Shown: in pieces, positions 1 to 64,000 of the stretch
Layout of the letters: the number at the start of each line of letters is the position of its first letter
Numbering within the stretch: the stretch's first letter is position 1
Source: Anaeramoeba ignava BMAN
Lineage: Eukaryota > Protista > Anaeramoebae
Direction: 5' to 3'
DNA: 64,000 nucleotides
Assembly (NCBI GenBank): GCA_028826165.1
Contig: JAPDFW010000003.1
Location: 39,550-103,549 of the forward strand
The notes under the pieces: model-generated
The model's input: the letters and a program-made list of their open reading frames with translations, nothing else
Databases searched by the model: none
Told to the model about the DNA's origin: nothing
Made by a program: the position numbers and the translations under genes

Positions 1-375
1 AATTGAAAAGGAAAAAAATGAAAATAAAAAAAATTAAAAATTAATTAAAAAAAAAGATTTTTTTTTTGCTTTTTTTTTTATTTTAGTTCCAACTTTAATA
101 AATAAAATAAAATAAATAAAATAATTTTAAATTAAAAAAAATTAATTTAAAAAAAATAAATTAAAAAAAAAATCTTTAATTAAATTTTAAATTTAAATTT
201 GAATTTAACATTAATTTAACATTAATTTGATTTAATTTAATTAAATTAAAATAAAAATATTTTTTAAAAATTAAATTTGAATTTGATTTGAATTTGGATT
301 TTTATTTGAATTTTGAATTAAAATGAAATTGAAATGAAAATGAAATAAAAATTGAAAATAAAATGGAAATTAAAA

Positions 376-3300
376 TTAAAATAATTGTTTTGCTTTTTGT
401 TTTAATTCATCAGCTTTCATTGTTTTGCAATTCTTTCCAATCCAATTTGATGCTTTTTTAGCAATTAATTCCCATTCAATAGATTTATCATTAAAAAATA
501 TTTCAAAATAAGCAAGTGCAATAGCTGTTGCCCAAATAATTTCAGAAATATCTTTTGGAATATTATCAGTAATTTTCTTTTTATCAATTCCCATTAAAGA
601 AATAAAAGAACTTGAAAGAGGAAATGAACCATCTGCATTTTGAAGATCAATTACTTTATAAAGATTTCCAGAAGGTTGAGTTGGTTTTGTTGGTTCTTTT
701 GGTTTTTTGGTTCTTTATCTTTTTTTTGTTTTTCTTCTTTTTCATCTTCACTTTCAGAATCACTTGAACTTTCTTTTGATTTTGATTTTGATTTTGATTT
801 TGATTCTGATTTTGATTCTGATTTTGATTTTGATTTTGATTTTGATTTTGATTTTGATTTTGATTCTGATTTTGATTTTGATTCTGATTCTGATTTTTGA
901 TTTTTGTTCTTATTTTTCTTTTTATGTTTATTTTTATGTTTATTTTTATGTTTAGAATGATTCTCACTCATTTTATAATCACGAGAATGAGAGTGTTTAG
1001 CTTTAGAATGATGAAAATGAGAGTGTTTAGCTTTAGAATGATGAAAATGAGAGTGTTTAGCTTTGGAATGATGAATATGAGAGTTCTGAGGTAAAGAATT
1101 ATTATATTGGTTTTGTAATGAATAATTCAATGAATTTTGATTTTGATATTGAGGTTGATATTGATTCTGATTATGAAATTGATTAAAATTATGAAATTGA
1201 TTAAAATTTTGATTTCGATTATGAAGTTGACTAAATTTTCGATATTGATTAAAATTTTGATTAAAATTAAGATTTTGATTAAAATTAAGATTTTGATATT
1301 GATGTTGATATTGATTCTGATTATGAAATGAATTAGAATTAGGATCAGGAGGCAAGAGATAATTGTTGGAATTCTGATTATTTTGTGATAACAATATCCC
1401 ACGATTCGTTTGGGAAGGATGTAATTTCCAAGAATTTATTGGAATTACTGGAACAGAATTTTGATTATAAATGTTGGTTTCAGTTTGTTGAACTGATATT
1501 TTACGAGTAATCATTTCTCCTAAATCTTGTTCATTTGAATCTTGTTCTAAATCTTTAACAACTGAAATGAAACTTGTTTTACTTGACATAACTCCTGCTT
1601 TAGTTGATAATTCAATTATTTTCTTATCAATATCTTTTTCTGTTTTGCCTGTTATTACTTTTCCATTTTCATCATGAAATTGACTTATTTTATTTTCTAA
1701 ATCTTTGATCATTTTTCTTGCTGCTAAACAATGAATTGATTTTCCTTCAATTCCATCTTCTTTGGGATTTAGTTTCATTTTCCATTCTACTTTTTTTTCT
1801 GATGATATTCCTCTTAATGTTGCTTCAACTTCTTCTCCATTTTTCAATAATGCATATACAAGAAGTCTTGTTTCAGCAAATATTGATGGTAATCGATATG
1901 GAACAACAATATCGGGTTTAGTTCCTTTCCATTCAATTTTAACATTGGTTATTGCTGGTTGTAATGCTCTTTTTAATTGTCTCATAACTGATGGTCGAAT
2001 ATCTTCATTATTTACAATAAATTCTGCTTTTCCTCCTCCTGCTTCTGCTATTCCACTAACTAATGCTCTTGATGCTGATGCTCCAACTCCAAATGTAAAT
2101 ACTCTTGTTGTTGATGATTGGAATCTAACTAAATTAATAATTTCATCTGTATTATATACTTCTCCATCAGTTAATAAAAATACTTGTCTTGCATATCCTG
2201 TTTTGGGTTCTTTAGAAAATATATATTTTAATGGTCCAAGTAATGATGTTCCTCCAAGGTTAGCTTTTAATTTATTTGCATGTTCTTTAGCTTTTTCTAA
2301 TGATTTTTGTGAATAAGTTTCACTTTCTGGAAATAATGTTTTATATTTTGATCCAAATCCAATTATATTAAAAACACAAGTTTCAGGAATTGCATGTAAA
2401 AATATTTTCAAAGTTTCAGCAACTGATCTTATTGGTGAACCACTCATACTTCCACTTCTATCAATCAAGAATATTAATTCAGTTCTTACATCTTTTTCTG
2501 AAAGATCTGGATAAAATGATAATAAAGCTGCATATTCTTTTTCTTCTTCATTTTTGGTTTTTTCATATTGGATAATTGCTCTTGGTTGATGAGGTTCTGA
2601 AACTTCAATTAAAACTTCAAAATCTTTTGAAAATGATTCTTTTGGATCTGAAAGTAATGTAACAGTTGCAAATTTCTTGTTAATTTGAGATGAAATTTCA
2701 TGAGATTGAGATTTAATGTTTGTAATTTCACTTGCCATTGTAACATTAAGATTTAAAGATAAACCAAATGTAACTTTTGGAGTATAATTTGTTTCAAGAA
2801 GGGGAGTAACATCATTAATTTCCATTTCATTAGGAACAAAAGGAGGTGTTATTGTTGTTGGTAAAAAGAATCTTAATTCTTTATTTTCTGTTGCAATTAA
2901 TTCTGTAACATATCTTATTGTAACAATACATTGTTTTTCAGGAGGAATATTTCCAACACTCATATTAAATACTCCTTCAATTTCTTGTTCCATTTTGATT
3001 CTATTTTTATTTTTAAATTAAATATTGATTAAATATAAATTAAATATTAATAAAATATAAATTAAATATAAATAATGAAATAAATACGCTGTGTGACCTT
3101 GAGCAATAGCATCATCATATTTATCTTTTGCTTTTTCTTTTTCTTTTACTTCTCCAATAACATGTTTTCCTTCCATAAATACTTCAAATCCACAAATTGA
3201 ACATTCTGGATCAAGTGGAAAAACGAAAATTAGTTTCTATTGGTTGTTTTTCTCTGTTTTCATATCTTTGATTAATTGTAACTTCTGCTGTAAAATCAAC

Positions 3301-3378
3301 AATATTTGCTGTAACTGATACTCCTCTTAATGGAACATTTTCTTCAGTTTTTTTATTTATTAATCCTAATTTAACCAT
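376..3378 (-). CDS. VIT + von Willebrand A domain protein (VWA5A-like), paralog 1
   Basis: Exons 3378-3088 and 3000-376 (GT-AG intron 3087-3001). Contains a VIT N-terminus (VPLRGVSVTANIVDFTAEVTINQRY...FPLD), VWA MIDAS motif FLIDRSGSMSG, FLLTDGEV and a C-terminal VIDLQNADGSF...WATAIALAYF domain. Two apparent 1-nt homopolymer indels (~3226-3229, ~703-708) are needed to join the ORFs. Confidence 0.88.
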
Positions 3379-4079
3379 TATTTATTTACTTATTTTTGAT
3401 GTGTTTCTTTAATTTAATTTATTTTTGTTTTTGTTTTTGTTTTTGTTTTTGTTTTTGAAATAAATTTCCAATTTAAAAAGAAAAAATGATTCTTATTTTA
3501 TATTTACTTTTCTTTTATTCTTTTTTTTTTCCTTTTTATTTTATTTTTTGTTTTATTTTAATTTTATTTTTCTATTTTATTTTGATTTATTTTCCATTTT
3601 TTTCTTTTTAATTTTATTTATTTTTATTTGATGAAAAAAAAAAAGAAGAAAAAAAAAAATTCAAAAAGGAGAAAAAAAAAAAATGGGAAAAAAACAAAAA
3701 TTAAAATTAAAATTATTTTAATAAAAAGAATAAAAGATCAATTAAAGAATTAATTTGAAAAAAATATCAAAAAGTGAAAAAAATAAAAAAATCTTTATTC
3801 TTTTTAATAAAAATATCTTTTATTTTATTAATAATTAAATAATATTAAAAGATCTTTTTTTTTATTTTGAAAAACTTCCATAAAAACAAAACAAACAAAA
3901 AACAAACAAACAAAAATAAACACCTAACAATAAAATTTAAACAGAAACAAAAACAAAAATAAAAACAAAACACACAAATACAAAAAACAAAAACACAAAC
4001 ATTTTTTTTTTAACAAAATTTTTTTTAAAAAACAAAAAATGAAAAGATCATTTTTTTTCTTTTTTAAATTTTTTTCAGA

Positions 4080-7000
4080 ATGAGTTTTGGTTTTCGAAAC
4101 GAATTTGATTTATTTGACTTTGATGATCCAGAATTTCAAGACAGATTTTCATCACCTCGAATTAATCAATTTTCATTCCAAGAAGAACTTATTGAATCAA
4201 AGTAAAATTTTTTTATTAATTCACGACATTAAATAAAATAACAAAACATTTGACGTTCTCAATCGTTATTCTTGATTGGAAATTTTTGATTTAAAACAAT
4301 AAATTCATTCTTTATTTTTTTTTTTAAAATAATTTTTTTTAAATAAATTTTTTTTAGTCTTCTTCAACAAACAAAAGATTCAACAATTAAGTTTCCAGAT
4401 ATGGAAACAAATTCTAAAAAAGAACAACAAGGCATTCCACAACAGCAAAGACAACAAGAAAAGTAAATAAAACCAATTAAAAATTCGAATAAAAATTAAA
4501 ATTAAAATTAAAATTAAAATTACAATTACAATTAAAATTAAAATTGAAATTAAAATTCATTTATAATATTAAAATTAAAATTAAAATTAAAATTAAAATT
4601 ACAATTCATTTATAATATTAAAATTAATATTAAAATTAAAATTAAAATTAAAATTAAAATTGAAATTAAAATTAAAATTAAAATTAAAATTAAAATTAAA
4701 ATTAAAATTAAAATTAAAATTGAAATTAAAATTAAAATTAAAATTAAAATTAAAATTAAAATTAAAATTAAAATTAAAATTAAAATTACAATTAAAATTC
4801 ATTTATAAAATTACAATTAAAATTAAAATTAAAATTAAAATTAAAATTAAAATTAAAATTAAAATTCAAATTAAAATTCAATTTAAAATTACAATTAAAA
4901 TTAAAATTAAAATTAAAATTAAAATTCATTTATAAAATTAAAATTCAAATTAAAATTAAAATTAAAATTAAAATTACAATTAAAATTAAAATAAAAATTA
5001 AAATTAAAATTCATTTATAAAATTAAAATTACAATTAAAATTAAAATTACAATTAAAATTAAAATTAAAATTAAAATTAAAATTAAAATTAAAATTAAAA
5101 ATTAAAATTTAAAATTAAAATCAAAATTAAAATTAAAATTAAAATTAAAATTAAAAATTAAAATTAAAATTAAAATTAAATTAATTTTATAAAATTAAAA
5201 TTAAAATTAAAATTAAAATTAAAATTAAAATTAAAATTAAAATTGAAATTAAAATTAAAATTGAAATTAAAATTAAAATCAAAATTAAAATTAAAATCAA
5301 AATTAAAATCAAAATTAAAAATTAAAATTAAAATCAAAATTAAAATCAAAAATTAAAATTAAAAATTAAAATTAAAATTAAAATTAAAATTTCAAATTAA
5401 AATTAAAATTAAAATTAAAATTAAAATTAAAATTAAAATTAAAATTAAAATTAAAATTAAAATTAAAATTAAAATTAAAATTAAAATTAAAATTAAAATT
5501 AAAATTAAAATTAAAATTAAATTTCATTTATAAAATTAAAATTAAAATAAATTAAAATTCATTTATAATATTAAACTTGTCTTTTTTCTTCTTTAAAATT
5601 CTTTAAGAAATCGTGAATCAACATCTAATATTACAAAAAACCAATCATCACACTTTCCAATTATGAACCAAGGCACATCAGTATTTAGTTTGTTTCCAAA
5701 CGAGAGACAGTACCAACCAACATACCAGAAAAATGAAAATATGCAAGGCCAAATGTATCCGTTTTATCACACATCAGATTACTCAATGGACTTGAATTTT
5801 CCAACAAAAGGTTTTGAACAAGAAAAATTTGATTTCGCAAACCCAATTTCAGATCCAACGTTTTCTCTTATGAGTATTCACGACAAACAAGATTCATTCT
5901 CGATGATATCCCCAAAACAAACTTCTATTTCTACACATAAAATACCCCCAAATTACGGAAATTTCACAACATATAACTACCAGTTTCCTCAGTATCCAGC
6001 CTACAAACCAATCAATAACCAAGTTGGGAATACACTAGATCTTCATGATTCGACTGATTATAACGACACAAACCCAATTGATTTCATAAAGGCAAATAAA
6101 GACCAAGAAAACGATTACGAATATAATTACCAAAATATCAATGAATTCGAACAGCCAAATCAAAATACAGGTGGAAACAGGAATAGTGAAAGTTCACTTA
6201 GAAATGAGTATGATTACGATGATGAATACAATAACGATTACAGATTTGAAAATGAAAATGAAAACGAAAACGAAAATGAAAACGAAAACGAAAATGATAA
6301 TGAAAACGAAAACGATAATCATAGTCATAATCAAAAAATTAAAAATAATCAAAATAAATTTGTAAATATAAATATAAATGAAGAACAACAACATGGTAGA
6401 AAATCACCGAAAAATTTGAAAAAGAACCAAAAAAGAAAGAAAAAGGAGGTTGAAGTATCAAATGAAATTAAAAAATCCAAACAAAAAACAAATACGGAGC
6501 AAAGAAAAAACGCAGAAAAAAAAAGGGTTGCGAAGAAAGAAATCATCAAAAGAAAGCCCACTTCGTCGACAAAAAAGTTGCGAACAATCCTAGTGAAACC
6601 CAAAGTGAACCCATCGATGCCACTTCAAAACGATGGGAAACAACCGAAAAGCGAAAGAGCTTATATTCTTCAATGCGCAGGCAAGTTTGGCATCCGCAGA
6701 TTGCAACCTTTTTGGGATAATTTAAAAACAAGGAAGGTCCCCAAAATAACAAAGCAAGAGTCAGAAAATTCGAAGGCAAAAAAAGCAAATAAAGAAAAGA
6801 AAAAGAAAAGAAACCGCTTTGTCAAGTCAAAGCAGGCAACAAAACATTTCCACGAAATCAACTGGTTTGATGAAGAAGTTGCGATTTTTAGAGAATTCGT
6901 TGTTGCCTTTGGAAGAGACTGGAAAAAAATCTCCGACTTGATGGGCAACACTAAAAGTCCAACACAAATCAAGGCTCTTTATTATAAAAAACGGCTTGAG

Positions 7001-8077
7001 GTTTTCTCAGACGTTCTTGGAATTGATGAAGATGAGGAATTCGAAATTCCTGCCCAAAGAACCATCATAAACAAGCAAAATAATTCAAATCCAAATCCAA
7101 ATCCAAATCAAAATGAAAATGAAAATGAAAATGATAATGAAACAACTTTTTCAAAACCTCATTTTGTCGAAAAAACAGAGTTTATCAAAGGAAGTATTTT
7201 TCGATCAAACTCAGGATTGCCGCGGATTTTCCAACAAAATACAACGAATTTAAAGCAGTCAAAAAGTTTGCAACAAATCCACAACGAACTTGAAAAAAAT
7301 ACACTTGAGAATAGATCAATCCTAAATTCAAACTCAATTTGGATAGAATCCAACGAAATAATGGTTGATCTTGAAAACATGAGCGAAGAATGCGTTGCAA
7401 AAGCGAAAATTGTATTCCAAGCAATGCCCCAAATCACGCTTCAAGAAATGAAGCTTTGGTCAAATATTTTCGACAAAGTCACGCTTCTTGGAGAAACCGA
7501 ACCTGATGTGAAAATGATTCGCGACTGGAAATCACTAACAAATGCGCATTTCTCAAAACTGAAGATTGGAGAGCCTCATTTATTTTATGCAGAATATATT
7601 TCCGTTTTCCACGAAACACTTTCTTTGATTCCAATTAAAAACGCAATCAAATTAATCACAATCCAAAATCTTGACGAACAGAAATCGTGGATAGCTGAGT
7701 ATTTTGTTGCAATTTTACTTGCGTTGACAATTTCAATTAACCATTCTGTTCTTAAAGAAAAACTTGAAAAATCACAAGTTGTTTTTTCTTTTGATCGAAT
7801 TGTTAATGATAAAGAATTCACTCAAATGTCAAAACAAAGTTTGAATTCAATTAAACTGTTTTTATCTTGGTTGGAACTTCGTTTGCAAGCTAAAAAATTC
7901 CTCCAAATTAAAGCTGAGCAAATTAGTTCTATTCATATTCGCAACATTAACGAACTCACTGAAACTACTGATATTTTAGTTAAAATGAGAGATCTTATTC
8001 AGGAATTTAGAATGTTTAAATTATTGATTCTCGAAATAGTTTCTCAAGTTTTCATTTCATTCATTCAAACAATTTAG
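4080..8077 (+). CDS. SANT/Myb-domain nuclear protein with long low-complexity N-terminus
   Basis: Exons 4080-4201, 4358-4462, 5608-8077 join in frame. SANT motif WFDEEVAIFREFVVAFGRDWKKISDLMGNTKSPTQIKALYYK; Lys-rich NLS-like stretches. Confidence 0.75.
4490..5570 (+). repeat. (AAAATT)n intronic satellite with interspersed TTCATTTATAA units
   Basis: Read directly; fills intron 4463-5607. Confidence 0.95.
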
Positions 8078-8431
8078 GTTAATTTTTTCCCAATTTTTTT
8101 TTTGTTGTGAATTATTCAATCTAAAAGAAGGAAACCAAATTTAGAACAAAAAAAAAACAATTTAAAAAAATTATTTAAAAATTATTACTTGATTACAATT
8201 TAAAAAAAAATAATATATTTTTCAATTCTTTTTAAGTTTTAATTGGATAATTCGAAAAAAAAAAAGAAAAAGAAATTGAAATTGTTTTTATTTTTAAAAG
8301 AAAAAAAAAATATCAAAACAATTTAAACAAAAAGAAACAATTTTTTTTTTTAAAAAGAGTAGATAAAATCAATAAAATTTAAAATTAAAAATTAAAAATT
8401 TAATTTTCATTTTTTTCATTTTAAAAATAAA

Positions 8432-11400
8432 ATGTCAATTTTTTCAGATAAATTATTTGATTCTTTTCAAATAAATAAAAAAAAACCTTTAAAAAAAAAA
8501 GAGGAAACAAATCAATTTAAAAATCCAAATCAAAAAATATATACAAAAAATTTTCAAAAGCCAAAACAAAAAAACGTACAAAGAAATAAAAAGAAAATTA
8601 ATGAAAAAAGTCAAATAAAAAATAATTTAGAGAATGAGAATAAAGAAGATGAAGATGATGAAGATTCTTTAATAGAAAAAGAGAAAATTGATAAAACAAT
8701 ATCAGCAGAAATTGGAGAAGTATTTATAGAAAATTGTTTACATGAAGTTTCTCTTCCTGAAGGATATGATATTAAAGGAAATGAAGGTTAAAATTAAAAT
8801 TCATTTATAAAATTTTAAATTTAATTAAAATTTAAAATTTTTTTTTATTTATTTAGATATTTTTAATCCTATTTATCCACAAGAACCTGCAAGAAATTAT
8901 CCTTTTAAATTAGATCCTTTTCAAAAAACTGGAATTGCTTGTTTGAATAGAGGTGATTCTGTTATTGTTTCTGCGCATACTTCTGCAGGAAAAACTGTTG
9001 TTGCTGAGTAAATTCATTTATAAAATCAAAATTAAAATTCATTTATAAAATTAAAATTAAATTAAAATTCAAATTAAAATTAAAATTAAAATTAAAATTA
9101 AAATTCAAATTAATATTAAAATTAAAAATAAAATCAAAATTAAAATTAAAATTAAAATTAAAATCAAAATTCATTTATAAAATTAAAATTAAAATTCATT
9201 TATAAAATTAAAATTAAAATTAAAATCAAAAGATATGCTATCGCACAAGCTTTAAAAAATAATGCAAGAGTTATTTATACATCTCCAATTAAAGTATTTT
9301 TTTTCTAAACAAAATCTTTGTTTCCATTATTTATTTCCATATTTATTTTATAAAAAAAAATCAAGGCTTTAAGTAATCAAAAATATAGAGAACTTAGTGA
9401 TGAATTTAAAGATGCAGGACTTATGACTGGAGATGTTACAATTAATCCAAATTCATCTTGTATTGTTATGACAACAGAAGTAAAAAATTCAATTAAAAAA
9501 TTCAATTAAAAAATTCAAATAAAAATTTCAATTAAAAAATTCAATTAAAAAATTTCAATATTATTACTATTTAATAAGATTCTTCGTAACATGCTTTATA
9601 GAGGATCGGAAATTCTCAGAGAAGTTCAATGTGTTATATTTGATGAAATTCATTATATGAAAGATATTGGTTTGAAATCTTTTAAATCAAAATTAAAAAT
9701 GAAATTTAAAATTAAAATTAAAATTAAAATTAAAATTAAAATTAAAATTAAAATTAAAATTAAAATTTAAAATTAAAATTAAAATTAAAATGAAATTCAA
9801 AATTAAAATCAAAAATAAAATTCAAAATTAAAATGAAATTTAAAATTCAAAATCAAAATTAAAATCAAAATTAAAATCAAAATTAAAATTAATATTAAAA
9901 TTAAAATTAAAATTCAAAATGAAATTCAAAATTTAAATTTAAAATTGAATTGGTAATAATTATTAGAAAGAGGAGTAGTTTGGGAAGAAACAATTATTCT
10001 TCTTCCAGATACAATTAGATTTGTTTTTTTATCTGCAACAATTCCTAATGCAAAAGAATTTTCTGATTGGATTGCAAAAATTCATTCACAACCTTGTCAT
10101 GTTGTTTATTCAGATGTTAGACCAATTCCTTTACAACATTACGTATTTCCTGCAGGTGGAAATGGTTTATATTTAGTTGTTGATGAACAAGGAAATTTTA
10201 GGGTTATTTTTAATTTAAATTTTTAATTTAAATTTTTATTTATTAATTTTTAATTATTAATTTTTAATTGAAATTTTTAATTATTAATTTTTAAAATAGG
10301 AAAAAAATTTCCAAAAAGCAATGTCTGTAATTTCAAATGCTCCAAATCAATGTATGAATAAAAAATAAATTTATTATTCTTTTTAGGATGAAAATGGAAA
10401 TAATTTTATTGATTTTTTATTATTAATAATTTGTGTTGGAAATATTAAGATAATGATAGAAGACCACAAAATCAAAAATATAAATCAGATATTTATAAGA
10501 TTATTAATTTGATTCTTGAAAGAAAATTTGAGCCTGTTATTGTGTTTAGTTTTAGTAGAAAAGAGTGTGAAATTAAAGCTTTAAAACTTGCTAAAGTGAT
10601 TATTTTTATTTGATGAAAGAAAATTATTGAATTATTTATATTTATAATTATTTATAATTATTTTTATTGTTGAAAAAATTGAAATAATAGATGGATCTTA
10701 ATGATGAAAATGAAAAAACTTTAGTTGATGAAATTTTTACTAATGCTATTGATTCTTTATCAGATGAAGACAAGAAAATTCCAGCAGTTTGTTAAAAAAA
10801 AAAAGAAAAAAAAATATTTTTAATTAAATATTAAAATATTATTATTATTATAATTATAAACTTTTTGTTAAAAGGTTCAACATATTCTTCCTTTATTAAA
10901 AAGAGGAATTGCTATTCATCATTCAGGATTATTACCAATTCTTAAAGAAGTTATTGAAATTTTATTTCAAGAAGGTTTAGTCAAAGTATTTGATAATAAT
11001 TTGATAATAATTTAATAATAATTTCAAAATAATTTAATAATAATTTAATAATAATTTAATAATAATTTCAAAATAATTTAATAATTTAATAATAATTTCA
11101 AAATAATTTGATAATAATTTAATAATTTAAAAATAATTTAATAATAATTTAATAATAAATGATAATAATTTAATAATAATTTAATAATAATTTAATAATA
11201 ATTTGATAATAATTTCTTTAATAATAATTTAATAATAATTTCATAATAATTTAATAATAATTTCATAATAATTTAATAATAATTTAATAATAAATTCATA
11301 ATAATTTGATAATTTATAATAAAAGGTTTTATTTGCAACAGAGACATTTTCAATGGGATTAAATATGCCAGCAAAAACAGTAATATTTAGTAGTGTAAGA

Positions 11401-13723
11401 AAATTTGATGGAAGTTCATTTAGATATATAACATGTGGAGAATATACACAAATGTCAGGAAGAGCAGGAAGACGTGGTCTTGATCAAAGAGGAATTGTTA
11501 TTACAATGCTTGATGAGAAAATGGAACCTTCTGATGCAAAAAATACTTTGAGAGGAGATCTCGATCCTTTGAATTCTACTTTCCATCTTAGTTATAATAT
11601 GTTGTTAAATTTATTGAGAGTTGAGGATATTGATCCTGAATATCTTCTTTCTAAATCTTTTCATCAATTCCAAAATGAAAGAAAACATCCAGAATTACAA
11701 GAAAGTATATTTCAAAAATTATTTAAAAAATTATTTCAAAAATTATTTATAAAATTATTTATAAAATTATTTCAAAAATTATTTCAAAAATTATTTATAA
11801 AATTATTTATAAAATTATTTATAAAATTATTTCAAAAATTATTTCAAAAATTATTTATAAAATTATTATAAAATCAAATACAAAATTATTTATAAAATTA
11901 TTTATAAAATTATTTATAAAATTATTTATAAAATTATTTATAAAATTATTTATAAAATTAATTATTAAATTATTTATAAAATTATTTATAAAATTATTAA
12001 TAAAATTATTTATAAAATTATTTTCAAAAATTATTTCAAAAATTATTTATAAAATCAAATACAAAATTATTTATAAAATTATTTATAAAATTATTTCAAA
12101 AATTATTTATAAAATTATTTATAAAATTATTTATAAAATTATTTATAAAATTATTTATAAAATTATTTATAAAATTATATATTAAATTATTTATAAAATT
12201 ATTTATAAAATTATTTATAAAATTATTAATAAAATTATTTATAAAATTATTTATAAAATTAAATATAAAATTATTTATAAAATTATTTATAAAATTATTT
12301 ATAAAATTAATTATTAAATTATTTATAAAATTATTTATTAAATTAAATATAAAATTATTTATAAAAAATTTCAAAAGATCTCCAAAAACTTCAATTACAA
12401 TTTGATTCTTTAAATATTGAAGAGGAAAAAAGTGTAACAGAATTTCATTCTGTAAAACAACAAATCGATAATTTAAAACAAAAAATCAAGGAAATCACAT
12501 TCAAACCAGTAAATATCCTTCCATTTCTTCAACAAGGAAGATTAGTGAAAATCAAGACAATAAAACAAGATTGGGATTGGGGAATAATGATTGATTTCGA
12601 ATATATTTATGATAACAACCCAAAAGGAGAAATAATAATAAATGGAGAAGCAACAGATTATGTGATGAATATAATAATTGAAACAAAACAAAATTCAAAT
12701 TCAAATTCAAATTCAAATATAAATGAAGAACCAGAAGCAGTTGAAGAAACCAATCGAGGAAACGGAGAAATGAAAATATTGCAGTTTCCTCTTCTTAGTT
12801 TGGATCAAGTAAGTCTTCTTCGAGTTCCAATTCCAAACGATGTACGAAGAAGCGAGAATGTTCAACATTATAAAAGAGTTCTTTCCGAAATTCGGAAAAG
12901 ATTTGAAAAAAACATCCCACTTTTGGATCCAGTGAAGGATATGAAAATAAGTGATAAAAACTTCAATAAATTTGTGGAAAGAGTGAATAATTTAGAAGGA
13001 AGAATGATAAACCAAAAAATATTCCAGAACAATCAAATGACAGAAGAGTACCAAAAGTACCAAGAAAAGCTCAATTTACAGGAGCAAATTGATGGTGTAA
13101 GAAAATCGCTTAAGGAATCTGAGGATGTTTTATTGAAAGAAAATCTGAAATACATGAAAAGAGTACTGAGAAAATTGGGATATACTAACAACGAGAATAT
13201 CATTGAAACCAAGGGAAGAATTGCATGTGAAATCAGCTCAGGAGACGAACTGCTAATTACAGAGATGATTTTCTCAGGAGCGTTTAATGAAATGGAAGTG
13301 GAACAAATTGTGGCTTTATCAAGTTGTTTTGTTTTCCAAGAAAAAGTGGACGAAATGTTAAAATTGAGAGAAGAACTTGAAACTCCCTTCCAAAAATTAC
13401 AATCAACAGCGCGATCGATAGCAATGGTTGCGCAGGAATGCAGAGTCGATATTGATATTGATAGATATGTTGAATCTTTTAAGCCAAATTTAATGGAAGT
13501 TGTTTATGAATGGGCAAAAGGAAAATCTTTTCTTGAAATTTCGAAAATGACGAATATTTTTGAGGGAAGTGTTATTCGCACAATGAGAAGATTGGATGAA
13601 ATTTTAAGGCAAATGTGTGCTGCTGCTCGTGCTATTGGAAATGGAGAATTGGAAGAGAAGTTTGCTCAAGGAATTACAAAAATTAAAAGAGATGTTGTTT
13701 TTGCAGCCAGTCTTTATTTATAA
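8432..13723 (+). CDS. MTR4: Exosome RNA helicase Mtr4 (SKIV2L2/Dob1)
   Basis: 12 phase-consistent exons: 8432-8786, 8857-9007, 9233-9293, 9366-9479, 9579-9669, 9967-10202, 10300-10351, 10450-10595, 10691-10786, 10875-10985, 11326-11704, 12378-13723. Motifs [39 protein letters not shown] and C-terminal [12 protein letters not shown]. Confidence 0.96.
11710..12370 (+). repeat. 12-bp intronic satellite (ATAAAATTATTT)n
   Basis: Read directly; fills the last Mtr4 intron. Confidence 0.93.
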
Positions 13724-13729
13724 GCGAAT

Positions 13730-15125
13730 TTATCAATTTACAACAAAATTTATCAAAGAATTTATAAAAGAATTTATCAAAGAATTTATAACAAAATTTA
13801 TAAAAGAATTTATAACAGAATTTATAAAAGAATTTATAACAAAATTTATCAAAGAATTTATAAAAGAATTTATAAAAGAATTTATAAAAGAATTTATCAA
13901 AGAATTTATAAAAGAATTTATAAAAAAATTTATAACAAAATTTATAACAAAATTTATAACAAAATTTATAACAAAATTTATAAAAGAATTTATCAAAGAA
14001 TTTATAACAAAATTTATAAAAGAATTTATAACAAAATTTATAACAAAATTTATAAAAGAATTTATAAAAAAATTTATAACAAAATTTATAAAAATTTATA
14101 ACAAAATTTATAAAAGAATTTATAACAAAATTTATAAAAAAATTTATAAAAGAATTTATAAAAAAATTTATAAAAGAATTTATAAAAGAATTTATAAAAG
14201 AATTTATAAAAAAATTTATAAAAGAATTTATAAAAGAATTTATAAAAGAATTTATAAAAGAATTTATAACAAAATTTATAAAAGAATTTATAACAAAATT
14301 TATAACAAAATTTATAAAAGAATTTATAACAAAATTTATAAAAAAATTTATAACAAAATTTATAACAAAATTTATAACAAAATTTATAACAAAATTTATA
14401 ACAAAATTTATAACAAATTTATAACAAAATTTATAACAAAATTTATAACAAAATTTATAACAAAATTTATAACAAAATTTATAACAAAATTTATAAAAGA
14501 ATTTATAACAAAATTTATAAAAAATTTATAACAAAATTTATAACAAAATTTATAAAAAAATTTATAAAAGAATTTATAACAAAATTTATAAAAAAATTTA
14601 TAAAAAAATTTATAAAAAAATTTATAAAAAAAATTTATAAAAAAATTTATAAAAAAAAATTTATAAAAAAAATTTATAAAAAAATTTATAACAAAATTTA
14701 TAACAAAATTTATAACAAAATTTATAACAAAATTTATAACAAAATTTATAACAAAATTTATAACAAAATTTATAAAAGAATTTATAACAAAATTTATAAC
14801 AAAATTTATAAAAAATTTATAACAAAATTTATAAAAGAATTTATAACAAAATTTATAAAAAAATTTATAAAAAAATTTATAAAAAAATTTATAAAAAAAT
14901 TTATAAAAAAATTTATAAAAAAATTTATAAAAAAATTTATAAAAAAATTTATAACAAAATTTATAAAAAAATTTATAAAAAAATTTATAAAAAAAATTTA
15001 TAAAAAGAATTTATAAAAAAATTTATAAAAAAATTTACAAAAAAATTTATCAAAAATTTTTATCAAAGAATTTATAAAAAGAATTTATAAAAATTTATAA
15101 AAGAATTTATAAAAGAATTTATAAA
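13730..15125. repeat. 12-bp satellite (ATAAAAGAATTT / ATAACAAAATTT / ATAAAAAAATTT)n between convergent MTR4 and MED11
   Basis: Read directly; starts a few bases after the MTR4 stop codon. Confidence 0.95.
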
Positions 15126-15267
15126 AGAAATCTAAAAGAATTTTCTTTTTCTTTTTCTTTTTCTTTTTCTTTTTTTTCTTTTTTCTTTTTCTTTTTCTTT
15201 TTCTTTTTCTTAAATAGATTTTTTTTTTGAAATACAAACCAAAATTTTTCTTTATTATTTTTAAATT

Positions 15268-15726
15268 TTATTTTTGTTTCTTTCTTTTTTTATCTTTTGA
15301 TTTCTTTTTCTCTTTTTCTTTTGATTTCTTTTCTTTTGATTTTTCAATTTGAATTTCATTTTCCATTTGATTTTCTAATGATTTTTGTAATTCTTCTTTT
15401 GATTGAATTTTTGAAATTAATTGTGAAATTTTTTGATTAATTAAACTTGTTTTAATTGCAGAAAGAAAGAAAGTTTGATAATTTTGATAACTATTTTTAA
15501 GAATATTTTTATCAGGTTTTAAAATTTGAGGATTTGTATTAGAAATAACACTTGTTAAATCTTCTTGAATTTCATTTATTGTTCTTAAATATTGATAATT
15601 AGATCCTTGAATTTTAGTTTCATTTGGATTTTCTTGAGATAATTCAGTTAAAGATTCAGAAGCGTATTGAAGAGAGTTAATAATTTGAAGTTCAATTTGT
15701 TGTAAAGTTTCTATATTAGTTTGCAT
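15268..15726 (-). CDS. MED11: Mediator subunit Med11-like
   Basis: Short helical ORF from the ATG at 15726; IETLQQIELQIINSLQYASESLTELS...YLRTINEIQEDLTSVI resembles the Med11 family; Lys-rich tail. Confidence 0.6.
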   Translation of the reverse strand: MQTNIETLQQIELQIINSLQYASESLTELSQENPNETKIQGSNYQYLRTINEIQEDLTSVISNTNPQILKPDKNILKNSYQNYQTFFLSAIKTSLINQKISQLISKIQSKEELQKSLENQMENEIQIEKSKEKKSKEKEKKKSKDKKRKKQK

Positions 15727-16094
15727 TATAAGGAAAAAAATGAAAAACAAAAAAAATGAAAAAATGAATTTTAATTTTAATTTTAATTTTAATTTAAATT
15801 TTAATTTTAACTTTAATTTTAAATTTTGAAATGAATTTTAATTTTAATTTTAATTTTAATTTTAATTTTAATTTTAATTTTAATTTTAATTTTTAATTTT
15901 AATTTTAATTAATTTTATAAATGAATTTTAAATTTTTTAATTTTAAAATTTTAATTTTAAATTTTTAATTTTTGAATTTTAATTTTTTTTCATTTTTATT
16001 TTAATTTTTTTTAATTTTTTTTCATTTTTAATTTTTTAATTTTTTTATTTTTAAAAATTTTTCAATTTGAAACAAAAAAAGCAAAAACAATAAA

Positions 16095-19000
16095 ATGACG
16101 GATCAAAACATATTATTAGGGGAAGAAAACAAATATCAAGGAGAAGAAACAATTGAGATAACAGATAAAGATGGGATCAAAGATCCCGAGAAACCAAAAG
16201 CGTTACCAATCTGTTCTAAGCCATTAAGAGTAGTTGGAGTGCAAGAAAAAAGCCCAGTATCATGGTCACCTGATGGGAATATGTTTGCATTTGTGTCAGG
16301 AAATCACTCAATTTATTTGATTCGAAAAAATGAACGGAAATCTCAACAAGGAACAATTGCTCTTTCTTTTTCCGTTGAAGCTACACTTGAAGACCATGTG
16401 TCCCCTGTTACTTCTCTTTTGTTTCATCCTAATAAGCCTATCCTTGTTTCTGGTGGTCATGAAGGTCTTTTTATTTGGGATCTTAGGAATTCTACTTTGA
16501 AACAGAAAATTAAAACTGGTTCCCATATTTCCGCTCATGATGGCGCTGTTGAATGTTTGATTTGGCTCCAGAATGGTGATTGTTTAATTACTGGTATTTG
16601 TTTTTGTTGTTAAAAAAAAAAAAAGCAAAAAAAAAAAAAAAAAAAAGAAAATTCGATGATTCAACATAATATCTTTATATTTCATTTAGTTTAGAATGAA
16701 AATTTATTTTAAAATTAAAATTCATTCCAAAATTAAATTTCATTTATAAAATTACAATTACAATTCATTTATAAAATTAAAATTAAAATTAAAATTAAAA
16801 TTCATTTCAAAATTATTTATAAATTAAATTAAAATTAAATTCAAAATTAAAATTACAATTAAAATTAAAATTAAAATTCATTTCAAAATTACAATTAAAA
16901 TTAAAATTAAAATTAAAAATTAATTTCAAAATTAAAATTAAAATTAAAATTGATATTAAAATTAAAAATTAAAATTAAAATTAAAATTAAAATTAAAATT
17001 CATTTATAAAATTAAAATTAAAATTATAATTTGAAATTAAAATTCAAAATAAAAATTTAAAATTACAATTAAAATTAAAATTAAAATTAAAATTCATTTT
17101 CAAAATTAAAATTAAAATTAAAATTAAAATTGATATTAAAATTAAAAATTAAAATTAAAATAAATTAAAATTAAAATTAAAAATTAAAATTAAAAATTAA
17201 AATTAAAATTACAATTAAAATTAAAATTAAAATTAAAATTAAAATTACAATTAAAATTAAAATTAATTTCAAAATTAAAATTCAAAAATTACAATTAAAA
17301 TTTAAATTAAAATTAAAATTAAAATTAAAATTAAAATTAAAATTGATATTAAAATTAAAATTAAATTTAAATTAAAATTTAAAATTAAAATTAAAATTAA
17401 ATTTAAAATTAAAATTAAAATTAAAATTAAAATTTAAATTAAATTAAAAATTAAAATTAAAATTAAAATTAAAATTAAAATCAATATTAAAATTAAAATT
17501 CATTTTCAAAATTAAAATCTAGTAAATTAAAATTAAAAATTTAAATTAAAATTTAAATTAAAATTAAAATTAAAATTTAAATTAAAATTAATTAAAATTA
17601 TAATTAAAATTCAAAATAAAATTAATATTAAAATTAAAATTAAAATTAAAATTAAAAATTTCAAAATTAAAATTCATTTATAAAATTGAAAATAAAATAA
17701 TAAAAGGATCATCTGATACAACCTTAAAAGCATGGGATATGAGAGGAGATCAAGCACAATGCATTGATACAATAAACGCACACAAAGCACCAATTCTAGT
17801 ATTTACGTATTGCCCAGCAACTCAAATATTAGCGAGTGCAGGAAGAGATTCAACAATAAAATTATGGGATATAAGCAAATTGAATCACTTTTTCACAGCT
17901 GATGAACATGAAAAGGATGACACTAGCGTAAAAATAGTTCAAAATAACTCAATAGAAGGACATAGAGGTGATATTACTGCGCTTACTTTTACAAGAGATG
18001 GTTCTAGAATTTGGAGCGGTGCAAGAGATAATGATATTATTTTGTGGAGTACAAAATCAGCTAAAAAAGTTGATTCTATTTCAGGTCATAAAGGTGATAT
18101 TAAAAAGCTTTTGTTAATGAAAAATGAAACTGTTCTTATTTCTGCTTCTGCTGATAAGACTATTAAAGTTTGGGAGTTATCTTCAAAAGGTGATAAAGAA
18201 GAAAGTAGGATTTAAAATTTAAAATTAAAATTCATTTCAAAATTTAAATTCATTTCAAAATTAAAATTCATTTTAAAATTAAAATTCATTTTAAAATTAA
18301 AATTCATTTTAAAATTAAAATTCATTTCAAAATTAAAATTCATTTTAAAATTAAAATTCATTTCAAAATTTAAATTCATTTCAAAATTCATTTCAAAATT
18401 TAAATTAAAATTAAAATTAAAATTCATTTCAAAATTAAAATTCATTTCAAAATTTAAATTAAAATTAAAATCCATTTATAAAATTCATTTCAAAATTAAA
18501 ATTCATTTCAAAATTTAAATTCATTTCAAAATTAAAATTCATTTCAAAATTTAAATTCATTTCAAAATTAAAATCCATTTATAAAATTAAAATTGATTTC
18601 AAAATTAAAATCCATTTTAAAATTAAAATTAAAATTAAAATTAAATTTAAATTTAAAATTAAAATTCATTTATAAAATTTAAATTCATTTCAAAATTAAA
18701 ATTCATTTCAAAATTTAAATTCATTTCAAAATTAAAATTGATTTCAAAATTAAAATTGATTTCAAAATTTAAATTCATTTCAAAATTTAAATTCATTTTA
18801 AAATTAAAATCAAAATTAAAATTCAAATTCATTTATAAAATTAAAATTAAAATTCAAAATTAAAATTAAAATTAAAATTTAAATTCATTTCAAAATTAAA
18901 ATTAAAATTCATTTCAAAATTAAAATTCATTTCAAAATTTAAATTAAAAAATTTAAAAAATTAAAAATTTATAAAATTAAAATTCATTTTTTAAAATTAA

Positions 19001-20763
19001 AATTCATTTCAAAATTAAAATTAAAATTCAAATCCATTTCAAAATTAAAATTCATTTCAAAATTAAAATTAAAATTAAAATTAAAATTCAAATTAAAATT
19101 AAAATTTATAAATTAAAATTAAAATTCATTTATAAAATTAAAATTCATTTCAAAATTAAAATTCATTTCTAAATTAAAATTCATTTCAAAATTAAAATTA
19201 AAATTAAAATTCATTTCAAAATTAAAATTTATAAATTAAAAAGAAACCGAAAAAACGGAAACAAGAGGAGATGGAGGACTTGAGGACGTACTTCAAACAG
19301 TGGACAACGAAGCACTGCGAAAAATTCTTGAGGACGACATATCACTAACAACATTAATAAAAGATCAATTAGAAGGAGGAGCACACCTATTGAACGAGCT
19401 TGAGGCACACGAAGAAGGGATAGCCTCACTAGAGATGTCACCAACGGCACCACTTGGGATCACATCATCAATGCACAATTCAATCCGTATCTGGAGCTTT
19501 GTGAACCCACTGAAGATCGGATTTGTGCACGAATTCATTGGACAAAGCAAGGCAATCACATCGATCCGCTTGGACGAGCGAGCAGACGATGATGATTTAA
19601 ACGAAAACAATCAAGATCAAAATCGAGAAACAGCACTTCGCACTATTTTCTCAGGATCTCTTGACTACACTGTCCATCAATACGACGTCGAAACCGTTGG
19701 TCGATTGATGCAGATTAATTTCCGCAATTCGGTACAATCTCTGGATGTTTCCCCAGATAAACAATTCCTTGTCATCGGCGGATCTTCTTATGATCTTAAA
19801 GGATACGCACTTCATCCAAGTTACGTCAAAGATAACGACGCAACTTGCGTTCTTCAGGAAGTCGCACGCTTTGTCGGGCACAGCGGGAAGATCAAATACA
19901 TCGCAATCTCGCCAGATGGAAACATGATGACGTCTTCTTCGAATGATTTCAAGTTACTGACTTGGAAACTTAAAAAACCGTATTCGCCAAAACGAATGAC
20001 TCGAGGAGAATTATTAACCCAAAGTGATTTCGATGTTAATTCGTTTGATTTCAAGCCGGGAGTTCAGCATGTTCTTGTGCCCGAGAAAATCAAGCCAACG
20101 GACACAGTCCACGAACATGAAGGACATGTAAATTGCTTTGGATTCAACAGCAATGCAACATTGTTTGCGTCATGCGGAAACGATCATAAAATTGTTGTGT
20201 ACAAACCAAACACACGCAAAGCAGGATTGAGCAAGAAATTTGCGCAATCCAACGCGCACAATGCGGTTATCGAGTGCATGTGTTGGTGCAAGGATTTCCA
20301 ATCAAACAAAGAACTTCTTTGCACTGGATCCTGGGACAAAACCGCCAAAATATGGCGCATTGATGACAATCAAAAGGGGATGAAATGCGTGCGAACAATC
20401 ACTGATCACTGGGGGAAAATTGTCGGTATTGGCGCCTCTGGTGACAACCGTTTCCTTCTTACTTGTTCCGTTGACTTCACTGTTCGTTGCTTTAGTCTTA
20501 CTGAGCCCTTTGACTGCGTCGCTTTGTACTCAATCCCCCAGGAAGCCCCCTTTACTTGTCTTGCCGTTGGAAAAGACTCCTTTGTTACAGGTAGTGAAAA
20601 TGGTATGCTTAGGGTTTGGCCTATGTTCGGTGGTAGATTCGATAATTCTTTTATTCAGAAAATCCCTCTTAATGAACAAATTGAATATGATAGGAAATTG
20701 GCTGCTATTCAATCCGAGAGAAGAAGAAAAGCAAAGAAAGTTGATAGGACTCAAGTTATTTGA
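16095..20763 (+). CDS. Multi-bladed WD40-repeat protein
   Basis: Exons 16095-16593, 17707-18204, 19244-20763 join in frame. Many GH...WD repeats (LEDHVSPVTSLLFHP, GHRGDITAL, GHKGDIKK, GHSGKIKY, TGSWDKTAKIW). Confidence 0.88.
16700..17700 (+). repeat. (AAAATT)n intronic satellite
   Basis: Read directly; WD40 intron 1. Confidence 0.93.
18210..19240 (+). repeat. ~18-bp intronic satellite (AAAATTAAAATTCATTTC)n
   Basis: Read directly; WD40 intron 2. Confidence 0.9.
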
Positions 20764-20959
20764 TTTGATTTGATTTCGATTTGATTTGATTTCTTTTCTT
20801 TTCTTTTAATTTATCTTCTTCTGGATTTCTTTCTTTTCGTTTTCATTTTTTCTTTTATTTCAAAAAAAAAGATCACAAAACAAAACAAAACAAAACAAAA
20901 CAAAACAAAACAACAATTTTATTTTTATTTTTTTAAACATAAAGTGAACATTTTAATTT

Positions 20960-22455
20960 TTGGTTTAATTTGATTTAAATTGATTTAAATTGATTTAAAT
21001 TATAAATTGATTTAATTTAATTTAAATTGATTTAAATTGATTTAATTTGATTTAATTTGATTTAAATTGATTTAATTTGATTTAATTTGATTTAATTTGA
21101 TTTAAATTGATTTAATTTGATTTAATTTGATTTAATTGATTTAATTTGATTTAATTTGATTTAATTTGATTTAATTTGGTTTAATTTGATTTAAATTGAT
21201 TTAAATTGATTTAATTTGATTTAATTTGATTTAATTTGATTTAATTTGATTTAATTTGATTTAATTGATTTAAATTTGGATTAAATTGATTTAATTTTTG
21301 ATTTAAATTGATTTAAATTGATTTAAATTTGGATTTAATTTGATTTAAATTGATTTAAATTGATTTAATTTGATTTAATTTGATTTAATTTGATTTAATT
21401 TGATTTAATTGATTTAATTTGATTTAAATTGATTTAAATTATTAATTTGATTTAAATTAATTTAATTTGATTTTAATTTGATTTAAATTGATTTAATTGA
21501 TTTAATTTGGATTTAATTTGATTTTAAATGATTTAATTTGATTTAATTTGATTTAATTTGATTTAAATTGATTTAATTTGATTTAATTTGATTTAATTGA
21601 TTTAATTTGATTTAAATTGATTTAATTTGATTTAATTTGATTTAATTTGATTTAATTTGATTTAATTTGATTTAATTTGGATTTAATTTGATTTAAGTTG
21701 ATTTAAATTGATTTAATTTGATTTAATTTGATTTAATTTGATTTAATTGATTTAAATTGATTTAATTTGATTTAATTTGATTTAATTTGATTTAATTTGA
21801 TTTAATTTGATTTAAATTGATTTAATTTGATTTAATTTGATTTAAATTGATTTAATTTGATTTAATTGATTTAATTGATTTAATTTGATTTAATTTGATT
21901 TAATTTGATGTAATTGATTTAATTTGATTTAAATTGATTTAAATTATTAATTTGATTTAAATTAATTTAATTTGATTTTAATTTGATTTAAATTGATTTA
22001 ATTGATTTAATTTGGATTTAATTTGATTTTAAATGATTTAATTTGATTTAATTTGATTTAAATTGATTTAAATTGATTTAAATTGATTTAAATTTGATTT
22101 AATTTGATTTAATTTGATTTAAATTGATTTAATTTGATTTAAATTGATATAAATTGATTTAAATTGATTTAATTTATTATTAATTGATTTAAATTGATTT
22201 AAATTGATTTAAATTGATTTAAATTGATTTAATTTGATTTAATTTGATTTAAATTGGATTTAATTGATTTAAATTGATTTAATTTGATTTAAATTGATTT
22301 AATTTGATTTAAATTGATTTAATTGATTTAATTGATTTAAATTGATTTAATTGATTTAATTTAATTTGATTTAATTGATTTAATTTAATTTGATTTAATT
22401 GATTTAATTTGATTTAATTGATTTAATTTGATTTAATTTAATTTAATTTGATTTA
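20960..22455. repeat. 10-bp satellite (TTTGATTTAA)n
   Basis: Read directly; downstream of the WD40 gene. Confidence 0.95.
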
Positions 22456-22668
22456 AAAGAAAATTTTTCCCTTTTTTTTTCCTTTTTTTTAATTATAAAA
22501 CGTCATAAAATTTAAATCAAATTTACATTTAAAAATTAAAATTTGTTTTTCTAAAAAGGAGACATTAGAAATTTAAAAGAAAAACAAAAAAAAATAATTT
22601 TGCTTTTTTTTACTTTATTTTTTTTTGTTTTTATTTTTTTTTCATTTTCTTTCTTTTTTAAAAAAAAA

Positions 22669-25600
22669 ATGGTTCGTTTTGGTTTATATCCAAAAAAAAG
22701 TACATCACCAGTTTCAGTTTTAGGAGTAGCAGCGCATATAAACGTAAATGATTATTTAGCGAATGTTTCATTAACACAATTATATGAGAATAATACTGAT
22801 AAACCAATTGAATGCCAATTTATTTTCCCTCTTGATGAAACTGCTGTTGTTACTGGTTTGGAAATTTATCTTGATGGTGCTCATAAATCTTTAAAAGTTC
22901 AAGATAAAACTAAAGCAGAAAATAAATATAATGATGGTATTTCTCGTGGAAGAACTGCGTATGTTATACAAAAAAATTTTTTTCCCTTTTTTTTCTTTTT
23001 TGTTCTTAATTTAATTTAAAATCCAAAATTAAATTAAAAATATATAAATATAAATATAAATATAAATATAAATATAAATATAAATATAAATATAAATATA
23101 AATATAAATATAAATATAAATATAAATATAAATATAAATATAAATATAAATATAAATATAATTATAAATATAAATATAAATATAAATATAAATATAAAAA
23201 TAAATATAAATATAAATATAAATATAAATATAAATATAAATATAAATATAAATATAAATATAAATATAAATATAAATATAAATATAAATATAAATATAAA
23301 TATAAATATAAATATAAATATAAATATAAATATAAATATAAATATAAATATAAATCTAAATATAAATATAAATATAAATATAAATATAAATATAAATATA
23401 AATATAAATATAAATATAAATCAAAATCAAAATCAAAATCAAAATTAAATTAAAAATATAAATATAAATATAAATATAAATATAAAATAAAAATATAAAT
23501 ATAAATATAAATATAAATAAATATAAAATATAAATATAATATAAATATAAAAATATAAATATAAACTAGAAATAAGAAATATAAATATAAATATAAATAT
23601 AAATATAAATATAAAATAAATATAAATATAAATATAAATATAAATATAAATATAAATATAAATATAAATATAAATATAAATATAAAATATAAATATAAAT
23701 ATAAAAATATAAATATAAAATATAAATAAAATATATAAATAATAAAATAATAATAAATAATAAATATAAATAAAATATAAATATAAATATAAATATAAAT
23801 ATAAATATAAAATATAAATATAAATATAAATATAAATATAAAATAAAAATAAATCAAATATAAATATAAATATAAATATAAATATAAATATAAATATAAA
23901 TATAAATATAAATATATAAATATAAATATAAATATAAATATAAATATAAATATAAATATAAATATAAATATAATTAATATAAATATAAATATAAATATAA
24001 ATATAAATATAAATATAAAATATAAATATAAATATAAATATAAATATAAATATAAATATAAATATAAATATAATTATAAATATAAATATAAATATAAATA
24101 TAAATATAAATATAAAAATAAATATAAATATAAATATAAATATAAATATAAATATAAATATAAATATAAATATAAATATAAATATAAATATAAATATCAA
24201 AAATTAAAAATTAAAAATTAAAAAAGTTTCAGAGCACAGAAACAGGCAAACATCTTCAAAATTGATGTCGGAAACCTTAAACCACACAACAAATGCATCC
24301 TCATTTTCAAATTCATCTCCCTTTTAAACATGGACTCAGACCAATCAATCAAATTCATTCTTCCCTATTTCAACGTAACACAAATTGACGATAAAAAATA
24401 CGAAGAAATCTCAAAAGAATTCCCACAATTTCCATCAGCACCACCAAAAGGCTTCACATATCACGGAGACGTCCAAATGCGCTCGGAAATTGAGTCAATA
24501 TCATCACCCACTCACGAACTACAAACAAAACTAGATGAAAACAAAGGAAAATTCATTTGGAACATTGAAAAAAAAATAACGGAAAAAAAAGCAAAAATTA
24601 CTATCATAATCAAAATCAAGGATCCAACTCAATCCAAAGCACTATTGGAGATCAACAGCACAGGAAAAATTGCTGGGATGATCACATTTTTCCCTGATTT
24701 GTCCAATTTCCAAGCAAAAACAGAAATCATTTTCCTTGTGGATCAAAGCGGATCAATGAGCGGAAGACCAATCCATTTCTGCAAACAAACCCTGCAGTTC
24801 TTCCTCCATTCAATCCCCGAAAACTGTCTGTTCAATATCTGCGGATTTGGCTCAACTTACCACAAACTATTCAAAAAAAGTGTCAACTACTCGGAAAAAA
24901 CACTTACAAAAGCAAAAGATCATGTTGAAAAAATGTCAGCAAATTTAGGGGGGACTGTCCTCAAAACACCAATAAGATCTCTTTTTAGAGAACCCCCAAT
25001 CGAAGGGTATTCAAGACAGATATTTTTGCTAACCGACGGAGAAGTCGACTCACCCGGAAAGGTTATCAAGCGCGTGCGAGCAGAGTCTGGCACAACAAGA
25101 GTGTTCACTTTTGGAATTGGATCCAGCGTATCAAAACGTCTCGTCAAAAGCGTAGCGCGCGAAAGTGGCGGACAATGCGTTATGATCAAGAAATCAGACG
25201 GAATTATCAACAAAGTCATGAAGCAACTCTCACTCGCACTTACACCTTCAGTCACAGATCTTTCCCTCGAATTCAGCAACGGTTTGCCTCAGCCTGAATT
25301 TGTCGCCCCACATCTTTTGCCTCCAGTTTTCTCAAACAGTCGCTACTTGATCTTCTGCTTATTCGACAAGAAAATTGACGAATGGAATTTACCCAAAGTT
25401 GGAACTATTACTTTTGCCGGATTCGGACCATCTGGCAGAATTGAATGGAACGTTCCTTTTGATCTTGAAAAAGCGCTTAATGGAGACGTTATTCATAAAA
25501 TGACAGCTAGTTTCATCACAAAGGATCTCGAAGACAAATCAAGCAAGTTCCACGAGAAACGCAATTTGAAGCCGGATGTGACTGAAGAATTTGTCCGTGA

Positions 25601-26606
25601 TTTAATCATCAAATTCGGGATCGAGAACCAAATTGTGACAAAATTAACTAGTTTTGTTGGAGTTGTTTCCGGAGGCGACACTGATTTGATCGACAACATG
25701 CAAGATGATTCAAGCGAACCTGACCAAGAAATGCAGAACGTAGGCGCAATTAATTTCACAGGAATAAACCGCGCAATGATTTATTCAGACGACGACGAAG
25801 ACACAGATTCCGGAGAAGAACCGACGAGATTTTCAAGAAGACAACGATCATATTCATTCTCCAATTCATCCGACGATATGGATTACGCACAACACATGGC
25901 GAATCGCAACGACGACGATACAGACGATGATCTTGACGACGATTCAGAAGATGATTCAGATGGAGCGGTAAATGTACCTAATATAAGAGGACCATCACTG
26001 GCGGTTCCACAACCGGCACAAATTTCGGTTAGTGATCAAGAAGATTTATCTGAATCAGATGATGATGATGATGATAGTGATGATAGTAGATCATCACCAC
26101 CACCAAGACGGCGCAGACAACGCTCAATTAGTCCTGCTTTTTTACGCGCGCCTCCTTCGCCATCAAATCAAAGACAGCTTTCAATAAGCAGATCAATGAG
26201 TAGATCAATGAGTAGATCAATGAGTAGATCAGTTAGTCAGGAATCAAACTCTGATTTTTATAGATCCTCCGAATCGGAAGACGAAGTTGAATCAACTCAA
26301 AATCAATCCCTTGATAATTCCCTTCTGAAAATCATCTTCTCTCAATCTGCAAAAGGATCTTGGATTCTGGACTCAAATTTGGCTCGTTTACTTTCTCTTG
26401 ATTTGAATAAGTGGAAAAATTCTAAACTTCCTTTGATTGATGAATCTATTTGGGCTACTGTTTCTGTTATTGCTTTTCTTCAGATTAAATTCCCTTCAAA
26501 GAGTAAGGAATGGTCTCTTGTTGTTTCAAAAGCTAGAAGATGGCTTGCTTCTACTTCTTCTGCTAATGTTGATGAACTTGTTGAAAAAGCAAAAGCTCTT
26601 TTTTAA
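22669..26606 (+). CDS. VIT + von Willebrand A domain protein (VWA5A-like), paralog 2
   Basis: Exons 22669-22958 and 24227-26606. VIT (PIECQFIFPLDETAVVTGLE), FLVDQSGSMSG, FLLTDGEV, acidic/SR-rich linker and C-terminal IIFSQSAKGSW...WATVSVIAFL. Confidence 0.9.
23040..24200 (+). repeat. (AAATAT)n intronic satellite
   Basis: Read directly. Confidence 0.95.
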
Positions 26607-26794
26607 ATTTTTAAATCCAAATTCAATTCTTTAAAACTTTAAAAGAAAAAGTTTTTTTTCTTTTCTCAATTCAATTCAATTCATTTCTTTTCTCAATTCA
26701 ATTCAATTCATTTCTTTTCAATTTTGAAATAAAATCAATTCATTTTTTCATTTTTTAATTTCATTTATTTTTATTATTTTTTTGATTAAAAATC

Positions 26795-27715
26795 AATTTA
26801 TAAAATCAATTATAAAATCAATTATAAAATCAATTTAAAATCAATTTAAAATCAATTATAAAATCAATTTAAAATCAATTTATAAAATCAATTTAAAATC
26901 AATTATAAAATCAATCTAAAATCAATTATAAAATCAATTTAAAATCAATTATAAAATCAATTTATAAAATCAATTATAAAATCAATTTAAAATCAAATAT
27001 AAAATCAAGTATAAAATCAATTATAAAATCAATTTATAAAATCAAATTATAAAATCAATTATAAAATCAATTATAAAATCAAATATAAAATCAATTATAA
27101 AATCAATTATAAAATCAATTATAAAATCAATTTATAAAATCAATTATAAAATCAATTATAAAATCAATTTTAAAATCAAGTATAAAATCAATTTATAAAA
27201 TCAATTATAAAATCAATTTATAAAATCAATTATAAAATCAATTATAAAATCAATTTAAAATCAAATATAAAATCAATTATAAAATCAAATTATAAAATCA
27301 ATTTATAAAATCAATTTATAAAATCAATTATAAAATCAATTATAAAATCAATTTATAAAATCAATTATAAAATCAAATATAAAATCAATTATAAAATCAA
27401 ATTATAAAATCAATTATAAAATCAATTATAAAATCAATTATAAAATCAATTATAAAATCAATTATAAAATCAATTATAAAATCAATTTAAAATCAATTTA
27501 AAATCAATTATAAAATCAATTTAAAATCAATTTATAAAATCAATTATAAAATCAATTATAAAATCAATCTAAAATCAATTATAAAATCAATTTATAAAAT
27601 CAATTATAAAATCAATTATAAAATCAATTATAAAATCAAATATAAAATCAATTTAAAATCAAGTATAAAATCAAATATAAAATCAAGTATAAAATCAATT
27701 ATAAAATCAATTATA
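26795..27715. repeat. 12-bp satellite (ATAAAATCAATT)n between convergent genes
   Basis: Read directly. Confidence 0.95.
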
Positions 27716-27754
27716 AAGCGAGTATTTGTTTCAGTTTCTTTTTTTTGTTCCGTT

Positions 27755-28810
27755 TCAATACTATTTAAATTTAAAGAAATTAAAATTAAAATTAAAAATT
27801 AAAATAAAATTAAAAATTAAAAATTAAAAATTTATACTTTAAATTTAGTTGAATGATCACGAAGATTATCAACAAGACCTTTCCCTTTTCTTGATCCACG
27901 ATAAACCAATTCTATCACATCAATCAATTCTTGTTTTTCAACTTTAAAATTAATTTTATTATTATTACCAGTTCCGCTATCAACCATAATATGTCGATTT
28001 CTAAAGAAGAACATTATAGCAAAAGGATCATAAAGTTCATACATTTGATTAAAATCATCAACTTCAGAAATATCAACAACATAAACAACCTAAAAATTTC
28101 GGAAAAAAAAATATAAATTAATTTAATTTATTTATTAAATTATTTATTTAATTATTTATTAATTTATTTATTAATTTATTTAATAATTTATTTATTTATT
28201 TATTTATTATTTATTTATTAATTTATTTATTAATTTATTTATTAAATTATTTATTAAATTATTTATTAATTTATTTATTAATTTATTTATTAATTAATTT
28301 ATTAATTTATTTATTAAATTATTTATTAATTTATTTATTTATTTATTTATTAATTTATTAATTTATTTATTAATTTATTTATTAATTTATTTATTAATTT
28401 ATTTATTAATTTATTAATTAATTTATTTATTAATTTATTTATTTATTTATTTATTAAATTATTTATTAATTTATTTATTAATTTATTTATTAATTTATTT
28501 ATTAATTTATTTATTAATTTATTAATTAATTTATTTATTAATTTATTTATTAATTTATTTATTAATTTATTTATTAAATTATTTATTAATTTATTTATTA
28601 ATTTATTTATTAAATTATTTATTAATTTATTTATTAAATTACAGCAAAATTTTTAACTTTATCTGCAATATCATAAAGAACTTCATCAATTTCCATACAT
28701 TCTGGATCCCAATCATGTCCAAATCTAATTATAACTACTTTCTCTTTCTCATCTAAAATTGCTTGGTCAACTTGCCAAGCATTAGTTAAGTGTGTAAGCA
28801 TAAATGACAT
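27755..28810 (-). CDS. TXNL4A: U5 snRNP thioredoxin-like protein Dim1/Dib1
   Basis: Exons 28810-28643, 28089-27838 and probably 27760-27755. MSFMLTHLTNAWQVDQAI...IRFGHDWDPECM...MYELYDP...GTGNNNKIN is the Dim1 signature. Confidence 0.95.
28115..28640 (-). repeat. (AATAAATAAATT)n intronic satellite
   Basis: Read directly; Dim1 intron 1. Confidence 0.92.
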
Positions 28811-28875
28811 TTTTTTTAAATAAAAAAGGAAAAAAAATGAAAAAAAAATGAAAAAAAAATTTAATTTTTAATTTT

Positions 28876-31800
28876 TTAATTTTTTAATTTTTTTTTCTTT
28901 TCTAAAATTAAATCAATTATGGAATTTTCATTTAATTGATAATAATCTTTTAAATCGGAATATTCTTCTTCAATTATTCCTTTTTTAATTTTTTTGTTTT
29001 TATCAAATTTATTATGATAAAGAAAATAAATTAAATTTTGAATTGTTTCAATTGATTTTTTTGAATAATCATGAACTTGATTAGATGAATCTGAAATATT
29101 TAATTGAAACATTCCTTTAAATAAATCACTTCTCAATATTAACATTAATTTATGAACTTTAATTTCAATTTGATTTTCATTTTCAATTTGAATTTGAATT
29201 TGATTTTGATTTTCATTTTGATTTTGATTTTTAATTTGATTTTCATTTTGATTTTGATTTTGATTTTGAATTTGATTTTGAATTTGATTTTGAATTTGAT
29301 TTTGAATTTGATTTTGATTTTCAATTTGATTTTCATTTTGATTTTGATTTTTGATTTTGATTTTCATTTTTAAATAAAAAGGAATTTTGAAATTTTGATT
29401 TTGATTTTTGATTTTTGATTTTCAATTTTCTTTTTTAAATCAATTTTGATTTTGATTTTTTTGATTTTGATTTTAAATTTTGAATTTGATTTTCAATTTT
29501 TTTTTGATTTTTGTTTTTTCAATTTGATTTAAATTAAATTTTGAATTTTTTGATTTTTGAATTTGATTTTGATTTTGATTTTGATTTTTGATTCCTTTGA
29601 TTAAATCACTTTTCAATTTTGATTGATTTTGATTTTCATTTTGATTTTGATTTTGAATTTGATTTTGATTTTGAATTTGATTTTGAATTTGATTTTGATT
29701 TTGATTTTGATTTTGATTTTGATTTTGATTTTGATTTTGATTTTGATTTTGATTTTGATTTTGATTTTCAATTTGATTTTGATTTTGATTTTGATTTTGA
29801 TTTTGATTGATTTTGATTTTGATTTTCATTTTGATTTTGATTTTGAATTTGATTTTGATTTTGATTTTGATTTTGATTTTGATTTTCAATTTGATTTAAA
29901 ATTATTGTAAAATCTTTTGTTGCTTCTTCTGTATATAATCTTTTAAAATCTTTCAATATCCCTTTTATTCCTTTTTTCTTTTCAATCCATTTTGAATCAA
30001 TTCCAATTTCTTTGAAAAATTCATAAATAATTTCTTTTTGTTTTTCAACAAATTTTGAAATTTCATCTGTTGTTTGAATATAAATGGAATTTTCAGAAAT
30101 TAATTTTGGATGAATTAATTCAAGAGAGGGAAATCCTGTATAAAGAAAATTTAACAAAATTTCAACTTCTTCTTTTGATTTCTGGAAACAATTATTGTAA
30201 AACTTTTCTAAAATTAATTCATTGTTATCAAATCTTGTTAAAAGAATTAATTTATGAACATGAAATTTGAAACCATCATTTGATTGGATTTGATAATCAT
30301 AAAATTCATTTGATTTTAATAAATTAAGCAAATCTTCACTAAATGAAAAAATTTGACAAAATAAATTGATATATTTCTTTGGAATGTAAATTTTAACTAA
30401 ATCATCAAAATCAAAATTCTTCAATAAAAATTTAATTGCTTTAATATTTTCATAATCAATTGCAATTAAGAAAGGTGTTCTATTTTTATCTTGTGAATTT
30501 AGTTCAAAACCTTTTTGATAAAATAGTTTGAGGAATTTTTTTGAATCTTTTCGATACTCACAAAGATAATGAAGAGGTTGCTTGAATATAAATGTTTTAG
30601 GTTGAATATCAAATCCTTTTGAAATGAAAAAGTCAATAATTCTAAGTCCAATTTCTTTTTCTTGATATCGAGAAACAATCAATATAGGCAGATCTTGAAT
30701 TTGGTTGCTTAAATTAATATCAGCTCCTTTTTCAACAAGATATTTGATAATTTCAAGTGAATTTTCATGTTTTTGATATCTACAAACATAATGCAAAGTT
30801 GTTCCTTCATATGAACCGATAATATTAATATCAGATCCTTTTTCAATTAAGTATTTGATAATTTCAAGTGAATTTTGATTTTTGTGATATTCACAAACAT
30901 AATGTAAAGGTGTTCTTCCTAAATTCTCTTTAGCATTAATATCAGCTCCTTTTTCAACAAGATATTTGATAATTTCAAGTGAATTTTGATCTTTTTGGGA
31001 TTTGCAAACACAATGTAAAGGTGTTTGTTTATATGAATCTTGAATATTTATTTCAGCTCCGTTTTCAACAAGATACTTGATAATTTCAAAATCTTGTTTT
31101 TCGCAAGCAACATGAAGAACTGTTTGCAATTTTTTGCATTTAGAGTTTATAATAAACCCTTTCTCAACAAACAATTTAATAATTTCAAGTAATTTTTGAT
31201 TTTGATTTTGATTTTGATTTTGATTTTGATATTGAAGAAGAAGATGCAATGGTGTTTCTTCATTGTGATTTTTTGTATTAACATCAACACCCTTTTTAAC
31301 AAGATATTCGATAATATCAAGTGATTTTGGATTTTTTTCATTTTTACAAGCATAATGCAAAGATATTCCTTCATATGAACTTTGAATATTAATATCAGCT
31401 CCTTTTTCAACAAGATATTTGAAAATATTAATTGAATTTTCATTTTGATTTTTACAAACTCTCATTAATGGTGTTTCATGATCTGGATTTCGAATATTAA
31501 CATCAGCTCCCTTTCCAATTAAATAATCACACATTTCAATAGAATTTTGGAATTCACAAGCAGTATGTAGATATGCATTTCCACCAATATTTTTAACATT
31601 TATATCGAGTCCTTTTTCAATAAAATATTTCATCATTTCAAATTTATTTTCATTTTTGATATCCACAAATATAATAAAAAGGTGTATTTTTTAAATTGTT
31701 TTGAGCATTAATATCAGCTCCTTTTTCAATAAAATACTTGATAATCTCAAATAAATTTGATGTTTGTTCGTTTTTGCAAATGTAATGAAGAGGCGTATCT

Positions 31801-32692
31801 TGAGATGTATTCCTCGCATTAATATCAACTCCTTTTTCAATAACAATTTTTATAATCTCAAATAAATTTGGGCAATTCGATCGATCGCAAATATAATGCA
31901 AGGTTGTGTTTTTGTTTACACCTTTTATATCAATATCGGCGCCTTTTTCAAGAAGATATTGAAAAATATCAAACAAATTCTCAACGTGATTATTTTGACA
32001 AACATTTTGCAAAGGTGAATCATTATATGGTCGATTAAGATTCACATCAGCTCCATTTTCAATAAAGAATTTGATAATTTCGAAGATGTTTTCAGTTTGA
32101 AAATAACAAACTAAGCCCAAAGGAATTTTTTCATATGTTGTTTTTTCATTGATATCAATTCCTTTTTCAAGAAAAAGTTTTGCAATTTCAATTATTTTGC
32201 TTTTTGGGTTTTTGCAAGCATAATGAAAAGCCAATTCTCCATTATGTTCTTTCAAATTAATATCAGCTCCTTTTTCAATTAAATATTTGATAATTTCAAG
32301 TGATTTCTCGTTTTTATTTCCGCAAATCAAATGTAAAGGAGTATCTTTTCGAAAATTTTGTGAATTAATATCAGCTCCTTTTTCAATTAAATATTGGATA
32401 ATTTCAAGAGATTTTTGATTTAAATTTTCATTTTCACAAATTAAATGCAAAGGTGTTTCTCCAAAATTTCCTTTTGAATTAATATCAGCTCCTTTTTCAA
32501 TTAAATATTGGATAATTTCAAGTGATTTTTGGTCATGATTTTCATTTTCACAAATTAAATGTAAAAGTGTTTGTTTTGCAAAATATCCTTTTGTTGAATT
32601 AACATTAGCACCTTTTTGTATTAATAATTTGATTCCATCAAGTGAATTTAATTCAAAACTTTAAATAATTTTGAATTTAATTCTTCATTCAT
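28876..32692 (-). CDS. Ankyrin-repeat protein with two C-terminal BTB/POZ-like domains
   Basis: About 20 ankyrin repeats (TPLHxxC...[15 protein letters not shown]), then [24 protein letters not shown] and KDFTIIL-[NQ tract][20 protein letters not shown]. Apparent indels near 32656, near 31655 and within 29370-29880. Confidence 0.82.
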
Positions 32693-32739
32693 TTTTTTTT
32701 AATAATAAAAAAAAAAATTAAAAATTAAAAAAATAAAAA

Positions 32740-32768
32740 TCATTTTTTTCATTTTTTTCATTTTTTTA
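32740..32768 (+). promoter_or_regulatory. Triple TCATTTTTT initiator-like motif upstream of BABAM2
   Basis: Three tandem copies 26-54 nt before the ATG, inside a 101-bp divergent spacer. Confidence 0.55.
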
Positions 32769-32793
32769 TTTTTTATTTTTATTTTTTATTCTT

Positions 32794-34935
32794 ATGGCAA
32801 ATAATAACAATAATAATAATAATAGCAATCAATTTTTCAATCAAGAATTTGGAAATCAACAAATTGGAAACCAATATGGAAATCAATATGGAAATCAATA
32901 TGGAAACCAATATGGAAATCAACAAATTGGAAATCAATATGGAAATCAACAAATTGGAAATCAATATGGAAATCAATATGGAAATCAACAAATTGGAAAT
33001 CAATTTGGAAATCAATATGGAAATCAATATGGAAATCAATATGGAAATCAGCAAATTGGAAATCAACAAATTGGAAATCAATATGGAAACCAAAATGGAA
33101 ATCAACAAATTGGAAATCAGTATGACAATCAATTTTTCAATCAAGAATTTGGAAATCAATATGATAATCAATTATACAATGAATTATATAATGCATTTGA
33201 AAATCCGCAAGTTGAAAAACAAGTTGAAAAAGAAGTTAAAAAAGAAGTTCAAAATCAAATTCAAAATAAACAAATTGAAAAACAAGTTCAAAATGAACAG
33301 ATTGATAACCAACTTGATAGTCAATTCAAACAGCAAAAATCCAAAAACAAACAACAATCTAATACCCAAAATTTGGATTTATATTTAAATTCACCAGAAA
33401 CTTCAAATGATAAAAACCTTCTTGAACCATCAAAAATTCTTCCTGCAATTTTGGAAATTGAAAACTTTAATAAAAATAGTTTAACTGTTCAATTTATTCC
33501 TGAAAACTTTCGTAAATCATCTTCATCTGATAAATATTGTGATCGATTTCATATAAAAATTTTGTATTGCACAAAAAGTTTTTTATGTAAATTCATTTAT
33601 AAAAATTAAAATTCATTTATAAAATTAAAATTCATTTATAAAATTAAAATTAAAATTAAAATTCATTTATAAAATTAAAATTAAAATTAAAATTCATTTA
33701 TAAAATTAAAATTATTATTAAAATTAAAATTAAAATTAAAATTCATTTATAAAATTAAAATTAAATTTAAAATTAAAATTAAAATTCATTTATAAAATTA
33801 AAATTAAAATTATTATTAAAATTAAAATAATAAAGGGGATGTTATTTATGATAAAGATAATCTATCAATTTGCTCCTGATATTATTCTCCCAATTAATGA
33901 AGAATTTTCAATAGAAATATCACAAATACCTTCTTTAAACAAATGGAATTCAAACGATAACAAATCATTATTAAATGTATTAAATGAAATTTTTGGAATT
34001 TTTATTAAAAACCAACGGAAAATTTTTGAGGAATTTTCAAATCCAACAATTCAATTTCAATATACAACAATAATTGACATGGAATCATCACAATTTTTAT
34101 TTGATCAAGAAACTCAATCAGTTTTATTTGTTATTGGAATTGTAGAAGGATATTTGAAAAATCATAAATTTATTTTTGAATTTCAACCTCCTTATCAAAA
34201 ACCTTTAATTTCATTATTTGATTCTACAGGAAAAAAAATTAATTTGGAAATTCCTATTGAATGGACTTTGGAATCATATATTCCCGAATATATTAATATT
34301 TATCAACAGAAAATTCAAGAAAAAGAACAAAAAACAAAACAAGATCAAAAAATTAAAAAACAAATGATTAAAATTTGTTGTGGAATTTTTGGAAAGTAAT
34401 TTTTTGAAAGAAAAAGAATAAGAATTTTTTTGAAAATTTTTAAATTAATTTATTAAAAAAAAAAGACCTTTAGAATATGATTCAAAAACTTTTACAAAAG
34501 TTTCCTTTTTATTCAAATTTAGTTCACAATTTTCATTTATTACAACTTGTAAATTTAAATTAATATAAAAAATATAAATTCAATTTAAATTTAAATCAAA
34601 ATTTAAATCAAATTCAAAAAATAGTTGAAATGCCACAAAATTTTCCCAAATCAAAACCAATTGTTGCAATTCAAACAGTTAATTTTTTTTCAAAAGGAGT
34701 AACAGTTTATAGAAAATTAGAGGATTTTCCATATTCACCAACACTTTCACTTGATAAAATGGTTGAAGCAATTAGAAATTATATTGTTGTATATGTTACT
34801 GATCTTGATGAAAAATGTCAAGAAGTAACAAAAAAAAGACTTGAAAGAAAAAAAAAACTTGAACAACAACGAAGAATGATTGAAGAACAACAATATGTAT
34901 ATCAACAAACAGATCCTTATTCTCATCGTTGGTGA
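32794..34935 (+). CDS. BABAM2: BRISC/BRCA1-A complex member BABAM2 (BRE/BRCC45)-like, with QYGN-repeat N-terminus
   Basis: Exons 32794-33586, 33836-34395, 34466-34548, 34625-34935. CDRFHIKILY...WDVIY...APDII, PLEYDSKTFTKVSFL, PQNFPKSKP and FPYSP match BRE motifs. One apparent frameshift near 33850-33865. Confidence 0.78.
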
Positions 34936-34969
34936 TTTCCAATTATTTCCTTAATTATTTTCCTTTATT

Positions 34970-36415
34970 TTCAATTCAATCCAATTCAATTCAATTCAAT
35001 TCAATTTAAAATTCAATTTAATATTCAATTCAATTTAATTCAATTATATTTAATATTCAATTCAATTTAATTCAATTCAATGTATTCAATTCAATTCAAT
35101 ATTCAATTCAATTGAATTCAATTCAACGAAGAATATATTGAAGAATTCAAATTTAATATTCAATTCAATTTAATTCAATTCAATTTAATATTCAATCCAA
35201 TTCAATTCAATTTTATATTCAATTTAATTCAATTCAATTCAATTCAATTCAATTCAATTTTATATTCAATTTAATTCAATTCAATTCAATTCAATTCAAT
35301 TCAATTCAATTTAATATTCAATTCAATTTTATATTTAATTTAATATTCAATTCAATTCAATTTAATTTAATTTAATTCAATTTAATATTCAATTTAATAT
35401 TCAATTCAATTCAATTCAATTCAATTCAATTCAATTTTATATACAATTTAATATTCAATTCAATTTAATATTCAATTTAATATTCAATTCAATTTTATAT
35501 TTAATATTCAATTCAATTTAATTCAATTCAATTTAATATTCGATTTTATTTTGAATTCAATTCAATTCAATTCAATTTAATTCAATTTAATATTCGATTC
35601 AATTCAATTCAATTTTATATTTAATATTCAATTTAATATTCAATTCAATCCAATTCAATTCAATTTAATTCAATTTAATATTCGATTCAATTCAATTCAA
35701 TTTAATTCAATTCAATATTCGATTCAATTCAATTCAATTTTATATTTAATATTCAATTCAATTCAATTCAATTCAATATTCAATTCAATATTTAATTCAA
35801 TATTCAATTTAATTCAATTCAATTTTATATTTAATATTCAATTCAATTCAATTTTATATTTAATATTCAATTCAATTCAATTCAATTCAATTCAATTCAA
35901 TTCAATTCAATTCAATTCAATTCAATTCAATTCAATTCAATTCAATTCAATTCAATTCAATTCAATCCAATTCAATTCAATTCAATTTTATATTTAATTC
36001 AATTTAATATTCAATTTAATTTAATTCAATTTAATTCAATTTAATATTCAATTTAATTCAATTTAATTTAATATTCAATTCAATTTAATTCAATATTCAA
36101 TTCAATATTCAATTTAATTCAATTTTATATTCAATTTAATCCAATTCAATTTAATATTCAATTTAATATTCAATTCAATTCAATTCAATTTTATATTTAA
36201 TTCAATTTTATATTTAATATTCAATTCTATTTAATATTCAATTTAATATTCAATTCAATTTAATATTCAATTCAATTTAATTCAATTCAATTTAATATTT
36301 AATATTCAATTCAATTCAATTCAATTTAATTCAATTCAATCCAATTTAATATTCAATTCAATTCAATTTAATTCAATTTAATTCAATTCAATCCAATTTT
36401 ATTTTAAATTCAATT
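34970..36415. repeat. (AATTC)n satellite between convergent genes
   Basis: Read directly. Confidence 0.95.
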
Positions 36416-36539
36416 CAAAAAATAAAAAATTAAAAAAAAAGATTATCATTTTTTTCTTAGTTTTTTAATTTGTTTCATTAAAAAAAAATTGAAACAAATC
36501 GCACATCAAATTAATTATTGAATTAATTATTAAAAAAAA

Positions 36540-39500
36540 TTAATAATTATTTTGAATTTGAATTAATAATTCAAACCACTTTTCAAGATTAAAATCATTT
36601 TCAGAAGAAATTATTATTTCTTGTTTTGTTGGAACTTCAGTCATAATAGAAATTTGTTTAACTTTCTTCTTATTAAATTTAGAAGTTTTCTTCAATTTAA
36701 CAATCTTCAAAAAACCAGTAATATGAATAATATCAATCAAATCTTTAAAACAATTAACTGGTAAATTTTCATAAATTGCAAGAAATTCAAGTTTGAGAAC
36801 AAAATAAACTTTGTTCCATTTTTTCTTTGATTTTCTTCTCATTAATCCAAATCCTTCCATTAATGTTGGTGTTTTCCAATTATCTTTCCACAAAAAAAAC
36901 AAATTCCTATTTGCAAATGTTTTTCCTGATTCAAATTTTCTTGCCGCTTCATTTTGACTTAAGGTGTCTTCAGATATTTGAGACTTTTCTTGATAAACAT
37001 CTTCTGGAATTGTTAATGAATCACTATATTCAGTTTCTCCGCTTGTTTCACTTAAATCCTCTGATTTATTTTTATCGCTTGTCATTTGTGATAATTGTGA
37101 TTCATTTGTTCCAATAGTCGATTTTTTTTCTGTGTGTTTTGTTGATATTTCTGATAAAAGTTTCTCAATAAATCCAATTTCCTTCATTAAAAACCCAATT
37201 TTTTCATTCAATTGAGTTGTTTCTCTGATCATTTTTTCTGTTTTATAAATTTCTATTTTCGGATTTTGTATAAGTTTCTTTTCTTTGATAAATCTTCGAA
37301 CTGATAAAAATAAATCATATCCATTTGCTTTACTTTGTCTCACATTTTGTAATTGTGAATCATATAATTGTGCCAAAAAGGATAATGGTGTATTCTTTAA
37401 GATTTTTTCCATTGTTAAATGTGTTGGATAACAAATTTCACCTTCAAAATTCTTTTTTTTTTTTTTTTTTGTTGTTTTAATAAAAATTTAAAGAAATTAT
37501 TTTAATTTTTTGTTTTCTTTTACAGAAATTCTTTTTAATAATTCAGTTGTTTGCGATGATTTTGCTTGAATTTCTTGATTTAAAGGTTGCAAATAAACTC
37601 TATTTGATCCAAATTGTTTTCCTGTTCCTAAAGCTTGAATTGCTGAAGATAAAAGTAATAAACCTCTTTCACTTTCAGAATCGATAGAATCTAATTTTTA
37701 TTTTTTGAAATTATTATTTTTTTTGGAATATAAATTTCTTTTTGAAAAATAAAAACAAACAATCAATAATTCCAAATGAAATTGGTAATAATATTGCTGG
37801 ACATAAAAATCTTAAAAATATTAAACTTCCAATCGCCTTTTCAAATTCTTCTAATCCCATAACCTCCATTTCATTTCTAATATGTGATGTGATTATTCTA
37901 AATCCAAAAGGAATTTTATCTGAAGTTTCAATAATTCTGTCAACTAATTTATGGAAATAAAACTTCAAATTTTTAAAGTTTCTTGCAATATTTTTAGGCA
38001 TTGCAATATAAGGATCCATTTCAAAATGCAAGTTATTTTTACAAATCTCATCAACGATATCATGGAAAGTTTCATGTAAATAATCCTTTGCAAAATGCGA
38101 TGAATATTTTGTTAATATTTTAGCCAAAACATCATTGGCTCTAAAAAGCATATCAGAATTTTTTTTAGTGATAATTTGTCGAGAAACTAAAAATTTAATC
38201 ATCGGAATAAAAATATCAAGTTGCAAAAACAAATAATAAAAATTATCCACAAGTTGTGGTTGAAATGATAAGCAATTTTCTTCATCAAGTGCTGCTTGTA
38301 AAAATATAATATCCTCAATAAACAAATATTCCCCAAGAATTTCCATTCCTTTCTCAATAACTTGTGAATTGGTATTTTTTTCATTTCCAAACGCTTTAAA
38401 TTCTTGATTCATTTTCGCAATTGATTTCTCAACTAATTCTTTTGATTTATCATCTAAAATCCTGTTAACAATCGCTCTAATTGTATTTCCAAGTGCAATT
38501 TTTATGGTTTGTGAAACTACCAATTGAGATTTTGATAGAGAATCCTTTTCTGTGAAAAACGAGAAATAATGATTTAATATTTTTGTCAAATTGATAAAAT
38601 CAACCAATCCAAATATGGCTGTATCAAGACTCTTATAAATAATATTTCGAATTAATTTCATTTGATCTAAATCATTTTGAACAAAAATTAAAATTAAAAT
38701 TAAAATTAAAATTAAAATTTTTTTTTGTTATTGTTTCTTGTGTTTCTCTTTCTTTCTTGAATTTACCGGAATTAACAAATGAACTTTCAATTAATTCTGA
38801 TGTTAATCTTGCTGTAATTTGCTGTTTAACAACCATTGTAAATGTAAATAAATCAAATAATAAAGATAATGATAAATTAGCTTCTTTTTCCAATTTACAA
38901 TTTTCTTGTATGATTTTTTGAATTTGAGAAGAAATGTATAAAGGATCACATCCATAATTATCTTGTGTTAATAATTCTTGATTAATTTGTTGTTGAATAA
39001 TTGGATTAAAATGATTTAAATTTAATTTAAGAATATCATTAATAATTTGGAAAAACAAATTTCGATTTAAATTTGAAATCAATCCCTAATTTTTTAAAAA
39101 TATATATTTAATAAAATTTATATAAATTTTTTTTTATTTTTTACATAATTATTTCTTAAATGAAACAATCTAAGTTTTTGGAAAAAGTCTAATTTTTGTG
39201 AATCTGAATTATTTGAATTTTCATCAATTTCTTCAAAAATTTTACTAAAAGTTTGAATAACAGTTTCAATTTTATGCATTTCTTGAAATTGTAAGAATGA
39301 GAATGATTCTAAATTAAGGAAATGGAATATAAAATCATCTTTAATTGTAATTTTTTCATTTTCAATTTCATTTTCATTTTGATTTTCATTTTGATTTTCA
39401 TTTATATTTTCATTTTCATTTTCATTTAAATTTATATTTTCATTTTCATTTTCATTTAAATTTATATTTTCATTTAAATTTTCATTTAAATTTATATTTT

Positions 39501-40714
39501 CATTTTCATTTTCATTTTCATTTTCATTTTCATTTTCATTTTCATTTTCATTTATATTTTCATTTTCATTTTCATTTAAATTTTCATTTTGATTTATATT
39601 TTCATTTTCATTTTCATTTTCATTTTCATTTAAATTTTCATTTTCATTGTGATTTATATTTTCATTTAAATTTTCATTTTCATTTTGATTTATATTTTCA
39701 TTTTCATTTTCATTTTCATTTTCATTTTCATTTTCATTTTCATTTTCATTTTCATTTATATTTTCATTTTCATTTTTCTTGCTTTTTTTTGATTTTAAAT
39801 TTTTTGTAAAATTAAATAATTCTTTATTTGAAATCATTTCAAATTTTTCTTGTTGAATTGAATTCATTAAATCATCTTGACTAAATCCAGTATCTTCTTG
39901 AGAATCAAAATTAGAATCAAAATCAAAATCAGTTGAAGTACTTGAAGTTGAAAGAACTAAATCATAATCAAAATCTTTTTGTTTAGTTTTAATTTCTAAA
40001 TTTTGATTTTTATCCTTTTTTTATTATTCATTTAAAATTTAATTTTTAATTTTGTTTTTGATTTTTTTTTTAAAAAATTTTTACATTTTTTTGATCTTCT
40101 TTTTCTGTTTCAATTTCTTTTAAATTTGGTTTCCATAAAAAAATATTAACTAAAAATTGAATAATTTCAGGTTCATCTCCCTATTTTTTAATATAAAACA
40201 TTATAAATTATAAATTATAAATTAAATTTTTTGTTTTAAATTCTTTTGTTTTAAAATTCACTTCAATTAAATTATTAGGATTAAATAAAAAACCAGTATA
40301 ATCAGTTTCTTTTAAAAAATCAAGTATTTTTAAAGCTCTTTCATAATAATTTTGTAAATTTGAAATTGATAAAAAGTTTTCATTTTGAGATAAAATGAAT
40401 AAAAGTTGAGATAAAATTAAACAATCCTTTTTTAAAATTTTAAATAAAAATAAATTTAAAATTTAATTCAAAAAAAAATTTTTTTTTCTTTGATTTTTTT
40501 AAAATTTTAAAAAATAAACTTTTAAATCGGTTTTAATATTTGAAATTTTCAACGTTTTTGAATTAATTTTAAATTGAAAATTAATCCATCTTTTTAATAA
40601 TTCAAGAGGATGAACAGTTTCAATTTTTTCATTTTGCTTCTTTTTTAATCTAAAAATATCTTTATGAAATGCAACTTTTAAAAGAATTTTACGATATTCT
40701 AATCTGTTTGTCAT
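36540..40714 (-). CDS. RasGAP-domain protein with N-terminal calponin-homology domain and C-terminal PH-like domain
   Basis: 8 phase-consistent exons: 40714-40520, 40426-40262, 40180-40085, 40014-39145, 39085-38767, 38666-37761, 37690-37524, 37451-36540. CH: LLKRWINFQF...TDLKDCLIL; RasGAP: LFRAN...IFLRFLCPAI; PH: EGFGLMRRKSKKKWNKVYFVL...EKWFELL. Confidence 0.85.
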
Positions 40715-40824
40715 GTTCTAGTTAAATTTGAAAGAGAAAAAAAATAAAAAAATGAAAAAAGAAAATTTTGGATTAAAAAAAAATTTTTTTATTATATTAA
40801 AAAAAAAAAACAAAAATAAATTAA

Positions 40825-41643
40825 TTAATTATTTGAAATTTTTTGATTTAAATTTGAAACTTCTTTAAGTGATTTAATTTGAGTTGAACCAAAATCTTTT
40901 TTGAATTGAGTTTGTAATTCATTTAAAGATTTTGAAAATTGGGGATCATTTTCTTTTTGTTTATTTAATAATAAAAGATCTTCTGAAGAAATTAATTGAT
41001 TAATTTCTTGATTTGTATTTTGAATATAATTTTGAAATTGAACAGAGAAATTTATCATTTCGTGCAAAGAAGATGATTCAGAATCATTATTTAAAGAAGT
41101 GACTTTTTGGATGAATTGAGATAATTTTTCTTGATTGTTTTGAATGTTGTTTTTTGATACAATTTTTGTTTTAAATTGATTTTCAATTAATTTTTTTTTG
41201 GATTGAAGTTCTATTTTTTGATTTTTCATTTTTTCAATTTCTTTTTTTAAATTCTGGATTTTGTCGCGTAATTTTGAGTTTGATTCTTCTAAGCTTTTGA
41301 TTTTATGGGATTCTTGTTTTAATTGTTGATCTTGTATTTGTTTTTCATTGATTAACATTTTTTCAAGAATTTGAGGAGGAAAATGGAAAATATTTCTTTG
41401 CACATAAATTTCAAATTTATCAAAGTATTTCTGGATAATTGGCCGAAATATTTCGAATGTGCGTGAGCATCCGTCTTTAATTTCTTGGTGGTATTTAACT
41501 TTCATTTCTGCCAAAAGACATTTTTCAATTGCATCAATTCCATCAGCAAAATAATCGTTAATTGCATTATCAACATCATCAAAAAAATCAACAGGAAAAA
41601 AGCCAAAAAATTGGGTTTGTAAATTTAAAATTTGATTCTCCAT
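40825..41643 (-). CDS. MIS12: Kinetochore protein Mis12/Mtw1
   Basis: QFFGFFPVDFFDDVDNAIND...FDKFEIYVQRNIFHFP followed by a coiled coil is the Mis12 family pattern; intronless. Confidence 0.82.
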   Translation of the reverse strand: MENQILNLQTQFFGFFPVDFFDDVDNAINDYFADGIDAIEKCLLAEMKVKYHQEIKDGCSRTFEIFRPIIQKYFDKFEIYVQRNIFHFPPQILEKMLINEKQIQDQQLKQESHKIKSLEESNSKLRDKIQNLKKEIEKMKNQKIELQSKKKLIENQFKTKIVSKNNIQNNQEKLSQFIQKVTSLNNDSESSSLHEMINFSVQFQNYIQNTNQEINQLISSEDLLLLNKQKENDPQFSKSLNELQTQFKKDFGSTQIKSLKEVSNLNQKISNN

Positions 41644-41686
41644 TTTAATTTAAGAAAGAATATATAATTAAAAAAGGGAAAGAAAA

Positions 41687-41860
41687 ATGAAAAAAAATGA
41701 AAAAAAAAATGAAAAAATTTTTAATAAATTTAACGGTTTTTTATTTAATTAAATAAAAAAAGGAGAAAAAATAAAATTAAATTAAAAATTCTCCTTTTTA
41801 ATTTTTTTCATTTTTCATTTTTTCATTTTTTCATTTTTTTAATTTTTTTCATTTTTTCAA
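41687..41860. promoter_or_regulatory. Compact bidirectional promoter (MIS12/ORMDL) with outward-facing tandem TCATTTTT initiator-like motifs
   Basis: Three AAAAATGA copies at 41684-41712 face MIS12 and five TCATTTTT copies at 41808-41856 face ORMDL. Confidence 0.6.
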
Positions 41861-41887
41861 TTTTTTTTTTAGATTTTTTTAAACAAA

Positions 41888-44304
41888 ATGATCAAAGTTG
41901 GACCTGAAGATTCAATCCCTCAAAGAATTGAACCTTTAACTAATAAAAGTATAAATTGGGCTGGTGATAAATTTTTCTGGATTTTTTATGTTTGGATTAT
42001 TTTTGGTTTTCGGATCTTTCTTTGGATGATTGGAATTGAAGATTCTGCTGCTGCTTGGACAGCAACTAATATTGTTCATAGTGTTGTATGTTTAGATTTG
42101 TCAAATTAAATCAAAAATTAACAAAATTTAAAAAAGGAAAAAAAAATTTAAATTTAAAAAGAATAAAATATAATTATTATAATTTTTGAATTAAATTTAA
42201 AAAGAATATAAAATAATTATTATAATTTTTAGATTAAATTTAATAAGAATATAAAATAATTATTATAATTTTTGGATTAAATTTAATAAGAATAAAATAT
42301 AAAATAATTATTACAATTTTTGAATTAAATTTAATAAGAATAAAATATAAAATAATTATTACAATTTTTGAATTAAATTTATTTCCAATTAAATTTAAAA
42401 AGAATAAAATATAAAATAATTATTACAATTTTTGGATTAAATTTATTTCCAATTAAATTTAATAAGAATATAAAATAATTATTATAATTTTTGAATTAAA
42501 TTTATTTCCAATTAATTTTAAAAAGAATAAAATATAAAATAATTATTACAATTTTTGAATTAAATTTATTTCAAATTAAATTTAATAAGAATAAAATATA
42601 AAATAATTATTACAATTTTTGAATTAAATTTATTTTCAAATTAAATTTAATAAGAATAAAAATATAAAATAATTATTATAATTTTTGAATTAAATTTATT
42701 TCCAATTAATTTTAAAAAGAATAAAATATAAAATAATTATTACAATTTTTGAATTAAATTTATTTCCAATTAAATATAAAATAATAAAATATAAAATAAT
42801 TATTACAATTTTTGAATTAAATTTATTTCAAATTAAATTTAATAAGAATAAAATATAAAATAATTATTACAATTTTTGAATTAAATTTATTTCAAATTAA
42901 ATTTAATAAGAATAAATATAAAATAATTATTACAATTTTTGAATTAAATTTATTTCAAATTAATTTTAAAAAGAATATAAAATAATTATTATAATTTTTA
43001 GATTAAATTTAATAAGAATAAAATATAAAATAATTATTATAATTTTTGGATTAAATTTATTTCCAATTAAATTTAAAAAGAATAAAATATAAAATAATTA
43101 TTACAATTTTTGAATTAATTTTATTTCAAATTAATTTCTAAAAAAAATCCAAACTCAAATCTTTTAATTTCTTTTTTCATTATTTATTATTTATTATTTT
43201 TGATTGTTGTTTTTTCTTAGGTTACTTTCTTTGCTTTTCATTGGATTAAAGGAACTCCTTTTTCTTATGATCAAGGTATATATGATAAATTAACTTTTTG
43301 GGAACAAATTGATTGCGAAATCCAAAATACATGGACTAGAAAATTTCTTCTTATTATTCCAATTGTTTTGTAAACATTAATCAAACAAAAAAATAATCAA
43401 ACAAAAAATTAATTAAATCAAAATATTTAATCAAAATATTTAATCAAAATATTAATCAAAATATTTAATTTAATTTAATCAAAATATTTAATCAAAATAT
43501 TTAATCAAAACATGAAATTTAATTTAATCCAAATATTAAAATTAAAACATGAAATTTAATTTAATTTAATTTAATCAAAATATTTAATTTAATTTAATCA
43601 AAAATATTTAATCAAAATATTTAATCAAAATATTAATCAAAATATTTAAATTTAATTAAATCAAAATATTTAATCAAAATATTTAATTTAATTTTAATCA
43701 AACACATGAAATTAATTAAATCCCAATGAAATTAATCAAAATATTAATCAAAATATTTAATTTAATTTAATCAAAATATTAATCAAAATATTTAATTTAA
43801 TTTAAAAAAATATTAAATCAAAATATTAATCAAAACATAAAATTAATTTAATTTAATCAAAATATTTAATTTAATTTAAACAAAATATTTAATTTAATTT
43901 AATCCAAATATTAAAATTAAAACATGAAATTTAATTTAATTTAATCAAAATATTTAATTTAATTAAATCAAAATATTAATCAAAACATGAAATTAATTTA
44001 AACAAAATATTTAATCAAAATATTTAATTTAATTTAATCAAAATATTTAATCCAAATATTTAATCAAAATATTTAATCAAAATATTAATCAAAACATGAA
44101 ATTAATTAAATCAAAATATTAAAATCAAAACATGAAATTTAATCAAAATATTTTTTCATAATTTATTTTAGGTTACTTATCACTTGCAATCACACAAAAC
44201 AAAACACTTCTTTAATGATGGTGAATGTTTTTTTTGCTAGTTTTGTGATCATTGGAAAATTTCCTGCAATGCATCGAGTTAGGATTCTTGGAATTAATAA
44301 ATAA
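41888..44304 (+). CDS. ORMDL: ORMDL/Orm sphingolipid synthesis regulator
   Basis: Exons 41888-42085, 43221-43369, 44172-44304 (159 aa). AWTATNIVH, FHWIKGTPF, LTFWEQID, RKFL and KFPAMHRVRILGINK are ORMDL signatures; exons 2-3 are absent from the ORF track. Confidence 0.94.
42160..43140 (+). repeat. ~60-bp intronic minisatellite (AAGAATAAAATATAAAATAATTATTACAATTTTTGAATTAAATTTATTTCCAATTAAATTTAA)
   Basis: Read directly; ORMDL intron 1. Confidence 0.88.
43400..44150 (+). repeat. (AATCAAAATATTT)-type intronic satellite
   Basis: Read directly; ORMDL intron 2. Confidence 0.88.
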
Positions 44305-44664
44305 TTCCTTTCTTTTTCTCCTTTTCTTTCTCCTTTTCTTTCTCCTTTTCTCTTTTTCTTCTCCTTTTTCTTTTTCTTTTCTTCTTTTTCTTTTTCTTCT
44401 TTTCTTTTTCTTTGATTTTGGAGAATTAATTCAAGCTTATTCTTGAAATTTTGTTGTCTGTATCGTTCTCAGAACAAAAAATTTGAAGATTTTTTCTTTG
44501 TTTTCAGAAAATCTTCTTTTTCTCACTTTTTTTTTTTTTAAAAAAAGAATAAATTCCAAAAAAAAAAACCAATTTAAAACAATTTAAAAAAATTTTTTTA
44601 ATTTTATAAAAAAAAAATTTAAATTAAAAAATTCATTTTTTTTCCTTTTTTTTCTTTTAAAAAA

Positions 44665-47600
44665 ATGTCTGATAAAGAAAACAAAAATTCATTAAAAGAA
44701 CCAGTACAAAATTTAAATACAAATTAAATTCAAAATTAAACACAAATTTAAATTCAAATACAAATTTAAATTCTTAATTTAAATATAAATTAAATACAAA
44801 TTCAAATACAAATTCAAATTCTTAATTTAAATATAAATACAAATACAAATACAAATATAAATACAAATATAAATACAAATACAAATACAAATTCAAATAT
44901 AAATATAAATGCAAATACAAATTTAAATTCAAATTCTTAATTTTAAAATAAAATCAAATTCAAAATCAAAATTAAATTCAAATACAAATTCAAATTCAAA
45001 TTCTTAATTTAAATACAAATATAAATACAAATACAAATATAAATTTAAAATCAAATTACAAATTCAAATACAAATATAAATACAAATATACATTTAAATA
45101 CAAATACAAATTTAAAACAGATACAAATACAAATACAAATACAAATTTAAATTCAAACACAAATACAAATTTAAATACAAATTCAAACATAAATACAAAT
45201 TTAAATTCAAACACAAATACAAATTAAATTCAAAATCAAATTAATTCAAATACAAATATACATTTAAATACAAATTTAAATACAAATTAAATTCAAAATT
45301 AAATACAAATTTAAATTCAAATTTTTAATTTAAATACAAATTCAAATACAAATTTAAATTCAAAAATCAAAATTAAATATAAATACAAATTATACATTTA
45401 AATTAAATTCAAAAATCAAAATTTAAATTCAAATACAAATATACATTTAAATATAAATTTAAATATAAAATTCAAATTCAAACACAAATTCAAATTCTTA
45501 ATTTAAATACAAATTCAAATACAAATATAAATACAAATAAAAATCAAATATAAATTCAAATACAAATATAAATACAAATTTAAATGCAAATACAAAATTT
45601 AAAATAAACAAATTAAATTCAAAATTCAAATTTAAATACAAATACAAATTCAAATTCAAATTCAAATTCAAATTCAAATTCAAATTCAAATTCTTAAATT
45701 AAATTCAAATTTAAATATAAATATAAATACAAATTCAAATATAAATTTAAATACAAATACAAATTCAAATACAAATTCAAATATAAATTTAATTCAAATA
45801 TAAATATAAATACAAATATAAATATAAATACAAATTTAAAATCAATGATTCCTTTTTTTTTCTTTTGAATAGAGATTTCCATCTTATAGTTTCTTTGAAG
45901 AACCACAAAAATTTACACAAACAACTGGATATAAAGTTCGAATTAGAAATTTAGATTTTGAAATAACAAACACAGAATTAAAACGTCTTTTAAGTTCCGA
46001 TGGTAAAATTAAGAAGGTTAATATTAAATTTGATAGATCTGGAAGATCAAAAGGTCTTGGCTATTTATATTTTTATGATGAAAGAAGTGCTAAAAATGTT
46101 ATACATTATTGGAATAATAGAATTATTAGAAAAAAACCAATCAGCTTGGAATTTTTAGGTTTTGTTACTGGAAATGATGTTCCAAAGTGAGAAATCATTT
46201 AGAGCTTTTGGAATTTTAAATCAAAATTAAACCAAAATCAAAATCAAAATCAAAATCAAAATCAAAATCAAAATCAAAATCAAAATCAAAATTAAAATCA
46301 AAATCAAAATTCAAAATCAAAATCAAAATTAAAATCAAAATTAAATCAAAATTAAATCAAAATTAAATTAAAATTAAATCAAATTTAAATTAAAATCAAA
46401 ATTAAAATAAAATTAAAATCAAAATTAAATTCAAAATTAAATTTAAATAAAAATCAAAATTAAATTAAATTAAACCAAAATCAAAATTAAATCAAAATCA
46501 AAATTAAATCAAAATCAAAATTAAATAAAAATCAAAATTAAATTTAAATTTAAAATCAAATCAAAATATAATTAAAATTAAATCAAAATTAAATTAAAAT
46601 TAATTAAAATCAAATTAAAATTAAATTAAAATTAAAATTAATTCAAAATTAATTAAAATCAAAATCAAAATAAAATCAAAATTAAAATCAAAATCAAAAT
46701 ATAATTAAAATTAAATCAAATTAAATCAAATTAAAAAATTAAATCAAAATTAAAATCAAAATTAAAATCAAAATTAAATTTAAATTTAAATTTAAAATCA
46801 AATTTTATTAGTTCACGCTCAAGTGATGATTGGAGAAAAGATAAAATCGCTACATGGAATGAAAATAAAACTAATCCAGAAGCACAATTAAGTCGTTCTA
46901 ATGGAGATTGGAATGAAGCAAGAAATCAAACTTGGAGACTATTAAGACAAGAAGAAAAAGAACAAGAATTCAATTCAGCAAAATATTCAGAACACAAATC
47001 AAAAAAACATTCAAAAAAATCACCAAAAAGGGATTATAATCAATCATATAATAGAAGAAGAAGAAAGAAAAATGAAGAGTCTTTAAGTAAAAGTACAAGT
47101 AAAAGTTCAAGTAAAAGTTTAAGTAAAAGTTTAAGTACAAGTAAAAGTTTAAGTAAAAGTAAAAGTAAAAGTAAAAGCAAAAGCAAAAGCAAAAGCAAAA
47201 GCAAAAGTGATTCTGAAAAATATAAACATTATAATTCTTATTCAAATGATACAGACTCTCATTCAAAAGAACAATATCGCAATTTATATAAAAATAACAA
47301 TTATCAAAAACAAAACCTTATAAATGTTAATCCTCATATTGATAATTTTGAAATCAAACCGAAATCAAAATCAAATTCTAAATCAATTTCAATTTCAATT
47401 TCCAAATCCTTTTCTAAATCAAAATCAAAATCAAAATCAAAATCAAAATCAAATTCAAAATCAAATTCAAAATCAATTTCAATTTCCAAATCCTTTTCTA
47501 AATCAAAATCAAATTCTAAATCAAAATCAAAATCAAAATCAAATTCAAAATCAATTTCTAAATCAATTTCAAAATCAAAATCAAAATCAATTTCTAAATC

Positions 47601-48536
47601 AAAACAATTTCTAAATCAAAATCAAATTCAAATTCAAATCAAAATCAAATTGAAAATCAAAATCAAATTGAAAATCAAAATCAAAATCAAAATCAAATTC
47701 AAATTCAAAATCAAAATCAAAATCTAAATCAAAATCAAATTCTAAATCAAAAACCAAAATCAAAATCAAAATCAAAAAGAAAACATTCAAAATCAAGAAG
47801 AAAACATTCAAAAAGAAAACATTCAAAATCAAGAAGAAAACATTCAAAAAGAAAGCAATCAAATTCAAATGAAAAATCAAATGAAAAAAAAATTTATGAT
47901 GAAAATGAAGAAAAGAAATGGGAAGAAGAATACAAAAGAGAAATCCAACAATACGATCCAATTCTAAATCAAATGGAACACATAGAAGAAATTCAAATAA
48001 CAAAAAAACCATTTGAATTACCACAAACAAAAATTTCACAAAATAAAACATCAAATCAAAACGAAATTTTTCAAAAACTTCAAGAAAATGCAAATCGAAA
48101 CGATTCAAATGAAAATTATAATGAAAATTTCAAATCAAATCAAGTTGTAAGTTATGGATTAAAAGAATATCTTTCAAGAAGATCAAGCAATCCCAAAGAT
48201 GAAAAAAAAAGAAAAAAAGAAATTGATGAAGTTAATTTTGATCAAGTTAAAAAAAGACAACTTTTAGAAGGAAATGAATCAAAATCAAAATCGAAATCAA
48301 AATCAAAAAAATCAAAAAAATCAATTAGTTTATCTAGTTCAAGTGAATCAAGTGAATCAAGTGAATCAAATGAAAAAAAATTAAGAAAATTTAGAGATCA
48401 TCTTACTTGGAAATATAAACAAAAATTAAAGCAAAAAATGAAAATGAAAAAAAAAGAATATATTCATAAAATTCAAGAAAAATGTAGGAAAAAAAAGAAA
48501 CAAATCCAATCAATGAAAAATCAAAAGAAAATTTAA
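44665..48536 (+). CDS. ALY/REF (THOC4)-type RRM protein with long SK/NQ low-complexity tail
   Basis: Exons 44665-44703, 45873-46186, 46812-48536. KVRIRNLDFEITNTELKRLL...KFDRSGRSKGLGYLYF is an ALY/REF-like RRM that the ORF track misses. The frame is broken in repeats at 47350-47970, so the 3' part is uncertain. Confidence 0.65.
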
Positions 48537-48765
48537 AGAAAAGAAAATTAAATTTAATTAAAATTTAATTTAGAAATAAAATTAAAAATCAATTTAAAAA
48601 AAAAATTATTTAATTTTTATTGTGATTTTTTTTTAAGATCTCTTTCCAAAACCAAAAGAGCGGAAAAGAAAGAAAAGAAAAGTAAAGAAAAGTAAAGAAA
48701 AAAGAAGAAGAAAAAGAAGAAAAAGAAAAAGAAAAAAAATGAGAACTTTTTGAAAGTTTGCCAGT

Positions 48766-51700
48766 TCAATTTATTTCTTTAATTCTCTTCATAACTTCGT
48801 CATTAAAATGTCTCAACAAACCTTCAATAGGCAAAGCAGCAGCTTCAGCCAAAGCACAAACAGTTGTACCTTTCATAGCAGCAACGATATCCTTAAGATA
48901 TTGAATTTCATTTTTGTTCGCAACACCAAGAACAAGACGGTCCATGATAGCATTAAGATAAGCAGTGCCTTCTCTGCATGGGATGCACTGACCACAAGAT
49001 TCGTGGTGATAGAAGTGAGCGAGACGAGCAATAGCCTTGATGATATCTGTAGATTTATCCATGACGATAACGGCACCAGTTCCAAGGGAAGTTTTAGCAT
49101 CAGCAAGAGAATCATAATCCATAAGAACATCTTGACAAATTTGCTTGGGAATAACAGGGGTTGAGGATCCGCCAGGGATTACGGCAAGGAGATTATCCCA
49201 ACCGCCAATAACACCGCCTGCATGTTTTTCAATTAAATCTTTGAGAGGGATTCCCATTTCCTCTTCAACAACACAAGGATTATTGACATGACCTGAAATT
49301 GAAAAGAGTTTTGTGCCGTGATTATTTTTTCTGCCGAACGAGTTATACCACGAGGATCCGCGGCGAAGAATCGTTGGGCATGAGGCAATTGTTTCTACGT
49401 TATTCACATTTGTTGGGCATCCCCATAAGCCATATTGTGGCGGGAAGGGTGGCTTGATTCGTGGTTTTCCTGCCTTCCCTTCAAGTGACTCAATCAGTGC
49501 TGTTTCTTCTCCGCAAACGTAAGCGCCTGCTCCTGGATGCACATATATGTCGAAATCGTATCCTGTCTTGCATGCGTTTTTCCCAATCATTCCTTCTTTA
49601 TATGCTTCTTGGATTGCTTCTTCTAATCGTTTTTGTGTTTCTTTGAATTCCCCTCGAATGTAAATGTATGCTGCTCGGCAGTTCATTGCATATCCAGCTA
49701 AAAGGCATCCTTCAATGAGCTTCTGTGGATCGTGTCTCATGATCTCCCGATCTTTACATGTTCCTGGTTCACCTTCGTCTGCGTTGATTACAAGGTATGA
49801 TGTTCTTTTTTTATCCGATTTTAAATTTTTAATTTTAATTTTATAAATGAATTTTAATTATAAATTTATAAATGAATTTTAATTTCATAAATGAATTTTA
49901 ATTTTAATTATAATTTTATAAATGAATTTTAATTATAAATTTATAAATGAATTTTAAAAATGAATTTTAATTTTAATTTTAATTTTAATTTTAATTTTAA
50001 TTTTAATTTTAATTTTAAATTTTAATTTTAATTTTAATTTTAAATTTTAATTTTAATTTTAATTTTGATTTTGATTTTGATTTTAATTTTAATTTTGATT
50101 TTAATTTTGATTTTAATTTTAATTTTAATTTTGATTTTAATTTTAATTATAATTTTATAAATGAATTTTAATTTTAATTACTTGTCACTATTTTGAGGCA
50201 TAAAAGACCATTTTAATCCAGTTGGAAAACCAGCACCACCTCTACCTCTTAAACCACTTGCTTTAATTTCATCAATAATATATTTTTTTCCTTTTTCAAT
50301 AATATTTTTTGTTTTATACCAATCTCCTCTTTTAATTGCTCCCTTTTAATTTAATTTTAATTTCAATTTAATTTCAATTTAATTTAATTTTATTTCAAAA
50401 TAATTTAATTTTATTTCAAAATAATTTAATTTTAATTTTAATTTAAATTTAATTTCAATTTAAATTTATTTCAATTTAAATTTATTTCAAAATAATTTAA
50501 TTTTAATTTTATTTCAAAATAATTTAATTTTAATTTTATTTCAATTTTATTTCAATTTAATTTTAATTTTAATTTTAATTTCAATTTTAATTTCAATTTT
50601 AATTTCAATTTTAATTTCATTTTAATTATTTCAATTTAATTTCAAAATAATTTCAATTTCAATTTAATTTCAATTTTAATTTAATTTCAATTTAATTTTA
50701 ATTTAATTTTAATTTCAATTTAATTTCAATTTTAATTTAATTTCAATTTAATTTTAATTTTAATTTTAATTTTAATTTCAATTTAATTTCAATTTAATTT
50801 CAATTTTAATTTAATTTCAATTTAATTTAATTTCAATTTAATTTAATTTTATTTCAATTCAATTTAATTTTATTTCAATTTCAATTTAATTTTAATTTCA
50901 ATTTAATTTTAATTTAATTTCAATTTAATTTCAATTTCAATTTCAATTTCAATTTCAATTTAAATTTAATTTTAATTTTAATTTCAATTTCAATTTCAAT
51001 TTTAATTTTATTTTAATTTCAATTTAATTTAATTTCAATTTTGATTTAATTTTAATTTCAATTTAATTTTAATTTCAATTCAATTTAATTTTAATTTTAT
51101 TTTAATTTAATTTTAATTTAATTTCAATTTCAATTTAATTTAATTTTAATTTAATTTTAATTTAATTTCATTTCATTTTAATTTTAATTTCAATTTAATT
51201 TTAATTTCAATTTAATTTAATTTAATTTTAATTTAATTTCAATTTTGATTTAATTTCAATTTAATTTTAATTCAATTTCAATTTTGATTTAATTTCAAAA
51301 TAATTTCAATTTTATTTTAATTTAATTTCAATTTTATTTCAATTTTATTTCAATTTTAATTTAATTTAATTTTAATTTCAATTTAATTTTTAATTTAATT
51401 TAATTTTAATTTCAATTTAATTTCAATTTCAATTTAATTTTAATTTCAATTTAATTTTAATTTCAATTTAATTTTAATTTCAATTTTAATTTAATTTCAA
51501 TTTTAATTTCAATTTAATTTAAATTTTAATTTCAATTTAATTTTAATTCAATTTCAATTTTGATTTAATTTCAAAATAATTTGTTTTGTTTTGTTTTGTT
51601 TTGTTTTGTTTTGTTTTTGTTGCTTATTTTAAATTTATATAAAAAAAAAATTTTTTTTATACCTGGATTTTCCAATCATGATCACCATATAAATTTGTAA

Positions 51701-51836
51701 ATACTCTGTCTGAATCCTTTAAATCACCATAAAATCGTTGTCCAACTTGAGAAACTAAAGTTTTCGTAAATTGTGTAGAAGTTATTTTTTGTAAACTTTT
51801 CAAAGAAGTTCGATGAGCTTTAATTATTGAAAGCAT
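48766..51836 (-). CDS. nuoF: NADH dehydrogenase 51-kDa flavoprotein subunit (NuoF/NDUFV1) with organellar presequence
   Basis: Exons 51836-51663, 50342-50182, 49804-48766 (457 aa). [40 protein letters not shown] and the Fe-S motif [13 protein letters not shown]...C. Confidence 0.97.
50345..51580 (-). repeat. (AAATTG/AAATTA)n intronic satellite
   Basis: Read directly; NuoF intron 1. Confidence 0.93.
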
Positions 51837-52142
51837 TTTTTTTTTTTTTAATTAATTATTTTTTAAAAAAAAATGAAAAAATGAAAAAAAAAATTTAATT
51901 AAAAAAAAAATAATAAAAAGAAAGAAGAAAAAAAAAATAAAAGGAGAAAATTTTAATTTTTATTATTTTTTTCTTGATTAAAAAAAAAGAAAAAAAGAAA
52001 AAAAAATAAAAGGAAATAATTTGGATTAAAAAAAAAATCCCGAATCCATTTTTTTTCTTTTTAAAATTTTCACTTTTTTTTTTATCTTCAAATTATAGAG
52101 AAATAAATTCAAATCAATAATTTCAATTCAAAAAATAAAGAA

Positions 52143-55100
52143 TTATTTCTTTTTCTTTTCATATTTCTTTTTAAAAAATTTTTCATCATCTGAACTTTCA
52201 TTTTTTTTATCATTTGATTGTTCATCATTTGATTGTTCATCATCTTGTTCACTTAAAGAACTTGTTCTTGAATCAAAATCTTGCCAATTTTCTTTTTCAA
52301 TTTTATTTTTTTCTTTTTCTTTTTCTTTTTCTTTTTCTTTTTCTTTTTCTTGATCTTCTTTTAATTTTTTTTTCCCTAATGATCCTAATTTAACATAATT
52401 TTCTGGTATTTGAAATACAGTTGAATCTGATGTTTTTTCTTCAAATTCTGTGAATGAAACGCGAGCAGAAATTCCTGGAAAAAGTGGTATTTCTAAATTT
52501 TTGAATTTTATAAATGAATTTTAATTATAATTTTAATTTTAATTTTGATTTTAATTATAATTTTAATTTTAATTTTGATTTTAATTTTATAATTATAATT
52601 TTAATTTTAATTTTAATTTTAATTTTAATTTTAATTTTAATTTTAATTTTAATTTTAATTTTAATTTTGATTTTAATTTTTAATTTTAATTTTAATTTTG
52701 ATTTTAATTTTAATTTTAATTTTATTTTTAATTTTATAATTTTAATTTTAATTTTAATTTTAATTTTATAATTTTAATTTTAATTTTAATTTTAATTTTA
52801 ATTTTAATTTTAATTTTAATTTTAATTTTAATTTTAATTTTAATTTTAATTTTAATTTTAATTTTAATTTTAATTTTAATTTTAATTTTAATTTTAATTT
52901 TAATTTTGATTTTAATTTTTAATTTTAATTTTAATTTTAATTTTTAATTATAATTTTAATTTTTACCAAGTTTAACTGGAAATCCTTCAAATGGTAATTT
53001 CATACTAATAAAATCTTTGAGTTTTTCTACTTGTTGATTTGAGGGTGCAAATATTTCTAATATTGGAAGTAATTGATCAATTGTAAGTGGAAAATTTTTT
53101 GATACACAAACTGTACTTGAAAAAGATTTAGATGTTTTAATAATTTCAGGTTGAGAATCATTTTTCTTCTCATTTTTTGTATTAATATTTTTATCTTGAA
53201 TATTTTCTTTAATTTCATTCTTATTTTTTTGCGTAATTTTATGATTTTCATTTGAATTTTCATTTGAATTTTGATTTTGATTATTTTGATTATTTTGATT
53301 ATTTTGATTTTTATTATTTTGATTTGAATTTTGATTTGAATTTTGATTTGAATTTTGATTTGAATTTTCATTTGAATTTTGATTTGAATTTTGATTTGAA
53401 TTTTGATTTGAACTTTTATTCTGATTTTTTCGTTTTTTTGTATTATCAAGAGTATTTTTAAGTTGAAAATTTTGTTCTTTTTGAAGTTTTCTTTGATTTT
53501 GAATTTTGATTTGAATTTTGATTTGAATTTTGATTTGAATTTTCATTTAAATTTTCATTTAAATTTTCATCAGTAAAATTTGGTTCTTTTAATAATTCTT
53601 TGTGTGGTGATTTTCTAATTAAAGCTTCATAAGTTATATTTTTTAACTCAAAAACATCTGCTTTCCATTTTCCAACTTTTTCTGTTTTAAAATCTCCAAA
53701 AAATCCCTTTTTCCTTTTCAAACTAAAAGTTTTAGTGTTTAAATTTCCTTGAATTGTATCATTAGCTAATAAAATATCAATATCTTGATCTAATGGAACA
53801 ATTTCAATTTTTCCAATGTGCTTAGTTGTGTTAAAAAAAGTTTTTTGTTCATGATCAATAACTAAAACATCTCCAGAATTTTCTTTTGTTTTTTTTTTTA
53901 AAATCAAAAAAGATATTTTTTTAGATTTTGATTTTGATTTTGATTTTGATTTTCAATTTGATTTTCATTTTGATTTTGATTTTGATTTTGATTTTGATTT
54001 TGATTTTGATTTTGATTTTCAATTTGATTTTGAATTTGATTTTAATTTTAATTTTTAATTTGATTTTGATTTTGAATTTGAATTTGGATTTGAATTTGAA
54101 TTTTAATTTTTAAATATTATCAAACCTTTATCTAATCCTAATAAAAGAAAACTAACTTTTCCTCGAATCCACTTCATATTCTTGAAACCAATTAATGTGC
54201 AATCAAGTCGAATATTTGATCCTTTTTTCCAAATGTGATATTCATCTGAAGGACAAAATTTACTTAAAAATGGAATCCAAGTTGAAACATTCCAATGTAT
54301 TTTCATAAAGAAATTTGGAAGCTGTAATTATAATTTTAATTTGAATTTGATTTTATTTTTAATTTTAATTTTAATTTTGAATTTTAATTTTAATTTTGAT
54401 TTAGAATTTTAATTTTGATTTTGATTTTAATTTTAATTTTGAATTTTGAATTTTGAATTTGAATTTGATTTTAATTTTGATTTTGATTTTAATTTTAATT
54501 TTAATTTTTAATTTTGATTTTAATTTTAATTTTAATTTTAATTTTGATTTTAATTTTAATTTTAATTTTAATTTTAATTTGAATTTTAATTTGAATTTTA
54601 ATTATAATTTTAATTTTAATTTTAATTTTAATTTTGATTTTAATTATAATAACCTCTTCAATTTTTTGAAGAGCAACAGGAAGTTTTTTATGATAAAGTT
54701 GAATCATTTTCTTATTCAAAGCGATATAGATAATTTTTAAAGTTTCTTTATCACCCCAATAAGTACATTCCTAAAGAAAAAAAATAAAGAAAAAATTAGT
54801 AAAAATAAAAATAAAATAAAATAAAATAAAATATACTTGAATTGCAGTCCATCCATTCTTCTTTTGTGCTCCAGGATCAGCACCAAATTCAATAAGAATC
54901 TTTACGGCTTCTTTATTACGATATTCTATTGCGTGAAGAAGTGGAGTATCTCCATTTTCATTTTTGAAATTTATTTCAGTATCAGTTGATGATTTTAATA
55001 ATTCCCTTAATTTCTCAAGATCATTTTCATTTATTGCTTTGAAAATTTCTTGTGGATTTGGAAGAATTTTGCTTTTTTTTTGTTTTTCTTTTTGTTTTTC

Positions 55101-55271
55101 TTTTTGTTTTTCTTTTTGTTTTTCATTTCCTTTTTCATTTCCTTTTTCTTTTTCTTTTTCTTTTTCATTTTCTTTTTCATTTTCTTTTTCTTTTTCTTTT
55201 TCTTTTTCATTTTCTTTTTCATTTTCTTTTTCTTTTTCATTTTCATTTTCTTTTTCTTTTTCTAAATCCAT
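52143..55271 (-). CDS. ANKRD13: ANKRD13-family protein (ankyrin repeats + GPCR-chaperone domain)
   Basis: Exons 55271-54837, 54770-54654, 54321-54126, 53882-52967, 52492-52143. GDTPLLHA, WNVSTWIPFLSKFCPSD..IWKKGSNIRLDCTLIGF, FPLTIDQLLPILE, GFPVKLEIPLFP and FQIPENY. One indel inside the NSNQ repeat near 53500. Confidence 0.88.
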
Positions 55272-55568
55272 TCTTTAATAAAAAATAATAATAATCAAAA
55301 TAATAAAAAGAAAAAAATGAAAATCCAAAATTCAAAAAAATTTTTTTCATCATTTTTTTTTTCTAACAAATAAAATCCAAAATTTAATTTAAAATTAAAA
55401 AACAAATTTAAAAGAAAAAGATAAAAGGAGAAAAAGATTGAAAAGATTTAAAAAAAATTTTTTTATTATTCAGTTCATCTAATCAAAAAAACTCAAAAAA
55501 AAAAAAATGATGAATCAAATCCATCTCATCATTTTAATTTTCATTTTTTTCTTTTCATTTTTTTTTAA

Positions 55569-57793
55569 ATGAATAACAATGAATTAAATCTAAATCAAAA
55601 TCAAAATCAAAATCAAAATCAAAATCAAAATCAAAATCAAATTGAAAATCAAAATCAATTAGAAAATCAAAATCAAAATCAAAATCAAAATCAAAATCAA
55701 AATCAAAATCAATTAGAAAATCAAAATCAAAATCAAAATCAATTAGAAAATCAAAATCAAAATCAAATTCAAATTCAAATTCAAAATCAAAATCAAATTG
55801 AAAATCAAAATCAAATTGAAAATCAAAATCAAAATCAAAATCAAAATAAAATCAAAATCAAAATCAAAATCAAAATCAAAATCAAAATCAAAATCAAAAT
55901 CAAAATCAAAATCAAAATCAAAATCAAAATCAAAATCAAAATCAAAATCAAAATCAAAATCAAAATGAAAATCAAATTGGAAATCAAAATCAAAATCAAA
56001 ATCAAAATGAAAATATTATTGAAAAAATACCCTTATTAAACAATCCAGAAAGTCAACTAGTTAAACTTCAATTTCCTGAAAAAGAACCAATTATTGTTTC
56101 AGTTAAAAAAGGTCAGCAAATTTTAAATAGCTATGAAGAAAAAATCAAAAAACAATTACAACAACTTGAAAACCATGAATTTCAAGTTGGATTATCAAAT
56201 AAAAACAATAAAGATTTAGGAGAAGCCAAAATAATTATAAATGGCGAAAAGTTTGAATTGATAACTAAATTCGATCATTTTAGAAATTTATTAAACAAAA
56301 AAATCCAAATTAATCGAGATTTTAAAAACAAAAATATCATTCAATTAAGTTTTGGAAAAAATTCAACTCAATTATTTATGTGTTCATTTTATGAAACTTT
56401 TATTATATCTTTTGAAAATGAAATATTATGTGAAGAATTTATTGAATGTTTTAATATTTGCTATAAAGGCTCACATAAAATAATTCTTAAAGAAAATGAA
56501 TTTATTGTAAAAATTCTTGATAAAAATTTTCAAGAAATAGAAACAGGAAAAATTAGGATTAATGAAAATAAAGTTGAAATATATACACAAACAGAAACAT
56601 TTTCAAGTAATATTCTTTCAACAAAATTAGCATTGAAACAACAAATTTTTCGAATTACATTTCCTTTTGGTTTAAATGTGTTTATTTTTTTTCCAAATCC
56701 AAATGATAAAACAAGATTTTTACTGAATTATAAAAGAGTTTATGAAACAATGAACAATTTAACAAATGAAGAAAATCAAAATCAAGAAGAAAATCAAAAT
56801 CAAAATCAAAATCAAAATCAAGAAAATCAAAATCAAGAAAATCAAAATCAAGAAGAAAATCAAAATCAAAATCAAAATCAAGAAAATCAAAATCAAGAAA
56901 ATCAAAATCAAGAAGAAAATCAAGAAGAAAATCAAAAAAATAATAACAATAATAACAATAATAACAATAATAACAATAATAACAATAATCAAGACGGAAA
57001 TAATATCTTGAAAAATATCCCTATTCCAAATTTTCCTATTCCTCATAACCAAAATCTTGTTCCTGGTTTAAATCAATTATTTAATAATATCGAAAAAGTA
57101 AATGGAGGAATTTTTAATATTTTAAAAAATTTAGATCCAGAATTTGATATTGATTTGAAAAGAAAAAAGAAAAAGAAAAAGAAAAAGGAAAAGAAAAAGA
57201 AAAAAAAGAATAATTCCAAAAAAGATCAAATCAAAAATTCTAATAGTGATAGTGATAGTGATAGTGATTTAGATAAAGATATTAGTTATAAAATTCTTAA
57301 TCAAGAAAATCATTTTCAACAAAATCCTTCTCAAAAATTCCCAGTTTCTTTACTAGACAATAAAATGAACGAAACTGAAAAAGCTGAGTTTAATTTTTCT
57401 GAAAATACATTTAAATTTATTACTCAACATGAAAATTTTCCTGATTTACTTAAAAAAAATGTTAATATCACTCGGAATCCAAAAAACAATAAAATCATTG
57501 AAATGAATTTTATGAAAGTTAAACTTCCTGGATTATTTTGTTCAAAATGTGAAAGTTATTCAATTTCTTTTAATAATGAAGAAGAATGTCAAGAATTTCT
57601 TGAAAAATATCATTCAATTTGTGATAAAAAAATTATTCAAAAAGAAGATAATACTGAAAAATTTGGTCCTATTTCTCTTCAAATGACAGGCAAAAAAAGT
57701 GGGAAAAAAAAATTATTGGATATCGTTTTTAATGGGAATGATTTCCAATTAATTGATAAAGAAACTGGACAAATTCTTTCAAAAAATATTTGA
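55569..57793 (+). CDS. Uncharacterised protein with tandem ~90-aa PH-like modules, copy A
   Basis: ATG after a TCATTTTT motif, then an NQ repeat with a frame slip, then an open frame from ~56030 to 57793 with three repeated modules and a partial fourth. Confidence 0.65.
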
Positions 57794-57981
57794 AAGAAAA
57801 AGAAGAGAAAGAAAATTTTTTTTTTTTTTGTTTTTGATGTTTTAAAAATAAAAAAAGATCTGAAAAAGAGATGAATCAATTCCAACTCATCTTTTTTTTT
57901 TAATTTTAAAAATCAAAAAAAATTTTTTTCATTTTTTTTCTCTTCTTTTTAAAAAAAAACAATTTCTTTTTTCTTTTTGAA

Positions 57982-59997
57982 ATGAATCAAAATCAAAATT
58001 CAAATCAAAATCAAAATCAAAATCAAAATTCAAATCAAAATAAAAATAAAAATCAAAATCAAAATCAAAATTCAAATCAAAATCAAAATAAAAATCAAAA
58101 TCAAAATAAAAATCAAAATCAAAATCAAAATTCAAATCAAAATCAAAAAAAATCAAAATCAAAATCAAAATCAAAATCAAAATCAAAATCAAAATAAAAA
58201 TCAAAATCAAAATAAAAATCTAAATCAAAATCAAAAACAAAATCAAAATCAAAATTCAAATCAAAATCAAAATCTAAATCAAAACAAATCAAAATCAAAA
58301 TCAAAATTCAAATCAAAATCAAAATCAAATCGAAAATCAACTCGTTAAACTTCAATTTCCTGAAAAAGAACCAATTATTGTTTCAGTTAAAAAAGGAAAA
58401 CATTTTCTTGAAAAATATGAAGAACAAATCAAAAAATTCAAAGATCAACAAAAAAGAAGTCAACAAAATAAAATAAACGAACATATATTTCAAGTTGGAT
58501 TATCAAATAAAAACAGGGGAGATTTAGGAGAAGCCAAAATAATTATAAATGGAGAAAAGTTTGAATTGATAACTAAATTCGATCATTTTAGAAATTTATT
58601 AAACAAACAAATCCAAATTAATCGAGATTTTAAAAACAAAAATATCATCCAATTAAGTTTTGGAAAAAATTCAACTCAATTATTTATGTGTTCATTTTAT
58701 GAAACTTTTATTATATCTTTTGAAAATGAAATATTATGTGAAGAATTTATTGAATGTTTTAATATTTGCTATAAAGGCTCACATAAAATAATTCTTAAAG
58801 AAAATGAATTTATTGTAAAAATTCTTGATAAAAATTTTCAAGAAATAGAAACAGGAAAAATTAGAATTAATGAAAATAAAATTGAAATATATACACAAAC
58901 AGAAACATTTTCAAGTGATATTCTTTCAATAAAATTTGCTAGAAATGGAAATATTTTCAGAATCACATTTCCTTTTATTCAAGAAGTTGTTCTCTTTTTT
59001 CCAAATGATAAAGATAGAGTTAAATTTATGTTTCTTTATAAAAAAATTTCAAGAACTCAATCAAATCAAAAGGAGCGATTTGGTAAGTATAAAGAATAAG
59101 AAAAATCAAGAGATAAAACAAACTAAAACAAATTAATTTACTAATTGCTTTTTTTTGTTTGTTTGTTTAGTTCTTTCAAGAAATTCAAATGAAAATGAAA
59201 ATGAAAATCAAATTTTAAATTCAAATGAAAATCAAAATTCAAATCAAAATTCAAATCAAAATCAAAATTCAAATCAAAATTCAAATCAAAATCAAAATCA
59301 AAATGAAAATCAAAATCAAAATCAAAATTTAAATCCAAATTCAAATCAAAATGAAAATCAAATTCAAAATGAAAATATAAATTCAAATGAAAATATTGAT
59401 AAAGATGAAGAAATGATTAATTTTTCCATTTCATTACTTGATGAAAATAATAACAAAATTAACGAAGGAGAAATTATTGTAACAAAATACAACTTTGATT
59501 TGAAAGTAAATGATACAATTTTCAAAAATTTACTTCACAAAGATATTCAAGCATTTCGAGATTTTGAAGATAAAAGAATTATCAAATTAAGTTTTGAAAA
59601 AGAAACAAATAAAAAGTCAAGATTAAAACAAAGAGAAAGATTTCGGATTCTTTTTTTGGATCAAGAAGCAAGTAATGAATTTATGGAGATTATGAAAGGA
59701 TATCAACAAAAGCAAAGTTTAGATAATGATATTCTTCAAATATCAGTTTATATAATTGATGAAAATGAACAAATTATTGAATCTGCTGAAATTATTTTAA
59801 TGAGTGATGAAGTTAAATTAATCCGTAAAAATCAATCTTTTTCAACAAGAAATACTACTCCTTTTATTGCTGAAAAAAGTGAAAAATTTTCAAATGAAAT
59901 TTTCCTTGATATTGGTCAGAAAAAACCACTCAGAATTAAATTTTTAACTGAAAATGCAAGAGAAGAATTTTGTTATCGTTTGGAGTTTATTAATTAA
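57982..59997 (+). CDS. Uncharacterised protein with tandem PH-like modules, copy B
   Basis: Paralog of copy A; intron 59083-59170 (GTAAGT...TAG); frame slip in the N-terminal NQ repeat; four modules. Confidence 0.65.
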
Positions 59998-60408
59998 AAT
60001 CAAAATTCATTTTAAAATTGAAATTAAAATTAAAATCAAAATTAAAATCAAAATTAAAATCAAAATTAAAATTAAAATAAATTTTGAAATCAAAATTCAA
60101 ATTGAAATTGAAATTAAAATTAAAATTAAAATTAAAATCAAAATTCATTTTAAAATTAAAATTGAAATTAAAATTGAAATTAAAATCAAAATTAAAATTA
60201 AAATTAAAATTAAAATCAAAATTAAAATTTAAAATTAAAATTAAAATTAATAAAAAAGTGGAATAAATTTTGAAATCAAAATCAAAATTCAAATTGAAAT
60301 TGAAATTAAAATTCAATTTGAAAATAAAATAAAAATTAAAAAATCAAAAAAATTTTTTCATTTTTTTCTTTTCAAATTAAATTTAAAAAAAAAAAACCAA
60401 AAAATCAA

Positions 60409-60882
60409 ATGGAAAAAACAACAGGACTTCCACAACGTTCAATCGACATTTCAAGATTACCAAACGAACAAATCCAAGCATTAAAAGAGCAAATGGCGGG
60501 AGAAATAGATCAATTATCCAACGGAATCAACACATTTCAACAAGTATTAGCTCGATATGAAACATCAATTCAAACATTAAAATCAATAAGTGATTCACAA
60601 GAAAAAAAGCAAATACTTGTTCCTTTAACTGAATCAATGTATATTCCTGGTAAAATATCATCTCCAGACTATGTTTTAGTTGATATTGGAACCGGTTATT
60701 TTCTCCAAAAGAAAATTCCTGAAGCTGTTAAGTTTTTTGAAAGAAGACAAGTTACTGTAAAACAGAAAATTCAAGAATATCGTTCAGTTGTTGCTATTGA
60801 TGAGAAAAATCTTCAATTAATCAATTCTGTTCTTCAACAAAGAGTTTATGCTTATCAACAATTACAAAAGAAACAAATTTAA
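60409..60882 (+). CDS. PFDN5: Prefoldin subunit 5 (alpha type)
   Basis: ILVPLTESMYIPGKI...VLVDIGTGYFLQK is the prefoldin-5 hairpin motif; 157 aa. Confidence 0.95.
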   Translation: MEKTTGLPQRSIDISRLPNEQIQALKEQMAGEIDQLSNGINTFQQVLARYETSIQTLKSISDSQEKKQILVPLTESMYIPGKISSPDYVLVDIGTGYFLQKKIPEAVKFFERRQVTVKQKIQEYRSVVAIDEKNLQLINSVLQQRVYAYQQLQKKQI

Positions 60883-60884
60883 AA

Positions 60885-61500
60885 TTTAAAACAAATTTAA
60901 AATTTAAACCAAATTAAAAATAAATTTAAAACAAATTTAAAACAAATTTAAAATTAAAACCAAATTTAAAATTTAAAACAAATTTAAAATTTAAAACAAA
61001 TTTAAAAACAAATTTAAAACAAATTTAAATCAAATTCAAACAAAAACAAATTTAAACCAAATTTAAAAATAAATTTAAAATTTAAAAACAAATTTAAAAC
61101 AAATTTTAAAACAAATTTAAAACAAATTTAAAAACAAATTTAAAACTAAATTTAAAAATAAATTTAAATCAAATTTAAAACAAATTTAAATTTAAAACAA
61201 ATTTAAAACAAATTTAAAAATAAATTTAAAACAAATTTAAAACAAATTTAAAATTTAAAAACAAATTTAAAATTTAAAAATAAATTTAAAACAAATTTAA
61301 AACAAATTTAAAATTAAAATTTAAACCAAATTTAAACCAAATTTAAAACAAATTTAAATCAAATTCAAATCAAATTTAAACCAAATTTAAAATTTAAAAA
61401 TAAATTTAAAATTTAAAACAAATTTAAAATTAAAAACAAATTTAAAATTAAAACCAAATTTAAATTTAAAACTAAAATTAAAATTTAAACCAAATTTAAA
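60885..61500. repeat. 11-bp satellite (AAAACAAATTT)n between convergent genes
   Basis: Read directly. Confidence 0.93.
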
Positions 61501-61559
61501 AATAAAGAGATAAATAAAAGTTGATAAAAAAAATAATTTTGAATTTATTCTTTTTCAAT

Positions 61560-62933
61560 TTAATTCTTCATATTTTTATTCAATAAAATTACTTCTTCTG
61601 ATAATTCCTTTCTTTCTATTAAAATCTTTAAATGCTTCTTTAATTGTTTCTCAAATAATTCCCATACTTTCATATTTGTTTTTTCAATTGGCTTTTCAAT
61701 TTGTTTCCAAAATAATTTTTTTAAATCAAAATTTTCATTTGAAATTGAATCAAAAATTTCATTGATTTTTTCTAATAAATTTGGTTTTTCCCAATTTAAT
61801 CCAAGAAAGTTTTTATGAATAATCTCATCAAATTGAAATATATTATTAACTTGTTCCAAAATCCTTTTCTTTTGCATTTCTACATTCAAAACAAATTGAT
61901 TATTTTCATTTTCAACTAATTTTTCAAAACTTTTCCTTAAATTTTCAAAATTATTTTGAATTTGTTTTAATTCTTCAGTTAAAGTGATATTTTCTTGTTC
62001 AAACGCTTTCTTTTTCTCATCAAATTTTTTCTTTAAATTATTCAGTATTTCCCTTTTTTCAGATATAGTTGTTCTTTGTTGTTTGATTACTTCTTGATTT
62101 TCCAATTCTCTTTCTTTTAAAATTTCCAAATTATAATTCAACTTCACTAATTTTGTTTGATTTTCCATTTTTTGATTTTCAATTTCTAATTCTAGTTTTT
62201 GAATTTTAAGATCGAAATCTCTTCTTAATTCATTTGATTTCTCAATTTGTTCTTCATATTCTTCAATTAGATCCCAACTACTTAATGATATTTCTTGGAA
62301 TTTGGTTTGATGAAATGATTTTTCAACTTCTACTAATTTTTCAATTTGATTCTGAATTTTATAGTTTTTTTCTTTGGTCTGTGTTTTTAATAATTTGTAG
62401 AGTTTGTTTTGAAGTTGCATTTTTAATTCTTGTGATTTATTTTCCATAATTTCAAGATCATCTAAAAAAACTTTTTGAAGTTTTTGGGAATATTTTTCAT
62501 CGTTTTTACTTAAAATATCAAATTGTTCTTGTAATTTTTCTTCTTTATTTTCTGTTGAATTAATATTTAAGTTATTTTTATTAACTTCTTCTTGATTTGA
62601 ATCGATTTTTAATTGGAATGAATCAAATTGTTTTGTGTTTAATTTAATTTTTGAAAATTCTTCTTTTTTTAAGTTTATAAATTGTTTTAATTCCTCAATC
62701 AAATTATTAATTGTTTTGGAAATTTCTAAAATGAATGTTTCCTTTTCTTCTTCTTTTTGTTTTATTTTTTCTTTTTCTATTTTTTCTTGTTCGATTTTTT
62801 CCTCATTTATTTTGGAATTTTTTCCTTTAAATTTTTCATAAATTCTTTTTCTTCTATTTTCAATTCTTTCATTTTTTTCTTTTTGAAGTGAAATTTCTTC
62901 ATTTATTAATTTTATATTATTTAAAGTTTTCAT
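61560..62933 (-). CDS. DRC1: Dynein regulatory complex subunit 1 (DRC1/CCDC164)-like coiled-coil protein
   Basis: ERIENRRKRI, KLNYNLEILKERELEN, LNNLKKKF...FEQENITLTEE, DEIIHKNFLGLNWEKP and KVWELFEKQLKKHLKILIER occur in the order of the conserved DRC1 blocks as I recall them. Confidence 0.72.
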   Translation of the reverse strand: MKTLNNIKLINEEISLQKEKNERIENRRKRIYEKFKGKNSKINEEKIEQEKIEKEKIKQKEEEKETFILEISKTINNLIEELKQFINLKKEEFSKIKLNTKQFDSFQLKIDSNQEEVNKNNLNINSTENKEEKLQEQFDILSKNDEKYSQKLQKVFLDDLEIMENKSQELKMQLQNKLYKLLKTQTKEKNYKIQNQIEKLVEVEKSFHQTKFQEISLSSWDLIEEYEEQIEKSNELRRDFDLKIQKLELEIENQKMENQTKLVKLNYNLEILKERELENQEVIKQQRTTISEKREILNNLKKKFDEKKKAFEQENITLTEELKQIQNNFENLRKSFEKLVENENNQFVLNVEMQKKRILEQVNNIFQFDEIIHKNFLGLNWEKPNLLEKINEIFDSISNENFDLKKLFWKQIEKPIEKTNMKVWELFEKQLKKHLKILIERKELSEEVILLNKNMKN

Positions 62934-63069
62934 AATTTATTTTGAAAGAAAAATGAAAAATAAAAATGAAAAAAAATTTTTCAATTTGAATTTTTATTTT
63001 TGATTTTTGATTTTTGGAATTGACTTTGATTTTAAAAAAAAAAGAATAAGAAAAAAGAATAAATTTTTT

Positions 63070-63820
63070 GAATTTGAAATTGATTTTGAAATTGAAATCG
63101 AAATTGATTTTGAAATTGAAATTGAAATTGATTTTGAAATTGATTTTGAAATTGATTTTGAAATTGAAATTGAAATTGAAATTTAAATTTAAATTGAAAT
63201 TGATTTTGAAATTGAAATTGAAATTGATTTTGAAATTGAAATTGAAATTGAAATTGATTTTGATTTTGAAATTGAAATTGAAATTGAAATTGATTTTGAA
63301 ATTGAATTTGAAATTGATTTTGAAATTGAAATTGAAATTTAAATTGATTTTGAAATTGATTTTGATTTTGAAATTGAAATTGAAATTGAAATTGAAATTG
63401 GTTTTGATTTTGAAATTGAAATTGATTTTGAAATTGAAATTGATTTTGAAATTGAAATTGATTTATATTTTGAAATTGAAATTGATTTTGAAATTTAAAT
63501 TGAAATTGAAATTGAAATTGAAATTGAAATTGATTTTGATTTGGAAATTGAAATTTAAATTGAAATTGAAATTGAAATTGATTTTGAAATTGAAATTGAT
63601 TTTGAAATTGATTTTGAAATTGATTTTGAAATTGAAATTGAAATTGATTTTGAATTTGAAATTGAAATTGAAATTGAAATTGAAATTGAAATTGAAATTG
63701 AATTTGAAATTGATTTTGATTTTGAAATTGAAATTGAAATTGATTTTGATTTGGAAATTGAAATTGAAATTGAAATTGAAATTGATTTTGAAATTTGAAA
63801 TTGATTTTGAAATTGATTTT
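63070..63820. repeat. (AAATTG/ATTTTG)n satellite downstream of ALG5
   Basis: Read directly. Confidence 0.93.
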
Positions 63821-63823
63821 GAT

Positions 63824-64000
63824 TTAATTTTCTTTCTTTTTTTGAATTGAATCAGTTAATTTAATTTTCCAAATTCCCAAAGAATAAAGAACAAACATAC
63901 GAAGAATATCCCAACCCATTTCAACACTAGTTTTAAGAACACTAACTTTAGATCCTTCCATTTCAATCCAATTCACAGGAACTTCAGCAATTGGAATTGT
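63824..64000 (-). CDS. ALG5: Dolichyl-phosphate beta-glucosyltransferase ALG5, C-terminal 58 aa (gene runs off the window)
   Basis: Hand translation TIPIAEVPVNWIEMEGSKVSVLKTSVEMGWDILRMFVLYSLGIWKIK...* matches the ALG5 C-terminal EVPVNW.E..GSK...M..D motif. Confidence 0.85.
   Translation of the reverse strand, partial: TIPIAEVPVNWIEMEGSKVSVLKTSVEMGWDILRMFVLYSLGIWKIKLTDSIQKKKEN

Follow-up and report, generated by a model that had tools for sequence, protein, structure and literature searches.

In animals and plants, more than 90% of introns carry a pyrimidine at position -3 of the 3' splice site. The introns of an MTR4/Dob1-type exosome RNA helicase gene of the protist Anaeramoeba ignava BMAN, found in a 64-kb stretch of DNA (the window), end repeatedly in AAG, and this locus raises the question of whether the acceptors of this organism are read by a code of their own or are ordinary acceptors embedded in an extreme base composition. 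The original prediction, made from the letters of the window, had favoured the former, proposing an atypical 3' splice-site code in which many introns are recognised without a polypyrimidine tract.

Acceptors were sampled over 264 kb of A. ignava, using a gene finder that gives no weight in advance to the base at -3 or to pyrimidine tracts. Of the 197 introns sampled, the majority are ab initio predictions, and the acceptor calls are based on the continuity of the encoded proteins and on the deposited annotation, which, according to the genome paper, drew on polyA+ RNA-seq (PMC11550330). The whole genome holds about 32,000 introns (32,108).

Introns anchored by conserved proteins

The MTR4 gene was recovered by the gene finder with eleven GT-AG introns, whose limits are identical to those placed by hand in the original prediction, from the first (beginning at 8787) to the last (ending at 12377). 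Acceptors are AAG in seven of the eleven and TAG in the other four. The gene and its introns are the following (E, exon; residues in yeast Mtr4 numbering).

8432..13723, + strand: gene for an exosome RNA helicase of the MTR4/Dob1 type; about 1045 amino acids in 12 exons, with 11 introns (gene finder, Pfam, PDB)
8787..8856, + strand: intron 1, 70 nt; donor GTTAAA, TAG acceptor behind a T-rich run (gene finder)
9008..9232, + strand: intron 2, 225 nt; AAG; E2 reaches residue 106, codon 107 is split, E3 starts from 108
9294..9365, + strand: intron 3, 72 nt; AAG behind an A9 run; E3 to 127, E4 from 128
9480..9578, + strand: intron 4, 99 nt; AAG; E4 to 165, E6 from 197
9670..9966, + strand: intron 5, 297 nt; 6-nt tandem repeat; TAG; placed by the length of exon 5
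10203..10299, + strand: intron 6, 97 nt; TAG (gene finder); E6 to 274
10352..10449, + strand: intron 7, 98 nt; AAG predicted by the gene finder alone, in a variable loop
10596..10690, + strand: intron 8, 95 nt; TAG (gene finder); E9 from 354
10787..10874, + strand: intron 9, 88 nt; AAG; E9 354-385, E10 from 386
10986..11325, + strand: intron 10, 340 nt; 11-nt tandem repeat; AAG; E10 to 422, E11 from 423
11705..12377, + strand: intron 11, 673 nt; 12-nt repeat, 54 copies; AAG; PF21408 passes from position 22 to 24

The body of intron 2 is free of G and filled by a 6-nt tandem repeat.

Pfam identifies the DEAD, Helicase_C, MTR4 stalk, beta-barrel and DSHCT domains in this protein, and the best PDB matches of its exons are yeast and human MTR4. 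These family and structure searches were carried out exon by exon, on all exons except exon 5, while joined spliced models were compared locally, against the proteins returned by the searches. With phmmer, and in the numbering of yeast Mtr4 (4u4c_A), exon 2 extends to residue 106, exon 3 covers 108-127, exon 4 128-165, exon 6 197-274, exon 9 354-385, exon 10 386-422 and exon 11 423-544; the Pfam profile PF21408 stops at position 22 in exon 11 and is picked up at 24 in exon 12. Exon 5 contributes 30 codons and a split codon, an exact fill of yeast residues 166-196, and this length argument serves introns 4 and 5. Thus, the gapless match from exon to exon, either to yeast or human Mtr4 or to the Pfam profile, fixes the AAG acceptors at 9232, 9365, 9578, 10874, 11325 and 12377.

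Further anchors are provided by two other genes. The first, together with three introns whose acceptors follow long A-tracts, is listed here.

48766..51836, - strand: gene for NuoF/NDUFV1 (51-kDa flavoprotein), 457 amino acids; introns 49805-50181 and 50343-51662, both AAG, the first behind A7
37452..37523, - strand: 72-nt intron with a predicted A17-AG acceptor (gene finder only) in a gene with RasGAP and PH domains in the flanking exons
34396..34465, + strand: 70-nt intron with a predicted A10-AG acceptor (gene finder only) in a BRE-like gene, whose exon 1 carries the BRE domain
40015..40084, - strand: 70-nt intron with a predicted A7-AG acceptor (gene finder only)

The NuoF model is identical to a deposited A. 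ignava NCBI protein (P0001; 100% identity over 457 amino acids), and the Pfam family Complex1_51K runs unbroken over its exon junction. In the PARP gene, all six introns of the deposited A. ignava protein P0121 coincide with predicted ones, and one of them is AAG (an A11-AG acceptor). In the MTR4, NuoF and PARP introns alike, excision of a segment with GT...AG ends brings the coding sequence of a conserved protein back into frame, and AAG closes 10 of these 19 introns (11, 2 and 6, respectively). The A-tract acceptors listed in the original prediction, at 37452 (-), 34465, 49805 (-) and 40015 (-), all reappeared with the prior-free gene finder.

It could be argued that the AAG acceptors are an artefact, the introns having been misplaced by hand or by the gene finder and the true acceptors being nearby YAG sites. 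The gene finder did produce at least one false intron (36 nt, one of seven in the PARP gene) and one 6-nt donor shift, and AAG codons lying downstream in exons could pass for acceptors. However, gapless protein continuity fixes ten of the eleven MTR4 junctions, six of the seven AAG acceptors among them, the two NuoF and six PARP introns are those of the deposited, RNA-seq-informed annotation, and A still occupies position -3 in 40% of the introns where a single acceptor is compatible with the frame. Taking these points together, an origin of the AAG sites in misplacement has hardly any credibility.

Position -3 against the compositional background

Among the 58 introns modelled in the window, position -3 is A in 30, T in 24, C in 3 and G in 1; the original prediction had counted 19 AAG, 20 TAG and 1 CAG in 40 introns. 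Over the 264 kb, and depending on the filter, AAG accounts for 37-59% of acceptors, TAG for 33-52%, CAG for 6-9% and G at -3 for 2-5%. The share of AAG is 50% in the 197 predicted introns, 44% in the 124 that pass a stricter filter and 46% in the 114 that pass the strictest; by length, it is 37% in introns of up to 150 nt and 59% in longer ones. The metazoan-type predominance of pyrimidine at -3 is not seen in the sampled A. ignava introns. The degeneracy noted for the donors also holds, with A at 55% and 59% in positions +3 and +4, T at 52% in +6 and G at just 14% in +5. No donor of the U12 type, (G/A)TATCCTT, occurs in the 197 predicted introns; about 32 U12-type introns lie elsewhere in the A. 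ignava genome.

These frequencies have to be read against the composition of the introns, which are about 90% A+T, with A at 0.50-0.53 and T at 0.36-0.38 of the sense strand and G at 4-5%. In NAG trinucleotides of the background, N is A in 65% and T in 23% of intergenic cases, and A in 66% and T in 13-19% of the unused sites inside introns, while the base preceding any A in the 3' region of introns is A in 62% and T in 23% of cases. No difference from local composition is seen for the base at -3 of the acceptors (p 0.2-0.28), and acceptors with AAG or an A-tract are no more frequent than A ahead of any AG in this genome. AAG is therefore not present among acceptors above chance. Comparison of its share with base composition had been suggested as a check on the original prediction, and composition accounts for that share fully. 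Published tables of -3 frequencies for Dictyostelium, Entamoeba, Plasmodium, and Tetrahymena or other ciliates were not found in the literature searched.

A preference does emerge when used and unused NAG sites are compared, and it is T that is favoured, the T:A odds ratio at -3 being 4.4 (p 2e-4) and 5.3 (p 3e-10) in two comparisons. A mild form of the canonical ranking persists, with T and C above A, and A above G. Taking into account that 65% of non-coding AG are preceded by A, this mild preference is sufficient to leave AAG in 40-50% of introns.

Expressed as information relative to the intron background, the donor contributes 4.63 bits at G and 1.49 at T, with at most 0.16 at each of +3 to +8, and the acceptor 4.63 bits at G and 0.91 at A, with 0.04 at -3 and at most 0.11 at each position from -3 to -15. 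Throughout the genome, the dinucleotide AG is half as frequent as expected, and introns without any internal AG make up 44-50%; thus, the rarity of G and this depletion leave about half of the short introns with no AG besides the acceptor. Selection against cryptic sites was considered as the origin of the AG and GT depletion and rejected, as both strands are depleted to the same degree (CT and AC alike) and intergenic DNA is affected too. No AG-exclusion zone was seen upstream of the acceptors of the sampled introns, so that a strict rule of the first AG after the branch point finds no support.

Tracts, branch sites and the splicing machinery

The sampled A. ignava introns do not have a metazoan-type tract directly upstream of AG. 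Positions -4 to -12 are A-rich, only 23 of the 197 introns have at least seven pyrimidines among the nine bases from -12 to -4, and 32% have no pyrimidine run longer than three in their last 40 nt. T is weakly enriched further upstream, at -13 to -28, where a pyrimidine run is found in about a third of introns. Pyrimidine runs of six or more appear in 26-29% of 3' regions and in 8-9% of mid-intron windows (about three-fold, p 3e-5), and A-runs of the same length in 27-32% and 11-12%, respectively. Used and unused AAG sites do not differ in the length of the A-run ahead of them (p 0.11 and 0.58). The claim of tract-free recognition consequently stands in part: many introns do lack a tract adjoining AG, while the atypical code attached to it finds no support.

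In the last 60 nt of introns, neither a CTRAY-like motif nor any other word forms a positional peak, and CTRAY-like words show no enrichment. The enriched words TCAAA and TTGAA were considered as branch motifs and discarded, as they are evenly spread and reflect a genome-wide T-(C/G)-A context. These results bear on the possibility that the acceptor is chosen by a constant spacing from an anchored branch point, the tract and position -3 being irrelevant. Anaeramoeba is a metamonad, as are Trichomonas and Giardia, and anchored distances from branch to AG, free of tracts, have been described for these two and for Yarrowia (Irimia and Roy 2008, PMC2483917). However, the 3' ends of A. ignava introns are heterogeneous and show no conserved branch motif held close to AG at a constant spacing, which makes such a mechanism very improbable here.

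Those components of the machinery whose sequences were read appear conventional. A U2 snRNA (C13:508571-508783; 107.7 bits) keeps its branch-binding GUAGUA intact, an SF1 gene is present, and U2AF65-like genes exist at two loci (C74 and C46), with RRM1 and RRM2 of human U2AF65 as best PDB match (E 6e-23). Over RRM1, RRM2 and UHM, the family that the U2AF65-like pieces match best is TIGR01642, the single-exon pieces falling, as expected, below the full-length cut-off. The inspection of U2 and of the U2AF65 RRMs proposed at the outset thus ends in a canonical GUAGUA and in RNP motifs that match the human ones in both paralogues. A protein word search at 1e-10 with a U2AF65-like exon found no match, deposited A. 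ignava proteins in the length range included.

U2AF35 is probably present as well, to judge from a candidate formed by two weak CCCH matches 492 nt apart on one strand (C60:946655-947218), the second of which ends in CNFLH; a GVCRHG finger at C93:27926 also emerged in this search. The strongest zf-CCCH matches were set aside, as they correspond to eight TTP/TIS11-like tandem-finger genes and one Cwc24-like gene. For U1 snRNA, the Rfam model has no match in the genome even at E 10, and a weak candidate at C56:108784 (ATTTACCT, 26 nt, ATCACGAAG), for which we estimate a chance expectation of about 0.5, was rejected after failing the tests for the stem and the U1A loop word.

It might be supposed that the 3' site is nevertheless read differently, tract-dependent recognition by U2AF having been lost, so that a U2AF65 paralogue or a changed U2AF35 would read A-rich or AAG sequences, or AG would be found without U2AF. 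The existence of two U2AF65-like paralogues, the third of introns with no pyrimidine run above three and the excess of long A-runs at 3' ends are in line with this proposal. So is the situation in Anaeramoeba pumila, where the 3' site of RNA-seq-supported introns is conserved only at AG (bioRxiv 10.64898/2026.04.11.717937); these introns are GC-balanced, which hints at a lineage trait beyond composition. On the other hand, T at -3 is favoured 4-5 fold over background, A-runs are equal at used and unused AAG sites, pyrimidine runs are three-fold enriched at 3' ends, both U2AF65-like proteins carry RNP motifs that match the human ones, and U2 and SF1 are canonical. A different reading of the 3' site is accordingly unlikely. 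A related proposal is that the intron-rich Anaeramoeba lineage selects its 3' sites by AG alone, the tract and position -3 being dispensable and U2AF relaxed or re-purposed. Since A. pumila preserves nothing but AG in GC-balanced introns, this behaviour would be a trait of the lineage and not a mere by-product of composition; we regard it as doubtful. If it were true, A. ignava would offer, with its roughly 32,000 introns, a natural model of tract-independent choice of the 3' splice site.

The atypical code of the original prediction can hardly be maintained when position -3 follows local composition and favours T, used A-runs are not longer, pyrimidine runs are enriched and U2, U2AF65-like proteins and SF1 are conventional.

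A probable decay of splice signals, and known systems

The explanation that we consider likely is that these are ordinary U2-type GT-AG introns, in which decay has left little of the splice signals beyond the dinucleotides, owing to an A+T content of about 90% and an abundance of A on the sense strand. Under this explanation, U2, through GUAGUA, would pair with degenerate U/A-rich branch sites with the assistance of SF1, and the two U2AF65 paralogues would bind U runs wherever these are present. The acceptor would then be the next AG, picked by the scarcity of AG and the shortness of the intron and not by a tract, and the A-tracts ahead of AG would be background, carrying no signal.

A. ignava illustrates the extent to which splice signals can be lost where base composition takes over their work. 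At 90% A+T, G is so rare in introns that GT and AG alone are informative enough, and AAG turns into an everyday acceptor. There are practical consequences for gene finding in such genomes, as models trained on YAG and a tract will misplace acceptors, and it makes this species a clean test case for separating the selected from the background share of the 3' splice-site consensus. The result gives no pointer to new machinery. In the paper describing the BMAN strain (Jerlstrom-Hultqvist et al. 2024, PMC11550330), the legend of Fig. S20D refers to donor and acceptor logos, and Supplementary Note 1 describes the bases flanking splice sites as strongly A/T-weighted; AAG acceptors, tracts and a background-corrected preference are not mentioned in its text.

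Trichomonas, Giardia and Yarrowia, where the branch point is anchored 2-4 nt from AG, share with A. ignava the lack of a tract adjoining AG, and differ from it in having a conserved, anchored motif. The species of the same genus, A. pumila, has only 22 introns, in which the 5' GTTAGT is strong and the branch motif reads CT(G/c)AC (10.64898/2026.04.11.717937), whereas the very numerous introns of A. ignava have weak donors, and no branch motif was detected in them. Parallels also exist with the A+T-rich amoebozoans Dictyostelium and Entamoeba, whose introns, according to Irimia and Roy 2008 (PMC2483917), show one poly-T peak 15-40 nt ahead of the acceptor. As in these organisms, the T enrichment of A. 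ignava lies away from AG, its introns have an A+T content of about 90% and the branch consensus is weak, although its sense strand is richer in A than in T.

With the canonical U2-type 3' site of animals and plants, A. ignava has in common the GT-AG ends, the GUAGUA of U2, the U2AF65-like and SF1 genes, the order T/C > A > G once background is corrected for, and pyrimidine runs at the 3' end. It differs in that pyrimidine occupies -3 in only 50-58% of introns, the stretch from -4 to -12 is rich in A, a third of introns are tractless and almost all the information resides in AG. The A. ignava acceptor is, in sum, a relaxed form of the usual code and not a new one.

Gene models and their splice junctions

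Introns were predicted with a gene finder that uses two-strand dynamic programming and scores codon log-odds against an A+T-rich background; GT and AG are obligatory, and the model has no weight matrix, no tract term and no term for position -3, the base preceding the acceptor AG. The intron sample comprised 264 kb, made up of the window, which is C5:39550-103549, and of C1:100001-300000, both from the 42.8-Mb Anaeramoeba ignava assembly (147 contigs). Similarity searches of spliced models were carried out one exon at a time, joined models being compared only with deposited proteins.

Features of the window
8432-13723: MTR4 gene predicted by the gene finder, 11 introns
13735-15100: tandem repeats with units of 12 and 48 nt, about 1.4 kb in all, downstream of MTR4
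26200-26232: very short intron predicted by the gene finder inside a repeat
48766-51836 (-): NuoF gene

In MTR4, the gene finder recovered the outer intron limits that the original prediction had placed by hand (8787 and 12377) and the same count of seven AAG among the 11 acceptors, the other four being TAG. Exons were placed on yeast Mtr4 by exon-by-exon phmmer against solved structures.

Predicted MTR4 exons on yeast Mtr4 (phmmer; 4u4c_A residue numbering)
E2: residues up to 106
E3: residues 108-127
E4: residues 128-165
E6: residues 197-274
E9: residues 354-385
E10: residues 386-422
E11: residues 423-544

Exon 5, placed by length arithmetic, consists of 30 codons plus a split codon and fits residues 166-196 exactly; family and structure searches covered the other exons. 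Single residues absent between consecutive exon alignments correspond to split codons, and in the Pfam MTR4 stalk model E11 stops at position 22 and E12 picks up at 24. This continuity with Mtr4 and Pfam fixes all but one of the seven AAG acceptors with no gap (9232, 9365, 9578, 10874, 11325 and 12377); the remaining one, predicted at 10449, lies within a variable loop.

The NuoF model equals the deposited protein P0001 over all 457 residues. This record is named 'NADH dehydrogenase [ubiquinone] flavoprotein 1 [Anaeramoeba ignava]' and was 100% identical in a word search with one exon. Both NuoF introns have an AAG acceptor, one of them following A7; this is the A-tract acceptor originally proposed at 49805. 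In the C1 sample, P0121, a deposited protein of the PARP family, has a unique placement with six introns, all six equal to the prediction and one ending in A11-AG. In total, the checked introns of MTR4, NuoF and PARP (n=19) have 10 AAG and 9 TAG acceptors.

Predicted introns of 33-36 nt are unreliable in this gene finder, and the PARP model held one surplus 36-nt intron near the stop (L014:2228-2263), rejected as false because it is not in P0121. The repeats at 13735-15100 give long stop-free frames that mislead a simple gene finder. The MTR4 introns consist largely of micro- and minisatellite arrays (9021-9231, 9684-9946, 10988-11313 and 11715-12366) whose periods are 6, 11 and 12 nt, intron 11 holding 54 copies of a 12-mer, and MTR4 intron length is mostly repeat expansion. 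On contig C1, five successive predicted introns of 108-142 nt with near-identical 3' ends (L019:1539-2680; C1:171539-172680) adjoin near-identical short exon starts, forming a tandem array of intron-exon cassettes.

The base before AG and its background

The genome of A. ignava BMAN is 80.65% A+T overall, and its annotation, aided by polyA+ RNA-seq, contains 32,108 introns with 8.14% G+C and a modal length of 76 nt, 99.8% of them GT-AG (PMC11550330). G+C of the window is 19.2%. Introns predicted in the window and in the pieces L012-L031 are A-rich on their sense strand (A 0.50-0.53, T 0.36-0.38, C 0.065, G 0.045); many other eukaryotes have introns that are rich in U on this strand. The most A-rich introns are the long, repeat-filled ones, where AAG acceptors are also most frequent (59%).

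Base at -3 of predicted introns
All: n=197; A 50%, T 41%, C 7%, G 2%
Stricter set: n=124; A 44%, T 45%, C 9%, G 2%
Strictest filters: n=114; A 46%, T 44%, C 6%, G 4%
Strictest filters, 150 nt or less: n=65; A 37%, T 52%, C 6%, G 5%
Strictest filters, longer than 150 nt: n=49; A 59%, T 33%, C 6%, G 2%
Single frame-compatible acceptor: n=67; A 40%, T 52%, C 7%, G 0%

Background
Unused NAG inside introns: A 66%, T 13-19%
Intergenic NAG: A 65%, T 23%
Base before any A, intron 3' region: A 62%, T 23%

The observation that about half of the acceptors are AAG holds across the 264 kb of predicted introns, with 37-59% depending on the filter. No difference was found between the bases used at -3 and the local base composition (p 0.2-0.28). 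The base before AG, or before any A, in non-coding DNA was judged a fairer background, and against it used acceptors show T enrichment and G depletion at -3, with odds T:A of 4.4 for introns no longer than 100 nt (p 2e-4) and of 5.3 for the stricter set (p 3e-10). The mean A-run is 4.26 before used AAG, 3.73 before unused intronic AAG and 4.02 before intergenic AAG, and runs before used sites are not longer than before unused ones (p 0.11 and 0.58). Since -3 matches composition and A-runs are no longer at used sites, AAG and A-tract acceptors are what the background supplies. Thus, AAG acceptors are not more frequent than expected by chance, and the customary -3 ranking persists beneath the background. 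The atypical 3' splice-site code of the original prediction is unsupported, with AAG at background level and T still favoured.

A dinucleotide bias is present in introns and intergenic DNA of the window and L012-L031: relative to expectation, AG/CT (0.5-0.66) and GT/AC (0.3-0.5) are under-represented and GA/TC and TG/CA are over-represented (1.3-2.3), so that the rare G and C stand mostly in T-(G/C)-A context. Selection against cryptic sites as the cause of AG and GT depletion is ruled out, because CT and AC are equally depleted and the effect is also intergenic; it is a genome-wide, strand-symmetric bias.

Splicing signals and machinery

Against the intron background, the donor GT carries 4.63 + 1.49 bits and positions +3 to +8 at most 0.16 bit each; the acceptor AG carries 0.91 + 4.63 bits, -3 carries 0.04 and positions further upstream at most 0.11 each. 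The degenerate donors noticed earlier are borne out by weak preferences in the 264-kb sample (+3 A 55%, +4 A 59%, +5 A 56% with G 14%, +6 T 52%). The acceptor is the sole AG in 44-50% of introns, and no AG-exclusion zone is visible upstream of acceptors in predicted introns.

T is mildly enriched from -13 to -28, and the stretch from -12 to -4 is rich in A. Pyrimidine runs at least 6 nt long are found in 26-29% of 3' regions versus 8-9% of mid-intron windows (introns of 130 nt or more, p 3e-5). It was fair to suggest that many introns lack a tract, given that 32% have no pyrimidine run >3 in the last 40 nt. Neither a CTRAY-like motif nor a positional word peak was found at the 3' ends of predicted introns.

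Inspection of the snRNAs, as originally advised, gave a canonical U2 with GUAGUA intact, and U1 was not found by an Rfam search of the genome. Two 127-nt U2-like copies (C57:254345-254471 and C67:346616-346742; 52.3 bits each) retain the 5' half with GUAGUA but not the 3' stem-loops, and could be truncated U2 variants or pseudogenes. TTACCT followed by an 8-30 nt gap and ATCACGAAG matches the genome at a single locus, C56:108784-108826 (+), which starts with ATTTACCT. If it were U1, its position 4, a U, could base-pair with the A that is frequent at donor +5; it is not counted as evidence, the chance expectation being about 0.5, with no Rfam call and two follow-up pattern tests failed.

Two U2AF65-like paralogues (C74:33977-37603 and C46:89463-93641) encode RRM1, RRM2 and a C-terminal UHM, with human U2AF65 RRM1,2 as top structure match (E 6e-23) and TIGR01642 as top family. 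Inspection of their RRMs, as originally advised, showed RNP motifs that resemble human ones. An intron of the C74 gene itself ends in A16-AG, and the N-terminus encoded by this gene is rich in histidine and serine. SF1 is present in the genome, and U2AF35 probably is as well. Two weak CCCH matches lie on one strand, 492 nt apart, at C60:946655-947218, the second ending CNFLH, and a further finger on C93 (27899-27955) reads GVCRHG; along with C58:426003, these are candidate loci for U2AF35 and a ZRSR2-like gene. There are also eight TTP/TIS11-like tandem CCCH zinc-finger genes (L032-L039, on C64, C104, C1, C82, C76, C94, C115 and C122); the models that resolve both fingers have an intron between the two finger exons.

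Reading of the introns and comparison within the genus

It is likely that these introns are of the ordinary U2 type, with signals reduced to GT and AG, and that the AAG share follows passively from the A-rich context. At about 90% A+T in introns, the scarce G would be informative enough for splice-site choice, and a spliceosome that discriminates only mildly at -3 would, in such a context, produce a high AAG share.

Donor and acceptor logos are listed in the supplement of the A. ignava genome paper, whose text does not mention AAG acceptors or tracts (PMC11550330). What is added here to these published logos is small: the AAG share in figures, the preference corrected for background and the A-tract test.

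Introns of A. flamelloides contain about 23% GC. A. pumila belongs to the same genus as A. ignava, is GC-balanced and shows no more than AG at its RNA-seq-supported 3' ends (10.64898/2026.04.11.717937). Because this relative is also AG-only, a loss of dependence on tract and -3 throughout the Anaeramoeba lineage can be envisaged, and would seem rather unlikely.

What the first reader, a model, noticed from the sequence alone, without database searches (positions are those of the whole stretch)
33587..33835. Shared sense-oriented intronic motif AATTCATTTATAAAA in unrelated genes
Seen: the same 13-15-mer occurs in introns of the Myb gene (e.g. 4799, 4926, 5011, 5524), MTR4 (8801, 9014, 9039, 9171, 9196), WD40 (16740, 17000, 17673, 19126) and BABAM2 (7 copies here), and reverse-complemented in minus-strand NuoF (49841-49950, 50157) and ANKRD13 (52508). 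It is always sense-oriented in introns. MTR4 intron 2 and BABAM2 intron 1 begin identically (GTAAATTCATTTATAAAA), and in about six introns a copy lies ~20-50 nt before the AG. Inference: a branch-site or splicing-enhancer element, or the footprint of a templated process that seeds (AAAATT)n expansion. Independent slippage would not easily recreate the same interrupting word.
Basis: partly seen in the sequence, partly recalled or inferred. Interest (0 to 1): 0.78.

Follow-up and report, generated by a model that had tools for sequence, protein, structure and literature searches.

The report
Shared word in protist intron satellites
In an anaerobic amoeba, about a fifth of the introns examined are filled with an A-rich six-base repeat that carries the same seven-base interruption in unrelated genes, most likely because the word has been copied from one repeat tract to another rather than because splicing needs it.

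Summary
The window is Anaeramoeba ignava DNA by homology. AATTCATTTATAAAA occurs 26 times against 0.12 expected: 25 sense copies in 8 of 39 introns and one upstream of a minus-strand gene. It is the spacer CATTTAT inside (AAAATT)n arrays, found in 8 of 11 array-rich introns and 0 of 28 others. It is four edits from the pure repeat yet shared by 9 of 15 arrays. No two-edit variant reaches more than 3 arrays, and simulated independent arrays never reach 3. Its orientation comes from the arrays: all 19 long introns are A-rich on the sense strand. A required branch site is not supported: 31 of 39 introns lack the word, and it scores no better against U2 than the pure repeat. A modest 3' bias remains (6 of 7 introns; P 0.003-0.025). 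Best reading: a variant unit of a dispersed intron satellite, likely spread by copying between arrays and perhaps weakly kept near the acceptor. No conversion tract was shown. Its TCATTT core also precedes 16 of 17 start codons, like the trichomonad initiator.

The parts
33587..33835 (+). BRE/BABAM2 intron 1, 249 nt, (AAAATT)n array with 7 motif copies spaced 19-49 nt
   Evidence: join across it in an X3 contig; Pfam BRE
4463..5607 (+). Myb gene intron 2, 1145 nt array; 3 exact 15-mers, 7 TCATTTATA; last copy 49 nt from the end
   Evidence: ORF closes when spliced; Pfam Myb
8787..8856 (+). MTR4 intron 1, 70 nt, one motif copy at +15; a short, little-expanded example
   Evidence: spliced model equals P0121
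9008..9232 (+). MTR4 intron 2, 225 nt, 4 copies, first at +7, last 37 nt from the end
15767..15960 (-). Non-intronic (AAAATT)n array upstream of a minus-strand ORF (ATG at 15726); motif at 15913-15927, one CATTTC sister word, ending in a TCATTT cluster
16594..17706 (+). WD40 gene intron 1, 1113 nt, 4 TCATTTATA copies, last 33 nt from the end
18205..19243 (+). WD40 gene intron 2, 1039 nt, 3 motif copies plus 25 CATTTC and 5 CATTTT sister units
49805..50181 (-). NuoF intron 2, 377 nt, 5 TCATTTATA copies, first at +18, last 46 nt from the end
   Evidence: spliced model equals P0001
52493..52966 (-). ANKRD13 intron, 474 nt nearly pure array with one copy 25 nt from the end
   Evidence: Pfam ANKRD13_C continues across it at profile position 273
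59992..60341 (+). Intergenic (AAAATT)n array with two CATTTT sister words and no full motif
9670..9966 (+). MTR4 intron 5: (AAAATT)n array without the motif, at a position shared with an unrelated eukaryote (L035)
54322..54653 (-). ANKRD13 intron 2: (AAAATT)n array with no motif and no YTNAY word

Best explanation
The motif is a 13-nt variant unit (AAAATT + CATTTAT) of a dispersed (AAAATT)n satellite that fills many Anaeramoeba ignava introns, and it was likely spread from a common origin by homology-directed copying between arrays (non-allelic gene conversion or templated break repair), then likely multiplied within each array by slippage. Shown: it occurs only in such arrays, in their orientation, inside and outside introns, with a family of sister words, and independent mutation cannot account for the sharing. 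Inferred: the copying step. Inferred and weaker: a copy 20-50 nt before the AG may be mildly favoured as a U-rich, branch-like patch, without being required.
For: 8 of 11 array-rich introns have it against 0 of 28 others, Fisher P=3e-6. Among spacers 3 or more edits from the repeat, only CATT-core words recur (9, 3, 2, 2 arrays); the other 17 of 21 are private to one array, a spectrum that fits one founder family. 0 of 450 simulated independent sets reach 3 arrays. The non-intronic arrays at 15767-15960 and 59992-60341 carry the word or its sisters. Spacing between copies is often 19, 25 or 31 nt, i.e. 13+6k. Summed contig depth over the motif is about 260,000 against 65 on the flank (X1) and 18,800 against 25 (X2); single-copy-depth contigs from other loci end in it on either side (depth is not a copy number). 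Non-allelic movement of inteins between paralogous and unrelated genes is reported in this genus (PMC10710043, section read).
Against: No direct trace of conversion: array similarity does not fall with distance (Mantel rho -0.02 to -0.07, P 0.26-0.38), and shared multi-interruption strings are of 23-41 nt and made mostly of one-step variants. Copying alone does not explain the 3' bias (P 0.003-0.025, n=7), which none of 7 one-step control variants shows, nor why this word rather than another became common. One window only; no genome is held.
Confidence: 0.45

Rival explanations
1. A selected splicing element (weak branch site or protein-bound UUCAUUU enhancer) that A-rich repeat-filled introns would need near the 3' end; upstream copies are slippage by-products.
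For: Last copy 25-50 nt from the end in 6 of 7 long introns, and a TTCATTT word 26-51 nt from the end in 7 of 7. The single copy in the 474-nt ANKRD13 intron is at -25. Sister words keep TTCATTT. The related A. pumila has branch consensus CT(G/c)AC, of which TTCAT is an AT-shifted form (10.64898/2026.04.11.717937, passages).
Against: 31 of 39 introns lack it, including 3 of 11 array-rich ones; 3 introns have no YTNAY word. U2 score 3.2 against 3.6 for the pure repeat and 4.2 for a one-edit variant, whose TTAAT word has 0 copies in the 3' zone and 8 inside. Density in the first 48 nt equals that in the 3' zone (13.9/kb each, 4.6/kb inside). TTCATTT bias without a cut-off has P=0.067. Selection cannot easily build the same 4-edit word many times.
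Confidence: 0.25
2. A fixed-template insertion: a reverse transcriptase or repair process would add the same 7 nt at TT|AAAA sites, giving AAAATT-CATTTAT-AAAATT, and so seed or interrupt the arrays.
For: The 7 nt sit between two AAAATT copies, like an insert between target-site duplications (sequence). TTAAAA is the L1 target consensus, and some APE-type elements target microsatellites (PMC3812793, passages). It would explain identical words and locked orientation.
Against: No larger element ends in the word in this window; no length variation of the kind 5' truncation gives; 0 head-to-tail 13-mer doublets; no Rfam hit. In a tandem array any insert looks flanked by a duplication.
Confidence: 0.12
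3. The motif-bearing introns are decayed members of an Introner family that carried the word and a proto-repeat.
For: Two introns share their first 18 bases; a 70-nt intron looks like an unexpanded form; MTR4 intron 2's position was seen in 0 of 29 intron-bearing outside loci covering it.
Against: Pairwise identity of the 8 introns is 6-18 of 20 at the 5' end and 5-15 of 20 at the 3' end, with no junction repeat over 2 nt and no terminal inverted repeat. The word also lies outside introns. An array has filled an intron at a shared, old position (MTR4 intron 5). The outside loci are intron-poor, so absence there is weak.
Confidence: 0.08
4. Recurrent independent origin through a deterministic mutational path, such as template switching in the self-complementary AATT/TTTATAAA context.
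For: The 3' ten bases (ATTTATAAAA) occur 140 times in at least four array types, including 3' intergenic arrays; one perfect 14-nt palindrome exists in the Myb intron.
Against: The C cannot be templated from a pure array. The expected intermediate AATTTTAT is in 1 array against 9 for the end product. A 31-nt stretch with one copy hardly folds (RNA 0.0, DNA -0.2 kcal/mol).
Confidence: 0.08

Closest known systems
Dispersed micro/minisatellite families with shared variant units (concerted evolution; concept recalled)
   Same: A diagnostic variant unit shared by non-allelic arrays, orientation tied to the array, local amplification by slippage.
   Different: Here the arrays are 50-1200 nt and sit inside ordinary introns of housekeeping genes, in about a fifth of the introns sampled, all A-rich on the sense strand; no conversion tract was demonstrated.
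U2-type branch point (A. pumila CT(G/c)AC; TACTAAC consensus recalled)
   Same: Contains two YTNAY words; the last copy lies in the usual distance range.
   Different: Absent from 31 of 39 introns, repeated through the intron, and no better U2 match than the background repeat.
Introners (10.1101/2022.06.06.494994, passages)
   Same: Sequence shared by introns of unrelated genes, in sense orientation.
   Different: Similarity does not extend to both boundaries; that survey filters out microsatellite-based similarity within pre-existing introns, which this resembles.
Microsatellite-targeting or -seeding retroelements (Waldo, Mino, Dong, L1/Alu tails; PMC3812793, passages)
   Same: Same-sequence interruption in a TTAAAA-rich repeat.
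   Different: No element body, coding frame or tail; insert length is constant.
Trichomonas vaginalis initiator TCA+1Py(T/A) bound by IBP39 (PMC4450334, passages)
   Same: The TCATTT core matches it and precedes 16 of 17 start codons here.
   Different: Promoter copies mostly sit in T-runs; intronic copies have only three T and no evidence of initiation.
Satellite-filled introns of Drosophila Y-linked fertility genes (PMC6508621, listing and start of abstract only)
   Same: Simple AT-rich satellite transcribed within introns.
   Different: Those are megabase introns in a few genes; these are sub-1.4-kb arrays in many ordinary genes.

Membership tests
U2-type branch site | Lies about 18-50 nt upstream of the 3' AG | tested here: inconclusive
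   Last copy fits in 6 of 7 long introns (P 0.003-0.025), but most copies lie elsewhere
U2-type branch site | Pairs with U2 better than surrounding sequence | tested here: not met
   Crude score against the recalled consensus: 3.2 vs 3.6 for the pure repeat; the organism's own U2 was not available
U2-type branch site | Present in most introns | tested here: not met
   8 of 39
U2-type branch site | Lariat branches at its adenosine | not testable with these tools
   Only assembled contigs were available
U12-type intron | RTATCCTT donor (consensus recalled) | tested here: not met
   0 of 39 donors match
Introner | Similarity between introns reaching both boundaries | tested here: not met
   28 pairs: 6-18/20 at 5', 5-15/20 at 3'
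Introner | Target-site duplication or terminal inverted repeats (present in only some families) | tested here: not met
   Junction repeat at most 2 nt; inverted identity 3-12/20 in 8 introns
Introner | Lineage-specific intron positions | tested here: inconclusive
   MTR4 intron 2 position in 0 of 29 intron-bearing outside loci; introns 3, 4, 5 (no motif) shared with 2, 10 and 1 loci; intron 1 not covered
Microsatellite-targeting retroelement | Element body or truncated copies of variable length ending at the target | tested here: not met
   Constant 7-nt spacer in the window; genome not available
Parabasalid-type initiator | Matches TCA+1Py(T/A) | tested here: met
   TCATTT; consensus
Parabasalid-type initiator | Spans a transcription start site | not testable with these tools
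   No 5'-end data; position upstream of 16 of 17 ATGs is suggestive for promoter copies only
Dispersed satellite under concerted evolution | Complex variant shared by non-allelic arrays beyond independent origin | tested here: met
   9 of 15 arrays; 0 of 450 simulations reach 3
Dispersed satellite under concerted evolution | Conversion tracts or distance-dependent similarity | tested here: inconclusive
   No distance effect and no long compound haplotypes among 15 arrays; low power

The most novel reading that the evidence does not exclude
A. ignava has a sequence-specific system, either an RNA-binding splicing factor or a reverse transcriptase with a fixed short template, that places or keeps one initiator-like word in thousands of strand-biased intron satellites and so drives intron expansion in one of the most AT-rich eukaryotic genomes.
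Probability: 0.2. Interest if true: 0.75.

Novelty: new variant of a known kind. Interest (0 to 1): 0.42.

Why it matters
If copying is right, the word is a natural marker of exchange between thousands of unlinked arrays, in a genus already noted for non-allelic intein movement. It would let rates of ectopic conversion be measured from existing assemblies. If the word is selected, it would show how a spliceosome finds introns that are about 92% AT, half of which end in AAG and many of which have no pyrimidine tract. The strict A-rich sense bias of expanded introns and the initiator-like promoter word are separately testable and may matter as much as the motif.

Tried and rejected
No whole genome is held, so no genome-wide counts. 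No RNA holder was listed as such; X3 is of unrecorded kind and is treated as RNA-like only because its contig joins exons. DNA runs gave no cover over most of the array and the next exon, which proves nothing. Long motif patterns found 0 matches in viral contigs and prokaryote genomes; a 19-mer gave 120 scattered single matches, the 80 listed all from prokaryote records, taken as chance. No Rfam match. A protein search with a translated array returned 9 weak hits, none named as Anaeramoeba. NuoF in viral contigs: none. Local gene conversion (distance decay) was not supported. The 5' positional bias is not significant (3 of 7; P 0.13 and 0.28). RNA or DNA hairpin function is rejected. Telomerase-like pure 13-mer repeats: 0 doublets. 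A paper search to verify a recalled human NDUFV1 intron at the codon matching NuoF intron 2 gave 3 papers that look unrelated by title, so that stays recall. Earlier scan notes: none on this genome or these words; two sequence look-alikes were unrelated bacterial enzyme reports.

Full report
Source and gene models. The NuoF exon matched a protein named Anaeramoeba ignava at 99% and the MTR4 exon at 100%. My spliced models equal those proteins exactly. I annotated 39 GT-AG introns by hand. Six of 12 gene models translate to a single terminal stop. BRE does so (581 aa) once one base that the X3 contig lacks is left out. The ORMDL model had no stop in the range given. ANKRD13, RasGAP, RRM and the first VIT model keep internal stops, so some boundaries are unsure and 39 is approximate. 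All 8 motif-bearing introns are supported by a closed frame, a contig join or Pfam continuity. The genome paper reports 80.65% A+T overall and 91.86% in introns (PMC11550330, passages); the A. pumila preprint gives more than 30,000 introns for the other sequenced isolates (passages).

The observation. The 15-mer has 26 copies against 0.12 expected: 25 sense in 8 introns and one on the minus strand at 15913, in an array upstream of a minus-strand ORF and in that ORF's sense. An X3 contig joins 33586 to 33836, and DNA-run contigs confirm 33140-33618 without difference. Summed depth on the motif is about 4,000 times (X1) and 750 times (X2) the flanking depth, and 980 and 434 contigs were laid. 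The tool warns that this is not a copy number, but it shows the word is common elsewhere in the genome. Extrapolating 8 of 39 to more than 30,000 introns would give several thousand introns (inference).

What it is. The word is AAAATT + CATTTAT within (AAAATT)n arrays: 8 of 11 introns with at least 40% AAAATT cover have it, and 0 of 28 others (P=3e-6). Ranked by edit distance from the pure repeat across 15 arrays, one-edit variants occur in 1-9 arrays, two-edit variants in 1-3 and three-edit variants in 1-2. The four-edit CATTTAT occurs in 9. The only other recurrent distant words are its sisters CATTTC (3), CATTTT (2) and TCATTTAT (2). A toy model of independent point mutation, indels and slippage gave at most 2 sharing arrays in 450 runs.

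Orientation. AAAATTAAAATT is 352 sense to 5 antisense in introns. All 19 introns over 200 nt have more A than T whatever their repeat unit (P=4e-6), against 11 of 20 short ones. Non-intronic arrays are mixed: of 8 measured on the plus strand, 4 are A-skewed, 2 near balance and 2 T-skewed; one of these, between two plus-strand genes, is T-rich in the sense of both. The motif's strand is thus inherited from the arrays. A possible cause of the array bias is avoidance of U-rich transcripts, whose rU:dA hybrids are weak; this is recalled and untested.

Branch-site test. For: the last copy starts 25-50 nt from the end in 6 of 7 long introns (token shuffle P=0.003 with a 55-nt cut-off suggested by the finding; P=0.025 without a cut-off, and none of 7 control variants below 0.13). 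Against: 31 of 39 introns lack it; three have no YTNAY word; two short introns keep TACTAAT. A crude pairing score gives the motif 3.2, the pure repeat 3.6 and a one-edit variant 4.2. Density is the same in the first 48 nt as in the 3' zone, though those 5' copies come from only 3 introns and the 5' bias is not significant. No lariat data were available. It may help weakly, but it is not the general branch signal.

Mobile-intron and insertion tests. The 8 introns share no end-to-end similarity, junction duplication or terminal inverted repeat, so they fail the Introner criteria (passages). Of 80 outside MTR4 loci, 30 had inferred introns. MTR4 introns 3, 4 and 5 share positions with 2, 10 and 1 of them; intron 2 shares with none of the 29 covering it; three positions had no intron-bearing locus covering them. 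Arrays therefore do fill old introns (intron 5), but the age of motif-bearing introns is open. I recall that human NDUFV1 and MTREX have introns at the sites matching NuoF intron 2 and MTR4 intron 2; I could not verify this (one search was tried for NDUFV1 only). A fixed-template insertion at TTAAAA sites fits the geometry, but no donor element is in the window.

Copying test. Variant profiles show no decay with distance and no long compound haplotypes, so local conversion is not shown. One dominant family plus private singletons, confinement to homologous arrays and non-intronic copies still fit genome-wide copying with fast local scrambling best. I give it 0.45, with possible weak 3' retention.

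Initiator link. TCATTT lies in sense within 120 nt upstream of 16 of 17 start codons (shuffle mean 2.9, maximum 8 in 2,000) but in only 1 of 20 short introns. It matches the Trichomonas initiator consensus (PMC4450334, passages). The motif family's core is therefore also this genome's likely start-site word. At 15767-15960 an array runs directly into such a cluster, a possible origin of the word (speculative).

In print. I found no description of these arrays or the motif. Searches: Anaeramoeba+intron+genome (26 papers, 20 listed); term look-ups in three Anaeramoeba papers (passages; one section); introner+Anaeramoeba (0); (listings only; 64 was too broad to be informative). For PMC11550330, 11 of 15 supplement files were searched without a relevant hit. 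Its main supplementary PDF, which likely holds the genome tables, could not be read, and the preprint's supplements were not requested; either may bear on novelty.

Verdict. A real, genome-scale and unexplained shared word, most likely a product of satellite dynamics with at most a minor splicing role. New variant of a known kind; interest 0.42.

Noticed in passing
120 nt upstream of 17 start codons across the window: Sense TCATTT, usually within T-runs and often in 2-5 copies, precedes 16 of 17 ATGs (shuffle mean 2.9); likely a trichomonad-type initiator in Anaeramoeba.
   Followed up: partly
all 19 introns longer than 200 nt: Each is filled by a tandem array with its own unit (e.g. AAATAT, AAATAC, AAAATC, a 64-nt minisatellite) and all are A-rich on the sense strand, unlike short introns and intergenic arrays.
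   Followed up: partly
39 annotated introns: Acceptors are 19 TAG, 19 AAG and 1 CAG; many have A-runs instead of a pyrimidine tract; only two short introns carry TACTAAT, both with a T-rich tract.
   Followed up: partly
33869: The X3 contig lacks one base here; without it the BRE frame is continuous (581 aa). Likely an assembly error or allele; no DNA run covered the site.
   Followed up: partly
13735-15131, 26785-27717, 11705-12377: Other array types in 3' flanks and an MTR4 intron are built on the same ATTTATAAAA ten-mer without the TTC prefix; 140 copies in the window.
   Followed up: partly
31650-31690 (minus strand): Ankyrin-repeat/BTB-like gene (label from reading the ORFs) is split between two overlapping frames with no obvious intron; possible frameshift or assembly error.
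   Followed up: no
55850-57793 and 58278-59099: Two near-identical tandem protein segments, an internal or tandem duplication in an unidentified plus-strand gene.
   Followed up: no
376-3378 (-) and 22669-26606 (+): Two VIT/VWA-type paralogues (label from reading the ORFs) have an intron after the same motif: 87 nt in one, 1268 nt of (AAATAT)n in the other, showing expansion within an existing intron.
   Followed up: partly
38667-38766 (minus strand): A probable RasGAP-gene intron starts GTAAATTCA like the motif introns but holds a short antisense (AATTTT)n run, the only reversed array seen in an intron.
   Followed up: no
15271-15726 (minus strand): 152-aa ORF that resembles Mediator subunit 11 by recall; no Pfam match at E 0.01.
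   Followed up: partly
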